NCBI GenBank assembly: GCA_040381975.1
Contig: JBEIGI010000008.1
Coordinates: forward strand, 33,679-97,678
Origin: Pirellula sp.
GTDB lineage: Bacteria; Planctomycetota; Planctomycetia; Pirellulales; Pirellulaceae
Length of the DNA: 64,000 nt
Direction of reading: 5' to 3'
Every line of letters begins with the position of its first letter. The stretch's first letter is position 1. The translations under genes were made by a program, and so were the position numbers. A model generated the notes under the pieces. That model worked only from the letters and a program-made list of their open reading frames with translations, made no database searches and had not been told where the DNA came from. Below, in pieces: positions 1-64,000 of this stretch.

Positions 1-1
1 T

Positions 2-1357
2 GCCCCAATACCCACTGAAGACTCCGTGGCATCTGGCGGTCTAGGGACATTGCCTCATTTTGCTCCTAAAGCAAAACGGGTGATCTATCTGCATATGGTC
101 GGAGGTCCTTCGCAGATGGATATCTACGACTACAAACCACAGATGAACGAGTGGTACGACAAGGATCTTCCCGAGACAGTACGAAATGGCCAGCGTTTAA
201 CAACGATGACCAGCGGACAGGCCCGTTTTCCGATCGCTCCGTCGATGTACAAATTCGCTCAGCATGGCAAGTGTGGCATGTGGGTGACAGAACTCCTGCC
301 CGAGACAGCCAAGGTCGTCGACGACCTTGGCTTCGTCAGGTCAATGCACACCGAGGCGATCAACCATGAACCTGCGATCACTTACATGCAGACTGGCAAC
401 ATGGTCACCGGTCGGCCCTGCATGGGTGCTTGGTTGTCCTACGGGTTAGGATCGATGAACAGCAACCTTCCGACCTTCGTGGTGCTTGTAGCAAATCCGA
501 CCAATACCGAGCAAATACAAGCGATCTCGGCGAGGCTTTGGTCGTCGGGTTGTTTGCCAGGGGAGCATGGAGGCTGTTGCTTCCGATCCGTTGGGGATCC
601 TATTCTGTATATCAACAATCCCTCCGGAGTTCCTACGGACATTCGCCGCAAGACCCTCGACGGACTCAAATCACTCAACGAAATGAATTTTCGAGCTGTC
701 GGCGATCCAGAGATTCACACTCGGATCCAGCAGTACGAACTCGCATTCCGTATGCAATCGAGCGTACCGGACTTGACCAACATCGCCGACGAACCCGAAA
801 GCACGATGGAGCTTTATGGTCAGGATGCGAAGAAGCCCGGTTCGTTCGCCAACTCTGTACTTTTGGCTCGAAGAATGATCGAACGAGACGTTCGGTTCGT
901 GCAAATCTATCTGAACAATTGGGATCACCATGGAAACGTCGCCAAGCGACTACCCTCGCAGTGCAAAGACATTGACCGAGCGACCTATGGTCTGATCACC
1001 GATCTAAAGAGCCGAGGACTCCTGGATTCAACTTTGGTCATTTGGGGTGGCGAATTCGGTCGAACCATCTATTCCCAGGGTGGACTGAGCAAAGACAATT
1101 ACGGTCGCGATCACCATCCGCGTTGCTTTACCATGTGGATGGCAGGAGGTGGAATCAAGGGTGGAACGATCTATGGTGAAACCGATGATTTTTCCTATAA
1201 CATCGTAAAGGATCCAGTTCATATTCGAGATTTCCACGCGACAGCCCTTCATCTTCTAGGAATCGACCATGAACGATTCACCTTCAAGAATCAAGGTCTT
1301 GATCTGAGGCTTACGGGTGTCGAAGAGGCTCGGGTCATCAAAGAACTCTTGGCTTAG
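2..1357 (+). CDS. DUF1501 domain-containing protein (sulfatase-fold family), 5' end cut by the window edge
   Basis: The frame is open back to position 2, and the ORF-track start at 26 is an internal GTG. The segment '[29 protein letters not shown]' and the C-terminal '[21 protein letters not shown]...[19 protein letters not shown]' are typical of DUF1501. The expected N-terminal Tat signal is missing, so the gene is truncated upstream. Confidence 0.8.
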
Positions 1358-1358
1358 G

Positions 1359-3824
1359 ATGATGCAAGCCATGAGGGCGTTAGGCTTGCGAATTCTGACG
1401 ATCGGTTTGTGGATTGGAACACTTATCCACGCGATGGCTCAAGAGCCTTCGCAAAAGCTGGATTTTTTCGAGAGCAAGATCCGACCTGTTTTGGTCGAGC
1501 GATGCTACGAATGCCATTCTGCTTCCGCAAGTATTTTACAAGGGAATCTCAGCCTCGAAACTCGCCAAGGGATCCTCGACGGAGGCGACTCTGGGCCCGC
1601 TGTGGTGCTAGGTAAACCTCATGAGAGCCTCTTGATCCGAGTCCTTCGAGATCAAGAGCCCAAGATGCCTCCTGACGGCAACTTGCCCGAAGGAATCGTC
1701 AGAGATTTTGAACGATGGATCGAGGAAGGACTAGTTGACACGAGAGATTCCGTTCCTGAAACAGCAAAAGGCATCAAAAAAAACTGGATCGATCCGGCAA
1801 TCGCTCAAAACCACTGGGCCTTTAAATCAATCAGCGAACATACCACTCCTGCCAATAGCCAGTGGGATATACCTAAAGTCATTCACCACAGATCGATCGA
1901 TGCCTATGTGCAAACGAAACTCAAAGCCAAAGGATGGGAGCCTGCGCCACAAGCAGAGCCTCTGGTAGTGCTTCGACGCATTACGCTTGGACTCACTGGA
2001 CTCCCTCCTAGCATCGAGGAAATAGAGACGTATTTAGCTGACCCAGAAGATTTGCGAGATGAAAAACTGATCGATCGATTGCTTGCAAGTCCTCAGTATG
2101 GAGTGCGATGGGGAAGGCATTGGCTAGACCTAGTACGTTACGCAAACAGCAATGGTGCCGATGAAAACCACGATATGCCCAACGCTTGGCGATTCAGGGA
2201 TTGGGTGGTCGATGCTTTGAATGAAGACCTCGCTTTCGATGAGTTTGTAACACATCAAATCGCGGGGGATCTACTACCTGCTCCCGAGGACGAGTCGGCT
2301 CGCAATCGACTCATCACTGCGACGGGGTTTTGGGTCTTGGGCCCAAAGATGCTTGCCGAGCAAGACAAAGAGAAGATGAAGATCGACATCGTCGATGAAC
2401 AAATCGACACTTTTTCCAGAACCATGCTAGGAATTACGCTCGCGTGCGCTAGGTGCCACGATCACAAATTTGACCCTTTCTCCCAACGGGATTACTACGC
2501 CATGGCCGGGATCTTCATGAGCACACGAACCATGGCCGATCAGGCGTTCGTAAGCCAATGGATGGAACGTCCCTTAATCACACAAACAAGAGAAGCACAA
2601 CGAGCCGAGTATCAGAAAAAGATCGATCAGGCGATTGATTCAAGCAAGATTCTTATAAAAGAAGCCCACGAGCAATTGCTCGCCGAAGGAAAGCTTGAGA
2701 AACTCCCTGACGATCCATCGGTACGTTTAAAAGATGGGCCATACAGCGAAGAAGTTAAAAAAAAGCTCGATCAATCTTCCAAAGAAATCGAAGAACTTCA
2801 AAAGGGTAAACCCGAGTTCGATCGGGCGATGGCCGTCGAGGAGCAAACGGCAGTCGAACTTCCCGTTCACTTACGTGGTAATCACCTCAAGCCCAGCGAT
2901 GAGAAGATCCCTCGAGGAATCCCAGTCGTGCTAACGAATTCCATCGGCATCGACACCATTGAGCCAAATCAAAGTGGGCGAATGCAATTGGCACGCTGGT
3001 TGACTCATCCTTCGAACCCCTTGTTCGCTCGCGTGATGGTCAACCGGGTTTGGATGTGGCATTTTGGACATCCGTTAGTAGGGTCACCTTCGAACTTTGG
3101 ATTGAAAGGAGAGCAGCCAACCCATCAAGATCTTTTGGACGATCTGGCAAATCGTTGGATCGAACATGGCTGGTCTCTCAAATGGTTGCATCGTGAGATC
3201 CTATTATCGGCAACCTACCGACGCGCGAGCCGCTACGAGGCGTATGCACAAGAGGACCCTGAGAATCGACTTTTGTGGAGGCAGAATCGCAAACGGCTCG
3301 AGATGGAACCCATACGCGACACACTCCTTGCATGTGCCGATAGGCTTGACGATCGCTTAGCACAGGGCGTGCATGGGGTGGAAAGTGCCAAGCGAAGCAT
3401 TTACCTGAATATCAATCGAGCGGCCTTGAACGACAATTTTGCCATTTTTGATTATGTGGATCCTGCAAGCCATATCGAGCAGCGACCCGTAACGAGTGTG
3501 CCGAGTCAGTCGCTTTTCTTTTTGAATAACGAACTAGTTTGGAAGTCATCCGAGAAACTAGGATCCGATCTAGCTGATCTTTCGCAGGACGAAAACCAAG
3601 CGATTTTCATGGCCTTCAAACGCGTACTTGGACGCGAACCATCTACGGGCGAACTCGATCGGTCTAAAACCTTCTTGGCTCAGGCGACCGAGTTTTGGAG
3701 TATTGAAATCAAGTCTACCGACGGCATAGATCCGCAGTCGTACAGCAAGACGATTCGATCCAAGGCCCTAGGGAGTCTGGTTCACAGTCTTTTCTCGCTT
3801 CGCGAATTCATTTGGGTGGAGTAG
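1359..3824 (+). CDS. PSCyt/DUF1549/DUF1553 protein (Planctomycete cytochrome-c-motif family)
   Basis: Signal peptide 'MMQAMRALGLRILTIGLWIGTLIHAMAQ' from the ATG at 1359. Heme-type CxxCH motif 'CYECH'. DUF1549-like 'IDAYVQTKLKAKGWEPAP...LLRRITLGLTGLPPS'. DUF1553-like 'ACARCHDHKFDP'. The ORF-track start at 1317 overlaps the upstream gene and precedes the signal peptide. Confidence 0.8.
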   Translation: MMQAMRALGLRILTIGLWIGTLIHAMAQEPSQKLDFFESKIRPVLVERCYECHSASASILQGNLSLETRQGILDGGDSGPAVVLGKPHESLLIRVLRDQEPKMPPDGNLPEGIVRDFERWIEEGLVDTRDSVPETAKGIKKNWIDPAIAQNHWAFKSISEHTTPANSQWDIPKVIHHRSIDAYVQTKLKAKGWEPAPQAEPLVVLRRITLGLTGLPPSIEEIETYLADPEDLRDEKLIDRLLASPQYGVRWGRHWLDLVRYANSNGADENHDMPNAWRFRDWVVDALNEDLAFDEFVTHQIAGDLLPAPEDESARNRLITATGFWVLGPKMLAEQDKEKMKIDIVDEQIDTFSRTMLGITLACARCHDHKFDPFSQRDYYAMAGIFMSTRTMADQAFVSQWMERPLITQTREAQRAEYQKKIDQAIDSSKILIKEAHEQLLAEGKLEKLPDDPSVRLKDGPYSEEVKKKLDQSSKEIEELQKGKPEFDRAMAVEEQTAVELPVHLRGNHLKPSDEKIPRGIPVVLTNSIGIDTIEPNQSGRMQLARWLTHPSNPLFARVMVNRVWMWHFGHPLVGSPSNFGLKGEQPTHQDLLDDLANRWIEHGWSLKWLHREILLSATYRRASRYEAYAQEDPENRLLWRQNRKRLEMEPIRDTLLACADRLDDRLAQGVHGVESAKRSIYLNINRAALNDNFAIFDYVDPASHIEQRPVTSVPSQSLFFLNNELVWKSSEKLGSDLADLSQDENQAIFMAFKRVLGREPSTGELDRSKTFLAQATEFWSIEIKSTDGIDPQSYSKTIRSKALGSLVHSLFSLREFIWVE

Positions 3825-3827
3825 AGG

Positions 3828-5204
3828 ATGAAACGGCGAAGTTGGCTCAAGGGAATCTGTCGGGGGCTCAGTGGGCTGGCGATTGCCGATTTACTCGCCC
3901 GAGAGATTGACAACTCGTGTCATGGTGCCATTGAGGATCAGGGATTAACCCCTGGATGCCACTTTCCACCGCGAGTCAAGCGAGTCATCCTTGTATTTAT
4001 GCACGGAGGACCCTCGCATGTGGATACCTTCGACTACAAACCTGAGCTCATACGATTGCACGGTCAACCTCTTCCGATAGCTAAACCAAGAATTCAGTTT
4101 GCTCAGACAGGGAATCTGCTCAAGAGCCCTTGGGAGTTCAAGCAGTACGGGGAGTCGGGGGCGTGGGTTAGCGACCTGTTTCCAAATGTTGCCAAGCATG
4201 TCGATCGACTGACGTTTATCAAATCGCTACATGGATCCAACGAGGCGCACGGTGGAGCGTTGCTCAAGATCCACACTGGTACCGATACGTTTGTTCGCCC
4301 GAGCTTGGGGGCTTGGGTCAGCTATGGTCTGGGAACTCAAAATACGAATCTGCCGAGTTTCATCACCATCAATCCTACATTGGGTCACGGTGGGGTAAGG
4401 AATTTCGGTTCAGCATTTTTACCCCCAAATCATCAAGGGACCAGGATCGCTGTTTCTGGGAAAGATGCCAGGATAGAGAACCTTGTACCCAAGTACTCCG
4501 ATCCACTGCAAAGATTACAACTCGACTATGTGCGGGATCTAGAACAACTGGGTCCAAGCAGCACGTTGGCTCAAGCACTCGATGCCAAAGAGAAAACCTA
4601 CGAACTGGCGTATCGAATGCAAAGCGAAGCGCTTGGTCGATTTCAAATCGATAGCGAGACCCAGGAGACTCTCAATCTCTACGGGATCGATGGCGGGCCG
4701 ACCGATGGATTCGGTAGGCAATGTCTATTGGCAAGAAGATTGAGCGAAGCGGGCGTCAGGTTCGTGCAGGTATCCCACGCATACTGGGATCAGCATGCGG
4801 AGCTCAAAGAGAAGCATGCGGAGTTAGCAACTCAGGTAGATCGACCGATTGCGGGTTTAATCGAGGACCTCCATCGCCGAAGCTTGCTAAGCGAAACCCT
4901 CCTGATATGGGGAGGGGAGTTTGGCCGAACACCCACAGCGCAAGGTGACAACGGTCGAGATCACAACCCCCATGCGTTCACCTGGTGGATGTGTGGGCCG
5001 GGGATCAAGCCAGGGTTTTCGTGGGGGCAATCGGACGACTTTGGTTTTTATGCCCAGCAGGACAAGGTGCATGTCCATGATTTGCATGCGACTCTGTTGC
5101 ATTTGCTCGGGATCGATCACGAGAAATTAACCTTCCGTTATGGAGGACGCGATTTCCGGCTTACAGATATCCACGGTCGCGTGGTTAAAGAATTGCTGAG
5201 CTGA
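3828..5204 (+). CDS. DUF1501 domain-containing protein with a Tat-like signal
   Basis: 'MKRRSWLKGICRGLSGLAIADLLA', 'PRVKRVILVFMHGGPSHVDTFDYKP' and 'GRDHNPHAFTWWMCGPGIKPG...[19 protein letters not shown]'. Paralogous to the first gene. Starts 3 nt after the DUF1553 gene. Confidence 0.85.
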   Translation: MKRRSWLKGICRGLSGLAIADLLAREIDNSCHGAIEDQGLTPGCHFPPRVKRVILVFMHGGPSHVDTFDYKPELIRLHGQPLPIAKPRIQFAQTGNLLKSPWEFKQYGESGAWVSDLFPNVAKHVDRLTFIKSLHGSNEAHGGALLKIHTGTDTFVRPSLGAWVSYGLGTQNTNLPSFITINPTLGHGGVRNFGSAFLPPNHQGTRIAVSGKDARIENLVPKYSDPLQRLQLDYVRDLEQLGPSSTLAQALDAKEKTYELAYRMQSEALGRFQIDSETQETLNLYGIDGGPTDGFGRQCLLARRLSEAGVRFVQVSHAYWDQHAELKEKHAELATQVDRPIAGLIEDLHRRSLLSETLLIWGGEFGRTPTAQGDNGRDHNPHAFTWWMCGPGIKPGFSWGQSDDFGFYAQQDKVHVHDLHATLLHLLGIDHEKLTFRYGGRDFRLTDIHGRVVKELLS

Positions 5205-5281
5205 TGTGTTATAATGGGGGAATTATCCACCAAGGGTTTTTCATTGTTGATATTTCAAAGACCAAAAGGGCAAAAAGCACC

Positions 5282-6271
5282 ATGGATCGTCGACGATTTT
5301 TGGCAGTCGGTACCGCAGCACCTGTAGTGGCGATGTCACTTGATGTTTCGAGTTTGATTGCAGGAGAGACATTCACAAGTATCGAGGCTGCTGGAGATCT
5401 CTACCGCCTACAGGGGGAATACCTTGGTGTCGTCGGAACGCTCGATGGGACTTGGGGCGCTCAGGTGATCGCTACCTCGGACAAGACACTCCAAGTGCAT
5501 CTATTGAAGGGTGGGTTGCCAGCAGATGGATTCAATTCCAAAGAACCTACGCGTGTGTGCAAGGTCGATCGGGTAGAGAGCTCCTTGGCCAAAGGCAAAG
5601 AAGGGGATTACAGCGTCAGTATTGATGGCAAGACGTTGACGGTGACTGATGGCGAAGGAAAGAAACTCGGTGAGTTGACCAAGGTGATCCGAGAGAGCAA
5701 GACGCTCGGGAGCGAACCACCCAAGGGAGCGTTGGTACTCTTTGATGGAAGTAGCCCCGAAAAGTTTGAGGGCGGGAAGCTTGTCGACGGAAAATATCTT
5801 GGAGTCGGTTGCAAGTCCAAGGAAGCCTTCGGAGATCATCGATTGCACTTGGAATTTCGCACGCCGTTTCAGCCTGGTGATTCGGGTCAGGGTCGTGGAA
5901 ACAGTGGAGTGTATATCCAAGGCCGGTACGAATTGCAGGTGCTCGATTCTTTTGGCCTTCGAGGAGAGAACAACGAATGCGGTGGAATCTATCAGATCGC
6001 TAGTCCCAAACTCAACATGTGCTATCCGCCGCTGAGTTGGCAGACCTATGACATCGATTTTAAGGCGGCAAAGTTCGATGCAGATGGCAAGAAAACCACC
6101 AATGCCAGGGTGACCATTCGGCACAATGGGGTTGTGATCCATGACGATTTGGAGTTCCCTCGGGGTACACCAGGAGGCGTCGGTGGTGAAGCACCTGAGC
6201 CTGGTCCGCTGTACCTTCAAGACCACTCCAACCCAGTGGTCTATCGGAATATTTGGATCTCGAAACCCTAA
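5282..6271 (+). CDS. DUF1080 (3-keto-disaccharide hydrolase family) protein with a Tat-type signal
   Basis: 'MDRRRFLAVGTAAP' at the ATG at 5282. C-terminal 'NSGVYIQGRYELQVLDSFG...NECGGIYQ...VYRNIWI' is the usual DUF1080 signature. Confidence 0.75.
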   Translation: MDRRRFLAVGTAAPVVAMSLDVSSLIAGETFTSIEAAGDLYRLQGEYLGVVGTLDGTWGAQVIATSDKTLQVHLLKGGLPADGFNSKEPTRVCKVDRVESSLAKGKEGDYSVSIDGKTLTVTDGEGKKLGELTKVIRESKTLGSEPPKGALVLFDGSSPEKFEGGKLVDGKYLGVGCKSKEAFGDHRLHLEFRTPFQPGDSGQGRGNSGVYIQGRYELQVLDSFGLRGENNECGGIYQIASPKLNMCYPPLSWQTYDIDFKAAKFDADGKKTTNARVTIRHNGVVIHDDLEFPRGTPGGVGGEAPEPGPLYLQDHSNPVVYRNIWISKP

Positions 6272-6411
6272 TAGAAACATCGGATCAGTCGATCTGCATC
6301 CAACAAACACGCGTTTTCTCTATTGCCCCCAAACTCCCATTTTTGGTATCAGCAAGGGCGGTTCTCTGATTTGCAAGAGAGCTTCCCCTGGTACCAATCC
6401 GGAGTTTACGC

Positions 6412-7863
6412 ATGCGAAAACCCAAACAAACCTCAATTCGTATTGCATCGCTGCTTGGACTGCTGGCTTTTTGCACTCCTTCAATCCTAGCGCAGAACTC
6501 GCTACCAACGATTCCCGGAGTTCCTCCTTCAGGCGGAACTGTTCCAGGAACCTCACCTGTTTTACCACCGTCTAGCTCCGGTTCGTCAAGCGAGCCGATC
6601 CCACGCGTCCCGAGCATCGAGGGACTTCAATCTCCGCCTAGTAGTATTCCATCAAATCCTGCGGCCAATCCAGTACCTTCAACGAGCCCCCCGGTCGGTT
6701 CGGCTAGTGATGTGCCCGCCGCTGCCCCTCCAAATAACCTCGGTGTCAAAGTCCATCAACGACTCGAACTGCCAAACGATGCCGGTCAGTACTGGGTCGA
6801 ATACGACCTGAAGCCCTATACGCAAGCATTGAAGAATGTGGATCGGCCTCAGCAAGCGGTCATCGACTGGATTATTCGCGAGACAGGAAGCGATCTTTGG
6901 TTTCAAGAACCGGTTGGAATCCTCACCGCCGACCGTAGCACCTTACGTGTCTACCACAACGCGGGTATGCAAAAAGTAGTCGCACAGGTCTATGAGCGAT
7001 TTGTCAACGGAATCAATGAGCCTCAAGTCTACAGCTTACGCCTGATCACCATCGGAAATCCCAATTGGCGGTCCAAAGCTCTTCCGCTTATGCGTTCGGC
7101 TACTGCACGGTCTCCTGGCGTCTCGGCTTGGCTGATGCCTAAGGAAAACGGAGCCATTGTCATGGCTCAGCTTCGCCAACGCCAAGATGTGCGAGAAGTC
7201 CAATCGATTGACCTGAGAATGGTCCAAGGTCAAACGCAAGTGATCGAACAAATGAAACCTAGGAATTATCTCAGAGAATACAGTCCCAATACGACTTCGG
7301 CTTGGCCACCACTGACCCCGACTTATGGCGAAGTTCAAGAGGGATTCCGGATGGTCTTTAGCCCGTTGCTTAGTCTCGATGGCAACACGATGGACATGAT
7401 GCTCAAATGCAACGTGGATCAAGTTGAGAAGATGAATCCTGTGCCTCTTGAAGTTCCCGGTGCCGGGGGGGCTTATCAAGTCGAAGTTCCTCAAATGATC
7501 TCATGGAATCTCGCAGAGCGATTTCGATGGCCGACAGACCACTTGCTGATTCTCTCCTGTGGTGTGATCGCGCCACCGGTTGTCAACCAACAGAACACTC
7601 TCTTAACTGGAGGAGCTGCTGGTTTGTTTGGTATCAATCGAATCTTGCCAGATTTGACCTTTCAAAAACAGGACGCAATTTTGGTGATCGAATACCGAGG
7701 AGCAGCTTCGACGCAGCTTACCCCAGCATCTGTTGCAGGCTCCGCGGGTGCGGTTCCGAGTGTTCCTGGAGCCGGGCCACCAGGATCAACAATTCCAGGA
7801 GCGACCGCTGGAGCAATCGTTCCTGGAGTAGCTGGCGGTAATAGCCTTCGAGGACGTTATTAA
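6412..7863 (+). CDS. Secreted hypothetical protein with a P/S-rich N-terminus and a C-terminal half with a secretin-like strand pattern
   Basis: Clear signal peptide 'MRKPKQTSIRIASLLGLLAFCTPSILAQ', followed by a low-complexity Pro/Ser stretch. Later segments 'VQSIDLRMVQGQTQVIEQ', 'GFRMVFSPLLSLDGNTMDMMLKCNV', 'VEVPQMISWNLAERFRWPTDHLLILSCGVI' and 'GLFGINRILPDLTF..DAILVIEYRG' resemble the secretin C-domain pattern. This is a by-eye judgement only. Confidence 0.6.
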   Translation: MRKPKQTSIRIASLLGLLAFCTPSILAQNSLPTIPGVPPSGGTVPGTSPVLPPSSSGSSSEPIPRVPSIEGLQSPPSSIPSNPAANPVPSTSPPVGSASDVPAAAPPNNLGVKVHQRLELPNDAGQYWVEYDLKPYTQALKNVDRPQQAVIDWIIRETGSDLWFQEPVGILTADRSTLRVYHNAGMQKVVAQVYERFVNGINEPQVYSLRLITIGNPNWRSKALPLMRSATARSPGVSAWLMPKENGAIVMAQLRQRQDVREVQSIDLRMVQGQTQVIEQMKPRNYLREYSPNTTSAWPPLTPTYGEVQEGFRMVFSPLLSLDGNTMDMMLKCNVDQVEKMNPVPLEVPGAGGAYQVEVPQMISWNLAERFRWPTDHLLILSCGVIAPPVVNQQNTLLTGGAAGLFGINRILPDLTFQKQDAILVIEYRGAASTQLTPASVAGSAGAVPSVPGAGPPGSTIPGATAGAIVPGVAGGNSLRGRY

Positions 7864-7869
7864 TCCACT

Positions 7870-9291
7870 GTGAAACCAGAGCAACTTTGGCCATCGATTT
7901 TTTGGTCCAATTGGATTTCGATCGCCCTAGCTGCATGCTTGCTGTTTGCCGTAAACGCTTATTCGCTACTTCGATTTGACGGCAACGATTCACCTCCATT
8001 ACCGCATGGGGATGGACCAGATTACGAGTCGATTGCCTACAGCCTATCGGTGGGTTCCGGCTTTGAGTTCGCATGGGAGGATCCGCAGTGGCAAGCTCCT
8101 TACCGTACTTCCAACCAATCAGCACAGTACACTCAGTTGCAACGACGCGATTGGCCCGGCCCAACCACCTCGCGGCCCCCTGCCCTCCCCTTTCTTATCA
8201 GCCTAGTCTATCGATTGATGCCGCGAGGCCCGATCGCTTTTTCATGTGTACGTTGGCTCTCAGCATTAGCACTTACGATCGCAGGACTCTTGGCAATCTG
8301 GCTTGCCTTTGATTGGACTAAGCGAATTTTTCATGGCTCTGAAAAGCAAAACCATAGAGGCCTCTTGCTCTGTAGTGTTGCCTTCGGCGTGACGCTCGGA
8401 ATCGCAGTCATGGATCGAACCATCAAGACATTCATGCACGATTTTTTAACCGAACCTTGGGCATTGCTCGGAGTCACTGCCACGATTGTAGCTTTGTTGC
8501 AGTGGACAAAAGCCCCTGCCAAGTTGCTATGGATTATCACAGCAGGAGTCTTGTTAGGTGTGATCGTACTGTTTCGATCAATCTTTGTTTTCTGGTTACC
8601 CATCCTGGTACTTGGGATCGCGATTGTGAGTTACAAAACTCAAGTCAACCGGAATCGGTGGTGGTCGAGCATGTCTGTTTTTATTGCCGCTTTCTTGCTC
8701 GTTGTAACGCCTTGGTGGGGTCGCAATTGCATGCTGACCGGTAGGATCAGGCCCATGGGATCCCAGGGCGCAGCGAGTCTTCGTGGGGGGTATTGCGATG
8801 AGGCTTTGGCAGACTGGGGCAACTGGCATGCCGACGCAGAGATCGCCATGCAGGCCAAACTCGACGGCATCCCTGATTCCGAAAAATGGACGGCATCGCA
8901 GCGAGAAGTCGCCTTAGCCGATTTAGCCACCAAAGAAATCGGAGATTGGATCAAGTCGCACTGGAGGGATCTTCCAAGGCTCTGTGCGATGCGATTGGCC
9001 TCGCATTGGGGGCCTTGGCGATTAGATCATCTGCTCTGGAAATTCTCAGCTTTCGTGGGACTGATTTGGGTATGGCGCAGCTATCCTCGCCAGGGAATCA
9101 TCTTAGCTAGCATCTTTCTGGCCGACAGCTTAACAATCGCCTGCTTGTACGAGGCCGGTGGCCGGTTTTTGATCCCTTTGCATGCTGTTTTATATGCGTT
9201 GGCAGGGGTGGGCCTAGCAGGTTGTCTTGCGTTGCTTATGAAAAATCCTGTACACCTGCGGGATGAACGCCAGGAGCAATCGACAGGATGA
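7870..9291 (+). CDS. Polytopic membrane protein, GT-C / ArnT-PMT-like (GT39/GT83-type) glycosyltransferase
   Basis: GTG start 6 nt after the upstream stop. About 10 hydrophobic segments. The first loop, 'HGDGPDYESIAYSLSVGSGFEF', resembles the D-x-x-Y...G-x-G-F loop seen in COG1807-type glycosyltransferases. Confidence 0.5.
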   Translation: MKPEQLWPSIFWSNWISIALAACLLFAVNAYSLLRFDGNDSPPLPHGDGPDYESIAYSLSVGSGFEFAWEDPQWQAPYRTSNQSAQYTQLQRRDWPGPTTSRPPALPFLISLVYRLMPRGPIAFSCVRWLSALALTIAGLLAIWLAFDWTKRIFHGSEKQNHRGLLLCSVAFGVTLGIAVMDRTIKTFMHDFLTEPWALLGVTATIVALLQWTKAPAKLLWIITAGVLLGVIVLFRSIFVFWLPILVLGIAIVSYKTQVNRNRWWSSMSVFIAAFLLVVTPWWGRNCMLTGRIRPMGSQGAASLRGGYCDEALADWGNWHADAEIAMQAKLDGIPDSEKWTASQREVALADLATKEIGDWIKSHWRDLPRLCAMRLASHWGPWRLDHLLWKFSAFVGLIWVWRSYPRQGIILASIFLADSLTIACLYEAGGRFLIPLHAVLYALAGVGLAGCLALLMKNPVHLRDERQEQSTG

Positions 9292-10303
9292 TCGACGTAA
9301 GTGGGGCAAATTCTCGTCTTCGGGGATTGTGCTACGCTCTGCGATGGTCGCTTGCGTGCTCTGGATCGCAGTCGCCCACGCATCGACGGCGTCGGGGCAA
9401 ACCGACTCGCACATCAGTCGATCTTTGAATCAGCGGAATGCATCGACGCAAAGCGCCGTGCAACCAGCGTCAAGCGGATACGCGACAGGACAAGTCACAG
9501 GGCAGAGAGAACCGGAGGTTTTTCGACCTTCTGCCGCACCGATTTTGCCCGAGACGATCGAACGACTGAGCAAGAGTGATTCGAAGAGAGGCGAGAGTTG
9601 GTTGCAGGGAGCTGAACAATGGGTAGGCCCCAAAGGACTCTCTCAATCGATTCAAACTCTGTTGCTTTTGACTCTATTGAGTGCTGCTCCTGCTGCGATC
9701 CTGATGACAACCTGTTACGTGCGGGTTGTGATTGTTTTGGGTGTGCTCAAACAAGCACTTGGTAATCAGCAGTTACCTCCGACACAAGTACTCAGTGGAA
9801 TCTCTTTGTTTATCACCTTGTTTGTGATGAGCCCTGTGTGGAAGCAAGTCTATGACGAAGCGATTGTACCTTACACCGCACAAGACAGCACCATGGGAGC
9901 CGACCAAGCCTGGGAGCGTGGCATTGCACCTGTGCATCGCTTTATGGCTAGACAAATTGCGATGGCCGGAAATTACGAAGATGTCCATTTGTTCTATAGC
10001 AGGCATGCTCCGAATACCGCTGCACCAGAGAACTATGAAAGTGTACCGCTGATTGTTCTGTTGCCTGCGTACATGCTCAGCGAATTGAAAACAGCGTTTT
10101 TGATGGGATTCCAGATCTACTTACCCTTCCTGGTCTTGGACTTGGTAATCGCATCGGTCATCGCCTCGATGGGTTTGTCGCAATTATCCCCTGCGACGAT
10201 ATCGATACCCTTTAAGTTGTTGCTATTTGTATTGGTCGATGGCTGGCGGCTCGTCGTGCAAATGCTGCTCGATAGCTTTGGAACCGTCAGTGGTACGCTC
10301 TAG
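9263..10303 (+). CDS. fliP: Flagellar/T3SS export-gate protein FliP (SctR family) with an extended N-terminus
   Basis: 'LLLLTLLSAAPAAILMTTCYVRVVIVLGVLKQALGNQQLPPTQVL', 'LLPAYMLSELKTAFLMGFQIYLPFLVLDLVIASV' and 'ISIPFKLLLFVLVDGWRLV'. The start is uncertain: 9263 overlaps the upstream gene, and the ATG at 9344 gives 'MVACVLWIAVAHASTASG'. Confidence 0.9.
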   Translation: MNARSNRQDDRRKWGKFSSSGIVLRSAMVACVLWIAVAHASTASGQTDSHISRSLNQRNASTQSAVQPASSGYATGQVTGQREPEVFRPSAAPILPETIERLSKSDSKRGESWLQGAEQWVGPKGLSQSIQTLLLLTLLSAAPAAILMTTCYVRVVIVLGVLKQALGNQQLPPTQVLSGISLFITLFVMSPVWKQVYDEAIVPYTAQDSTMGADQAWERGIAPVHRFMARQIAMAGNYEDVHLFYSRHAPNTAAPENYESVPLIVLLPAYMLSELKTAFLMGFQIYLPFLVLDLVIASVIASMGLSQLSPATISIPFKLLLFVLVDGWRLVVQMLLDSFGTVSGTL

Positions 10304-10316
10304 AGATTTACAAAAG

Positions 10317-10601
10317 ATGGTTACTCAGGATGCTGTGGATTTGGTGCGAGGGTCATTGCTTCAGGCGTTAATGATTGCAGGACCATTGCTGCTCATCGCT
10401 CTCGTGGTTGGTTTGATACTAGGTATCTTACAAACAGCCATGCAGATCCAGGACTCGACCGTAGCGATGATTCCACGTTTGATTCTGTTAAGCCTAGTAC
10501 TCATGCTGCTGTTGCCTTGGATGGCCGATCGACTCGTTGGCTACTCCAAAGAAAGGATCTTGGAAATACCATCGGTTGTTTCAGGCAAAGGCACGCCATG
10601 A
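10317..10601 (+). CDS. fliQ: Flagellar/T3SS export-gate protein FliQ (SctS family)
   Basis: A 94-aa protein from the ATG at 10317: 'MVTQDAVDLVRGSLLQALMIAGPLLLIALVVGLILGILQTAMQIQDSTVAMIPRL'. This two-TM hairpin is typical of FliQ. Confidence 0.85.
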   Translation: MVTQDAVDLVRGSLLQALMIAGPLLLIALVVGLILGILQTAMQIQDSTVAMIPRLILLSLVLMLLLPWMADRLVGYSKERILEIPSVVSGKGTP

Positions 10602-11440
10602 ATGCGTTGATTGCAATAGGCCTAGAGTCCATGCTTTGGTGCTATGCCTGCATCGCGTTGCGACTCTTGCCCATTCTTGCCACCTTGCCTCCATTCTCAT
10701 TTGGGGCTGTATCATGGATGCTACGATGCCTTCTGCTCTCGATGGTATGTCTATCCATCACTCCTTTGATGGGCCAACAAGTAAGGATTGAACTTCCGAG
10801 CACACTTGGAGTCGGATTGGGTATTCTGACAAGTGAGTTTCTATTTGGGTCAGCCATCGCGCTGAGCATTCATTTGTTCCTATCCGCTTTTCAGACGGTG
10901 GGTAACTCCCTTGCGGAACTATCTGGATTGAGTTTCGATGACACCTCGGACGATGCAGGAATAGCCAACCAAATCCAACGGGCATTGGCATGGATCGCTG
11001 GCACTCTATTCGTGTTATGCGGTGGCCATCGTTGGGCTCTGAAGATTGTCCTGGAGAGCTTTGATCGGTTTCCGCTTGGATCGGGATTAGATACCACAGA
11101 GTTGCTCTACCTAGTTCCTCTGCACTTAGGCCAAGCCCTATCGATCGCGCTGCGAATCGCGTTGCCAGCCGCCCTGGTGATCGTCTTGGTGGGCATCGCG
11201 AAATCTTGGATCATGCGATCCTTGAAAGCATGGGACAGCATTGCAATTGGTGCCCCAATACAGACCGTCGGTCTGGTTTGGGGATTGCTCTTATCCCTAA
11301 GCGCCATGGGCTGGCTTTTTCAACATGAGATAGCAGTCTGGATGGACAAGACCCAACGGACCGTTCTCGAACCACAGCAATGGAGTTCCTCCAAAGGCAC
11401 ATCGAGCGCAGAGAGTCAGCGGGTGGGTAAAGATGGCTGA
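10598..11440 (+). CDS. fliR: Flagellar/T3SS export-gate protein FliR (SctT family)
   Basis: ATGA start/stop overlap with fliQ at 10598-10601. Polytopic protein: 'ALRLLPILATLPPFSFGAVS...', 'LESFDRFPLG'. The position between fliQ and flhB fits FliR. Confidence 0.75.
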   Translation: MNALIAIGLESMLWCYACIALRLLPILATLPPFSFGAVSWMLRCLLLSMVCLSITPLMGQQVRIELPSTLGVGLGILTSEFLFGSAIALSIHLFLSAFQTVGNSLAELSGLSFDDTSDDAGIANQIQRALAWIAGTLFVLCGGHRWALKIVLESFDRFPLGSGLDTTELLYLVPLHLGQALSIALRIALPAALVIVLVGIAKSWIMRSLKAWDSIAIGAPIQTVGLVWGLLLSLSAMGWLFQHEIAVWMDKTQRTVLEPQQWSSSKGTSSAESQRVGKDG

Positions 11441-12176
11441 GTCTATTGAGAGCAAAAAACATCCCGCCACAGCACTCAGGCGCCGGCGAGCCCACGACGA
11501 GGGTGTATTCCCACGAAGTCAAGAGTGGACCGTTGCCCTCACGTGGCTCGCAGGTATGGCGATGCTGCAATCAGTCGGCCCCTACTCCTTTAGGGTGCTC
11601 TCGGGGATGCTCGATCAAAGGCTTGGTCAAGTTCGCTTCAGTGATGAAACCACAGCGCATTGGAACCAAGGACTTTGGCACTGCGCGATCCAAGCCGGAC
11701 AGGCAATCCTACCGTTGCTTGCAGGTCTTTTTTGTATGGGATTGGCGGTGCATTTCGCTCAAGCTGGTTTTCGTTTTCGCCTGGATCGCTTGGCATGGGA
11801 TTCGGGACGACTCATGCCAAGATTCAACGCCCCTTGGAATACCGATGCTTGGGTGCCTGTGCTGAGCGGGTTACTCAAACTGGCATTGATTTTGGGGGTT
11901 CTTGGATTTGGAACGACAAGCCGAATGGCAGAGTTTGCATCCTGGAGCGAGTTACCCTTAGAGATAGGGTTCAAGGCTCTTTGGCAGTTTCTTCTCGAGC
12001 TTGGATGGTACCTTGGATTGGGTTGGTTGGTCTTGGCTGGAGCCGACTACTCTTGGAATTACTGGCGACACGAGCGGGCTTTAAGAATGACCGACAGCGA
12101 ACTTCGCGAGGAACTCAGGGAGACTCAAGGCGACCCAAGTTTGCGATCCAGACGCCGCCGCATACTATCCGACTGA
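11433..12176 (+). CDS. flhB: FlhB/SctU-family export switch protein, transmembrane N-terminal part only (no NPTH domain)
   Basis: 8-nt overlap with fliR. The N-terminus 'KKHPATALRRRRAHDEGVFPRSQEW' matches the FlhB 'EKTEEPTPKR..AREEGQV.RS.E' region. The protein ends at 'MTDSELREELRETQGDPSLRSRRRRILSD*', the linker just before the point where NPTH normally follows. Confidence 0.75.
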   Translation: MAESIESKKHPATALRRRRAHDEGVFPRSQEWTVALTWLAGMAMLQSVGPYSFRVLSGMLDQRLGQVRFSDETTAHWNQGLWHCAIQAGQAILPLLAGLFCMGLAVHFAQAGFRFRLDRLAWDSGRLMPRFNAPWNTDAWVPVLSGLLKLALILGVLGFGTTSRMAEFASWSELPLEIGFKALWQFLLELGWYLGLGWLVLAGADYSWNYWRHERALRMTDSELREELRETQGDPSLRSRRRRILSD

Positions 12177-12227
12177 TCGATCGTTACGAGCGATCAGTCG
12201 GACAGATTGTTGATGATCCGCTGGCGA

Positions 12228-13778
12228 TTACTCGCGACCTGCAGTTACGCCAGGCCAATCGTCCGTACGGAAAGGGGTCAAGGGCAAGCCACCAGCGCTA
12301 AACATGTTGCAAACGGGATTATCCGCCCAAGCATAACGCACCGAGATGGGTTTAGGCACACTCGGACTCGAAACGCGAATCTTTCCTCCGTCGATAATCT
12401 TGGCAGTGGCTGCGTAGAATTTTTTGTCTTCACCTGCGATGGTAAACCCGATAGGTTCGTTGACATCGAAGGGGCGCCATCCGTTTGCCAAATGATTAAA
12501 GCTTAGGACGATTCCCTCGCCATCGGCTTGCATCGAAGCGTACCTAGGGCTTTGATGTTCGATGGGGATTCCATATTCGTTAGCCAATGCCCAGCGAGCC
12601 AGTCGCCTTCCAACATCGACTTTATTCTTTGGGTGAATATCTTTTCCTTCACCGATGTCGATAATGACGGCTTGGCCCGTATGCGGAAGTTTATCCAAGG
12701 TCATGGTTTGAGCTTCACGCAGTTCGGCCCAATCGCTTTCGCTAGGCTCCTTGGGCTCGGCCTTAAAGTCCGCCAACTGAACCCAATAGAAGGGGAAGTC
12801 ACCTTGCCCCCATTCTTTTCGCCAATTTTGAATCATCAACGGAAATAGATCGCGGTATTGGTAAGCTCGTCCAGCGTTGGATTCACCTTGATACCAAATC
12901 GCACCTTTAATGCCATAGCCGATATGGGACTTGAGCACCCCATTATAAATATTCGCAGGACGCTGATTACCTCGCATCTGATTGCCGAGATTCTTGAGCT
13001 GATCCTCTTCCTCCTTGGTGCGTTCTTTTTTGTCGCTTAGGCTTTTGAATCGATCGGCGTTGGCTGTCCAATTCTCAACCATTTTATTGAAGTGTCCATC
13101 GGCTTTGAGCACATCGAGATTAACCCAGGCTTCGCAAGCCGACCCACCCCAAGCGTTGTTGATCATACCGATTGGAACACCGGTGGTTTGATGGATTTGT
13201 CTTGCGAAGAAATAACCTACAGCGGAGAACTTGAGGTTGTTTTCCGGGTTGCAGACCATCCATTTACGGTCGTCGTGACTCCAAATCGGCTCTTGGGATC
13301 CGGTTTGAGGAAAGTTGATCATTCGGATTTTAGGGAAGTTCGCAGCCAGCCGTTCCAGGTCTGGATCGTTGGATTGAGCGACCGACCATTGCATGTTCGA
13401 TTGACCAGAGCAGATCCAAACTTCTCCGACCAACACATCCGAGATCGTCTTGGTAGAACTTCCTGCGACCGTGATCGTCAATGGCTCTCCGATCTCCATC
13501 GCAGGCAACTTCGCTTCCCAATTTCCTGCCGCATCGGTGGTGGCACTTACCTTCTTGTCACCGACGCTGATGGTGACCACTTGGCCGGGGTTGTCTTTCC
13601 CCCAAATCTTGTTCTCTTGCTTTTGTTGCAAGACCATCGAGTCGCTGAAGATATTTGGCAGTTTGACCTCTGCCATGGCGTGATTCGCTAGGGCCGAGCC
13701 ACTTAGGAATGCCAAAGAGAACATGGCGCGGCGAGCCCACGTAGTCTTACGAGTTTCTTTTGTAAGCAGTTGGTTCAT
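12228..13778 (-). CDS. Sialate O-acetylesterase-like (SASA/SGNH) carbohydrate esterase, secreted
   Basis: Signal peptide from the ATG at 13778 ('MNQLLTKETRKTTWARRAMFSLAFLSGSALANHAMA'). 'KLPNIFSDSMVLQQ', 'GEVWICSGQSNMQWSV', 'NNAWGGSACEAW' and 'GAIWYQGESN'. The longer ORF-track start at 13991 overlaps the upstream gene. Confidence 0.8.
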   Translation of the reverse strand: MNQLLTKETRKTTWARRAMFSLAFLSGSALANHAMAEVKLPNIFSDSMVLQQKQENKIWGKDNPGQVVTISVGDKKVSATTDAAGNWEAKLPAMEIGEPLTITVAGSSTKTISDVLVGEVWICSGQSNMQWSVAQSNDPDLERLAANFPKIRMINFPQTGSQEPIWSHDDRKWMVCNPENNLKFSAVGYFFARQIHQTTGVPIGMINNAWGGSACEAWVNLDVLKADGHFNKMVENWTANADRFKSLSDKKERTKEEEDQLKNLGNQMRGNQRPANIYNGVLKSHIGYGIKGAIWYQGESNAGRAYQYRDLFPLMIQNWRKEWGQGDFPFYWVQLADFKAEPKEPSESDWAELREAQTMTLDKLPHTGQAVIIDIGEGKDIHPKNKVDVGRRLARWALANEYGIPIEHQSPRYASMQADGEGIVLSFNHLANGWRPFDVNEPIGFTIAGEDKKFYAATAKIIDGGKIRVSSPSVPKPISVRYAWADNPVCNMFSAGGLPLTPFRTDDWPGVTAGRE

Positions 13779-13851
13779 AACGATTTCAAACCCTTTCAGT
13801 AAGCCGGTCTTATTATTGGATGCCGGTCGGTGGAGAGAAAAAAGACGGAGA

Positions 13852-15075
13852 TCAATTCCAAGCCAAGACGATCCATCTCCATGCACAGACGTGAACAAAT
13901 AGAGTACCGGTCCAAATCGCCAGTGCAATAACCCGCAGAGGGAAAACAAGACTCTCATCACTTTTCCTTCTCGAAAGCCAACCGCAGCCAAACATCGCCA
14001 ATAGAGTGCCGATAAGACTCACGGGCACCATGGCTTGCCAACCGAACAGGCTTCCGGCAAGCAAGTGCAGAATCGTCCAATGCCAAATCCAGCCGTTGTT
14101 TCGCAAGTCGTCTTGCTGGGTTTGCTCTGGATCCTTCAAGTAGTAGCAAGTTAGAAGTCGGGCGGTAAGAAGTGCAAGACAAACTCCCGCCAAAGCCCCC
14201 AAACTTGAGGTGATAGCGCGGTCGATGTACTGCGGTGAACGAGTTAAAAATCTCTCCCCCCATGGCTCCGTCCAAGCAACACGAAGGAGGGTTGGATTGG
14301 CGATGCAACTTGCAAAGTAGATTCCAAGGACAATGATTAATGGAAGTTTAGGAAATCTCAAACGCTCTGATTGAGTTCCGATGAGCATTACTGAGATAGC
14401 AAACAGACTTAGATGAACGGCAAGAGCACCGATCAAATCCCACTTCGGATAAAAAACCGTAAACGCGATTCCGGCACCAAATCGCCAATCGCGGTACGGA
14501 AGATTGATCCCATTTCCAATAAGTTCTAGGGTGCCTAGTATGACAAATATCAAGCCGACAATGATCTCCAAGATCAAGTAGCGAGGTGATATCGGCAATC
14601 GGCATGCACGGCATCGACCGCGCAGAAGAATCCATCCAAACACTGGCGAATTGTCGATCATATTCAGTGGCTTATCGCAAAATGGGCAATGCGAACCTCG
14701 CGAAACGATTGTCTTCTTTCGCGGTGTTCTGCTGGCGACGACGTTGATGAAACTGCCGATGCTGGCACCTAAATAAAAGAACCAGAAGACGAACCAGTAT
14801 TCGACCGTTCGGCGGATAAACCAAATCGCAGACGAAATCTCTGGATCTTTCGGACTAAACTTCCATTTCGATGTTGCGATTTTTTGCCTGATATAAAGTT
14901 GCGGCAGGACCACCGAATAGAGGATCCATCCGGCCAAAAGAGTTCCTAGCAGAAGCATCAATGGCCAATCTCGACGAAACGAGATGATGCTCTTTCGACG
15001 TTTGGGAAGACCGATCGGTTCATCGACAAAGTCTGGTTGCACCTGGGGCTCTTCCCCCGAAAGCCAGTCGCTCAA
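13852..15075 (-). CDS. Prepilin peptidase-like (A24 family N-terminal zinc-finger region) polytopic membrane protein
   Basis: 'SFINVVASRTPRKKTIVSRGSHCPFCDKPLNMIDNSPVFGWILLRGRCRACRLPISPRYLILE' is the CxxC...CxxC PilD-type N-terminal domain. Several TM segments follow. I could not find the canonical GxGD(V/F)K motif by eye. Confidence 0.65.
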   Translation of the reverse strand: MSDWLSGEEPQVQPDFVDEPIGLPKRRKSIISFRRDWPLMLLLGTLLAGWILYSVVLPQLYIRQKIATSKWKFSPKDPEISSAIWFIRRTVEYWFVFWFFYLGASIGSFINVVASRTPRKKTIVSRGSHCPFCDKPLNMIDNSPVFGWILLRGRCRACRLPISPRYLILEIIVGLIFVILGTLELIGNGINLPYRDWRFGAGIAFTVFYPKWDLIGALAVHLSLFAISVMLIGTQSERLRFPKLPLIIVLGIYFASCIANPTLLRVAWTEPWGERFLTRSPQYIDRAITSSLGALAGVCLALLTARLLTCYYLKDPEQTQQDDLRNNGWIWHWTILHLLAGSLFGWQAMVPVSLIGTLLAMFGCGWLSRRKSDESLVFPLRVIALAIWTGTLFVHVCAWRWIVLAWN

Positions 15076-16592
15076 AACGCGCCTCGCTTACTTTGTATCT
15101 GCTGTAGAAGTTCTTTTAAGGGGTCTTTCGGGACGGCTTGAGACGAACTGCGATTGTAGTCACTCGGGGATAGTCGGCGTACGGCGCCTGGATTTTGAGA
15201 GTCGGCCGCCGCTCGGTAGACATCGATCACACTATTGTCTTGAAGTTGATCCCCGGCCGGCAAAAGCAAGAAACCAACGCTGCGAGGCTGATAGTTCACA
15301 TCTTCGATCACATTAGGACTCTTGCCTGTTGCATCGATCGCGATCGATTGAAGGAACTCTTCGTAGACACTCACGTCGTAGAGCACCACAGGTGGTACAG
15401 GGATCTGAATCTCTCGACGATCCCAATTACCAAAACCATCACGCCACTCGACGGTTTGAATGACCGTCGAACCACCGTCGCGTTCGAGCTGCACGGTCTC
15501 TGATCCACCCTGTGGGATCCTGAGTCTTTTTGCTACCGCAGGATTTCGCCGATCGGCCAAGAGAACCAGCAAACCGTCGCTATGGGTGTTGGCAATCCGA
15601 AGCGATACCGGAGGGAGCGTTGCATTGGGGATCACCTGCTCGGAAACCACGCGATAACCCGGCTGAGGCAAAGCAAAGGTGGGTTGTTGGGGCCACCAGA
15701 CTTGCCAGGGTGAATACAGAATCGGTTGCAGCCAAAGTCCGTTATTTGGAACACAGGTTAAACCGAATCCAGGCATCATAACACTTTCAAAGCAGTAACC
15801 GCCGTTGAACTGCTGCAATCGCCAACATTGAGCAATCGAGTTGTTGATTCCTATCAATCGAACCGCAGATCTCTGATTTCGTTGAGCTAGAACTCCATTC
15901 CCAAAATTACCAGCTTGCTGGCCGTCGGCGCTAAGCGCGAGCCATTGATTACCGACCGACTGCTGGATCCGAACCATATCACCGCCTACTGGGGTGATCA
16001 TCCAAGCCCCTTGTGCGTCATCGGCTTGGGCACCGTTTGGAGCATTGGGTACCAATTGCAGTTGCCCCTGCCCGTTGGCTCTCACAAAGAGTCGATTACC
16101 AGCGTCTCCCGCCGACAGCAAAACGGTTTTGCTGATGTCTTCTGAATTCGAATCATTTGGATTCCAATCGCTGCCTTGGGGCACTTGGGGGAACTGTCCT
16201 GCATTGGCGGGATCTAGAGCAAAGACAGCCATGCGGCTTGTGGCAAACTCGATTTGACCATTTCTCAACGTACCGATACGCATGTTTCCTCGATTGGACG
16301 TTGGCCAAAGGATTACCCTCTGGGCTTGCCGAGATCCATATCCGATAAACTGTCCGTCGGGCGTGTCGTAGCGGCGTAAACGCGAATAGAGAGTTGTCTG
16401 ACCTGAGTCATCTCGCACGATCAACTCCTGGGCGTTGATGCGAGCGGAGGACTCCGTGGCAGCCCCCGGAGCCTTCAAGGTAAAAAACTCTTGTGCGATC
16501 GTCACGGAGTAACAAAGGCAAAAGCACGTCACGCCGATTAGCCAACCGATCGCAACAGAGAACTTCGGAAGTCGTATTAAGTTGATATTCAT
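15072..16592 (-). CDS. Secreted or membrane-anchored hypothetical protein, possibly with a beta-trefoil (QxW-like) region
   Basis: The ATG at 16592 gives 'MNINLIRLPKFSVAIGWLIGVTCFCLCYSVTIAQ', a signal peptide or anchor. The ORF-track alternative start is 16670. The 3' end overlaps the peptidase-like gene by 4 nt. 'AQCWRLQ', 'NQWLAL' and 'WQVWW' give only weak support for a lectin-like fold. Confidence 0.55.
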   Translation of the reverse strand: MNINLIRLPKFSVAIGWLIGVTCFCLCYSVTIAQEFFTLKAPGAATESSARINAQELIVRDDSGQTTLYSRLRRYDTPDGQFIGYGSRQAQRVILWPTSNRGNMRIGTLRNGQIEFATSRMAVFALDPANAGQFPQVPQGSDWNPNDSNSEDISKTVLLSAGDAGNRLFVRANGQGQLQLVPNAPNGAQADDAQGAWMITPVGGDMVRIQQSVGNQWLALSADGQQAGNFGNGVLAQRNQRSAVRLIGINNSIAQCWRLQQFNGGYCFESVMMPGFGLTCVPNNGLWLQPILYSPWQVWWPQQPTFALPQPGYRVVSEQVIPNATLPPVSLRIANTHSDGLLVLLADRRNPAVAKRLRIPQGGSETVQLERDGGSTVIQTVEWRDGFGNWDRREIQIPVPPVVLYDVSVYEEFLQSIAIDATGKSPNVIEDVNYQPRSVGFLLLPAGDQLQDNSVIDVYRAAADSQNPGAVRRLSPSDYNRSSSQAVPKDPLKELLQQIQSKRGAF

Positions 16593-16698
16593 CGCAAACT
16601 CTATGTCCCTGCCCCCGACATCGAAACGTGTCAAATCAACGATTGAGTCTTCGATGCGATTGTAACCCAAGTCTCTCTAGATGGAGTCTCTAAGTAAC

Positions 16699-17796
16699 TT
16701 ATTGGAAGCGAAAAAGGAAGCTCTCTAGGGCCATGCGTGCACGGTCTTCTTGACTATGGCTACCTTTGAGCTCTTTTTCCAATTCAACCAACCAACCGAG
16801 CATCTCTTTGGCTCTGTTCCAACCGATCCTTTTGAGCCTTTTTTCTTCTTTCGCATGATCGAATCGAAATCCCGCTCGGGAAAGAGCATCATTGAACGAA
16901 ACACTCTCATTCCCGTTGCGTTTCTGTTGGTCGTACCACGTTGCAGCAACGGCGTAGCGCCGCAGACTCCAAGACATTTGAGCAGCGAGTCCAACGGCGG
17001 ACTGCCCTGACATGATCAGTTTATCAACACCCTCGATCGCCTCAGCAATACGGCCTTCGGTCACAGCGTCGGTGAGTTTCCAAATCGTTTGCGTTCTCCA
17101 ACCGCCTACAAGTTCGTCGATACGTGCATCGGAGACTTTTCCCTGTGAATCAGCAAACAGAGCCAGTTTGGCTAGCTCACAATCGATCAGACCGCAGACA
17201 TATCCTATGCGGTCGGCGATCAGCGCTGCCTGCTTGTCCGTCAAGTCGATTTTATGCTTATGGTTTCCCCAATGTCTGATCCAAGCCAGAAGCTCATTGG
17301 ATTTGACCTCTGCAGTACCGATCAAAAAACCTTTGCTCTGCGCAATCCGATAGAGCCGAGTGTTCGAAGGCAGGGTTTGCATGTCTAGCAAAAGAGTCGA
17401 ACCCGGTGTGGATTGCTCGATCCAATGCTCGACCTTCTCACGATTCGAAGTCCCAGAGGAAACTGTTTTTTTTTCGTTTTCTTTCGGCGGCGAGACAAAT
17501 GAATCCGCTTTGCGAATGTACGCAACTTTGGGTCCCCCAGTATCGAAAAGGCTTTGCGTCGAGAGCTCGTCGTTGACATCCCTCCACTGAGCCTCGTCGC
17601 CTTCAAAGCGGGCGACGCTCAGTGGATCGACGCTAGCAAGTTGCAGTGCGTGTTCTATCGATTCACGTCGCAAGAAATCGTCCGGTCCGATCGCAATTAC
17701 GACTGCCGGAAGATCTCTTTTGACACTGCTAGCCAAGAATTCAATGGCGTGGGTAATCGCCTCGGACTTGGTTTTTCCAGTTGTTTTGGCTACCAC
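16699..17796 (-). CDS. holA: DNA polymerase III subunit delta
   Basis: 'LPAVVIAIGPDDFLRRESIEH...ARFEGDEAQWRDVNDELSTQSLFDTGGPKVAYIRKAD' matches the HolA N-terminal pattern. The 365-aa length also fits. Confidence 0.65.
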   Translation of the reverse strand: MVAKTTGKTKSEAITHAIEFLASSVKRDLPAVVIAIGPDDFLRRESIEHALQLASVDPLSVARFEGDEAQWRDVNDELSTQSLFDTGGPKVAYIRKADSFVSPPKENEKKTVSSGTSNREKVEHWIEQSTPGSTLLLDMQTLPSNTRLYRIAQSKGFLIGTAEVKSNELLAWIRHWGNHKHKIDLTDKQAALIADRIGYVCGLIDCELAKLALFADSQGKVSDARIDELVGGWRTQTIWKLTDAVTEGRIAEAIEGVDKLIMSGQSAVGLAAQMSWSLRRYAVAATWYDQQKRNGNESVSFNDALSRAGFRFDHAKEEKRLKRIGWNRAKEMLGWLVELEKELKGSHSQEDRARMALESFLFRFQ

Positions 17797-17980
17797 AGGT
17801 TTGGGTTCACAGAAAAGTTAAACGTAAGGGTTGTCAACTGTCTAGTATTCTAACGAATCAGACGGCCAAGTCGAAGGCTTGGAGATCTGTGAGTCTGCAT
17901 GTGGCGTGCGATGAATGCTTTTACATGAAGATTGCAGGGGATGTTCCTCAAGCTGCCAGAAGCTTGAGTAGCGTGTGGGG

Positions 17981-18015
17981 GGGCTCGAAGAATAATTTCT
18001 TCGGGCCCTTTTTTT
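17981..18015 (+). terminator. Rho-independent terminator (12-bp stem plus T7) with no annotated upstream + strand gene
   Basis: GGGCTCGAAGAA (17981-17992), loop TAAT, TTCTTCGGGCCC (17997-18008), then TTTTTTT (18009-18015). A second hairpin, TCAAGCT/AGCTTGA, lies at 17948-17967. Confidence 0.7.
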
Positions 18016-18194
18016 GCCTCTCATCTCGTCAATAAGCCCACTATTGGCTTTACGCTTGGTTTTGAAGTAAAAGCGGAACGGCGCTAGCCGTCCGGTAAAA
18101 ATCATGTGAATTCGCGGACATTCCATGACATACCGGAGTACTTACACACTTCCGCTTGCACTAAATTCAACACTCACTGGCGGGAAGCCGGCTG

Positions 18195-19118
18195 GTGGCG
18201 ACCGAAAAATCGACCCACGAGATCACCCGAAGAATCAACAAACCCATGGATGAAACAAACTATTTTTCTCTGCCAAAACTCGGAGCAAGGCTCCCCCAAG
18301 CCCATAAGGGAGATTTTGGACATGCGCTGCTTGTTGGTGGGGGGCCTGGCATGTCCGGTGCGATCACCTTAGCCGCACTGGCAGCCCTACGATGCGGTGC
18401 AGGCTTGACGACCGTAGCGGCCAGATCGCACACCCGTCAAATCGTTCAGACGACAACTCCCTGTGCGATGACTATGGCACTCGACGAGGTATCTCAAGGC
18501 TACCTTTCCGAATCAGCATCCAAGCAAATTCTTAGAAAGTATGCCCCGGGTACGGTGCTTGGAATCGGGCCTGGCTTGGGGCGCGAATCAAGCCAAGACC
18601 GAATGGTTGTCGAAGTTTTTCATCGATGGCCAGGTTCGGCGGTGATCGATGCCGACGCCCTGAATGCGATTTCCGAGGCAATTGTTCAATGGGAATCGAT
18701 CCAAGGGGTCCGCGTGATGACCCCGCATCCGGGTGAATGGGCAAGGATCTCGAAGATCCAGCCAGACCAACCTCATGAGCAACAAAATGCTGCAAAAGAA
18801 CTTGCCAAAAAAACTCGCATGGTCATTGTCCTCAAGGGCCATCAAACGTTGGTGACCGACGGAGATCGCCATTACCGCAACACGACAGGGAACCCCAGCC
18901 TTGCTGTGGGTGGTAGCGGTGATGTCCTGACAGGAATCATCGTAGCGATGCTCTGCCAGGGGCTTGATCCCTTCGAGGCCTCGGTTTTGTCGGTGTATCT
19001 TCATGGGCTTGCGGGCGATTTGGCGCATGCACAACTAGGAACCCCGAGCACCCTGGGTACGGATCTGATCGATTTCCTTCCGGCTGCCTTTCGGCAATAC
19101 TGCGACACAGTCACCTGA
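18195..19118 (+). CDS. nnrD: ADP-dependent NAD(P)H-hydrate dehydratase (YjeF C-terminal family)
   Basis: 'HKGDFGHALLVGGGPGMSGAITLAALAALRCGAGL', 'LGIGPGLG', 'DADALN', 'TPHPGEWARI' and 'GGSGDVLTGII'. The start may instead be the ATG at 18246. Confidence 0.85.
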   Translation: MATEKSTHEITRRINKPMDETNYFSLPKLGARLPQAHKGDFGHALLVGGGPGMSGAITLAALAALRCGAGLTTVAARSHTRQIVQTTTPCAMTMALDEVSQGYLSESASKQILRKYAPGTVLGIGPGLGRESSQDRMVVEVFHRWPGSAVIDADALNAISEAIVQWESIQGVRVMTPHPGEWARISKIQPDQPHEQQNAAKELAKKTRMVIVLKGHQTLVTDGDRHYRNTTGNPSLAVGGSGDVLTGIIVAMLCQGLDPFEASVLSVYLHGLAGDLAHAQLGTPSTLGTDLIDFLPAAFRQYCDTVT

Positions 19119-19266
19119 TCTCATGCCTGGATTTCTCAAGTAAAAAAAGTTGCGGGCTTCCTCAACAAACCTTATCTTGAGGGCCGCTAAGGAGTTCTAC
19201 TCTTGAGCTCGTTTGCTCTCCGAGGGCAACTACGACGGACATCTACACGAGTTTAAGCTCTGCATC

Positions 19267-19896
19267 ATGAACGCCATCGAACCTAGAACGAGCGGCACCT
19301 TGCTTCGACGCGCCCAACGGATCGAAGATCAAGAAGCTTGGACCGAACTCTTTGATCGCTATCAACCGATGCTCGTCCGCTGGACAAAGGCTCAACTGGG
19401 AAATCGAATCGATGCCGACGAGGTCTCCCAACGGATCTGGGCAGAGCTTGTAACGCGAATACCGGAGTTTTCTTACGACCCCAAGCGATCCTTTCGGGCA
19501 TGGCTCAAAAGCCTCCATCGCAGCCGACTTTTGGACTACCTTAAACTTCAACGTCGCTACAGAAACCACCTGTGTCGGTTAGCCGAACAAGCGTCCGAGC
19601 CAATCGTCTCGGATCCCCAAGGTCGTCAGGTGACGACAGGCAATTTAGGAAGCTTCGGAAAACCATCTGGGCCATTCAGTGACGATCCCACAAGCAGATC
19701 GATTGAGCGATTACTGGAGATCCAACATCGCGTCGAGGCTCGCGTATCAAGCAAAACCTGGGCTTTGTACTGCCAGGTGACGATCGAAAATCAATCGATC
19801 GGAGATGTCGCTCGCCAACATGGAATGCGATACGCCTCGGTCTTTGCTGCTATTGCACGTGTCAATAAGATGCTCAAGCAAGAGGCACTTGGATGA
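19267..19896 (+). CDS. ECF-type RNA polymerase sigma factor (sigma-70 family)
   Basis: 'LLRRAQRIEDQEAWTELFDRYQPMLVRWT' (region 2) and a C-terminal HTH-like 'SIGDVARQHGMRYASVFAAIARV'. Its stop overlaps the downstream kinase start (ATGA at 19893). Confidence 0.75.
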   Translation: MNAIEPRTSGTLLRRAQRIEDQEAWTELFDRYQPMLVRWTKAQLGNRIDADEVSQRIWAELVTRIPEFSYDPKRSFRAWLKSLHRSRLLDYLKLQRRYRNHLCRLAEQASEPIVSDPQGRQVTTGNLGSFGKPSGPFSDDPTSRSIERLLEIQHRVEARVSSKTWALYCQVTIENQSIGDVARQHGMRYASVFAAIARVNKMLKQEALG

Positions 19897-22304
19897 TCGA
19901 TTCGAGCGACTGCCCATCGGACGCGATGCTCGATCGCTTTGAAGAATCTTCGGCCATTGAGTTAGAGTCGGATGCGTTGAGGGCGATCGAACGACACATC
20001 GAAACCTGTAGCTCCTGCCAAGAGCGATTGCAGCATCGGCTTGATCAGCATATTCAATCGTTACAAATGCTCTTGCCTGAGCCCATCGCTGGATATTGCG
20101 TGCTGAAGCTTTTAGGGCAAGGAGGCCAAGCCAAAGTCTATCTTGCTAGAGAGCTTTCAACTCAGCGGCAAGTGGCACTGAAGTTGATTCCCAAGCCTTC
20201 GAGCACTTCGGATTTGGATTTGCAGGCGTGGCGCAACGAGATCCTTGTGGCCGCTCGCATGGATCACCTGAACTTGGTCAGGCTTTATAGTGTGCAAGAG
20301 AACCAGCATTCCTTCATCCTGGTCTTTGAGTACATCTCCGGTGGAACACTTCAGAGCCAACTTACTCGGCATTGGACACCGACAGAGATTGCCTCGATAG
20401 TAAGCCAAATCGCTCGAGGTCTTTGCAAAATCCATTCCAGGGGTTATCTGCATTTGGATCTCAAACCATCGAACATCCTGCTCGATCGCGATGGCAAGGA
20501 TCACCCACAAGATTGGGTTGCAAAAATATCTGACTTTGGAATATCGCTACGCGCTGCAAGCCTGCCACAGAACCACAACAACGATTCCGATAGTAGCCGG
20601 AAAGAGATCCATGGACTAGGAACCTTCGAGTACATGGCACCCGAGCAAGCCTTGGGAATTCAACACATTTTGACGTCCCGAACCGATCTGTTTGCACTCG
20701 GTCGAATTTTTCAGCAGTTGCTTCAAACATCCGCTGACTCCTCAGGGAAGTCCGCTCTTTTGGCGATCTGCGATCGCTGCTGCCAAATCGATCCGAATCG
20801 ACGCTATGCAAGCGCCGAGGAGTTCCTAGACACGCTCGATCGTTGGATCGCTGGGAACCAAGCCGACGGGGTTGTATATCTATCTCGTGGAATCAAATGG
20901 CTTGCGGCCTTCCCGTTGATTCTACTGCTGGCGCTCTTTGGGCTGAATCGGCGAGCTCCCACGACCAATATCAATCCGGTGTCGGAGCCAGTCGCTATTT
21001 CGACCGAGTCGTCCATCAGCAAGGACTTGAGTGCTTGGATTTTGCAGTTGGATACACCACCTGAGGCAATGACCAGTCAGAGTGCTAAGGATATAGCGAA
21101 TACCAGTGCTTACTGGACAAACAACTGCATGGACTCAGGGCTCTTGGAGCAGCAACCTGAACAAGCCATTCGGTATGCTGTCTTGCAACGTGCGGCGGCC
21201 GAACGTATCGCTGGTAAGGTTGACATGCAGCACTTGCGGCTTGCTCGCGAACTTTTGGGGAACTCTTCAAGGCTGCTCGGTGCATTGCGATCGATACAAC
21301 CTCAAGACAAGACGGTTCTTCATGAACTGATCACCACCCATTATGTTTCAGGATTGCTTCGGTACCACGTCGATGATATCCCTAAGTACTATGCCTACTT
21401 TGAGAATCGATTGAATTCGCTTCAGGAGGTTTGCCTCCTGTTGAAACATCTTGCCGATCCGGTTCAGCAAATTTACTGGTCGACACGAGTTCTGGACGAA
21501 CTAAGAGTCTCTCGGAGGACAACTCGTTGGGGTGCTCAGCCCAATAGTTTGGCTTGCGTCGAGCGAATCGAAAGCACCTGCGGGGAGATACTTCGAGCCT
21601 ACCGGACCGATGACAGCAGACTCGATGTACCGGATCTTACCGTTCGATTGATGCTTATCAATTCTGGTAAAGAGGTTCGAAAGAATGATGATTTGGAGGT
21701 TCTAAAATGTTTGGCACTCGATGTTCAAACACAGAACCGATGGTTTTTTCCCGAAGACTTTGCTCAATTGCTCCGCGAACTGATTGCGACGGAGCTCGGC
21801 AGGCCTATCTTCGAACTCAGCCAAGTGAACGCAAAGGATTTCGAGTCGCTTATCGATCGGCTGTGCGAGCAGGCAGCAGCGATCACCGGAAGCGACTCGA
21901 TGGTTCCGGTGTACTTTCAAGAAGACGTGTTCCGATTCGTCGCATCGATCAGTACTCACCACAGACTCACCGATCATTTGGATCAAGCACAGAGGATCCA
22001 AGGAGGCTACATGGAGGCATGCGATACTTTTTTGAAACGATTTCCTGATCATCCGAATCTCCACTTAGCTCGCAGCGAAGGTTTATTGCAAGCTTGGAAG
22101 AATGCTCTGCGCAAGGACGACGATGTCGCCGCGTTGGATGCTTTAAAGAAATCCTACGACGCCTCGAAGCGAGCGTTGGAGCTAGCACCCAACAACCCCT
22201 TGGCGCACCATCAGGTCTCCGATCGCCTTAAACGAATCACTCGATTCCAAAGCTCACAACGCACCCAGGGTGGCGCTGCGCTCTACCCCGGGCTATCTCA
22301 TTAA
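19893..22304 (+). CDS. Ser/Thr protein kinase with an N-terminal HxxxCxxC (ZAS-like) motif, one TM segment and a large helical C-terminal domain
   Basis: 'HIETCSSC' (H-x3-C-x2-C). Kinase motifs 'GQGGQAKVYLA', 'VALKLI', 'HLDLKPSNILL', 'SDFGIS' and 'MAPEQ'. TM segment 'WLAAFPLILLLALFGL'. Confidence 0.85.
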   Translation: MIDSSDCPSDAMLDRFEESSAIELESDALRAIERHIETCSSCQERLQHRLDQHIQSLQMLLPEPIAGYCVLKLLGQGGQAKVYLARELSTQRQVALKLIPKPSSTSDLDLQAWRNEILVAARMDHLNLVRLYSVQENQHSFILVFEYISGGTLQSQLTRHWTPTEIASIVSQIARGLCKIHSRGYLHLDLKPSNILLDRDGKDHPQDWVAKISDFGISLRAASLPQNHNNDSDSSRKEIHGLGTFEYMAPEQALGIQHILTSRTDLFALGRIFQQLLQTSADSSGKSALLAICDRCCQIDPNRRYASAEEFLDTLDRWIAGNQADGVVYLSRGIKWLAAFPLILLLALFGLNRRAPTTNINPVSEPVAISTESSISKDLSAWILQLDTPPEAMTSQSAKDIANTSAYWTNNCMDSGLLEQQPEQAIRYAVLQRAAAERIAGKVDMQHLRLARELLGNSSRLLGALRSIQPQDKTVLHELITTHYVSGLLRYHVDDIPKYYAYFENRLNSLQEVCLLLKHLADPVQQIYWSTRVLDELRVSRRTTRWGAQPNSLACVERIESTCGEILRAYRTDDSRLDVPDLTVRLMLINSGKEVRKNDDLEVLKCLALDVQTQNRWFFPEDFAQLLRELIATELGRPIFELSQVNAKDFESLIDRLCEQAAAITGSDSMVPVYFQEDVFRFVASISTHHRLTDHLDQAQRIQGGYMEACDTFLKRFPDHPNLHLARSEGLLQAWKNALRKDDDVAALDALKKSYDASKRALELAPNNPLAHHQVSDRLKRITRFQSSQRTQGGAALYPGLSH

Positions 22305-22370
22305 GCCCCGATGGGGCGAGTCATTCGAGGGTTTGTTGAATGATTTTCGATGGTTGAATGTTTCATCCTG

Positions 22371-23108
22371 CTAACGATACAACCGTGATCCGATGCGGAC
22401 CATCGTCGAACCCTCTTGGATCGCAATTTGAAAATCGTCGCTCATCCCCATCGATAACTCAGGCAACCGAATCTGGTAAACGTCTTGCCAACGATCTCTG
22501 AGCAGTCGAATCGATTCGAACTCGCGGTGCGTTTGAGCAATATCACCTTGCAGGGAACTCATCCCCATAAGCCCACATAGATCGAGCCGCTCCTGCCATA
22601 ACGGTGTGGCTAGGTACTTCTCAAGAACCCCCTGGGCCTCTGTGGGACTTAAACCCGTTTTGGTCTGATCTTGCGTGATATTCAACTCGAGCAACACCCG
22701 GAGTTTCTTGCCGCCGAGATTCTTCTCGGGCACGGAGTCCTTAGCCATTTGCTCGGCGAGCCGAAGCGAATCCAAAGCGTGCATCGTGTCAAGAAGCGGC
22801 ACCGTTCGAGGTGACTTGTTCCGCTGCAGATGGCCGATAAAGTGCCACCGGACTTGGGGATCCACACTGGCCGATTTTTCCCAAAGCACCTGCGGACGGT
22901 TCTCTGCTAGGTCCAGACACCCGAGCCGCACTAGCTCGTTGCAGGTCTGCTGGCTAACCGTCTTGGTAACAGCCACCAAAGTTACCTCGGCAGGTGTCTT
23001 ACCCGCTTTTTTGCAGGCATCGGCCATCTCCTGACGCACGATTTGCAGGTTCTTTGCAAGCCTGTGTGCGTCCAAAGGTGCCTCAAATTCCGAATTCAAC
23101 GCCGCCAT
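22371..23108 (-). CDS. yggS: YggS-family pyridoxal-phosphate homeostasis protein
   Basis: 'VTLVAVTKT', 'WHFIGHLQRNK', 'LLELN...KTG' and 'LSMGMSDDFQIAIQEGSTMVRIGSRLY'. Confidence 0.85.
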   Translation of the reverse strand: MAALNSEFEAPLDAHRLAKNLQIVRQEMADACKKAGKTPAEVTLVAVTKTVSQQTCNELVRLGCLDLAENRPQVLWEKSASVDPQVRWHFIGHLQRNKSPRTVPLLDTMHALDSLRLAEQMAKDSVPEKNLGGKKLRVLLELNITQDQTKTGLSPTEAQGVLEKYLATPLWQERLDLCGLMGMSSLQGDIAQTHREFESIRLLRDRWQDVYQIRLPELSMGMSDDFQIAIQEGSTMVRIGSRLYR

Positions 23109-23174
23109 AATTTACATAAAACGTTTCCGCAATCAGATTGCAAATAGAACTCTTTTGTGTACAATCTCGTGACG

Positions 23175-23840
23175 ATGAATGCACAAGACTCTCTAGAATT
23201 GCAACACAGACGAATTGGAACAGGGCCGATGGGATCTTGGAAGGATCGTTTAGGAATTTTCGCCTCGGCTGCTTGCGCTGTCCACTGCGCGGCTACCCCG
23301 ATCCTCCTTGCGACCCTGCCGGCTTTGAAACTCACCGAGTGGATGGCCAGCCCTTGGTTCCATAGAATCGCGGCAGGAATCTGCTGCGGCATCGTAGCCT
23401 TGGCAATATGGCCAACATTCTTGCGTTTTCGGGATTACCGAATTCTTTCTCTATCGAGTCTAGGTCTTGGGCTTATCCTCAGCGCCGCGTTTGTTCTGCC
23501 TGATGAATGCTGTAGCCAGCAAATTGGAGCTTCAGGCGCTGGGTCGGAAACTTGCTGCGATCAATCGTGCTGCGAAAATCCAACAACCGCGTCGAACAGT
23601 TCGCACAAGCATTCACAAGAGCATGATCACGAGCACGAGCACGGGCACGCACATGATCACGAGCATCAACGAGTCGATGCGGCTTCTTTGCACCTGGCAG
23701 GCATCGGGTCGATTCAACCGTGGATGACCCCCTTGGGGGGCATTTTTCTGATTGCCGCTCACGGGCTGAACATTCAGCGCCGACGCAAATGCAATGCTCT
23801 CGGATGCTTGAACGCCTCGTGCGATGCGGATTCGCTTTAG
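23175..23840 (+). CDS. MerC-like membrane protein with a His/Asp/Glu-rich metal-binding stretch
   Basis: 'GIFASAACAVHCAATPILLATLPAL' (MerC-type Cys-containing TM segment). 'HKHSQEHDHEHEHGHAHDHEHQ'. Cys-rich 'DECCSQQ...ETCCDQSCCEN'. The start could also be 23157 or a later Met. Confidence 0.5.
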   Translation: MNAQDSLELQHRRIGTGPMGSWKDRLGIFASAACAVHCAATPILLATLPALKLTEWMASPWFHRIAAGICCGIVALAIWPTFLRFRDYRILSLSSLGLGLILSAAFVLPDECCSQQIGASGAGSETCCDQSCCENPTTASNSSHKHSQEHDHEHEHGHAHDHEHQRVDAASLHLAGIGSIQPWMTPLGGIFLIAAHGLNIQRRRKCNALGCLNASCDADSL

Positions 23841-24667
23841 AAAACTCTCTCGGGCCTGGAATTGTTCCACCAGTGGCCGCTCGGATCGCTGCCTTGAACG
23901 TGGATCCCTTTTTCGTTCCACTGCATCCCAGCCCTGACGCTGGCCGAACAGTATCTCAGAGTCAGCCCGCATCGACGGCGAGGGGAAAGATTGGCTTCGG
24001 ATCCATGCAAGAGTAGATCGCTGTGGATCGAAACCTGCCCGGCCTTGAGCACATCGTAAACAACCTCGCCATACTGCTCAGCATTATCGATGGATTGATT
24101 AAGCACATTGTGTTCGGCGCTGTCGCTTTCGCGGTATGTCATGTGACCGAAATGATGCGATCCTGCGACAAATTTCATGCACGCGTTTTCTTGATCGGCA
24201 TCGTCGACAGCGAGCCAAACCGTGGCTGCTTTGGAAGGTGACAGCGGCCAGTAACTTGCGTCTTGGTGCCAAGCAACGGTCTTGCCATCATGAGGCATCT
24301 TGCAAAAAAAGTGGGATCCCCAAGCGATCACGTCTTGGCCCAAAAGGTCAGAGACATACGCGACGATCCTGGGCTCGGTGAGAATATCGTAAACAGGCCC
24401 GTACTTCAGGTGGGCCGAGGAAATCGAGTAACTGTTCCCCCCTTCGGCCACCACTCGCTCGAGGAGTTGGTCAAAGTACTTGCGGATCGATTCGATCTGA
24501 TCTTTGGAAAAGACATCCAAAGGGGCAATGTAGCCTTGGGTGTTGTAATGAGCGATCTGCTCCTTGGAGAGCGTTTTGGGTGAATTGTTTTCCGCTTGAT
24601 AAAATTTCAAATCGCGGCCCATCGACTCAAGATCGTTGCCGTCTGGAATGATGCTGAATTTGCTCAT
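23837..24667 (-). CDS. Phytanoyl-CoA dioxygenase (PhyH) family Fe(II)/2-oxoglutarate oxygenase
   Basis: 'VAWHQDASYWPL', 'AGSHHFGH' and 'VSIHSDLLLHGSEAN' fit the PhyH His-x-Asp...His facial triad. Confidence 0.7.
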   Translation of the reverse strand: MSKFSIIPDGNDLESMGRDLKFYQAENNSPKTLSKEQIAHYNTQGYIAPLDVFSKDQIESIRKYFDQLLERVVAEGGNSYSISSAHLKYGPVYDILTEPRIVAYVSDLLGQDVIAWGSHFFCKMPHDGKTVAWHQDASYWPLSPSKAATVWLAVDDADQENACMKFVAGSHHFGHMTYRESDSAEHNVLNQSIDNAEQYGEVVYDVLKAGQVSIHSDLLLHGSEANLSPRRRCGLTLRYCSASVRAGMQWNEKGIHVQGSDPSGHWWNNSRPERVF

Positions 24668-24783
24668 AGTTTGGGATCGTTTGAAAACGTCGCTGATTCG
24701 ACGCGGGAAGGTGTGGTTTGCAGAGGCCCATTTGCGAACCTCGTCACGAACATAGGATGTATTCTGGACTTAACGACTGTAGC

Positions 24784-27129
24784 CTACAAGTCCTGGCGAT
24801 AAAGTAGCCAACAACTTGCCGCAAGCATGACAGCGATAAAGATCCCGTTGCTCCAGATCGGTTGCCAAGGATCGGCGACCACTTGGGGCATATCCAAATC
24901 GGCCCGATCGATAGCGCTGATTTTGTTTTCCGGGTTTCGAAGAACGTATTGGATCGTCTCTTGGATCGCCGAGGGTTTGGGGTTGACCAAGTAAAACGGG
25001 TTGATGAAGTAATCGTAGAGGAACTCGGCAGTAGTTCTTGCGGGCCTAAAAGATTTTTCGGATCGAGTGAACTCTTTGTCCCACACATCGACTTGTTTAA
25101 CATGGTGGGCAACCCATAAGCGTCCCTCTTGGTCAAAGGTCATCGAGGAGACATTGCCCTGCCCGACTAGATTCGGAGCAACTGGCTTGAAAGCCTCGGG
25201 TTGATCATTGGGATTATTGATCACCCATAGCTTGCCCTGGGTATCGAGAATCGCCACTCGCCCGTCTGCAGCATTGGCCGTGCGTTTAATAGTCTTGTCG
25301 CCGATGGTATCGAGAGTCCCAATCAATTTCATCTCTTTGAGATCGACCAGTTTAGGAGTCATCGAGTCGGGGCAAACGATGGCTGTATTGCCGCACACGA
25401 CAAGACTCACGACGGTCTCCGTCGGGATGTCCAGTTCGACGCTCCCTTGCGTCTTGAGCTTCTTGCCATCTAAATCGAATCGAACCAATTTGCCTTTGGA
25501 AACCAGAGCGATCGATTCGGAGCCTGGGATCGCGCCAGCGGCGATGGGTCGACGATAGTCCCAATCGGCATCGGTGAGTTTTTTGTGCGCTTCGTTGGCT
25601 TGGGGGAGCTTAAAATCAAAGCCCAAGACAGAAACTTTTTGCTGTTCGGCTTTGCTAGCCGCCTCGCGATCAAACCAGAAAAGACCATCGGGGGTCAGCG
25701 ACAAGAAGGTATCTCTCCAGGGAATCAGCTCGGTGGTTCCAGCGGGCAGTTCCGGCGCCGTATCGAGCCTGGAATCATCCCACAATTTACGATTCTTTTT
25801 CTTACCTGCCGGTTCCTCCTGCTGGGCTAGTTTGTCCTTGTCGCTGGCAAGCTCTGGTAATCGGACGACATCGAGCCTGGATGTGTCGTTACCGCCGAGT
25901 CCAAAGGGAACGAATCTCGATCGTCCCATATAGAGCAGACCTTCCCTGGTATCCATCACAGGCCCGAGCACGCGCTGACCATTGACTTCCCCGAATCCTA
26001 CTTGCCAAGTATTCAAGCTCTCGTTCCAAAACAGCAATCGGCCTTGTTGGTTCGCGGTAATCGGCACATCACCTACCGCGACGATCGATTGGATCGTCGG
26101 AGGGCCTTTCAAGAATCCTTCAGCAAACCCTCGAACCACTCCGATGGTAAAACAGATTCCCCAAAACAAAGCGGTAATCACGACGCAGATGATGGGGTTT
26201 TTCCAGATCAATCCTACCAAGGCAGAAACGCTATAGAAGATCATGAAGGAGAAAATAAACAGCGGGATGCACCAGAGTATTCCGCGATTCCAGATCCCAA
26301 GTTGGACTCCAGCGTAGATATACAGTCCTGCGAGAAACACTCCAACATTCATAGCGACAAAGATACAACCACCCAGGTACTTGCTCAAAAACAGCAGGCT
26401 TCGAGAGAGTGGTTTGCTCAGCAGCAAATGGAGTGAACCGGTCTGAAACATATCGGGAACCATCGGAGCCGTTACAACGATCGCGACCATCATGGCGATT
26501 TGTCCCAAGCCGAGCCACATAATGAACGGAAAGAGTGTCGCTTCAATAAACGGTCGAATCTGCCTGAGCGTAAACGGCAGCGGATCCATGAATCTCATTC
26601 CGGCGTAGGTGACCCAGGTGGCTTGTCCGGTGGCCGAGCGTATCGAGCCAGGGAAGGCTAGATCGATCAGCCTGCGATTGAGCTTTTGAAGTTCGTCCGG
26701 TTTTTTTGTTTTATCCTCGATGAGTTCCTTGAGCTCCTCGCGTCGTTCGGCAGTAGGCCAAGCCTCCTTGGTGTAGAGATCCTCTTTGTCCAAGACTTCA
26801 TTGAGCGATGAAACCAGCTGGCCGATGGGGATCCTTTTTTGAGTCCGCAGACGTTCTTGCAAGGTTGTCTGCATCGTTTCGTCTAGCTTCGAATACACCG
26901 CTTGATGGGCTCGGGAACCTCGGCCTGCAGAGGCCTGAGCGAGTTGATCAAGCATGGCTCTGGCGTTGTTTAAGTCTGACGAGCTGACGCGATAAGTCTC
27001 TTCCTCGGAGATCGAAAGCGGAAACAAAAATGCAAGGATCAGCAGCCAGCCGGCCATCAAGATCCAAAGAACCCTCGATCGGATCGATTCAATCAAACTA
27101 TCGTACAGAACGGCGATGTATGGCTTCAC
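24784..27129 (-). CDS. ABC-2-type transporter permease fused to a large repeat (beta-propeller-like) domain and a C-terminal TM anchor
   Basis: The N-terminal half is polytopic. The C-terminal ~400 aa has repeated strand motifs ('KLVRFDLDGKKL', 'RVAILDTQGKLWVI', 'DQEGRLWVAHH') and a final TM segment, 'GIFIAVMLAASCWLLY'. The start overlaps the ATPase gene stop by 4 nt. Confidence 0.6.
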   Translation of the reverse strand: MKPYIAVLYDSLIESIRSRVLWILMAGWLLILAFLFPLSISEEETYRVSSSDLNNARAMLDQLAQASAGRGSRAHQAVYSKLDETMQTTLQERLRTQKRIPIGQLVSSLNEVLDKEDLYTKEAWPTAERREELKELIEDKTKKPDELQKLNRRLIDLAFPGSIRSATGQATWVTYAGMRFMDPLPFTLRQIRPFIEATLFPFIMWLGLGQIAMMVAIVVTAPMVPDMFQTGSLHLLLSKPLSRSLLFLSKYLGGCIFVAMNVGVFLAGLYIYAGVQLGIWNRGILWCIPLFIFSFMIFYSVSALVGLIWKNPIICVVITALFWGICFTIGVVRGFAEGFLKGPPTIQSIVAVGDVPITANQQGRLLFWNESLNTWQVGFGEVNGQRVLGPVMDTREGLLYMGRSRFVPFGLGGNDTSRLDVVRLPELASDKDKLAQQEEPAGKKKNRKLWDDSRLDTAPELPAGTTELIPWRDTFLSLTPDGLFWFDREAASKAEQQKVSVLGFDFKLPQANEAHKKLTDADWDYRRPIAAGAIPGSESIALVSKGKLVRFDLDGKKLKTQGSVELDIPTETVVSLVVCGNTAIVCPDSMTPKLVDLKEMKLIGTLDTIGDKTIKRTANAADGRVAILDTQGKLWVINNPNDQPEAFKPVAPNLVGQGNVSSMTFDQEGRLWVAHHVKQVDVWDKEFTRSEKSFRPARTTAEFLYDYFINPFYLVNPKPSAIQETIQYVLRNPENKISAIDRADLDMPQVVADPWQPIWSNGIFIAVMLAASCWLLYRQDL

Positions 27130-28121
27130 GACTTGGCTGCTCCGACGATATTCATAAAGACTTGTTCGAGGCTCGGTCGAGCTCGTTCGAGGCGCAAGAT
27201 GCTGATGTTGACATCTCGTAGCTGATCGACCAGGCGATCCACTCCCGCTTGATCGATGTTCTCGACTGCGATTCGACTAAGGCCTTCTTGGCCGAGTCTC
27301 CCAAGGTCGATCGATTCGATCAAGGCGTTTGCTGGAAGAGCTTCGATTTCTCGGATGTGCGAAGGAGTCGCGATGACTTCCAATCGTACGCTACCGGACT
27401 GATCGTTGGTGTGGGAACGAATCAGTTCGTCGATCGTACCGATGCCTCGGAGTTGCCCGAGTGCCATGATTGCGACGCGATCGCAGATGAGTTCGACTTC
27501 TTGAAGAATGTGGCTGTTGAGAAATACCGTCTTGCCGCGTTGCTTGAGTTTATCGAGCACATCGCGGATTTGGGATCGGCCCATGGGATCCAGACCATCG
27601 GTGGGTTCATCGAGAATCAACAAGTCTGGATCGTGCAGCATGGCTTGGGCGAGTCCAAGTCGTTGCCGCATCCCTTTGGAGTATCTGCGGACAGCTTCGT
27701 TCTGGCGGCCTTTGAGGCTTACAAGATCAAAGAGCTCGTCCTCGCGAGCGGCGATTTGCGAGTCGCTCATTTCGCTCAGGCGTCCGTAGAAGTACAGTGC
27801 GCTTCGTCCCGTATGGTGTCTTGGGAAGACTAGGTTTTCGGGCAAGTATCCGATCTTGCGACGGGCCGCTTTGCTCCCTGCAGGTTCCTTGAGAACTTGC
27901 GCTAGCCCCTTGGTTGGATGCAAGATCCCCAAGAGGACTTTGATCAAGGTGGTTTTTCCGGCACCGTTGGGGCCTAGGAGTCCAAAAACCTCTCCTGCTT
28001 TGACTTGCAAGGAGACATCTTTCAGGGCTGGGTGGACGCGAGGGAAGAGCAACCCTTCGCGGTAGGTTTTCGAGAGATGCTGGACATCGATTGCGAGAGT
28101 CTCAGCCGAAATGCTTGACAT
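27126..28121 (-). CDS. ABC transporter ATP-binding protein
   Basis: Walker A 'GPNGAGKTT', signature-like 'YSKGMRQRLGLA', Walker B 'LLILDEPTDGLD'. The ATG at 28121 is the likely start; the ORF-track start is 28178. Confidence 0.9.
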   Translation of the reverse strand: MSSISAETLAIDVQHLSKTYREGLLFPRVHPALKDVSLQVKAGEVFGLLGPNGAGKTTLIKVLLGILHPTKGLAQVLKEPAGSKAARRKIGYLPENLVFPRHHTGRSALYFYGRLSEMSDSQIAAREDELFDLVSLKGRQNEAVRRYSKGMRQRLGLAQAMLHDPDLLILDEPTDGLDPMGRSQIRDVLDKLKQRGKTVFLNSHILQEVELICDRVAIMALGQLRGIGTIDELIRSHTNDQSGSVRLEVIATPSHIREIEALPANALIESIDLGRLGQEGLSRIAVENIDQAGVDRLVDQLRDVNISILRLERARPSLEQVFMNIVGAAKS

Positions 28122-28411
28122 GGGTTGAAGGGATCTCTCAGGTTTTTGAAATTCCGGGGGATTTCGCGATGAAGGCAATATTCTTTGGTGTCATGCGTCC
28201 ATGAAATTCGACGACACATGGTATATCTTGGAAAACAGCCTTTTCGATCGGAAGTTAGTTATCCCGTTTCTAAAGATCAAATTCAACCCTCAAAATCCTA
28301 GAACAAATTCGACGATGGTTGAATTTGTTGCTAAAATCAGGCCCGATGCGCGATGCATCATCCCACCCTACTTCCCCGTTTTTCGCTCTAACCCCTTCTG
28401 TGCGAATCGCT

Positions 28412-29794
28412 ATGCTCCAATCTCTCCGCTTCGTTTGGAATACCCCTTGGTCCGGCTTGGCATTACAAGCCGTGGCTTGTGTTTCGTTCGTTTTTTCTGG
28501 GAATAGCCCTGCAAAAGCCGGCGATCCGGTCGAGCTTTTTAACGGCAAAGACTTCTCCGGTTGGCACGGTCGCCCAACGGTCGATCCTCGCAAATGGGAA
28601 TCGACTCCAGAGGCCGACAAGACCAAGTGGAATCAGGAGATCGCCGATCACTGGAAGATCGATGGGAATGAAATCGTCAACGATGGCAAGGGTGCTTACT
28701 TGACGACCAATGCCGAGTTTGGCGATTTCGACCTGACTTTGGATTTCAAAATCGTTAAGGATTGCGATTCAGGGATTTACCTCCGAGGCATACCCCAGGT
28801 ACAGATTTGGGATCCCGATGCTGAGAACAATCGCAAGAACGGCAACGAAAAAGGGAGTGGTGGTCTTTGGAACAATCCCGCCGGCTGGGCTGGCAAAGAT
28901 CCTTTGGTGCGGGCCGACAATCCGGTTGGACAATGGAACACCATCAAGATGCGATTGGTTGGAGAACGCTGCTGGGTGTGGCTCAACGACAAAGCCGTTG
29001 TGGTCAACGCTCGATTGCACGATTACTTTGCTCCTGGTCAACCGCTGATCAAACGCGGACCGATTCAACTCCAAACCCACGGTGCCGAGATCCGCTTCCG
29101 AAACATCAAGCTCAAGGAGTTCAGCGATCTGGAATCCAACGAAATCCTGAGCAAATCCGAAGCCGACGAAATTTCCAAGAGCTCCTCGAAGTTTAATGTC
29201 TTGTTCAATGGCAGTGACTTAGCTGGCTGGAAGGGTGCCACTGGGAATTACACCGTATCGGAAGGTGCGATTCAGTGCACGCAAGGCAAAGGCGGAGTGC
29301 TCTACACCGAGAAAAGCTACGGCGACTTTGTCTTTCGGTTCGATTTTCAGCTACCTCCTGCCGGCAACAATGGGATTGCGATCCGCTACCCTAGCGTCGA
29401 GGAAATCGAGCAATTGCCCAAGGATCTTCGCCATGGCGATGCGGCTTATGTTGGCATGACCGAACTTCAAGTGCTCGATGACGGCCACCCGAATTACAAG
29501 ACGATTGATCCGCGTCAAGCCCACGGCAGTGCTTATGGAATGGCGGCGGCCAAGCGTGGTTATTTGCGTCCGACTGGCCAGTGGAACCACGAGATCATTA
29601 CGGTCACGGGTTCGAAGATTCAAGTCGAGCTCAACGGCACGCGGATCCTGGATACCGACTTGGCCACCATCAGTGAGTACATGAGCAACACGCCCCATCC
29701 AGGCAAGGATCGCGCCAGCGGCCACATCGGCTTTGCCGGCCACTCCGATCCTGTGAAGTTTCGCAATATCGAAGTTGTTCCGATGGGCAATTAG
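28412..29794 (+). CDS. Secreted protein with two tandem DUF1080 (3-keto-disaccharide hydrolase family) domains
   Basis: The signal peptide starts at the ATG at 28412. Two copies of the motif set: 'LFNGKDFSGWHG...DSGIYLRG.PQVQIWD...IRFRNIKL' and 'LFNGSDLAGWKG...NNGIAIRY...ELQVLDD...VKFRNIEV'. Confidence 0.8.
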   Translation: MLQSLRFVWNTPWSGLALQAVACVSFVFSGNSPAKAGDPVELFNGKDFSGWHGRPTVDPRKWESTPEADKTKWNQEIADHWKIDGNEIVNDGKGAYLTTNAEFGDFDLTLDFKIVKDCDSGIYLRGIPQVQIWDPDAENNRKNGNEKGSGGLWNNPAGWAGKDPLVRADNPVGQWNTIKMRLVGERCWVWLNDKAVVVNARLHDYFAPGQPLIKRGPIQLQTHGAEIRFRNIKLKEFSDLESNEILSKSEADEISKSSSKFNVLFNGSDLAGWKGATGNYTVSEGAIQCTQGKGGVLYTEKSYGDFVFRFDFQLPPAGNNGIAIRYPSVEEIEQLPKDLRHGDAAYVGMTELQVLDDGHPNYKTIDPRQAHGSAYGMAAAKRGYLRPTGQWNHEIITVTGSKIQVELNGTRILDTDLATISEYMSNTPHPGKDRASGHIGFAGHSDPVKFRNIEVVPMGN

Positions 29795-29815
29795 TTTCCC
29801 AACGGCCCGACCCTC

Positions 29816-30949
29816 TTGAGTCTCGTTACGAAAGGTTTCGACTTGAATCGCAGATTGCTTGGCTATGGTTTGTCGGCTAGTTGTTTGGCTGGCTTTTTTA
29901 CAACAGCAGGTAGTGGGTTTGTTTTTGGTCAGGAGACCAAGACGACTTCGGATGACAATACTCTGGTGATTCCAGAGTCGGTCGCATCGACCCAGGAGCA
30001 GATGAAGCCTTATGCGGAACTTGTTGAGCATTCGCCGCCAAAAATCGAGATGATTCCGATCCCCGGAGGGACTTTTCGCATGGGAAGTCCCGACGGTCAG
30101 GAGAGTCGTAAAGAGGATGAGGGCCCTGTTCACGAGGTCAAACTCAGCCCGTTTTGGATGGCCAAATGCGAGATCACTTGGGATGCTTACGATGTTTGGA
30201 TGTCCGATTTGGATGTCTTTTATCGAGAGGTCAATAAGGTCAAGGCTACCAAGCGCGATGAGCTTTCCGAAGAATTTCAAAAAAGCCAGCCGACGAAGCC
30301 TTACACGGACATGACCTTCGGGATGGGCAAGCATGGTTATCCAGCCATCTGCATGACTCAGCATGCGGCCAGAACTTTTTGCAAATGGCTCTCGCGCAAG
30401 ACAGGACGTTACTATCGTTTGCCCACCGAGGCCGAATGGGAGTACGCTTGCCGGGCTGGAACAACAGAATCTTATTCGTTTGGATCGGATCCGTCCGAAC
30501 TAGAGAACTACGCTTGGTTCGTTGACAATGCCGGAGAAGGTTACCACAAAGTCGGGCTCAAGAAGCCCAATCCTTGGGGCCTTCATGACATGCATGGCAA
30601 CGTGGCCGAATGGGTTTTGGATCAGCACACCCCCGAGGGTTACTCAACGGATCTTCGCAGCGAGAATCCTTTGTTGGTACCCAAGACCCTATACCCTCGC
30701 GTCGTACGCGGTGGGGGTTGGAACCAAGACGCAGCGGCACTTCGAAGCGGTGCCCGCGAGGGCTCGACTGAGGATTGGATTGCCCAGGACCCACAGTCGC
30801 CTGTGAGCATCTGGTATTTGACCGACGCATTGCATGTCGGATTTCGGATTGTTCGTCCGTTGAACGAACCGAGCGAAGAAGAAAAAAACACTTTCTGGGA
30901 GTATTCCGAGCCGATCCAAAAGGAACGGCCAGTGCCCCTCGAACGATAA
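29816..30949 (+). CDS. Formylglycine-generating enzyme (SUMF1/FGE-sulfatase) family protein
   Basis: 'GGTFRMGSP', 'YRLPTEAEWEYACRAGT', 'GLHDMHGNVAEWVLD' and 'VVRGGGW'. TTG start per the ORF track. Confidence 0.8.
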   Translation: MSLVTKGFDLNRRLLGYGLSASCLAGFFTTAGSGFVFGQETKTTSDDNTLVIPESVASTQEQMKPYAELVEHSPPKIEMIPIPGGTFRMGSPDGQESRKEDEGPVHEVKLSPFWMAKCEITWDAYDVWMSDLDVFYREVNKVKATKRDELSEEFQKSQPTKPYTDMTFGMGKHGYPAICMTQHAARTFCKWLSRKTGRYYRLPTEAEWEYACRAGTTESYSFGSDPSELENYAWFVDNAGEGYHKVGLKKPNPWGLHDMHGNVAEWVLDQHTPEGYSTDLRSENPLLVPKTLYPRVVRGGGWNQDAAALRSGAREGSTEDWIAQDPQSPVSIWYLTDALHVGFRIVRPLNEPSEEEKNTFWEYSEPIQKERPVPLER

Positions 30950-30988
30950 TGAATCACTGAAGTTTTCCTTTCCTTTCGGAGCAATTCC

Positions 30989-32380
30989 ATGAACCATGAA
31001 ACCACCTCTGCTGTGAACTCGGCATCGCGCAGAGACTTTATCAAGACCGGTACGAGTTTGGCTGCAGCAGCAGGCTTGACTTCAACACTTTCTCGGAGCG
31101 TCCATGCTGCCCAGGACAGCAAGATCCGCGTGGCTCTGATCGGCTGTGGTGGTCGCGGAACGGGTGCTGCAGAAAATGCGCTGCAAGTGGACAACGGTGA
31201 AATCCAACTCGTCGCGATGGCTGATGTTTTCGAGAACCGACTATCGAGTAGCTACTCGAGTCTCAAAGAGAAGTTCAAGGAAAAAGTCGATGTGCCTAAG
31301 GAACGGCAGTTCGTAAGCTTTGATGGATACAAGCAAGCCATGGACACGCTCCGTCCGGGCGACGTGGCGATCTTGACCACCCCACCGGCCTTCCGTTGGG
31401 TGATGTTCAAGTATGCCATCGAGAAGGGACTCAATGTGTTTATGGAAAAGCCAGTGACCGTTGACGGCCCTGGTAGCAAGAAGATGCTCGAATTGGGTAA
31501 ACTCTCCGTCGAGCGGAATCTCAAGGTGGGCGTGGGACTGATGTGTCGTCACTGCGTCGTGCGTCAGGAACTGCTCGATAGGATCCGAAATGGTGAGATC
31601 GGAGATCTGCTCATGCTCAGAGCTTATCGCATGGCCGGTCCGACCGGATCGGCTGCTGCGACCAAGATGCCCGAGGGCACCAAGAGTGAGTTGCTTTATC
31701 AAATCAGCCGATTCCATGGATTCCTATGGGCGAGCGGCGGTGCGGTGAGCGACTTTTTGATCCACAACATCGACGAGTGCTGTTGGATGAAAGAGGATTG
31801 GCCTGTCGAGGCGATCGCTTCGGGTGGTCGACATTACCGCAACGACTGCGTCGATCAGAACTTTGACTCCTATTCGATCGAGTACACCTTTGGCGATGGC
31901 ACCAAGATGTTCGTCAATGGCCGAACGATTCCTGGGTGCCACAACGAGTTTGCAAGTTACGCGCACGGTTCGAAGGGAAGTGCGGTGATCTCGGCTTCCG
32001 GACACTCGCCGGCCAAATGCAAGATCTACAGTGGCCAAAAGATGACCCGCAACAACATCGTTTGGGAGGGACCCAAGTCCGAGCCGAACCCGTATCAGCT
32101 CGAATGGAACGATTTGATCAATGCCATTCGCAAAGATCTGCCTTACAACGAAGTCGAGCGAGGGGTGAAGGCAAGTGTTGTCACGAGCATGGGTCGGATG
32201 GCGGCCCACACCGGCGTAAAGGTGACCTATGATGAAATGCTCAATTGCCAGCACGAGTTCGCACCTGGTCTGGAGACGATGACCTTCGAAAGCCCTGCCC
32301 CGGTTCGGGCCAACGCTCAAGGTCTCTACCCGGTTCCTCAGCCTGGGATCGTCACGACCCGCGAATATGGCGAGTCCTAG
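30989..32380 (+). CDS. Gfo/Idh/MocA-family oxidoreductase with a Tat signal
   Basis: 'SRRDFIKTGTSLAAAAGL' (twin-arginine-like) and the Rossmann motif 'IRVALIGCGGRGTGAA'. The 463-aa length is typical of periplasmic planctomycete members. Confidence 0.8.
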   Translation: MNHETTSAVNSASRRDFIKTGTSLAAAAGLTSTLSRSVHAAQDSKIRVALIGCGGRGTGAAENALQVDNGEIQLVAMADVFENRLSSSYSSLKEKFKEKVDVPKERQFVSFDGYKQAMDTLRPGDVAILTTPPAFRWVMFKYAIEKGLNVFMEKPVTVDGPGSKKMLELGKLSVERNLKVGVGLMCRHCVVRQELLDRIRNGEIGDLLMLRAYRMAGPTGSAAATKMPEGTKSELLYQISRFHGFLWASGGAVSDFLIHNIDECCWMKEDWPVEAIASGGRHYRNDCVDQNFDSYSIEYTFGDGTKMFVNGRTIPGCHNEFASYAHGSKGSAVISASGHSPAKCKIYSGQKMTRNNIVWEGPKSEPNPYQLEWNDLINAIRKDLPYNEVERGVKASVVTSMGRMAAHTGVKVTYDEMLNCQHEFAPGLETMTFESPAPVRANAQGLYPVPQPGIVTTREYGES

Positions 32381-32421
32381 TCGATATTTCTAGGTAGCTA
32401 GGATCCCGATTCGATTCAAAA

Positions 32422-32448
32422 GGCAGACCCGAGGGTCTGCCTTTTTTT
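32422..32448 (+). terminator. Rho-independent terminator after the oxidoreductase gene
   Basis: GGCAGACC (32422-32429), a 4-nt loop, GGTCTGCC (32434-32441), then TTTTTTT (32442-32448), about 40 nt after the stop codon. Confidence 0.8.
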
Positions 32449-32719
32449 CGATTAAATCCTTGGGTTTTGGTTCTACTGGCGTCCTGATTTCGCGTTAAAT
32501 CGCCATAAAAACAAGGGTTTTGTGAAATGAAGGCCCTTGGGTATCGCAATGTTTTTCACCGGACTGCTCGCGCCGTTCCGCTCCTAGAGCAACACATTTT
32601 GCTGGGTGAGAACGACACTTGCACGGTTGGACTTGTGGCTATTTTTCAATGGATTTACACTGCTTGTTTGTTATTTGTGTCCAATTTCCAGCTCGGTCGA
32701 GACCGAGCTCCGAGGCTTC

Positions 32720-33211
32720 ATGGCTAACTGCATGCACTGTTTTCGGATTGTCTTTTGGATCTGCCTATTGGCATTGCCAATCTGTGCTCAGCAGACCGAT
32801 GGCAATTCCACAGCCATCAGTCCACAAAGCTCTGCAGCTTCGGAAATGCCGACGATCACTGTTGAAAAAGAGACCAGCAGCCCGCTTGGATCCAAGGGCA
32901 ACAAACCACCAGCATCGTTTTGGGAGGATTTTCTCACCAATCCGCTGTGGTTGATGATGGCGATGCTTTTGGTTTTTTATGTCGGAGTCGTGCTCCCTTC
33001 CCAACGCTCGAATCGGCGACAGCAGCGTGAGCATGCGGACCTGATTTCCAATTTAAAGAAGAACGATCGTGTCGTGACCTCGTTTGGGGTTCATGGTGTG
33101 GTTGTTAGTACCCAGCCCGAATCGGGCACTGTTACGATCCGTTTGGATGAGAATTCCAACGCAAAAATGACCGTCAATCGCGACACGATACGCGTCGTCA
33201 AAAAGGACTAG
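32720..33211 (+). CDS. yajC: Preprotein translocase subunit YajC with an extended N-terminus
   Basis: 'LISNLKKNDRVVTSFGVHGVVVSTQPESGTVTIRLDENSNAKMTVNRDTIRVV' is the YajC core. The start at ATG 32720 is inferred from the signal-like 'MANCMHCFRIVFWICLLALPICAQ'. Confidence 0.75.
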   Translation: MANCMHCFRIVFWICLLALPICAQQTDGNSTAISPQSSAASEMPTITVEKETSSPLGSKGNKPPASFWEDFLTNPLWLMMAMLLVFYVGVVLPSQRSNRRQQREHADLISNLKKNDRVVTSFGVHGVVVSTQPESGTVTIRLDENSNAKMTVNRDTIRVVKKD

Positions 33212-33220
33212 GATAAGCCT

Positions 33221-36200
33221 ATGCTCGAAATGATTCTTTACCCGTTCTTTGCTTCACTAAGCCTCGTGGATGCAGTGCACTCGCTGGGGGCAGGGTCGCT
33301 TGGGATTTTAGCCGATGCGGCTAGCAACGCCGCCGATGCAGCCAAAACTGCGGAAGATACCGCTGCAAACACTTGGAAAGGGATCCGAGATGTTGGCCTG
33401 TTTCTCTTGGCCGTGATCGTTCCATTTGTTTTGGGCAAATTCTTCTCGACTCGACTGAGAATGCCTAACCATGCGATGGCATTTAGCTGGATCCTGCTTG
33501 CGATTATCGCCACAGGAATCGTCATTTCCACCGGCCAACTCAAACTCGGCCCCGATATCAAAGGGGGTACGAATCTGATCTACCAAATCGATCAGTCCAC
33601 GGTCGGAAACAACAACCAGCCAGTGCTGGCAAAAGACTTCATCGCTCCGATCCAAAATCGGATCAATCCCTCGGGTATGAACGAATCGGTCGTGCGACCT
33701 GCTGGCGACGACAAGATCGAAATTATCATCGCCGATGTCGATCCAGCAGAAATCGAAGAGATCAAAAGCACTATCACCGAGGCCGGAATTCTTCAGTTTC
33801 GCATCGTAGCCAACCAAAACGACCATGACGAGTTGATCAAGGCAGCCAAGGCGCAGGCCGAGAATCCGAATATCGACATCCGCCTCAGTCGCGAAGTCAA
33901 ACTACCAAACAAGACTACCGGAGAACTGGAAACCGTTGGTATTTGGCGCACTCTTGGCCGCGATCCTGATCAGGGGCCAAACGGGGATATAGAGGGGTAC
34001 TCCTTTGGTGACACGATCCGCAATGCACGTACTGGAGAGATTCTCAATCCGATCCTCACCGGTCGCCCCAGAGATTTTGAAACCTGGCTCGAAAGCCAGA
34101 AAATCAGAGATGTCGATTTATTGCTATCCCTTCAGAAGAAAGGGGTTCCCTACGTTGAAGTCAACGGATCGGATCTAGCTCGTGCTTCGGTTCAAATCTC
34201 AAAGAACGGTGGGTATCAAGTCGGATTCAATATGAAGACTGCTGGTGCCGAGAACATGCTCAAGCTGACCATCGCCAACCAACCCGACGCGATCAACGGT
34301 TTCAAACGACGCATGGCCATCTTGCTCGACGGCATCGTCCTTTCCGCACCCAACCTCAATAGTCCTATCCGAGCCGAAGGTCAAATCGAAGGCAACTTCA
34401 GCCTCAAAAGGGTCGAGCGTCTAGTTCAGATTCTCAACTCTGGATCACTTCCCGGAGCCATCGGCAAACAACCCATCAGCGAGAATGTCGTGGGTGCGAC
34501 GATGGGTGCAGATGCGATCGCCAAGGGCAAACTCGCCAGTGGCCTTGGACTCCTAACGACCGTCCTTTGCGTATTGGCCTACTACCGCTTTTCGGGTTTG
34601 ATCGCCACGATCGCTCTGTTACTAAACTTAGCCATGATCCTTGCGAGCATGATGCTCTTTCGCCAACCGCTGACCCTTGCAGGCCTTGCAGGTCTGGTGC
34701 TCTCGGTCGGTATGAGCGTCGATGCGAACGTTTTGGTTTTCGAACGGATCCGAGAAGAAAGACAAAAAAATGCGACGGCTCGGATGGCCATTCGCAACGG
34801 CTTTGATCGAGCTTGGACAACGATCTTCGACTCGAACCTAACGACCCTCATCAGCGCGTTGGTTCTCTACTACGTAGGAACCGAGCAAGTCAAGGGCTTC
34901 GCGATCACGCTGATCATCGGTCTGGCGATCAGCATGTTCACATCGGTCTTTTTCGCTCATAATTTGTTCGAGATTGCTGAACGATGGGGGTTCGCTCAAC
35001 TGGGAATGTCCGATTGGGTGAACTCGGCGAAGCGATCCTTTTTCGGCCCGGGAGACATCAATTTTCTCGGATATAGAAACATCGCCTACGCCGTCTCTGC
35101 GGCTTTGATCGGTATCGGACTGATCGCCACGTTCCTACGAGGCCGTGAGTTCCTCGATATCGATTTCAATGGAGGGACTTCGGTTGTCTTTTCGCTTGAT
35201 AAGTCGATGGAACCGGATCGTGTTCGTGAGATCGCACAGAAGGCGTTTGCTGCCGACGAAAATGGACTCCCCATTCAAACATCCTTGACCAACGTCGAGA
35301 TGAGGGAGTTCCAAAAGAATTCTGTTTACAAGTTAGACGTTTCACTCAAGGATGAAGCTCAAGTTCGCGACCGATTGCTCAAAGGCTTCAGTGGAGCAAA
35401 CGGTGCGAAACTAGTCACCTACGACATGAAGGCTCAAATCGTAGGCAAGAGTCAATCGGGTTTAAGACCAGCGAATCGAACTTTCTTGGTCGCCTACCAA
35501 GATCCCGCCGCGCCACAGGCCCCAGCACCAGATGCCTCAGCACAGCCTTCGGCCCAAGAGCCAGCAACTCCTGCTCCAACCGAGCCTGTTGCGGAACCTG
35601 CGAAGCCGAGTCCTGTGCCGGAAGTCAGCACCGCTGCGACTCTGAGCTTTGTCGATACACTTGGGTCTTCGCCTGCCCGATTGAACGCATCGCAAGTGAT
35701 CGAAACGTTGGTCGCTGCTGCTCAGGCTGCAGGCAGAAACCTAGTTGACTCCCAGATCGATCTCGAACCGGCCTCGGCAACGAATTGGACACGTACCTCC
35801 GAACTTGGATTCTCGGATTGGAGCGTCAAGCTTCCTTACGATCAAGCCACAACCGAATCGGTGCTTGCACGCATGCGAGAGGCGATTCAGACCAAGCCCG
35901 TGTTCCAGTCGTTTAGCAAGATCGAAGGACGCGTGGCCGGTGAGATGCAGCAAAAGGCCCTTCTGGGTCTGCTACTGAGCCTGCTGTTTATCACCATCTA
36001 CATTTGGTTCCGATTCAACAAAGTCTCCTACGGTGTGGCGGCTGTGATCGCACTTTTGCACGATGTGCTTATCACAATCGGAATTTTGGCCGTCAGCCAC
36101 TGGCTCTTTAGGCCACTGGGTTTCCTACTGATCGAGGACTTCAAGATTTCCTTGACTATCGTTGCGGCGATTTTGACGATCATCGGTTATTCGCTCAACG

Positions 36201-36505
36201 ACACGATCGTTGTGTTCGACCGGATTCGGGAAGTCAAAGGCAAGAGCCCCAACTTGACCGAGAAGATGGTCAACACCTCCGTTACCCAGACGCTGAGCCG
36301 TACGTTGCTGACCTCCTCGACAACCATTTTGGCGATTTTGCTGATGTACATTTGGGGCGGTGAGGGAATCCATGGATTTGCCTTCTGTCTCCTAGTCGGG
36401 ATCGTTGTCGGAACATTCAGTTCTATCTTCGTCGCCTCTCCAATCTTGCTTTGGCTTGCTAAACGGGAACAAGCCGCTCGTGCCGCTTCGAAAGTTACTT
36501 CATAA
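33221..36505 (+). CDS. secDF: Protein translocase SecD-SecF fusion protein
   Basis: A 1094-aa protein with two 6-TM blocks: '[13 protein letters not shown]'-type '[14 protein letters not shown]', '[19 protein letters not shown]' and '[17 protein letters not shown]'. Located directly after yajC. Confidence 0.9.
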
Positions 36506-38286
36506 TGCACGCTTACCGCACGCATTCTTGTGGCCAATTACGTTCGAGCCATGTCGGTTCGAACGTAAAGCTCTCTGGGTGGGTTTTTCGCAAACGAGAT
36601 CACGGTAATCTACTTTTTGTCGACCTTAGGGATCACTACGGGATCACTCAAGTCGTCGTCAACCGAGACTCCCAAGCGTTTAAACTCATCGAGTCCGTGA
36701 AGCTCGAGTCGGTCATTTGCATCGAGGGGATCGTTGACAGTCGCGGTACCGATCGCATCAATCCTGAGCTCTCCACCGGAGAGATCGAGGTCAAGGCATC
36801 GAGCGTTGTGTTGCTCTCGGCGGCCGCGGATGTCCCCTTTCCAATTTTTGGAAACACGGAATACCCTGAGGATATCCGCCTGCGGAATCGTTTTTTAGAT
36901 CTGCGACGAGAAAAACTCCATGCGAACATCGTTCTGCGAAGTCAGGTGATTGCAAGCTTGCGACGTCGGATGATCGAGGCTGGTTTCACGGAGTTCCAAA
37001 CACCGATTCTCACCGCATCGAGCCCCGAGGGTGCCCGTGACTTTTTGGTTCCTTCGCGGGTTCATCATGGCAAGTTCTACGCGTTGCCCCAAGCACCGCA
37101 GATGTTCAAGCAGTTGCTGATGGTGGCCGGCTTTGATCGCTACTTTCAGATCGCACCTTGTTTTCGCGATGAAGACGCTCGGGCGGATCGATCGCCTGGA
37201 GAGTTCTATCAGTTGGACTTTGAGATGAGTTTTGTCACGCAAGACGATGTGTTCGCGGCGATCGAACCAGTCTTGTCCGGTGTATTCGATGAATTCTCCA
37301 GAGGTCGTAGTGTGACGGCACCTCCGTTTCCTAGGATCACGTACAAGGATGCGATGCTCAAGTATGGATCGGACAAGCCCGACTTGAGAAACCCCATCGA
37401 GATTGTCGATGTGACCGAGATCTTCAAGGATGGGCCGTTTGCGGTCTTCTCCAAATCGATCGACGCAGGTGCCGTGGTTCGAGCCATACGAGCACCGGAG
37501 GCTGGTACTAAGCCTCGCAGTTTCTTTGACTCAGCCAACCAGTGGTCCAAGGACGAGGGTTTTGCGGGACTGGCTTATATCAATTTCAAAAATGGGGACG
37601 GTGGCGGGATCGCCAAAAATCTTGGTCCTGACCGGGTCGCTCAGTTAGTATCTAAGTTGGGGCTTGGACCCAACGACGGAGTCTTTTTTGCTTGCGACAA
37701 ACCTGCGACGGCAGCCAAGCTTGCTGGGTTGGTTCGCACGCGGGTTGGAACCGATTTGGGGCTCATCGAGCAGAATGCGTTCAAGTTCTGCTGGATCGTT
37801 GATTTCCCGATGTACGAGTGGGATGAGATCGAGCAGCGAGTGATCTTCAGTCACAATCCGTTTTCGATGCCGCAAGGAGAGATGGAGGCTTTGGAGACCA
37901 AAGACCCGCTCGATATTCTGGCTTACCAGTACGACATTGTGTGCAATGGGATCGAGTTGTCTTCTGGGGCAATACGCAATCACAAGCCTGAGATCATGTA
38001 CAAGGCGTTTGAGATTGCCGGTTATGATCGCTCGGTAGTTGACGAGCAGTTCAAGGGTATGATCAATGCGTTCAAGTATGGAGCGCCACCTCACGGTGGA
38101 TCGGCACCTGGAGTCGACCGCATCGTGATGCTCTTGGCAGACGAGCCGAACATCCGGGAGGTGATTTTGTTCCCGATGAATCAGAAGGCCGAGGACTTGA
38201 TGATGGGAGCGCCATCGTATGTCTCGGAGAAGCAACTTCGGGAGCTTCGTATCGCCATCGTCGGCGATCCGCATAAGACATCCTAA
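36505..38286 (+). CDS. aspS: Aspartate--tRNA ligase
   Basis: 'RTHSCGQLR', '[15 protein letters not shown]', '[39 protein letters not shown]' and '[14 protein letters not shown]'. Confidence 0.95.
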
Positions 38287-38482
38287 ATTGCAATGCTTCC
38301 AGCGATTGATCGATCTGGTTCTTCAGGAATTATCGTGGGTAAGATTGATCCTGTTTAGCCAATTGATGCAATTCCTCTAAGTAAATCGTGTGAACGGAAT
38401 CTTTGCTTAGGAATATTTCTGAGGCAATCTGTCCAACCGTTCACCCGCAGGACTAGAAACGAGGCGATCGTCGGCTAAACAC

Positions 38483-39388
38483 CTAGCCATGGATGTAACC
38501 GCGAGGTGGCATCTGGATGACGCCACCTTTGCTACGTGACCACAGCCCAGTGCGGCTCACAAATGTGCCGATGACCGTCAAAGGCACTCCGTCGATAGAC
38601 TCTGGCAGAAGGTCGATTCGACTCGGGTCAACAGCCATGAGCAATTCAAAGTCCTCGCCATCGCCGATGGCATGTTCCAGGGCACTATTGCCACTGCTCT
38701 TGGATCTCTCGATTGCAGCATCGCTGATAGGTATTCGATCCAGATCGACTTCGGCACCGCATCGACTCGCAACGGTGATGTTTAGAAGATCAACCCCAAG
38801 CCCGTCGCTGATATCCGTAGCAGCTTGTACGATCCCCAGAGGATACAAAGACTTGGCTACATGGAGCCTTGGCTCGAACTCCAAGTGCTTGCCCAAGAGA
38901 CTACCTCCCAGGCGACCGCTGACGACGATTTTATCCCCGGGACGTGCACCGCTACGAAGCCAGCTTCCGGCCTCTGGCGCAGTTCCGATGGCCGTCAGGT
39001 GAACAACCAACGGCCCATCCCAAACGTTCGTGTCACCACCACCGATTGCAACCTTGTATTTCTCGCAAACCTGACACACGCCTTCGTAAATCTCTGAACC
39101 GATCAAATCGGCTGATTTGCGTGGCAAGCACAAAGAGAGAAAAACAGCCACCGGAGTTGCTGCCATGCTTGCAAGATCACTCAGGTTCACTCCCGCGAGT
39201 TTTCTGCCTACTGCCTGGGGGCCACACTCATCGAGGACAAAGTGGGTTCCTTCGCACAGCGAATCGGTCGTTACGACAAAGTCGCCTTTGTCGGAGGCCA
39301 TCAACGCGCAATCATCGCCGATGCCGAGTTTGATTTTGGGCAATCGCATCGCGCGCTGCTTTGCCCAAGCGATAAAACCGTGTTCCAT
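38483..39388 (-). CDS. thiL: Thiamine-monophosphate kinase
   Basis: 'GIGDDCALM', 'TTDSLCEGTHF' and 'ATDISDGL'. The ATG at 39388 lies 5 nt downstream of the dxs stop. Confidence 0.85.
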   Translation of the reverse strand: MEHGFIAWAKQRAMRLPKIKLGIGDDCALMASDKGDFVVTTDSLCEGTHFVLDECGPQAVGRKLAGVNLSDLASMAATPVAVFLSLCLPRKSADLIGSEIYEGVCQVCEKYKVAIGGGDTNVWDGPLVVHLTAIGTAPEAGSWLRSGARPGDKIVVSGRLGGSLLGKHLEFEPRLHVAKSLYPLGIVQAATDISDGLGVDLLNITVASRCGAEVDLDRIPISDAAIERSKSSGNSALEHAIGDGEDFELLMAVDPSRIDLLPESIDGVPLTVIGTFVSRTGLWSRSKGGVIQMPPRGYIHG

Positions 39389-39393
39389 GGGAA

Positions 39394-41307
39394 TTAGACC
39401 CCAGCGGCTTGCGAATCGACAAAGCGTTCGGCCAGTTGCCTGCAAGTCGCGGCGATACCGGCAGGATCAATGCCGATCTGTGCAAGGAGTTCATTTCGCT
39501 CGCCATGTTCGATGAACCGATCGGGGATTCCTAGGATCTTCATGATCCGTGTATCCCACCCGTGCTGACAAGCGGCTTCTAAAACAGCCGATCCAAAGCC
39601 ACCGGCCAAAGCTCCCTCTTCGACGGTCACAACGAATCGAGATTCCTCGAAGACCTTCGAAAGCATTTGGATATCCAATGGACGAATGAACCTCGCATTG
39701 ACGACGGCCACATCGAGACCCTCGGTGCTGAGCATGTCGGCTGCCGCAAGGGCTTGCTGGAGCATCGCACCGATAGCGATGATCGTCCCATCGCGACCTT
39801 TGCGAATCGTTTCGGACTTGCCGAGTTCAATCGGTTGCTTGGGCCGTTCAAATGCAAGTGCACTTGTCTTTGGATATCGGATCGACGTTGGGCCAGGTTG
39901 TTTAAGAGCGAACTCAAGCATCGGCTCGACCTCGGTCGAATCCCCCGGAGCCATCATCACGATGTTGGGGAACACGCGTGTGTAACCGATGTCAAAGACT
40001 CCGTGGTGGGTCGGCCCGTCTGGCCCGGTAAGCCCCGCGCGATCCATCATCAGAACAACAGGTAGATTTTGAAGTGCGACTTCTTGGAAGATCTGATCGT
40101 AGGACCTTTGCATGAAAGTACTGTAGATCGTAACGATCGGACGAAGACCTACTTTGGCTTGGCCTGCTGCAAACGCTACGGCATGAGACTCACAGATTCC
40201 GACATCGAAGAACCTATCGGGGAACTCATCGCGAACCGGTTCAAGCTTGTTGCCTTGGCACATCGCCGCAGTCATGACCGTGACCTTGTCGTTGCGACGC
40301 ATTTGGCTTGCGATCGCATCGCGGGCGTAGTTGGTAAAAGCTGGTTTCTCGCCGATGGTTAAAACTTTGGGCGAACCGTCTTCGTCTTCAAATGCCGGTG
40401 GGGTATGGAAGTAAACAGGATCGTCCTCGGCAGGCTTGTACCCCCTACCCTTTTCCGTAACGACATGCAAGAGCGTCGGACCTTGCTGGTCTTTGACCAT
40501 CTCCAAGTATTTTCGCAAAAGACGAATGTCGTGTCCATCGATAGGTCCGATGTACTTGAACCCAAACTCTTCGAAAAGCATGCCACCGACCATCCCGGCC
40601 TTGACCCCTTCTTTGACCTGCGCCAGAAGCTTCTCGGTGGGGTCTCCTAAAACCGGCACCTTGTTGAGGATCTTGGTAACCTCTTGCTTAAGGCCTGTGT
40701 AAAAGGGATTGGTTCGGAGCCGATCAAGATAATTCGCAAGGGCCCCGACACGCGGGCAGATGGACATCTTGTTGTCATTGAGAACGACGATGAGATCTTT
40801 GTTGAGTTCGCCAGCGTTATTCATCGCTTCGAAGACGATCCCCGATGGAAGCGCTCCATCACCGATCACGGCGATACTTTTGCGACGCTTCTGATCCATC
40901 AGATCATCGCCGGACTTAAGCCCCAGAGCTGTCGATACGCTGCAACCTGCATGGCCCGTCATGAACAGATCATAAGGGCTCTCGATTGGGTTTGGATAAC
41001 CCATCAGGCCGCCTCGCTCTCGGATGGTTCGAAACTCCTTGTAGCGTCCCGTTACCAACTTGTGCGGGTAGATTTGGTGGCCGGTATCCCAAATAAGCCG
41101 ATCGTATTTGAAGTCGAAAACGCTGTGGAGAGCAAGACACAGTTCGACCACTCCTAGGTTCGAGGCAAAGTGTGCTGTGCGGGTTGCAAGCAGATTGCAA
41201 AGGACATCCCGGATCTCAAGCGCCATTTGATCGAGTTGCTCGACACTCATCGAACGAAGCGGATCGGCCGAGGGCAACTGAGAAAGAAGAGGGTGCGACG
41301 CCATCAA
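39394..41307 (-). CDS. dxs: 1-deoxy-D-xylulose-5-phosphate synthase
   Basis: 'WDTGHQIYPHKLVTGR', 'GHAGCSVSTALG', 'IGDGALPSGIVFEAMN' and 'DRAGLTGPDGPTHHGVFD'. Confidence 0.95.
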   Translation of the reverse strand: MMASHPLLSQLPSADPLRSMSVEQLDQMALEIRDVLCNLLATRTAHFASNLGVVELCLALHSVFDFKYDRLIWDTGHQIYPHKLVTGRYKEFRTIRERGGLMGYPNPIESPYDLFMTGHAGCSVSTALGLKSGDDLMDQKRRKSIAVIGDGALPSGIVFEAMNNAGELNKDLIVVLNDNKMSICPRVGALANYLDRLRTNPFYTGLKQEVTKILNKVPVLGDPTEKLLAQVKEGVKAGMVGGMLFEEFGFKYIGPIDGHDIRLLRKYLEMVKDQQGPTLLHVVTEKGRGYKPAEDDPVYFHTPPAFEDEDGSPKVLTIGEKPAFTNYARDAIASQMRRNDKVTVMTAAMCQGNKLEPVRDEFPDRFFDVGICESHAVAFAAGQAKVGLRPIVTIYSTFMQRSYDQIFQEVALQNLPVVLMMDRAGLTGPDGPTHHGVFDIGYTRVFPNIVMMAPGDSTEVEPMLEFALKQPGPTSIRYPKTSALAFERPKQPIELGKSETIRKGRDGTIIAIGAMLQQALAAADMLSTEGLDVAVVNARFIRPLDIQMLSKVFEESRFVVTVEEGALAGGFGSAVLEAACQHGWDTRIMKILGIPDRFIEHGERNELLAQIGIDPAGIAATCRQLAERFVDSQAAGV

Positions 41308-42239
41308 CTATGCCTTTCCAAGATATACTTCGCGATCTGCCGGAGGCCTTCGGCCTGATGAGTAAAGGGTTCCAATGCGGCCAAGGACTCTGCAACCCAG
41401 CGACTGGCCATCTCTCGGCTATTGCTAATACCATAGATACCAGGAAAGGTCAGTTTACCACGCCCGGCATCTTTACCAGTCGCCTTACCAGTTTTCTCAC
41501 TGGTGGACTCGACGTCTAGAAGATCGTCGACAATTTGGAAGGCAATTCCGATGCCCCGACCGTATTTGGCGAGTGCGGAGCGACATTCTGACGTGGCTCC
41601 AGCGGCGATCGCCCCTAGAACGACAGATGCTTCGATCATCGCCCCTGTTTTTCTGCGGTGGATCGAGTCGAGCCTTTTGGCGGGGGATTCGTCGATGCTT
41701 TCGGCAATCTGGCTTTGCATTTGCGATCTGTTTTCTTCCAACAGATCATCCATTTGGCCACCGACCATGCCGCGGATCCCAGCGGCCCAAGCCAGGACTT
41801 GGCAACTTTCAACCAACGCCGATGGCTCCAAAGAGGCACTCAGAATCGACTCGAAAGCCATGGGTTGGAGTGCGTCTCCGGCCAAAATCGCCGTGGCTTC
41901 ATCGAACTGACGGTGGCACGTCGGACGGCCACGACGCAAATCGTCGTCGTCCATCGCGGGCAAATCATCGTGGATTAACGAGTAGCAATGGATCATCTCC
42001 AAGGCGCAGGCATTTCCGATCGCATGTTGGGTGTTTCCCCCTGCGGTCTGGCAGGCCATGAGGCAAAGAACAGGCCTGAGCCGTTTCCCTGGTGCCAAAA
42101 GAGAATATTCAACGGCATCAGCCAGTCGCTTTGGAGTCCCTTTGGCGAACTGATCCAACCGAAGTTTAAGCTCTGAATCGATGAGCGAACTGAGTTCAGA
42201 CCATCGCGAATGAAGTAATCCTCGGGATTGATGGCCCAA
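41304..42239 (-). CDS. ispA: Polyprenyl (farnesyl/geranylgeranyl) diphosphate synthase
   Basis: First Asp-rich motif 'LIHDDLPAMDDDDLRRGRPT' and second 'FQIVDDLLD'. 4-nt overlap with dxs. Confidence 0.85.
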   Translation of the reverse strand: MGHQSRGLLHSRWSELSSLIDSELKLRLDQFAKGTPKRLADAVEYSLLAPGKRLRPVLCLMACQTAGGNTQHAIGNACALEMIHCYSLIHDDLPAMDDDDLRRGRPTCHRQFDEATAILAGDALQPMAFESILSASLEPSALVESCQVLAWAAGIRGMVGGQMDDLLEENRSQMQSQIAESIDESPAKRLDSIHRRKTGAMIEASVVLGAIAAGATSECRSALAKYGRGIGIAFQIVDDLLDVESTSEKTGKATGKDAGRGKLTFPGIYGISNSREMASRWVAESLAALEPFTHQAEGLRQIAKYILERHS

Positions 42240-42639
42240 GGTGTCGGAGTTTTGTTCGAGTGTTTGGGGAGACTCAGAAATGATGACGATCCTGCAAGGT
42301 GCGTGGCGACGGTTGGCGCTTCCGTCGATTGTAGCTTAACACAATGTTCCGAAAAGAATGGAAAGGTTCTCCTTGGAGATCCTATGGCTGACTATATTCC
42401 TAAGAAAATCCTCATAATCACTCCGTCCAAACTTATCCTTACTTCCTTCGAGAAAGTCCCAAAAAGGTTCGATACCTCCAGGGCTGAGATATCGTCGGAC
42501 CGTTTAGTTTCGGGCGAATATGTTGCTTGCGCCGATGCTTTTGACCCGGAACTCTCCTACAATCCGTGTGTTCGAAAGCCAGTGAAGATCTACGAACGTT
42601 CGATTTTTTGGCCGAGTTCTAAACGAATCACCTAGAGGG

Positions 42640-43617
42640 TTGTCATTCATGAAACGAAGCATTTGCAAGTATTTTGGGGTGATGTTTTTCGTCTCGGGTT
42701 TGTTGGTCGGCTCTCAATCGTCCGTCTATGCCCAGTTTCCGGGTGGATCCGGCGGTTTAGGCGGTGGATCTTTTGGTTCAACCGGAGGACTTGGCGGACT
42801 GAGCGGGGGGGGCTTCGGAGGTACTGGCGGATTAGGCGGCAGCACAGGCGGATTTGGTGGTTCAACCGGCGGATTTGGTGGCGGTGGCCTTGGCGGAAGC
42901 AGCGGCATCGGCGGTGGTGGCTTTGGAGGAGCTACCGGAGGTGGCATCGGCGGCTCAACAACAAATTTTCCGGGCACCTTCGGAGGACCTGGCGTTACGG
43001 GTCAAAATGTGATCGGTAATTTGAACACTCGCCCGATTACTGCCACGAGCGGAACCGGAGCGTCTCAGTTCGGGGTCGGAGCCAGTGGCGGGAACGCATT
43101 CGGAGCCAACGCCTTCGGCGGTAGCACCACCGGCGGCTTTGGTGGTGGAGGTCTGGGGGGGGGATTAGGTGGCGGTCTTGGCGGGCTGGGCGGTGGTCTT
43201 GGAGGCCTTGGTGGCCTTGGAGGGGTCGGCGGCCTAGGTGGGCTCGGCGGATTGAACAACCGAAATCGAATGGGGGCAACCGGTCAAGCCGGTGGACAGC
43301 AAGGACGTAAACCGATTCGAGCAACCGTGCGTCCGGATTTCAAACCCACACCTGGTTCGGTGCCTTCGGTCAGCACTCGCCTTCAAGAGCGAATGTCCCG
43401 TTCACCGATTCAAGACCGTATGCGAGGTGTCAATGTATCATTAAGCGGCGGTCAGATTACTCTTCGTGGTAACGTTGCCACCGATGCCGACAAACGTTTG
43501 ATGGAACGAATGATGCTCCTAGAACCGGGGATCAGTTCGGTCAAAAACGAGTTGATTGTCCAGGGCTCTGAAACTGGGTCTGATTCGACGGAGACGGTTG
43601 AGGCTGTTCGGAACTAG
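42640..43617 (+). CDS. Secreted glycine-rich repeat protein with a C-terminal BON domain
   Basis: Signal peptide 'MSFMKRSICKYFGVMFFVSGLLVGSQSSVYAQ'. About 200 aa of GGLGG/GGFGG repeats. C-terminal 'GQITLRGNVATDADKRLMERMMLLEPGISSVKNELIV' is BON-like. Confidence 0.7.
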   Translation: MSFMKRSICKYFGVMFFVSGLLVGSQSSVYAQFPGGSGGLGGGSFGSTGGLGGLSGGGFGGTGGLGGSTGGFGGSTGGFGGGGLGGSSGIGGGGFGGATGGGIGGSTTNFPGTFGGPGVTGQNVIGNLNTRPITATSGTGASQFGVGASGGNAFGANAFGGSTTGGFGGGGLGGGLGGGLGGLGGGLGGLGGLGGVGGLGGLGGLNNRNRMGATGQAGGQQGRKPIRATVRPDFKPTPGSVPSVSTRLQERMSRSPIQDRMRGVNVSLSGGQITLRGNVATDADKRLMERMMLLEPGISSVKNELIVQGSETGSDSTETVEAVRN

Positions 43618-44635
43618 GCGAACCGATGGTTCCAGTTGGCGTGCTTGGCACGAGCATCGAAGGGCTCAATCCAGTCGTAGGCATTTGGAAAAGCGGCATG
43701 GGGCCTGCCTGGAGGGCTTTGTTCATGTCGATGCCGTTTGCAAACCGTTGAACCGTTGGGGGCCCGAGACTCATCGGTTGGTTCGCATTATCTTGTGAAG
43801 CTTGTGTCGGGGCAAGATTCAAATCTGCAGAAGTGGCAGTTGTCGCTGGCGAGAGACTCCCGACACTTGGGATCTGCCCACTGCGAGCTTTTTCGATAAG
43901 CTCATTTGCTTGCTCGGGAGTCAGCAGAGGTTGGACACGGCTTGCCGAGCGTGCAGGCATCTGAATCGTGGTCGTCTTGGCACGATTGTCTAGGGGATTA
44001 CTGTTTAGCGAAAGATCGCCTGTTGGCATGATCGCAGTGGCTTGGATAACCTGACCATCCTGGCCGTCCTCGCTCCAACCCGGGAGCAAAAGCGTTGCGG
44101 CGTTTCCGCGAATCACTTTGCCGTCTTTGGACTTGAACGTCGGAATGAGCATGATCTTTTTCTTGGCACCCGGTGCGGCATCCCAAGGAACCCAGATGCT
44201 ATAGGAGGCACCCAGATCGCTCTCCGAGAAATGAGTGGTAAACTGCTCTTCGGTGAATCGGAATCGCTTATCGGCCTGATCCATTCCTTGGGAAGCCAGT
44301 GTCGCTCCAGAATGGTTCGAGTGCGTGTCATCAAATCCATAAATCATCAACTCGCCATCGACTGGAATCGCCTGTGACTTCTCGTTGTAGAAATAGATGC
44401 GTCCACCAAAACCTCGTGTCGGAGGCTTTCCCGGCACCGAAATGATGTCGTGGGCCCAAGTAACATTCATGCTTTGAGGGATTTGATATTCTTTTTTCTT
44501 AAACCAAGACTTCTTTTCATTCTCTTTGGTTGCCTTGCCCTTGGGTTTGGTCTCCATCATGCTTGCGCATCCGGTCGATAGAACCAAGCTAAGCAAAGCG
44601 ATCACGAGCCTCAAAGCGTTTCGTTCAAGTTGCAT
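43541..44635 (-). CDS. Lipoprotein of unknown function, immediately downstream of the secretin
   Basis: Lipobox 'LSLVLSTGCAS'. The C-terminal third is low-complexity (P/S/T/Q). The 3' end overlaps the convergent BON gene by 77 nt. Confidence 0.6.
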   Translation of the reverse strand: MQLERNALRLVIALLSLVLSTGCASMMETKPKGKATKENEKKSWFKKKEYQIPQSMNVTWAHDIISVPGKPPTRGFGGRIYFYNEKSQAIPVDGELMIYGFDDTHSNHSGATLASQGMDQADKRFRFTEEQFTTHFSESDLGASYSIWVPWDAAPGAKKKIMLIPTFKSKDGKVIRGNAATLLLPGWSEDGQDGQVIQATAIMPTGDLSLNSNPLDNRAKTTTIQMPARSASRVQPLLTPEQANELIEKARSGQIPSVGSLSPATTATSADLNLAPTQASQDNANQPMSLGPPTVQRFANGIDMNKALQAGPMPLFQMPTTGLSPSMLVPSTPTGTIGSPSSEQPQPSPSNQTQFQSPGQSTRF

Positions 44636-44686
44636 GGCATTTATCTCTAGGGGTAGTTTTTTGGTTACAGAAGAGCAGTCAAGAGA

Positions 44687-47600
44687 CTAGGGTTTGCGAA
44701 CAACTTGACCGTTGTAGGGTGCCGGAGCAACAGCCACTGGTTGCACCACGGCGGGCTGCAAAGGTGTTTCGCTCTTTAGAAGCGATCGTTGCGGAATACG
44801 ACTGGAACTATTGACCGGTGCTTGCCCCTGGATGACCGCACCTTCAGGAATCCCCTCGATGATGATCTCGCCATTAGTGCTCGGAACACCTTGAGCGGGA
44901 TTTCCAGGATTCGTATAAGCTGGACCTTGGTAGGTTGGATTTGGATAGCTTGCACCCGGCGCAGGTTGGTATCCTGGAGCGTATCCCGGATTGTTAGGGA
45001 TCATGGTCGCAGGTGTCTCGACCGTTGGGGTCAGATAGGTCGGCTCTTGGCCTGCCGGCGATCCTGGAATCCCTACATCCCCAGTCGGGTTGGTATCTGG
45101 ATAGATCACTGGACTCGATGCTGGCCCCCATAGACCGTTGCCTTCTGAAAGCCCCACATCGCCATAGATGTTGAGGATATCGGCCAAGCACCAGCTCATC
45201 CGCGACGACTCAACTTGCTTGATCATATCGAGCTTGTTTGGATCATTGTAATTGATCACGCGAGGGGTCATGACCACAAGAAGTTCAGTGCGTCTTTCGA
45301 CTTCGGTGTCGAATCGGAAGAGCCAACCCGCAAGTGGGATATCAGCAAGGAAGGGAACCCTTCGAGACTGACTGGCTCGCTCCTTGGTGATCAGTCCACC
45401 GAGAATGACCGTTTGGCCGTCATAGGCCGTCACGCGGGTTTGAGCCAGCGTCTGATTGAAAATCGGAGCTTCAATCGGCTGAGTATTTCCATTCGCATCG
45501 GTCTGAAAACCAATCGCGATACCTCCGCTTGGATCGATGTTCGCTCTGCTGACGGCCACGATCATGTTGATCAAACCATCCTGATTGGTACGAGGCTGAA
45601 TCTGCATTGTCAGACCAGTGTTGACGTATTGAACCCCCGTAGAAATCCCGTTGAATCCGTTCGTGGTACCCGTAAGCGTCGGAACCGACTGGCCCACGTT
45701 AACGACGGAAATGTTGTTATCAATGGTCATCAGACTTGGTCGAGACAAGATTTGTACGCGGTTGGCATCCTGGAGCATGCGGAATAGCAAACCTACCGAT
45801 TCATTGCTAGCCGCTAAAACCAATCCACCGTAGCCCAAATCCGCACTGGATCTCCCCATTGCGAAACTCGAAAGCCCCTGGCCTGCAACGTTGTTGGGAC
45901 GGCGTTGAGGCGAAGCAGGCGTCAATGGAATCAGCGGATTAAACGGAGGGCTGTCAAGCGTTCCTCCGGTAGCACTGCCACGATCAAATAACAAAGAATC
46001 CTGCAAACCCAATTCCGTCCCCATCTCGAAATTATCGTCCAAAGAGACCTCAGCAATCAGGATCTCAACGGCGATCATCGGCTGCTGGCGATCCAGTCGC
46101 TCGATCACCTGCTTGATCTGCTGCATGTACCTAGGCGTCGCACTGATGATCAAACTGTTGGTCGAAGGCTCCGAGACGACGAAGACTTCTCGGTCGATCC
46201 GCTCAAAAAGACTGATCGCCTGGCCTGTGACCAACTGCTGCGTGATGACTGTACGTTGGTTAGTGAGCAAGGTATTGAGCGCGTTGAACACATCGATCGC
46301 ATTGGCGTTTCGAAGCCACACGACCTCGTTGCTGCGTTGCTGACCGCCGGTCTCATCCAAGCGATATAGCAAGGCTTCAATCACCTCGAGATCCGTAGGA
46401 GCGCCCGAAGCGATGATGCTGTTGGTTCGAGTGTCAACGGAGATCCTAAGCTGAACTAGCGAATTTTCGCCACCACCGGTCAAGGCCGCCAAGTTTTGCA
46501 AACCCAACGCACTAAAAGGGTTGACTGTGTTGGTGTTGGTGCCCGCCGTTGCAGGCAATCCGAAGATCTGCTGCAATGTGTTTGCAAGACTCGTTGCATC
46601 ACCGTTAACCACCGGATAAACCTTGATCCTCGCATCAGCGCTCGGAAGCTGATCGAGCTGCTCGATCAGGGCTTGGATCAGTGGCATGCTCTTGGATGGT
46701 GCTCGAACCACCAAGGCGTTGATGTTCGGGTTGCTGGTGATCGTTACGCCTGCAAGAATCCCTGAATTGACCGGCTGACCATCGCGAGGCACAACCATCA
46801 AGCGACTGCTTGGAGCCCGAACACTTCCAGCACCGCTGGTTTGTTGAGGCTGCTGTTGTTGTGGTTGACCGGGAGTTTGAGTCGTAGGTGCTGCCGTACC
46901 GGTGATGGCCGACTGAAGAATCGGTTGCAACTCCGATGCCACCGCGTTCTTGATCGGGAATACCCGAATCTCATTTTCTGCCGGAGTCGATTCAACATCG
47001 ATCTCCAAAATCAACTTCGCTACCTCGGCAATATCCCGAGGCGATGCCTGCACAATCAGCGAGTTGGTCCGATAGTCAGCAACCACCTTGATCCGCGTAC
47101 CGATTGTCAGTGCCGAAGCGTTCGCTGGTGCAGCTTGGCCGGGCGTCGTCTCGCTAAAGAAATTTCTTACCAGTGTTTCGGCATCCACCGCCGAGGAATT
47201 CACCAACCGGAAGACACGCAACTGGTTGTTTGGATCCAAAGGCTGATCGAGCTTGACTATCAACTCCTTGATCGCCGCAAGCGCTTCAGGCCGTCCAATC
47301 AGCAACAACGAATTGGGCTGACCCAACGCATAAAGGCTGATCTGACCCTGACGCGGTGTGAAGACCTTGTCGTTAAGATCCCTCAAAATTGGCTCGAGGG
47401 CTACTCCATTGACATGCTTGAGCGGATAGATCTCAATTTCTGGAGTCGTCTCAGCACTTTGCTTCTTGATCTGCTCGATGACTTCCAAGACCCGCTGGAC
47501 ATCTCGTCGTCCACCTTTGACAATCACAATCCCCATTTCGGGCACAAATGAAATGTCAACGTCGCCGATGAGTCCTGTTCCACTACCCATCGAATCCGGT

Positions 47601-48565
47601 GAGCCTATGGCCATCCCCGGTGCGTTCTCGTCGTCTTGATTCGCAGGAACTTGACCTGCAACTTGATCGTCCTGAGGTGGCTGTTGGAACGATGCAAGCC
47701 GAACCAATCGCAAGGCTGTTTCAATTCGCTCGGGACTTGCTGGATTGATTGGAACAATTTGCGTCGGACGCTGCGGGTCAGCTTGCGCAAAATCTACCGC
47801 GGTTACGATTTGCGACCATGCAAACACATCCTTTGGACTGCCTTGCATGCGAACCGTGTCGGTACGTCGATCGACCGTCATGACCTCGCGAGGGCCGGCA
47901 TCGGTCAGCATTTGCAATTGTGCAAGCTCGCCGTTGTTGGTTGTCGAGATACTCAGTCGCGTGCCTGCGATCCGAGAAATTGCATCTTCAAGCTCCTTCC
48001 AACTGACTCGCTGTAGCTTGTACTCTCGCGATTGAACGGTATTCGAAAGGACTCGACCAGAGATGTCAGAGGCTACCGGACTTAGCTGCTTGGTGATCGT
48101 TGCAACACTCATCGCAATCTGCTGCTGGGTCGCCTCGGGTGCCAAGACCATCAACCGCCCAGTTTCAGGTTCGGTCGTGATCCGAACCCGCTTGTCGGCT
48201 CCGAATTGGCCTTGCAACTGAGCAACAACGTAGGCCACATACTCCGTCGGCAGCGCGTAGATCTGAAGTCGCGCGTCAGCCGCGGCGGTTGCGTTGGCTA
48301 GGCTTCCGGGATTGACCGAGTTGACTGGCGGTGTCTGGGTTACAGGTGTGCCCCTTTGGCTGCTTGGCGGCAAGGTCAAGGGTCGGGGAGTATTTGGCCC
48401 CTGGGCCTCGACCTTCTCAAATCCCGATATGGCCGCTGTTCCGAAGGCTGTCAAAAGCAAGGCGTTTCGGAACCAGGAGTGAGCCCTAGTTCTCTGGTTG
48501 CGGATGGATTCAAAGCCGCTGAAATTGTGGAAGTTATTTTGGTTTTGGCTGCTCACGCTTAACAT
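44687..48565 (-). CDS. Secretin (GspD/PilQ-type type II/III secretion system outer-membrane channel), 1292 aa
   Basis: Repeated N-domain motifs ('RVFRLVNSSAVDAETLVRNFF', 'IRVFPIKNAVASELQPILQSAI', 'IKVYPVVNGDATSLANTLQQIF', 'VVWLRNANAIDVFNALNTLL'). Secretin core: 'VLSRPSLMTIDNN', 'QTVILGGLI...RVPFLADIPLAGWLFRF...ELLVVMTPRVI'. Pro-rich C-terminal tail. Confidence 0.9.
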   Translation of the reverse strand: MLSVSSQNQNNFHNFSGFESIRNQRTRAHSWFRNALLLTAFGTAAISGFEKVEAQGPNTPRPLTLPPSSQRGTPVTQTPPVNSVNPGSLANATAAADARLQIYALPTEYVAYVVAQLQGQFGADKRVRITTEPETGRLMVLAPEATQQQIAMSVATITKQLSPVASDISGRVLSNTVQSREYKLQRVSWKELEDAISRIAGTRLSISTTNNGELAQLQMLTDAGPREVMTVDRRTDTVRMQGSPKDVFAWSQIVTAVDFAQADPQRPTQIVPINPASPERIETALRLVRLASFQQPPQDDQVAGQVPANQDDENAPGMAIGSPDSMGSGTGLIGDVDISFVPEMGIVIVKGGRRDVQRVLEVIEQIKKQSAETTPEIEIYPLKHVNGVALEPILRDLNDKVFTPRQGQISLYALGQPNSLLLIGRPEALAAIKELIVKLDQPLDPNNQLRVFRLVNSSAVDAETLVRNFFSETTPGQAAPANASALTIGTRIKVVADYRTNSLIVQASPRDIAEVAKLILEIDVESTPAENEIRVFPIKNAVASELQPILQSAITGTAAPTTQTPGQPQQQQPQQTSGAGSVRAPSSRLMVVPRDGQPVNSGILAGVTITSNPNINALVVRAPSKSMPLIQALIEQLDQLPSADARIKVYPVVNGDATSLANTLQQIFGLPATAGTNTNTVNPFSALGLQNLAALTGGGENSLVQLRISVDTRTNSIIASGAPTDLEVIEALLYRLDETGGQQRSNEVVWLRNANAIDVFNALNTLLTNQRTVITQQLVTGQAISLFERIDREVFVVSEPSTNSLIISATPRYMQQIKQVIERLDRQQPMIAVEILIAEVSLDDNFEMGTELGLQDSLLFDRGSATGGTLDSPPFNPLIPLTPASPQRRPNNVAGQGLSSFAMGRSSADLGYGGLVLAASNESVGLLFRMLQDANRVQILSRPSLMTIDNNISVVNVGQSVPTLTGTTNGFNGISTGVQYVNTGLTMQIQPRTNQDGLINMIVAVSRANIDPSGGIAIGFQTDANGNTQPIEAPIFNQTLAQTRVTAYDGQTVILGGLITKERASQSRRVPFLADIPLAGWLFRFDTEVERRTELLVVMTPRVINYNDPNKLDMIKQVESSRMSWCLADILNIYGDVGLSEGNGLWGPASSPVIYPDTNPTGDVGIPGSPAGQEPTYLTPTVETPATMIPNNPGYAPGYQPAPGASYPNPTYQGPAYTNPGNPAQGVPSTNGEIIIEGIPEGAVIQGQAPVNSSSRIPQRSLLKSETPLQPAVVQPVAVAPAPYNGQVVRKP

Positions 48566-48791
48566 TCCTTTTGATACCGAGGGCTCCGGACACCTTGCAT
48601 AGTGACCCTTCTCATCGGAATAATCGGAACATTCCGTAACCTTTCTTCAGGCAAACAAGTCAACCTGAGCGGTAAAGTTTAACATTTAGCTTTTGTAATC
48701 CCGTTTTTAGGGATGGGTTGCACAAGCTAGCAAATTCGCGATACTTCAACGGTTTCCAGGATCTAAAGAAGTTTTCCCAGGAAACAAATCT

Positions 48792-50270
48792 ATGGACGAA
48801 AAGATCGCCTGTGAGGGGATCACGTTTGATGACGTGCTAATCGAACCCCGTTACAGTGATATCCTCCCGTCGCAAGTCGACGTCTCGACACAACTTACGG
48901 CAAAAATCAAGCTCGGGATCCCCCTGCTTTCCTCTCCGATGGATACCGTCACCGAGAGCGAAATGGCGATCGCTTTGGCTAAAGTAGGGGGATTGGGGAT
49001 TATCCACAAGAACATGGATATCGCCTCGCAAGCTGCCGAGGTGACCAAAGTCAAACGTTCGGCCAATGGCATCATCCCAGACCCGGTGACCTTGAGGCCC
49101 AGCGATAGCGTTTCGACGGCTCAAGATGTCATGCGCAAGCAAAACGTATCGGGGATCCCGATCGTCGAGGCCAGCGGAAAACTCGTTGGAATCCTCACCC
49201 GACGGGACATGCGTTTCCTCGAATCGAGCGACACCCCCATCTCCTCGGTCATGACCCGCGAAAACCTTGTTACCGCACAAGGAAATGTAACGCTTAGCGA
49301 AGCTGAGCGGATTTTGACGGATAAAAAGGTGGAGAAACTTTTACTGGTTGACGATCAATACCAACTGACTGGACTAATCACGATCAAAGACATCGATCAG
49401 ATGAAAAGCTACCCATCGGCCTGCAAGGACGAACTGGGTCGCTTAAGGGTCGGTGCGGCGATCGGCGTTCACGATTACGATCGAGCCTCGGAGCTCATCC
49501 GACGCGGGGTGGATATCCTCGTGGTCGACAGCGCTCACGGCCACTCGTCAAACGTGATCGCAACGGTTCGGGAATTGAAACGCCAGTTTAGCATCGACGT
49601 GATCGCCGGAAACGTTGCGACGTTTGAAGGCGGAAAAGCGTTGGTCGAAGCTGGTGCAGATGCGGTGAAGGTAGGGATCGGCCCAGGCTCGATCTGCACC
49701 ACTCGCGTGATCTCCGGCGTAGGAGTTCCGCAAATCACTGCCATCTATGAAACTACCAAGGCTTGCAAACAAGCCAACATTCCAACCATCGCCGACGGTG
49801 GCATCCGGTACTCGGGTGATATCGTCAAAGCCCTGGTCGCTGGGGCCCAAACCGTGATGATTGGAAGCTTGTTCGCAGGGCTTGCCGAAAGCCCAGGCAG
49901 AACCATCCTCTATCAAGGCCGCACGTTTAAGGCCTATCGGGGAATGGGGTCGCTCGGGGCAATGGTCAAAGGATCGAGCGAAAGGTATCGCCAAAGCGGC
50001 CAGGATCAACTCTCGAAGTTGGTTCCCGAAGGGGTCGAAGGGCGAGTGCCGTTCAAAGGTCCATTGGCCGATTATGCCTACCAGTTGGTAGGCGGACTGC
50101 GAGCGGGTATGGGGTACTGCGGTACCAAATCCATCTCGGAATTGCGGTCAAAAGCTCGATTCATCAAGGTATCGGCGGCGACGGTTAGGGAGAACCATCC
50201 ACATGACATTGCCATCACGCAAGAAGCACCCAACTACAGCCCGGAGGTCCATCAAGCAAGCGATAGCTGA
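48792..50270 (+). CDS. guaB: IMP dehydrogenase
   Basis: '[13 protein letters not shown]', a CBS pair, '[11 protein letters not shown]' and '[16 protein letters not shown]'. Confidence 0.95.
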
Positions 50271-51897
50271 TCGCTCGCAGCGTGCAAGACAAACTCTTGC
50301 ACGCCTCTTGCGCTGGAGCCTGTGTATCCCTGTAGGTAGCCTTTGCCTGACTGCTGGCTGGCCAGATCTAAACCCAGCCTCCGCGCAGAATCCTTTGCGA
50401 TCTAGCCCGGAAATAAAATCCAATGAGTTGATCAAGCAGCCTGCTTGGTCGCCCTCTCCATTCCAAGCCAACCCGCTGCGAGAGGACGTCTCGGCATCCC
50501 GTGCTTTTGAAACAATTCGCGAAGCTAGCGCATCTCAAAACGCATCGAGCCGAACTCCATCGACAATCGCCAAGAACGCTATTCGCTCCACAGGAACTGT
50601 CGCTGAATCGAGCAACCAATCTCAGACGCTTCGATGGCGCAAAGTCGAAGTTCCTGCCGCGATGCCAAGACAACCTATCGCGTCGAAACAAGCCTCACAA
50701 GCCGCAGTTCCAGAGGTCGTCACGGCTGCCTTTGAAGATCAAGCGACCAAGCAACCGCCTCGATCGAGTCTGCTTGTGCAGCAACCCAGTGAGCCGACCC
50801 CGACCCTCACTTTACCACCGGCTACCCAGCCACCAGCACTAACACTACCACCTGCTGCTCAACCACCTGCGGTGAATCTTCCACCGGCATCCGCTCAGCC
50901 TCAGGCATTGAATCTGCCGCCGGCTGCCCAACTACCCATCACTCCACCATCCGTCGCCAAACCACCGATCACTCAGCCACCAGCCACTGAGTCACTAGGC
51001 ACTAAACCGCTAGCTACCGAGCCGCTCGAGCCGAAGCCCGAGAGCGTGCTTCCAAACCCGTTCCCTAAGCCAACGTCACCTTCGGATCGCAAACTTCGCG
51101 AGCCGGCCAATCTCGGTGAGCAAGATGATTTAAAGGAGCCATCGAAATTGCTTGAGCCATCGAAACTCGACGATGACTTGCCACCTGCACCGCCGAAAAG
51201 GGCCGATCAATCGGTAGCCAATTGCGATCTTGTTCGAGATTTCGCAGCCGGAGCAGATATACGCAACTTCCAATTGGACTCATCCCCGGATTTCGTCCAA
51301 GGTTACCAGTCGGGCAATCGACCTGGTTCGTTGACTCAAGAAACCTTTGTCAAGAAGTCACCGATCAGGACTTGGCGCGGTTCGCAAGGCGAGTTTATTG
51401 CCGAGGGAAAATTGGTTGATCTGGTATACGGCACTGTGGTCATCGAGCAAGCTGATGGTAAGCGGGTTTCGTATTTGCAGCGCAAGCTCAGTGACGGCGA
51501 TCAGGTCTTTGTTTCTGAGGCTTGGGGCATACCGGTGACTTGTCCGTTGGGGGATCAAGGTTTCGCGCCGCGTCTATTTGTCGATTCGACATTGACCTGG
51601 AAGGCTTCAGGGGCGTGCAACAAACCGCTTTACTTCGAAGACGTATCGCTGGAGCGATACGGTCATGAGTGGGGACCTGTGGTCCAACCGGTTGTCTCGA
51701 CAGTCCGATTCTTTGGGGACTTGGCGGTATTGCCTTACAAGATGGGGATCCATCCGCCCAACGAGTGCCAACATCCTTTGGGTTATCATCGACCTGGCTC
51801 TTGTGCGCCTTGGACCATTAGGCCAGTGCCACTTAGTATGCGAGGAGCCTTGACCCAAGCCGCCTTTGTGACCGGAACCGTATTCACGTTGCCGTAA
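50203..51897 (+). CDS. Hypothetical protein with a Pro-rich tandem repeat and an SHD1-like motif
   Basis: '[44 protein letters not shown]'. '[48 protein letters not shown]' resembles an SHD1 domain. The ATG start overlaps guaB by 68 nt; an in-frame TTG at 50308 is an alternative. Confidence 0.6.
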
Positions 51898-51918
51898 CCC
51901 TCGCCGCCAGGCGTCTTC

Positions 51919-52000
51919 GTTTAACCCGCAGCCAACGGCGAGGAATTTGACCCAGCCCGCCAGCGTTCATTGTCTGGGGCCCGAGCGGAGGACTTTGCGC
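51919..52000. repeat. REP-like 82-nt unit, copy 1 (direct tandem)
   Basis: GTTTAACCCGCAGCCAACGGCGAGGAATTTGACC(C)AGCCCGCCAG(C)GTTCATTGTCTGGGGCCCGAGCGGAGGACTTTGCGC. It repeats 89 nt later with 2 mismatches. Confidence 0.9.
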
Positions 52001-52007
52001 CTATCTT

Positions 52008-52089
52008 GTTTAACCCGCAGCCAACGGCGAGGAATTTGACCAAGCCCGCCAGGGTTCATTGTCTGGGGCCCGAGCGGAGGACTTTGCGC
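52008..52089. repeat. REP-like 82-nt unit, copy 2 (direct tandem)
   Basis: 80 of 82 positions are identical to 51919-52000 (differences C>A and C>G). Confidence 0.9.
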
Positions 52090-52165
52090 AAATGTTTATC
52101 TATACAGACCTGTTGCGTAGTATTCATCGTTCGAATGGAGTTACCCAATCCAGGGGATTACAACT

Positions 52166-52786
52166 TTGATTCATGGATATCACGTGATTTGGCCCGCTTA
52201 TGGATTCTGGCTACCTAACGACCCGCGAGGATCGTGGTCAGAAACCGTGTATGCATGGGAACTATTGCGATACGGAAAAGCCACCAAAAGGATCGAAAGA
52301 ATCGTTATAGATTCTGAGCGATACGCACGCTGGAGGTCAGAAGCACAGCGAGCCCTAAAGCATCCACCGGTATCTTTTTCCGATCAACAGATACTCCAAA
52401 TTGGCTTAGGTTTTCAATCCTACATTCAAAAAAGCGAGCTTACCGTATGGGCTTGCTCAATCCTGCGTGAGCATGTTCACCTAGTCTTGGGTAGACATAA
52501 ATACAAAGCTGAGATCGCAGCAAATCTACTAAAAGGGGCTGCGAGCAAGCAAATACTGTCTACTCAAAACCATCCCATGCAGTCATATTGCCGAGGGTTA
52601 AGCCGATTGCCATCGATGTGGGGAGAAGGTCAGTGGATCGTCTATCTAGACACCGAAGAAGCGATCGTAAACGCGATCCGATACGTCAATGAAAATCCGA
52701 TCCGCGAAGGACTTAGCCAACAGAATTGGGGCTTTGTCACGCGGTTCGAGGGGATTTCCAGCAGTGGTTGGATAACGTATTACTGA
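52166..52786 (+). CDS. REP-associated tyrosine transposase-like protein (HUH / IS200-IS605 Y1 superfamily)
   Basis: 'GYHVIWPAYGFWLPNDPRGSWSE', the HUH motif 'EHVHLVLG', and the C-terminal catalytic Tyr context 'AIRYVNENPIREGL'. TTG start per the ORF track. GC content is lower than in the neighbouring genes. Confidence 0.7.
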   Translation: MIHGYHVIWPAYGFWLPNDPRGSWSETVYAWELLRYGKATKRIERIVIDSERYARWRSEAQRALKHPPVSFSDQQILQIGLGFQSYIQKSELTVWACSILREHVHLVLGRHKYKAEIAANLLKGAASKQILSTQNHPMQSYCRGLSRLPSMWGEGQWIVYLDTEEAIVNAIRYVNENPIREGLSQQNWGFVTRFEGISSSGWITYY

Positions 52787-52852
52787 GACTGTTTGCTTCC
52801 TTTTTCTGATTTCGATTGGGCACCAGACAAGCATCCTAGGGGGGGGTTATTT

Positions 52853-52885
52853 AAATTCCTCGCCGTTGGCTGCGGGTTAAACGAA
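52853..52885. repeat. REP-like sequence, inverted copy
   Basis: Reverse complement of the first ~33 nt of the left repeats. Preceded by a G8 run at 52839-52846. Confidence 0.85.
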
Positions 52886-52924
52886 CGTAAAACAAAAGAA
52901 GCTCGGCATGTCTGCCGAGCTTCT
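52886..52924 (-). terminator. Rho-independent terminator of groEL
   Basis: The stem GAAGCTCGGCA / TGCCGAGCTTC (52898-52908 and 52913-52923) has a 4-nt loop. On the minus strand a TTTGTTTT tail follows. It lies about 50 nt downstream of the groEL stop. Confidence 0.8.
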
Positions 52925-52974
52925 TCGATGTTTGGATAAATTAACTATCGATGTAACGCTTGTTGCACGAAAGC

Positions 52975-54959
<1,985 letters not shown>

Positions 54960-55038
54960 CTACAAAAACTCCAAAGGCTAAACAAACGACGGTAGGAATA
55001 CGCCAAAAAGGCATACGGAAACGTTTCCTGTTTTGGCA

Positions 55039-55054
55039 AGCAACTTCCGTGCCA
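55039..55054 (-). promoter_or_regulatory. Candidate sigma-54 (RpoN) -24/-12 promoter upstream of groES
   Basis: The minus strand reads TGGCACGGAAGTTGCT, an exact match to TGGCACG-N4-TTGCW. It sits 80-95 nt upstream of the groES ATG in the correct orientation. Confidence 0.5.
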
Positions 55055-55182
55055 CGAAAAGCTCGACCTTTTTTTCCTGAAGGAAAATGCGCGTTATGTG
55101 GGGCTTTGCCCCTTTGTTTTGTATGGATTGTTAGCCAAAATGAAGGCCGATTTCTCAAATCTTTTCGTCAAAGGGCCAACCG

Positions 55183-56043
55183 ATGCCGTTGCGTGTGACT
55201 TGCCAGTGCGGGGTGGCTTTAAATGTCCCCGAAACGATGGCTGGTAAAGGGGTTAAGTGCCCCAAGTGCCAAAGCGTCATCGCCGTCGGAACCCAAGGAA
55301 AACCTGCCGCGATGCCTAAGCCCGCTGCGACCCAAGCGACCAAGCCGACTGCAGCCAAGCCTGCGGCGGTCCCAAATCCGGCAAGTTCTAGCAAAGCTCC
55401 TCAGGACGCTATGTCCAAACTCCTCGATTCGGCAGGACTTAAAAAACGCGAGGGCATTTTTTGCCCATCCTGCGATCGATCGCTCCCACCAGGAACTGCC
55501 ATCTGCGTCGGATGCGGATACAGCCTTCAAGCAGGCTCGAAAATCGAAGGCTTCGAGGTCGAAACCAAAGAGTTCGGGAACAAAAGACTCGTCGAAGCCG
55601 CCGAGATGATGGCCCGCGAAGCGGAAACAGAAAGCCGACTCCTCAAGGCCGGGATGCCTTGGTGGATGATGTCCGCTATCATCTTGGCTGTTTTGTTCAT
55701 GATGACGGCTATCCTCCTAAAAATGGACGCGAAAACCTCCGGCAACATCTCGAGCGTTCCGCTGATCGCCAAACTTCAGTCGGCCAACTATTTACCTGTG
55801 ATCGCCTTCTCGGCAGGCGGAGGAGCCTGCCTGATCGCCCTATTTGCCTTGTTGGCAATCATAGGCACGGCGTACAAAGAATCGATCAAAGAAGGCCTCC
55901 TTTGCTCGCTGACGATTCTCTATTCGTTCTACTACATGTTTTCAAGACTCAAAACGCGTAGGCTGGGCAACACGGTACTGATCTTTTGGATTTCGGCGAT
56001 CGTAGCAGGAATTTGCCTCGGTTACTCCCTGCCAAAAATCTAA
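55183..56043 (+). CDS. Membrane protein with two N-terminal zinc-ribbon motifs
   Basis: 'CQCGVALNVPETMAGKGVKCPKCQ' and 'CPSCDRSLPPGTAICVGCG', followed by about 4 TM segments. Confidence 0.6.
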   Translation: MPLRVTCQCGVALNVPETMAGKGVKCPKCQSVIAVGTQGKPAAMPKPAATQATKPTAAKPAAVPNPASSSKAPQDAMSKLLDSAGLKKREGIFCPSCDRSLPPGTAICVGCGYSLQAGSKIEGFEVETKEFGNKRLVEAAEMMAREAETESRLLKAGMPWWMMSAIILAVLFMMTAILLKMDAKTSGNISSVPLIAKLQSANYLPVIAFSAGGGACLIALFALLAIIGTAYKESIKEGLLCSLTILYSFYYMFSRLKTRRLGNTVLIFWISAIVAGICLGYSLPKI

Positions 56044-56174
56044 AAAAACCGACAAAAAACATTCTCCCTTACCCTGCAATAACAATTGCTTGGATCAGGG
56101 GCTTGGTTTACCCTTAGACGCTCTGCAAAGCGTTTTTTTGATCCGTTCCTTTTTTGTTCTAGTAAGGATGTTCG

Positions 56175-56534
56175 ATGGCCACCTATCGGCGTATCAATGT
56201 GATGGACAATGGCGGCGTCCACGTTGTCCATTTCGTAGATAAAAAAATTGTGGACTCGGCAACGATCGAGCAACTCGGTGATGAACTCACCGGATTGGTC
56301 ATCAACGAGAAAAAGAACATGCTCCTGCTGAATTTCGACTCGGTGGAGTTCATGTCCAGCGCGGCTCTAAACAAACTCATTTCGCTCAACAAGAAAGTCA
56401 AAGACGCAGCCGGTCAACTCAAACTGTGCTGCCTTCGGCCCGAAATCGGCGAAGTCTTTAAAATCACCCGCCTAGATCGCGTCTTCGATATCCGCAAAGA
56501 CGAAGCAAGCGGACTATCGGCTTTCAAGCTCTAG
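56175..56534 (+). CDS. STAS-domain anti-sigma-factor antagonist (SpoIIAA/RsbV-like)
   Basis: A 119-aa protein: 'VHVVHFVDKKIVDSATIEQLGDELTGLV...LLLNFDSVEFMSSAALNKLISL...LKLCCLRPEIGEVFKITRLDRVFDI'. Confidence 0.75.
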   Translation: MATYRRINVMDNGGVHVVHFVDKKIVDSATIEQLGDELTGLVINEKKNMLLLNFDSVEFMSSAALNKLISLNKKVKDAAGQLKLCCLRPEIGEVFKITRLDRVFDIRKDEASGLSAFKL

Positions 56535-56555
56535 CGTTCTCCTACCCTGGACAGG

Positions 56556-57002
56556 TTGCTGATGAACAGTCGACCACCGATGTGGAAATGCGATAAGACC
56601 ATTCCGAGCGACCTCGACGCAGGGCATGCATCGATCGATGAATTGATGAGTGCCCTCGAGGCGGCAGGCTGGGAAGGTCGTGATGTGTTCCACATTCAAA
56701 TGGCGATCGAGGAGGCCGTTGTCAATGCCATCGAACATGGCAACAAACGCGATGCCTCAAAGACCGTCCACGTAGTCTACATCGTCGATGCAGAAACCGC
56801 TGAAATGACCATCACCGATCAAGGTCAAGGATTTGATCACCATAACGTTGCCGACCCAACCGAAGAGGATCGCTTGGACCAGCCTCGCGGAAGAGGTGTA
56901 CTGCTGATCCGGGAACTTATGAGCGAATCTCGATACAACGAAAAAGGCAATAGCGTCTGGATGCGCAAGATCCGCTCGAAAGAAGAATCCGAAGCAAGCT
57001 AG
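56556..57002 (+). CDS. Anti-sigma regulatory factor / Ser-Thr kinase (HATPase_c, SpoIIAB/RsbW-like)
   Basis: 'IQMAIEEAVVNAIEHGN' (N-box), 'ITDQGQGFD' (G1) and 'GRGVLLIRELMSE' (G2). Located directly after the STAS gene. Confidence 0.75.
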   Translation: MLMNSRPPMWKCDKTIPSDLDAGHASIDELMSALEAAGWEGRDVFHIQMAIEEAVVNAIEHGNKRDASKTVHVVYIVDAETAEMTITDQGQGFDHHNVADPTEEDRLDQPRGRGVLLIRELMSESRYNEKGNSVWMRKIRSKEESEAS

Positions 57003-57016
57003 CTTCAGACGAACTC

Positions 57017-58045
57017 TTACTGATCCATCTCCGACCGATCCGCCTTGGCCCGCGTTCCTAATGCCTGCCAAACTTGCACGTCGATATTGTTGCTGATGCT
57101 CTGAACACTCCCGTCCATCAAACACGAGTTGACCAAGCCTCCATGGTGACTTCGCGATGTCAGCACCGCATAGGAAGGTCGAGTCGTGCTCTCCCCCTCA
57201 GCTTGCGAGTTGTAATCGATGTTGTATCGCACCCCATTAAAAACATATGGCACAACCGTATTTGGGGCCAAAGTCACCGTAAATCCACTGTGATGGGCAT
57301 GCCCACTGGTCCACTCACATCGACCAGTTCCTGTCCCGTCGGGGAAAATCCGATCCTTGCGTCCCGAATCGGCAATCGCCGCCACCTCAGCAACCGTCGT
57401 AGGCATCACTGTCGTAGGAGGACCCGCGTTGCGCGTGTAAGCCTGCCAAGCATGAACCTCGCTCGACCACAAAGTTCGACTCAGTCCGTCTGTGACCGAC
57501 GCTAGCTTGAGCGTTGAATTCGCATGCGTAACACCATCCCCTCCTGTGTTGCTGCTCGGGTCATAGACAAACCAAGTCCCTAGATTAAACCCATAAGTCG
57601 TCGGATAGAGAAACATCGCACTGGTGCTTCCAGTTGCCGCAGTGTCACGAGGGATATCACCGCGCGGATCCGAGGGACAGACATACGTCGGCACGCGATA
57701 ATAATTCAAAATCGGATAATTGCTCCAGTTGACGCTCAGGTTGACTTGGTTGGCCAGATTATTCTGCTCCAAGTACGGGAAAAGCCGTCCATGAATACTC
57801 CATGATGAATTGGTTGAGATCGAAGGGATAATGCATGCACTCGGAGGAATCCGCTTGGTCGCAGCCTCGTAGTTCATCATCGCCAAACCAATCTGCTTGA
57901 GATTATTCGAGCAAGACATCCGCCGCGCCGCCTCGCGTGCCGCTTGAACCGCCGGCAAAAGCAGTCCGACAAGCACACCGATGATCGCAATGACGACCAA
58001 CAACTCCACCAAGGTGAATCCCAAACGCCGATCTCGTTTCATCAT
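57017..58045 (-). CDS. DUF1559 protein with an N-terminal prepilin-type cleavage/methylation motif
   Basis: '[49 protein letters not shown]' is the stereotyped planctomycete DUF1559 N-terminus. C-terminal '[18 protein letters not shown]' fits the H-X9-DG-type end. The ATG at 58045 is chosen so that the short basic leader precedes G/FTLVE. Confidence 0.85.
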
Positions 58046-58222
58046 TTTCAGTTGCCCCAACCCCCCAGATGAAGACAAATCCGTTGCTACAAATTGCATC
58101 ACGAATTCGCTCAAGCCATCCACCAAGTTTGATCGATGAAACGCTTGGAGCAACACTTCGGACAAAACTTGACAACCTGTACCATCAGAGGGCTAGTTTT
58201 TTGTCCATGGAGCCTCCGCCAG

Positions 58223-58720
58223 CTAGTCTTCGCCCGGATCGAGAAGATCCCCTTCGTGAAGCAGACGAAAGCCTCTCTGGGCCAGTGTATCCAAGGCAGC
58301 TTCGGGATTGTCTACCGAGATCGCAATCGCCGATCCTCCTGAACTGCGTCCCAGCAAAGGATAAGCTCGCACGATGTTGATCTCGGCTTGGAGAAGTGCA
58401 AGGCAAATCTCTTGAAACGGTTGGCCAGACTCGGGCAACTCCACTCCGATGCAATCGCTCTCAAAAACCGACAACCCGGCTCGTTCAAACGTCTCTCGAC
58501 CCGTCTCGGGGTTCCTCAGCAAAAATCGAACCAGCGCACAGTCGGATGAGTCATTGATGGAAAACCCCAAGATACGATTTCCCGATATCTCAAGTCGTCT
58601 TACCACATCGAGCAACTGTCCGACGCGATTCTCCAGAAAGACAGTAAACTGCCTAAGGGTCGGATAATCTCGCCCCCGCATCGTATGATAAGTCGGTCCC
58701 GAACCCTCTGAACTGCTCAT
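58223..58720 (-). CDS. ACT-domain-like small regulatory protein
   Basis: Two beta-alpha-beta-beta-alpha-beta-like halves: 'FTVFLENRVGQLLDVVRRLEISGNRILGFSI' and 'IGVELPESGQPFQEICLALLQAEINIVRAYPLL'. The call is weak. Confidence 0.4.
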   Translation of the reverse strand: MSSSEGSGPTYHTMRGRDYPTLRQFTVFLENRVGQLLDVVRRLEISGNRILGFSINDSSDCALVRFLLRNPETGRETFERAGLSVFESDCIGVELPESGQPFQEICLALLQAEINIVRAYPLLGRSSGGSAIAISVDNPEAALDTLAQRGFRLLHEGDLLDPGED

Positions 58721-58787
58721 TCAGATACCTTTCTTGGTGTGCTTGAATCCCTCTTCTGTCCAAAAAGCATATAACAACCATCGGCAA

Positions 58788-59441
58788 ATGTCACGAACTT
58801 CGTTGAGGATCCTGGTTTCCTCGATCCAAAAGCAACCCATTTGGGAGAATATAGCCTTGCCAAACGGAGATTGGATCAAGTTTATCAAGGGGTTTATCAA
58901 GCACCCTGGTGCCGTCGGGGCCATTGCACCGAGTTCGAGATATCTCGCCTCCGAGATGCTCCGTCAAATCGATTGGAAAACTTGCTCTGCAGTCGCCGAA
59001 ATCGGGCCTGGCACGGGCCCCTTTACCCAAGCCATCCTCGATCAATGCGGTAAGAGCACACGGTTTTTTGCCGTCGAGATTAACCCTCAATTTGTCAAAC
59101 ATTTAGAACAAAGATTCCCGCTAGCCGATATCGTTCAGGCCGACGCCTCGGATCTCAAGGCCTTGTGCATGGAACGACAAATTTCCCAACTCGATGCACT
59201 CGTCAGCGGCTTGCCATGGGCCGCATTTAGTGAGGATCTCCAAAGAAAAATCCTTACTGCGATTCTCGATTCTCTTGGGCCAAATGGCAGGTTCTCAACG
59301 TTCGCGTACCTGCACGGTTTGCCACTACCGGCAGGTCAAAGATTTCGCAGTTTGCTCAAAGAGAATTTTCGCTCAGTCGAAATAAGCCCGATTCTGTGGA
59401 GGAACTTGCCGCCTGCGATCGTCTACCACTGCCAAAAATAG
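58788..59441 (+). CDS. Class I SAM-dependent methyltransferase (COG3963 / phospholipid N-methyltransferase-like)
   Basis: 'FIKGFIKHPGAVGAIAPSSRYLASEML' and the SAM motif 'VAEIGPGTGPFTQAIL'. The start is uncertain (58734 or 58788). Confidence 0.65.
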   Translation: MSRTSLRILVSSIQKQPIWENIALPNGDWIKFIKGFIKHPGAVGAIAPSSRYLASEMLRQIDWKTCSAVAEIGPGTGPFTQAILDQCGKSTRFFAVEINPQFVKHLEQRFPLADIVQADASDLKALCMERQISQLDALVSGLPWAAFSEDLQRKILTAILDSLGPNGRFSTFAYLHGLPLPAGQRFRSLLKENFRSVEISPILWRNLPPAIVYHCQK

Positions 59442-59455
59442 TCAGCCTTGGCGAA

Positions 59456-60343
59456 TCAATCGATCTTTCGCTCCAGTTGGTGCTCTTTTGCAATCGATTC
59501 GTAGTAAGCCGGCCTGCGATCTGCCCATCGATCAATTACGTGCTCTTTGGGGACCCGAACGAGTCGCTTGTTTCTGGCTTTGTTGCAGTCGATCGTCGCG
59601 CGAAGAACTTGCTCGTTCTCGTTGGGAGCATCCGCGATGGGATTCCCATTGGGATCGCAGATGCGACTGTTTCCGATGAATCGAAAACCTCGTTCGGTGC
59701 CTACACGATTGACGCTCATGAAGTAGACATTGTTCTCAAGAGCTCTTGCGTTTGGAAGATACTTGGCAAAGGTGTCTGCGCCCGGCGGCCAATTCGTCGG
59801 CAAGACCAGCAGATCAGCTCCATCGAGAGCCAAACATCGCGAGGACTCGGGGAAAGAGCCGTCGTAGCAAATATGCATCCCGATTCGCATCGAATCGGCA
59901 TTGGCCGCGCGATAGCGATTCTCACCCTGCGTGGTAAATCGATCGACCCCCAAGTAGGGAAGATGGACTTTGCGATACGTCGAGATCACGCCAGTTGGCC
60001 CTACAAGCACGCAACTGTTGTAAACGGAATCTTGAGGACCAAGTTCCAGTAGTCCAAAGACCACATGCATTTTCTTCGACTTGCAAACCTGGGTGATCGC
60101 ATCGGTCGCCGGTCCGGGAATCGACTCGGCATGGGGACGCGCTTCTTCTAGACTTGCAAAACAGTATCCGCTGAGCATGCATTCAGGAAAGACCACTAAG
60201 TCGGCTCCATCGACATCCTGGTGATCGAGCCATCGAAGCATTCGCTCAAGATTTGCCTTGGTATTGGCAAACTCGACATGCGTTTGGATTCCGCAAATGG
60301 TCTTCAGTAGATTTAGCTCAGTCTGATTAGGTGTAGTGCTCAT
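59456..60343 (-). CDS. Carbon-nitrogen hydrolase (nitrilase superfamily) protein
   Basis: 'LVVFPECMLSGY' (catalytic Glu), 'YRKVHLP' (Lys) and 'GMHICYDGSFPE' (Cys). Confidence 0.8.
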   Translation of the reverse strand: MSTTPNQTELNLLKTICGIQTHVEFANTKANLERMLRWLDHQDVDGADLVVFPECMLSGYCFASLEEARPHAESIPGPATDAITQVCKSKKMHVVFGLLELGPQDSVYNSCVLVGPTGVISTYRKVHLPYLGVDRFTTQGENRYRAANADSMRIGMHICYDGSFPESSRCLALDGADLLVLPTNWPPGADTFAKYLPNARALENNVYFMSVNRVGTERGFRFIGNSRICDPNGNPIADAPNENEQVLRATIDCNKARNKRLVRVPKEHVIDRWADRRPAYYESIAKEHQLERKID

Positions 60344-60774
60344 AACACGTGAATTTAACATCAGGACCGTCGGATCGCAACATAAAGCCATTCTGTCAGA
60401 TAGAAGCCAGCACCCAACTTTACGGGCTACTCAGATATAGCCTTGATGCCTGATCAAAGCATCGGAATTTTATACGAGCGAGGGGATCTGGAGGATGCCA
60501 GCAAAAAATCTGATCGCTATGATGAAATCGGGTTTACCGTCGTTGGACTAGATCAATTGATCTCCCCCAACTAGCAACCACTTCTACGTCTTAGGTATTC
60601 AGGAATTATTGCGGGTAAACCTTCGGGGGTCACCACTGGCATAAAGCCAGTGGTAGGCTCATTGACTAAAATGCCATGCAATTAATCCGATGATCGCCTT
60701 TGGGAAATCGCGAAAATACAACACCGCAGGGACAATCCTCCGATGACTTTGGCCGAACACCAAAGGAAACGCCT

Positions 60775-61908
60775 TTAGAGGACATCAAAACCTTTTCCAT
60801 GGGAAATAATGTTTCCAACTCGAAGCGGTTTGATCAAATCCAACGAGTACAGAGCGCTTGGTAAGACTTCGCACTCAGCCCAGCAGCCTGGACATTTCCC
60901 GACCCATTCTCGTTGCGACTGAACACTTTCCGATTGCCAAACCTCCGAAAAAGATGTCTCGCGAAGGTTCCCAACGATCTTGCTGTTGAATTGGCATGTA
61001 GGAACATCTCCATTTGGAAAGATTCGCAAATGCGAATTAAGGGCCACGCACGTTGGATTGGTAAAAACGGTCGAATCAGGATCACTGAACAATCGCTCCT
61101 TGATCCCTTTGAGATAGTAAGACTTCGCGAGCCTAGCCCACCATGGCAAAGAATTCAGATCCGCATGAACACTCTCGAACAATCTTTTCAGTTTCGTGCC
61201 GTCGATTTGCCCAAATGTGGTGAATTGACCGACCTGTTTTGGAGCCACATCACGGTTGCGTTCTACCGAATACGTTGCGCTTGAATCGTAAGCCATGACC
61301 ATTTGATGACTTACACCCAGTGGCCTAAGCTTCTCTTTGAGTAGCTCATAATGCTCAATTCCCTCCTCATCGACGATCGTCTGGTTGACAGCGAGGTCTA
61401 AATTCAACTTGCCTTTAATTTTAGAAAGCTCTTCAATTGTTTTCATCGCGCAATTAAACGCAACATTGCTACCGCGAATATGGTTGTGCTTGTCCTTGAG
61501 TCCATCGAGACTGACCATGATCTGAAGGGGAGTTTTACGGGGCCTTTTGGTGCAAAGCTCAACGATGCGATCGGTCAGAAATCCGTTGGTCGTGATGTGA
61601 ATTCCCAATGGCTTGAGATATCGAATCGCCAATTCGGTAATTTCCAGAAGATCTTGACGAACGAACGGTTCTCCCCCCGTAAGTCGTACACCATCCATCC
61701 TTGGCAATTGCTTAAAAATCGCTTCGACCTCTTCGATTTTCAAATCGTTGTGGCCTTGGAGTTTCCAGGAATCACACATGATGCAACGTGCATTGCACCG
61801 AAAAGTAACGGTATAGGTAACTAGCCTTGGAAGGACACTTCTACCTCGACGAACGTTGTAGGAATCGACAAGGAATCCTGGGACTCGGCGCAACGTGGCT
61901 AGCAACAT
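60775..61908 (-). CDS. Radical SAM protein with a C-terminal SPASM/twitch-like Cys cluster
   Basis: CxxxCxxC motif 'FRCNARCIMCDSW', 'RLTGGEPF', and C-terminal 'CVALNSHLRIFPNGDVPTC...CPGCWAEC'. Confidence 0.8.
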   Translation of the reverse strand: MLLATLRRVPGFLVDSYNVRRGRSVLPRLVTYTVTFRCNARCIMCDSWKLQGHNDLKIEEVEAIFKQLPRMDGVRLTGGEPFVRQDLLEITELAIRYLKPLGIHITTNGFLTDRIVELCTKRPRKTPLQIMVSLDGLKDKHNHIRGSNVAFNCAMKTIEELSKIKGKLNLDLAVNQTIVDEEGIEHYELLKEKLRPLGVSHQMVMAYDSSATYSVERNRDVAPKQVGQFTTFGQIDGTKLKRLFESVHADLNSLPWWARLAKSYYLKGIKERLFSDPDSTVFTNPTCVALNSHLRIFPNGDVPTCQFNSKIVGNLRETSFSEVWQSESVQSQREWVGKCPGCWAECEVLPSALYSLDLIKPLRVGNIISHGKGFDVL

Positions 61909-61911
61909 AGT

Positions 61912-63030
61912 TTAAGCAACATAATGAAAGGAATTGTCCTGCGAATCAGCATCAGCTTGGATCATCGGCAGATGCGCCTCGATAAACGCTTTAGCATCTT
62001 CATTCCCGGACCATTCCAATCCGGCGATTCGATTGCGAAATAGCGGCAGCGAAAGCAGAAACTGGGAAAGAACATGCGGGGTAATCTGCTCGAAATGCAC
62101 AGACCAACCCCCTTGGGATTGCGAAACAAGCCAGCCGTTGACGCACTGCTCGAAATTTCCTCGCTCGGGGATAGCCAAGACTGGTTTACCCAGATAGAAA
62201 GCCTCTCCCACGAGTTGATTACCTGCGGTGGTAATCAGGGCATCGCAGTTGGCCAAATGACGAATGAACTTCTCATTTTGGATTCCAAAGTATTCGAGGT
62301 TGGGAAGGACTGGGGGTGGGCATTTACCAAAAACATAGATTGGCTTTTCGATTTTAGACAACGCTTCCCAAAACCGATCCGGCGCCGCTCCTCGAATATA
62401 CACCAGCAAATGCCCAGCATTTGTAACTTGATATTTTACAAGCTGTATTTTTCGCCTTATAAGAACTCCTATACGTACGACATCTTCGCAGCCTTTGCGA
62501 GTTGGCAAATGCGCAAAAGAACTCACGGCCTCTGAGATTTGCCCCCGATAGAACAAACCAACCGAACACCGCAAAAATCGGCTTTGCCATCTCATGGAAA
62601 AGGGCAAAGACCTAAAATCGCTTACACTCAGAAAATGCTGATGATCGAGGCTCATCCAAGGGACTTGGAGCCTCGAAGCAGCTCTCGGCAAAAGTGGCTC
62701 GAAATCGGTAATCGCCAAATCAGGCTGCTCACGCATCAAAACCCGCTCGACAGCTCGTACGCTACGACTTAGATTCCAAAGAAACGGCAACGAACCGAAA
62801 AAAGAGCGGATGTACGAGAGTCTTCCCCCGTGATATTTGAAGCGTAAGCCTGGGATCGGAGACACCTTCACATAGGGGTGGTCGTGGTACTCACCCCTAA
62901 AATGATCGTATGCATCTTCGGAGGCTAATAGAATAAACCGATGCCTTGGAATGAGCATCTCGACAATCGCCTGAACACGCGTGGCATGACCTCGTCCCTC
63001 CCCGTTGACACTGTAGACAATCGTTGCCAT
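61912..63030 (-). CDS. GT-B glycosyltransferase, MurG/GT28-like (MJ1255/VC2487-type)
   Basis: The N-terminus 'MATIVYSVNGEGRGHATRVQAIVEML' has the G-x-G-H motif of this family. C-terminal 'LITTAGNQLVGEAFYLGKPVLAIP'. The ATG at 63030 is preferred over 63057. Confidence 0.7.
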   Translation of the reverse strand: MATIVYSVNGEGRGHATRVQAIVEMLIPRHRFILLASEDAYDHFRGEYHDHPYVKVSPIPGLRFKYHGGRLSYIRSFFGSLPFLWNLSRSVRAVERVLMREQPDLAITDFEPLLPRAASRLQVPWMSLDHQHFLSVSDFRSLPFSMRWQSRFLRCSVGLFYRGQISEAVSSFAHLPTRKGCEDVVRIGVLIRRKIQLVKYQVTNAGHLLVYIRGAAPDRFWEALSKIEKPIYVFGKCPPPVLPNLEYFGIQNEKFIRHLANCDALITTAGNQLVGEAFYLGKPVLAIPERGNFEQCVNGWLVSQSQGGWSVHFEQITPHVLSQFLLSLPLFRNRIAGLEWSGNEDAKAFIEAHLPMIQADADSQDNSFHYVA

Positions 63031-63067
63031 AGAGCTACCTTCAATCCTTTGAAGCAAGTGACTTCGA

Positions 63068-63820
63068 CTACGGATTCGATCCCTGACTCATAAGCTTGAT
63101 CTGGCCTGATTCTGTTTCTGCCAAATAACTACGGTGCTCTAGCCAATCACCACAATTCAGATAGGACATCGAACCGATGGTGCAAGATTCCGGCACGTGA
63201 ATATGACCACAGATCACGCCGTCACAATTCTGTAGCCGAGCTAACTCGATCATCAAGTTGCGAAACGCATTTGCATGATCTGCCAAAAGTGGATCTTGGT
63301 TCTTGCGTTTCTGGATCGCTCCTATCCAGCTACAGTGACTCGAACGATCCAAGATTCTCAGATACAGTGGGTAAAGCCACTCTGCAAGTTGCTGCTTCCA
63401 AGCAATCGTTTTTGGCGTGAAATAGTCATAGATATCCCCGTGTACAATCAGGTAGGTTCGACCGTCACTTGCCGTATATCGATCGTGAGGCTTGACGCAA
63501 ACTTCCGGTATCGCATTGTAGAGCCAATCAAACTGTATTGGCCCCTTGTAGGTTGCAGGATCGTGGTTGCCCGACAACCAGTGAATCACCGTCCCGCGTC
63601 GCGATAGTTCAAGCAGTTCTGTGAGGAAACGCTTGATTGACATTCTCACAGTGCCACTGGGCCGATAGAACCACTCCAAAACGTCCCCCACTAAGTAGAG
63701 ATTACGCGTTTTGAGTCTTCTTAGAAAACTCAGCAAGTGGTCTTCTGAAACCTTGTCCCAACCGACATGCAAATCGCTGATAAATATCGTCCGATAGTCG
63801 TACTGTGCTTGGACATCCAT
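63068..63820 (-). CDS. LpxH-like metallophosphoesterase (UDP-2,3-diacylglucosamine diphosphatase family)
   Basis: 'IFISDLHVG', 'LYLVGDVLE', 'SGNHD', 'LIVHGD' and 'ICGHIH' are the calcineurin-like motifs in LpxH order. The ATG at 63820 is preferred over 63868. Confidence 0.7.
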   Translation of the reverse strand: MDVQAQYDYRTIFISDLHVGWDKVSEDHLLSFLRRLKTRNLYLVGDVLEWFYRPSGTVRMSIKRFLTELLELSRRGTVIHWLSGNHDPATYKGPIQFDWLYNAIPEVCVKPHDRYTASDGRTYLIVHGDIYDYFTPKTIAWKQQLAEWLYPLYLRILDRSSHCSWIGAIQKRKNQDPLLADHANAFRNLMIELARLQNCDGVICGHIHVPESCTIGSMSYLNCGDWLEHRSYLAETESGQIKLMSQGSNP

Positions 63821-64000
63821 CAGAATCCTCCATGATTCAACCGATAACGGAACCAGACGTTGCACCAATACGCTACCACGTCATCGGCATTTCATTATGT
63901 ACCTAACTGTGAATAGTTGAGGAATGAAATATGATAAAACGATGAACTCAGGTTCGGCCTGTACCAACCTCTACGGCTACCCGTCGATCTCAATTTTTAA

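Follow-up and report, generated by a model that had tools for sequence, protein, structure and literature searches.

A six-gene array in Pirellula-like planctomycetes that probably joins an envelope gene pair to a modified export gate of flagellar lineage

The flagellar export gate of Salmonella and Vibrio is a FliP5Q4R1-FlhB complex (PDB 6f2d and 6s3l), and injectisomes combine a gate of the same superfamily, SctR/S/T/U, with the secretin SctC. The C-terminal domain of FlhB is described as docking early substrates and switching specificity, and FlhB as essential in model systems (PMC8983047 and PMC7064499). In FliP, methionines 1 and 3 of the M-loop are 99% conserved across ~2500 FliP sequences, and in Salmonella ions leak when the second and third M-loop positions hold polar residues (PMC8239009). 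The canonical loci of the Pirellulaceae (L085-L097 and L102-L106) are stand-alone fliP-fliQ-fliR-flhB operons with unrelated neighbors, in which fliP encodes 306 to 316 aa. A four-gene stand-alone operon, a long FliP N-terminus, and the absence of a recognizable fliO are normal for this family.

The window, by which we mean the whole 64-kb stretch of Pirellula sp. DNA that was analyzed, contains by its ORF list six tightly packed plus-strand ORFs: gene 1, gene 2, fliP, fliQ, fliR, and flhB (Table 1). We refer to the divergent FliPQR-FlhB gate found in this six-gene array as T-type. Gene 1 and gene 2 are separated by a 6-nt gap; gene 2 and fliP overlap by 29 nt, or lie 52 nt apart if FliP starts at Met28; fliP and fliQ are 13 nt apart; fliQ and fliR share an ATGA overlap; and fliR and flhB overlap by 8 nt. 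The ORF coordinates uphold the first-pass annotation in its account of six closely spaced plus-strand genes and of their junctions. Ahead of the array, the 140-nt intergenic region before gene 1 is the one gap of any size, and a simple scan of it returned no sigma-70-type promoter match. On the 3′ side the neighbor is a convergent SASA-family esterase. Pfam searches of the window's other ORFs of at least 180 aa did not detect flhA or any ATPase, C-ring, rod, hook, or flagellin gene in the 64 kb; both this absence and the convergent esterase had been correctly noted at first pass. SctV, SctN, SctJ/D, SctC, and needle families were likewise absent from window ORFs of at least 180 aa and from the flanks of the relatives' loci as inspected.

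Table 1. Positions of the six-gene array and associated features in the window.
Feature	Positions	Strand	Description
Intergenic region 5′ of gene 1	6272..6411	+	140 nt; candidate promoter region
gene 1	6412..7863	+	483 aa ORF
gene 2	7870..9291	+	473 aa ORF, GTG start
fliP (T-type)	9263..10303	+	346 aa ORF; alternative start 9344 possible
FliP M-loop region	10172..10192	+	G-L-S-Q-L-S-P
fliQ (T-type)	10317..10601	+	94 aa ORF; PF01313
fliR (T-type)	10598..11440	+	280 aa ORF; PF01311
flhB minus C-terminal domain	11433..12176	+	247 aa ORF; PF01312

Across the six genes dN/dS ranged from 0.07 to 0.21, with 0.07 to 0.08 for gene 1 and 0.08 to 0.12 for flhB, and by this measure all six evolve under purifying selection. 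Low-depth metatranscriptome contigs, in which DNA carry-over is possible, cover all six genes and read across from gene 2 into fliP and from fliQ into fliR. In two runs, RNA contigs start at 6399 and 6403, which is a weak hint only, and no terminator-like excess was found inside the array. The six genes are probably cotranscribed.

Each of the four gate proteins has a higher score with the flagellar NCBIfam model than with its Sct counterpart. FliP (PF00813, 3.8e-68) scored 225.8 on TIGR01103 fliP, over the equivalog cut-off of 217.45, but 179.5 on the yscR model, under the cut-off of 208.6; against the PDB, it matched solved FliP at 180 to 188 bits and SpaP at 121 to 124 bits. FliQ (PF01313, 3.5e-22) scored 75.6 on TIGR01402 fliQ (cut-off 88.9) and 53.6 on SctS (cut-off 76.5), and FliR (PF01311, 1.3e-26) scored 89.0 on TIGR01400 fliR (cut-off 168.6) and 34.2 on SctT (cut-off 163). 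FlhB reached 108.5 on the flagellar model (TIGR00328), under its equivalog cut-off, and 90.9 on SctU, under 358. The gate proteins of a relative (L008) show the same flagellar-over-Sct pattern, and canonical Pirellulaceae proteins score 90.1 (FliQ) and 158.3 (FliR) on the same flagellar models. The closest full-length relatives of FlhB are Pirellulaceae flagellar FlhB proteins; in the FlhB tree the T-type is monophyletic and sister to a compact canonical Pirellulaceae clade, with long internal branches in the T-type. By these sequence comparisons, the four gate proteins are of flagellar type, and the T-type gate descends from the Pirellulaceae flagellar export gate and not from an injectisome.

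An identity as injectisome SctR/S/T/U was rejected, since every Sct score lies under its cut-off and under the flagellar score and no Sct neighbor genes are present. The first-pass annotation had entertained a nonflagellar SctRSTU module with a secretin, which is contradicted by the higher flagellar scores of all four proteins and by the greater closeness of FliP to solved FliP than to SpaP. Its other reading, an ordinary dispersed flagellar locus with unrelated neighbors, is also too simple, because the gate is a distinct divergent lineage, lacks the FlhB switch domain, and, wherever context is visible, is seen only in the six-gene array. What the array shares with an injectisome is a gate of the same superfamily beside a secretin-like fold, InvG being one of the structures that the gene 1 fold matches; however, it lacks SctV, SctN, SctJ, SctD, and needle genes, and in relatives gene 1 is mostly unlinked to the gate.

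Relative to the Salmonella and Vibrio gate, the T-type keeps the four families and their gene order, as well as the N-terminal and transmembrane regions of FlhB. In the window FliP passes the flagellar cut-off, whereas FliQ, FliR, and FlhB do not; the T-type also has no NPTH-type autocleaving domain and no MMM motif, and its FliP carries an extra N-terminal segment of ~80 aa between a signal peptide and the FliP core. The conserved C-terminal helix of FliP (PFKLLLFVLVDGW) is retained. The M-loop is altered to (L/M)(S/T)Q in all T-type members, with LSQ in the window's FliP and either MSQ or MTQ in its relatives, whereas MMM is kept in Salmonella FliP and in canonical Pirellulaceae FliP, where the loop reads G-M-M-M-(L/V)-P-P. 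With canonical Pirellulaceae operons (L086, L094, L096, and L102) the T-type gate has in common the four-gene stand-alone set, the long FliP N-terminus, and the lack of a recognizable fliO; the presence of only four gate genes, the FliP extension, and the missing fliO had been taken for anomalies, a view that the similar canonical loci do not sustain. These operons differ in encoding an FlhB of 362 to 370 aa with its C-domain and a FliP with MMM, neither of which the T-type has, and neither gene 1 nor gene 2 occurs within 10 kb of them. A distant GT-C, 24% identical, is present at one canonical locus. Identity between T-type and canonical Pirellulaceae proteins is 57 to 70% for FliP, 43 to 49% for FliQ, 29 to 33% for FliR, and 32 to 37% for FlhB.

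The T-type FlhB matches positions 2 to 235 of 335 in PF01312 (3.4e-41), has the four-helix membrane domain, and ends within the linker (...GDPSLRSRRRRILSD, stop; ...RRRRILSD, stop). No frame of the 64-kb window encodes an FlhB C-domain or an NPTH or NPEH motif. The 13 aligned T-type FlhB sequences share one linker stop position and measure 246 to 253 aa where complete; in L121, a deeper T-type relative whose FlhB is 33 to 39% identical to the others, the ORF stops in the same linker. FlhB relatives comprise 17 clusters of 246 to 253 aa, followed by a jump to proteins of 359 to 370 aa at 33 to 36% identity. The T-type FlhB has thus lost its whole autocleaving cytoplasmic switch domain while keeping its membrane domain; the earlier call of an N-terminal-only FlhB was right, as the ORF ends in the linker and relatives stop at the same point. 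The TIGR00789 model ("FlhB-like flagellar biosynthesis protein") matches the C-domain of canonical FlhB, and its stand-alone homologs indicate that this domain can be a polypeptide of its own, which is what a split FlhB would need as its complement; the window and the loci checked contained neither such a homolog nor any other gene for a separate C-domain. We know of no precedent for a flagellar gate without the FlhB C-domain.

The product of gene 1 has a signal peptide, as originally annotated, then a Pro/Ser-rich linker and a conserved core spanning approximately residues 120 to 432. A family alignment shows two invariant motifs, of (V)PSIE type at residue 66 and RGRY at the C-terminus, and the family numbers 727 homologs (614 clusters at 50% identity). 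Gene 1 has no Pfam match at E up to 0.1, including Secretin (PF00263) and Secretin_N (PF03958), and no NCBIfam match. In an AlphaFold2 model, with core pLDDT of 70 to 90, two alpha/beta domains precede long beta-hairpins. The top 17 Foldseek matches in the PDB are all secretins, led by BfpB (8.8e-7) and continuing with PilQ, InvG, GspD, and pIV, at probabilities of 0.9 to 1.0, yet with low TM-scores of ~0.2. The family profile found nothing among solved secretins at E up to 10. A canonical secretin of 1292 aa is encoded in the same window (44687-48565, minus strand); hhalign of gene 1 against it gave a probability of 0.1%, a weak test as the template is a single sequence. Gene 1 is thus predicted to have a secretin-like fold without detectable secretin sequence similarity. 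It shares with BfpB, PilQ, InvG, GspD, and phage pIV the predicted order of alpha/beta domains resembling ring-building domains and long beta-hairpins, but is much shorter than typical secretins, matches neither the Pfam Secretin family nor a secretin profile, and carries invariant motifs of its own. The original label "secretin-like" therefore stands for the predicted fold and finds no counterpart in Pfam or NCBIfam.

Gene 2 encodes a polytopic membrane protein with an invariant motif, G-D-G-x-D-Y-E, at residues 47 to 53 in the first extracytoplasmic loop. D48, D51, and E53 do not vary across 25 sequences, and a catalytic role for them is suggested by analogy only. Gene 2 itself has no Pfam or NCBIfam match, and its profile has no sequence-level match among solved structures; PMT_2 is matched by 4 of 25 homologs (best 2.2e-7), and homologs are annotated "ArnT family glycosyltransferase." The AlphaFold2 model (pLDDT 89.5, pTM 0.88) has STT3, ArnT, AglB, PglB, ALG9, AftB, and Pmt4 as its best Foldseek matches, at a probability of 1.0. 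From this model and the annotated homologs, gene 2 is predicted to have a GT-C glycosyltransferase fold of ArnT/PMT_2-like type. GT-C glycosyltransferases take lipid-linked sugar donors. With these enzymes (ArnT, PMT/PMT_2, STT3/PglB/AglB, ALG9, and AftB) the predicted model shares the GT-C membrane core, and acidic residues in its own first loop are invariant; it differs in a sequence that falls below Pfam detection and in having no large soluble C-terminal domain. The earlier ArnT/PMT-like assignment thus agrees with the fold and with the homologs; the protein's own sequence has no domain match.

In a synteny sample of 80 species-level loci, the full array is restricted to the clade nearest the window, and gene 1-gene 2 without fliP occurs in two sister clades. 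In one of these, the genes that come after gene 2 encode a GNAT (Acetyltransf_6), a family-2 glycosyltransferase, and a Bac_transf sugar transferase. Elsewhere in the Pirellulaceae gene 1 stands alone, mostly with unrelated neighbors such as the housekeeping genes fabF-nusA-infB. The six-gene array is present at all T-type loci whose DNA extends far enough upstream, and in these loci the order expected at first pass is indeed kept. From this distribution the gene 1-gene 2 pair predates the junction with fliPQR, and gene 1 does not qualify as a T3SS accessory: its family is mostly far from fli genes, so its core role is independent of the gate.

We consider it fairly probable that a lineage-specific operon fusion has joined two modules in this array, in a clade of freshwater Pirellula-like planctomycetes, and that the array carries a modified flagellar-lineage gate. 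One module is a conserved Pirellulaceae envelope pair, the secreted, secretin-fold gene 1 and the GT-C gene 2; the other is a fliP-fliQ-fliR-flhB cassette placed directly downstream of gene 2 in one clade. Three changes mark the cassette as derived: loss of the FlhB cytoplasmic domain, a FliP methionine gasket turned polar, and strong divergence of FliQ, FliR, and FlhB. For the function of the gate, our tentative choice, made with some reserve, is that FliP5-FliQ4-FliR1 and the FlhB membrane domain still form the inner-membrane export channel of the swarmer-cell flagellum. In place of the FlhB C-domain, a domain encoded elsewhere would then dock substrates and switch specificity in trans, or these steps would be bypassed. 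A separate envelope role would fall to genes 1 and 2, for example a glycan-related one or the glycosylation of gene 1 at its Ser/Pro-rich linkers, with only the promoter in common with the gate. The missing FlhB C-domain, the essential nature of FlhB in model systems, and the polar M-loop all count against a gate that is still flagellar. The uneven divergence of FliR and FlhB, at ~30 to 37% identity between T-type and canonical compared with 61 to 71% among canonical Pirellulaceae, is consistent with a change of function or with a paralog.

Such a paralog would be a second gate, an old duplicate with another task in genomes that keep a canonical operon for the flagellum; we think this unlikely. 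Its task could be that of an alternative gate isoform or of a channel for different substrates, in which no switching would occur and hence no switch domain would be needed. The sister position to the compact canonical clade with long internal branches, the strong and uneven divergence of FliR and FlhB, and the loss of the C-domain and replacement of 99%-conserved Met residues despite purifying selection would all agree with a second gate, as would the divergent FlhB of L121, which implies that the type is old. However, none of six assemblies, a small sample of incomplete MAGs, has both types (T-type in GCA_046090945.1 and GCA_046309435.1; canonical genes in GCA_046344995.1, GCA_046318955.1, GCA_040396935.1, and GCA_965189215.1), and no way is known in which a second FliPQR-FlhB core could work alone, lacking an FlhA, MS-ring, and ATPase of its own. 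Were the clade nonflagellated, the trimmed core of a lost flagellum might have been reused for another membrane function, as is reported for flagellar T3SS remnants in nonflagellated bacteria. The lost domain has a part only in the ordered export of rod, hook, and filament, the gasket sequence has been relaxed or changed, and other roles of flagellar T3SS components are described in Lysobacter enzymogenes OH11 (PMC7277350) and in the nanotube "CORE" of B. subtilis (PMC6456723); nevertheless, dN/dS of ~0.1 with conservation over deep divergence opposes simple decay, FliP still exceeds the strict flagellar equivalog cut-off, and we regard such a relic as distinctly unlikely. The strict linkage of the T-type to gene 1-gene 2 wherever context is visible, the tight junctions, the RNA contigs across gene 2/fliP, and the secretin-like fold of gene 1 could also point to a flagellum-derived, nonflagellar secretion machine in which the gate, an outer-membrane gene 1, and gene 2 form one envelope-spanning system, much as an injectisome joins a flagellar-type gate to a secretin. 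This we judge highly improbable: the gene 1 family is Pirellulaceae-wide and mostly lies far from fli genes, beside housekeeping genes; the gene 1-gene 2 pair existed before the junction did, and in a sister clade gene 2 sits with glycan-synthesis genes; among the ORFs of at least 180 aa in the 64 kb, none encodes FlhA/SctV, an ATPase, a ring protein, or a needle/rod protein; and the gate proteins are all further from the Sct models than the canonical flagellar ones are.

We likewise find it very doubtful that the T-type gate no longer builds a flagellum and, as a flagellum-derived protein-conducting channel with its switch domain shed and its gasket altered, acts in this clade with gene 1, possibly glycosylated by gene 2, in a new envelope-spanning export system. 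If this were true, the export system of gate and gene 1 would parallel, in evolutionary terms, the way in which the injectisome arose.

In the window, ORF calls reproduced the six packed + strand genes of the first-pass annotation, with the same coordinates and junctions: gene 1, encoding a secreted protein of secretin-like predicted fold, gene 2, encoding a GT-C-fold glycosyltransferase, and fliP, fliQ, fliR and flhB. The junctions comprise a 6-nt gap (gene 1/gene 2), a 29-nt overlap (gene 2/fliP, or a 52-nt gap if FliP is read from Met28 at 9344), a 13-nt gap (fliP/fliQ), an ATGA overlap (fliQ/fliR), and an 8-nt overlap (fliR/flhB). Pfam and NCBIfam identify FliP, FliQ, and FliR, and the window FlhB covers positions 2-235 out of 335 in the FlhB model. 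Its ORF ends within the linker, after ...GDPSLRSRRRRILSD, and neither a motif scan nor tblastn with the canonical Pirellulaceae C-domain recovered this domain from any frame of the window or of the other loci checked. The earlier descriptions of an N-terminal-only FlhB and of a window lacking further flagellar genes were thus borne out; Pfam annotation of the remaining ORFs of at least 180 aa revealed no further genes of flagellar or type III systems. The convergent esterase noted after flhB belongs to the SASA family by Pfam.

Features of the window
Feature	Position	Strand	Description
Planctomycete gene sets	26-5204; 28319-30949		DUF1501 beside PSCyt1/PSCyt2/PSD1 proteins; also 3-keto-disaccharide hydrolase-domain proteins and an FGE-sulfatase protein
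Hydrolase-domain gene	5204-6271		3-keto-disaccharide hydrolase domain, directly 5′ of gene 1; position kept in gene 1-gene 2 clades
gene 1	6412-7863	+	ORF, 483 aa
gene 2	7870-9291	+	ORF, 473 aa, GTG start
fliP	9263-10303	+	ORF, 346 aa
fliQ	10317-10601	+	ORF, 94 aa
fliR	10598-11440	+	ORF, 280 aa
flhB	11433-12176	+	ORF, 247 aa
flhB-yajC stretch	12228-32600		About 20 kb; esterase, A24 peptidase-like gene, holA, ECF sigma/kinase pair, ABC transporter genes; shared with closest relatives
Membrane protein	13852-15075	-	407 aa; two genes after flhB within the window's subclade
yajC-secDF-aspS	32606-38286		
BON-domain protein	42640-43617	+	Neighbor of the 1292-aa secretin
364-aa protein	43541-44635	-	No Pfam match; neighbor of the 1292-aa secretin
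Canonical secretin	44687-48565	-	1292 aa; five Secretin_N repeats and a Secretin domain

Truncation of FlhB is a property of a group. A search with the window FlhB returned 17 clusters (246-253 aa, 48-98% identical), followed by full-length proteins of 359-370 aa at merely 33-36%, and 13 aligned truncated proteins share an end point 4-10 residues past the linker RRRR. The FliP M-loop also sets this type of gate (hereafter T-type) apart: Salmonella and canonical Pirellulaceae FliP, the latter accompanied by full-length FlhB, have G-M-M-M-(L/V)-P-P, whereas all T-type members have G-(L/M)-(S/T)-Q-L-S-P. Hüsing et al. (PMC8239009) found the first and third methionines of the loop to be 99% conserved among ~2500 FliP sequences, reported that polar residues at positions 2 and 3 yield an ion-leaky pore with secretion partly kept, and flagged rare natural variants with fewer methionines as uninvestigated. 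T-type proteins diverge from the canonical ones beyond the range seen among three canonical lineages. The gate is a derived, conserved variant that lacks both the FlhB C-domain and the canonical M-gasket. A deeper T-type FlhB, 33-39% identical to the others and with the same linker end, lies at 26-688 of L121, a 2.9-kb metagenome contig that begins too close to flhB to show upstream context; T-type therefore predates the clade where the array is visible. A convergent SGNH-like hydrolase gene follows flhB on this contig; it was considered as a homolog of the window's SASA esterase and rejected, the two not being homologous. In a plasmid collection, the sole FlhB match was a Klebsiella FlhB at 27% identity.

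Divergence of the gate proteins (amino acid identity) and scores of the window proteins against flagellar and injectisome (Sct) models
Protein	T-type vs canonical	Between the three canonical lineages	Flagellar model	Sct model
FliP	57-70%	73-81%	225.8	179.5
FliQ	43-49%	75-77%	75.6	53.6
FliR	29-33%	61-70%	89.0	34.2
FlhB	32-37%	66-71%	108.5	90.9

For comparison with the canonical gate, we used canonical FlhB genes (P0201, P0205, P0206, and P0207) from Pirellula-like genomes. These loci are stand-alone fliP-fliQ-fliR-flhB operons with unrelated neighbors, encoding FliP of 306-316 aa and FlhB of 362-370 aa. Because they share the layout and the long FliP, the four-gene gate, the lack of fliO, and the long FliP N-terminus, all remarked on in the first-pass annotation, are family traits and not anomalies of this locus. 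A survey of FliO does not mention Planctomycetes. Canonical Pirellulaceae FlhB proteins (loci L086, L094, L096, and L102; proteins P0198-P0207) carry the autocleavage motif NPTE rather than the usual NPTH (VVVTNPTELAVAL). A gene whose small, Cys-rich secreted product measures 152-167 aa and gives a weak TRASH-domain match lies directly 3′ of gene 1 in one genome (L035, 11548-12051) and directly 5′ of canonical fliP in another (L096, 7170-7628), with 74% DNA identity between the copies. It may reflect an earlier adjacency of gene 1 and fliP, or be a coincidence; it was rejected as FliO or YajC, being TRASH-like.

Equivalog models for the flagellar and Sct families were compared for all four gate proteins, and in every case the flagellar score exceeded the Sct score. 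FliP lies above the fliP cut-off (217.45) and below that of its Sct-side model, yscR (208.6), and matches solved structures of flagellar FliP at 180-188 bits vs 121-124 bits for SpaP. T-type FliR scores on the flagellar model (89.0 and 76.2) are lower than that of canonical FliR (158.3), and T-type Sct scores fall below the T-type flagellar scores. The closest full-length relatives of the window FlhB are those of Pirellula MAGs, and a tree built on the membrane domain of FlhB places the window type as sister to the canonical Pirellulaceae clade. Model scores, structure matches, FlhB relatives, and the FlhB tree thus leave the injectisome reading unsupported, and with it the non-flagellar type III module entertained earlier.

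A scan of one genome per species gave 305 loci with a gene 1 relative, the best 80 of which were analyzed. Among these 80, the complete array is confined to the clade nearest the window (L005, L007, L008, L010, L011, and L012), two further clades have gene 1-gene 2 without fliP, and all remaining loci have gene 1 alone; the six-gene order considered in the first-pass annotation is thus kept in the closest clade and not at the other gene 1 loci. The gene 1 tree recovers the full-array clade as monophyletic; its sister carries gene 1, gene 2, and a convergent gene, and in the next clade out gene 1-gene 2 is followed by genes for a GNAT protein (Acetyltransf_6), a family-2 glycosyltransferase, and a Bac_transf sugar transferase. 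In more distant Pirellulaceae, fabF-nusA-infB-rbfA or other unrelated genes follow gene 1. Synteny and tree together indicate that gene 1 is widespread, usually in a context unrelated to flagella, that gene 2 joined it later, and that the fli cassette arrived later still. Scanning metagenomes with a profile of T-type FlhB recovered 15 loci; all those with sufficient upstream DNA (L107, L110, and L115-L120) have the full array, and the shorter ones start within gene 2. The locus shows a lineage-specific arrangement in which a gate cassette of flagellar descent adjoins an older envelope pair.

Downstream of T-type flhB lies either a convergent SASA esterase gene, as in the window, or yajC-secDF. 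Comparison of the window with L008, L011, L012, and L098 placed yajC-secDF-aspS directly after flhB in several relatives, so about 20 kb has been inserted or rearranged in the window; the stretch looks like a lineage-specific event of either kind. Two candidates for a split FlhB C-domain downstream of relatives' flhB (C49 and C50) were rejected, as they are YajC and SecDF. The 407-aa membrane protein within the stretch matches only the prepilin peptidase N-terminal domain (A24_N_bact), with no reported match to the Peptidase_A24 catalytic domain.

Gene 2 lacks a direct Pfam match and any sequence link to solved structures. Its relatives are annotated as ArnT family glycosyltransferases, PMT_2 being matched in 4 of 25, and its model (pLDDT 89.5) gave exclusively GT-C fold matches (STT3, ArnT, AglB, PglB, ALG9, AftB, and Pmt4; probability 1.0), in agreement with the ArnT/PMT-like assignment made earlier. 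Three acidic residues of the first loop, D48, D51, and E53, are invariant.

Gene 1 matched nothing in Pfam or NCBIfam, nor did Pfam add anything for ten long family members. Its homologs (727 matches at 90% clustering, in Pirellula and other Planctomycetota) are all unnamed or "hypothetical"; at 50% identity, a library of 1.84 billion representatives contains 614 clusters of this family, which looks like a Pirellulaceae core gene. One apparent ketoacyl synthase fusion probably stems from faulty gene calling where gene 1 neighbors fabF. In the family alignment (A1), members share a signal peptide and a Pro/Ser-rich linker of low complexity, then a (V)PSIE motif and a strongly conserved core of ~310 aa, with an invariant RGRY at the C-terminus. 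The P-S pair of the (V)PSIE-like motif, behind the N-terminal linker, is invariant, and R-G-R-Y comes after a variable low-complexity tail. The Ser/Pro/Thr-rich linkers are, by composition, possible O-glycosylation targets of the adjacent GT-C enzyme. An AlphaFold2 model built from 20 sequences (core pLDDT 70-90) has two alpha/beta domains followed by long beta-hairpins. In Foldseek searches of the PDB, all of the top 17 matches were secretins (BfpB at 8.8e-7, then PilQ, InvG, GspD, and pIV), with probabilities of 0.9-1.0 in the nine best and low TM-scores. No sequence link to secretins emerged from Pfam, from searching the PDB with a family profile, or from hhalign with the window's 1292-aa secretin. 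The earlier "secretin-like" label is therefore supported by the predicted model as a fold, and not as family membership. Near the 1292-aa protein, a canonical secretin that the first-pass annotation did not mention, there are neither ATPase nor platform genes of type II secretion or type IV pili.

Simple scans, a weak test for a planctomycete, detected no terminator-like or sigma-70-like excess inside the array. In freshwater metatranscriptome assemblies, short low-depth contigs match gene 1, gene 2, fliP, and flhB; one crosses the gene 2/fliP junction (9215-9448) and another the fliQ/fliR junction (10533-10683). These contigs are compatible with a single transcript without proving it, DNA carry-over being possible. 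Contigs over 6399-6572 have the highest depth in the region; in two independent runs they begin ~10 nt before the start codon of gene 1, at 6399 and 6403, which may hint at a transcription start.

An ordinary dispersed flagellar locus, the default of the first-pass annotation, is too simple a description of a gate that lacks the FlhB C-domain within an array conserved in its clade. We tentatively propose that the T-type gate may still serve flagellar export, with the function of the FlhB C-domain supplied in trans or bypassed. It is unlikely, by our estimate, to be a paralogous second gate; T-type and canonical FlhB shared no assembly among the few compared, too small a sample to conclude from. 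Repurposing of a relic of a lost flagellum seems more doubtful still. Relative to L005, dN/dS is 0.07-0.13 across the four gate genes, while gene 1 and gene 2 give 0.08 and 0.21; judged from these substitution ratios, T-type genes are under purifying selection and not in decay. The six array genes are probably co-transcribed. That the gate, gene 1, and gene 2 form one joint machine is the least probable of these readings. Literature searches on planctomycete FlhB, on crateriform structures with secretin, and on L/P rings of Planctomycetes found nothing relevant.

In type III export, the cytoplasmic domain of FlhB/SctU counts as an essential and universal component. In model systems, early substrates dock at the FlhB C-domain, which also switches export specificity (PMC8983047, PMC7064499); for this reason its conserved absence is the most interesting feature of the locus. 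Gene 1 represents a large secretin-fold protein family (by predicted structure) that Pfam does not match, and T-type FliP is a natural polar variant of the otherwise 99%-conserved M-gasket. A lineage under purifying selection without a FlhB C-domain in cis would mean that the domain can be replaced in trans or bypassed, or that the export core is active beyond flagellar assembly.
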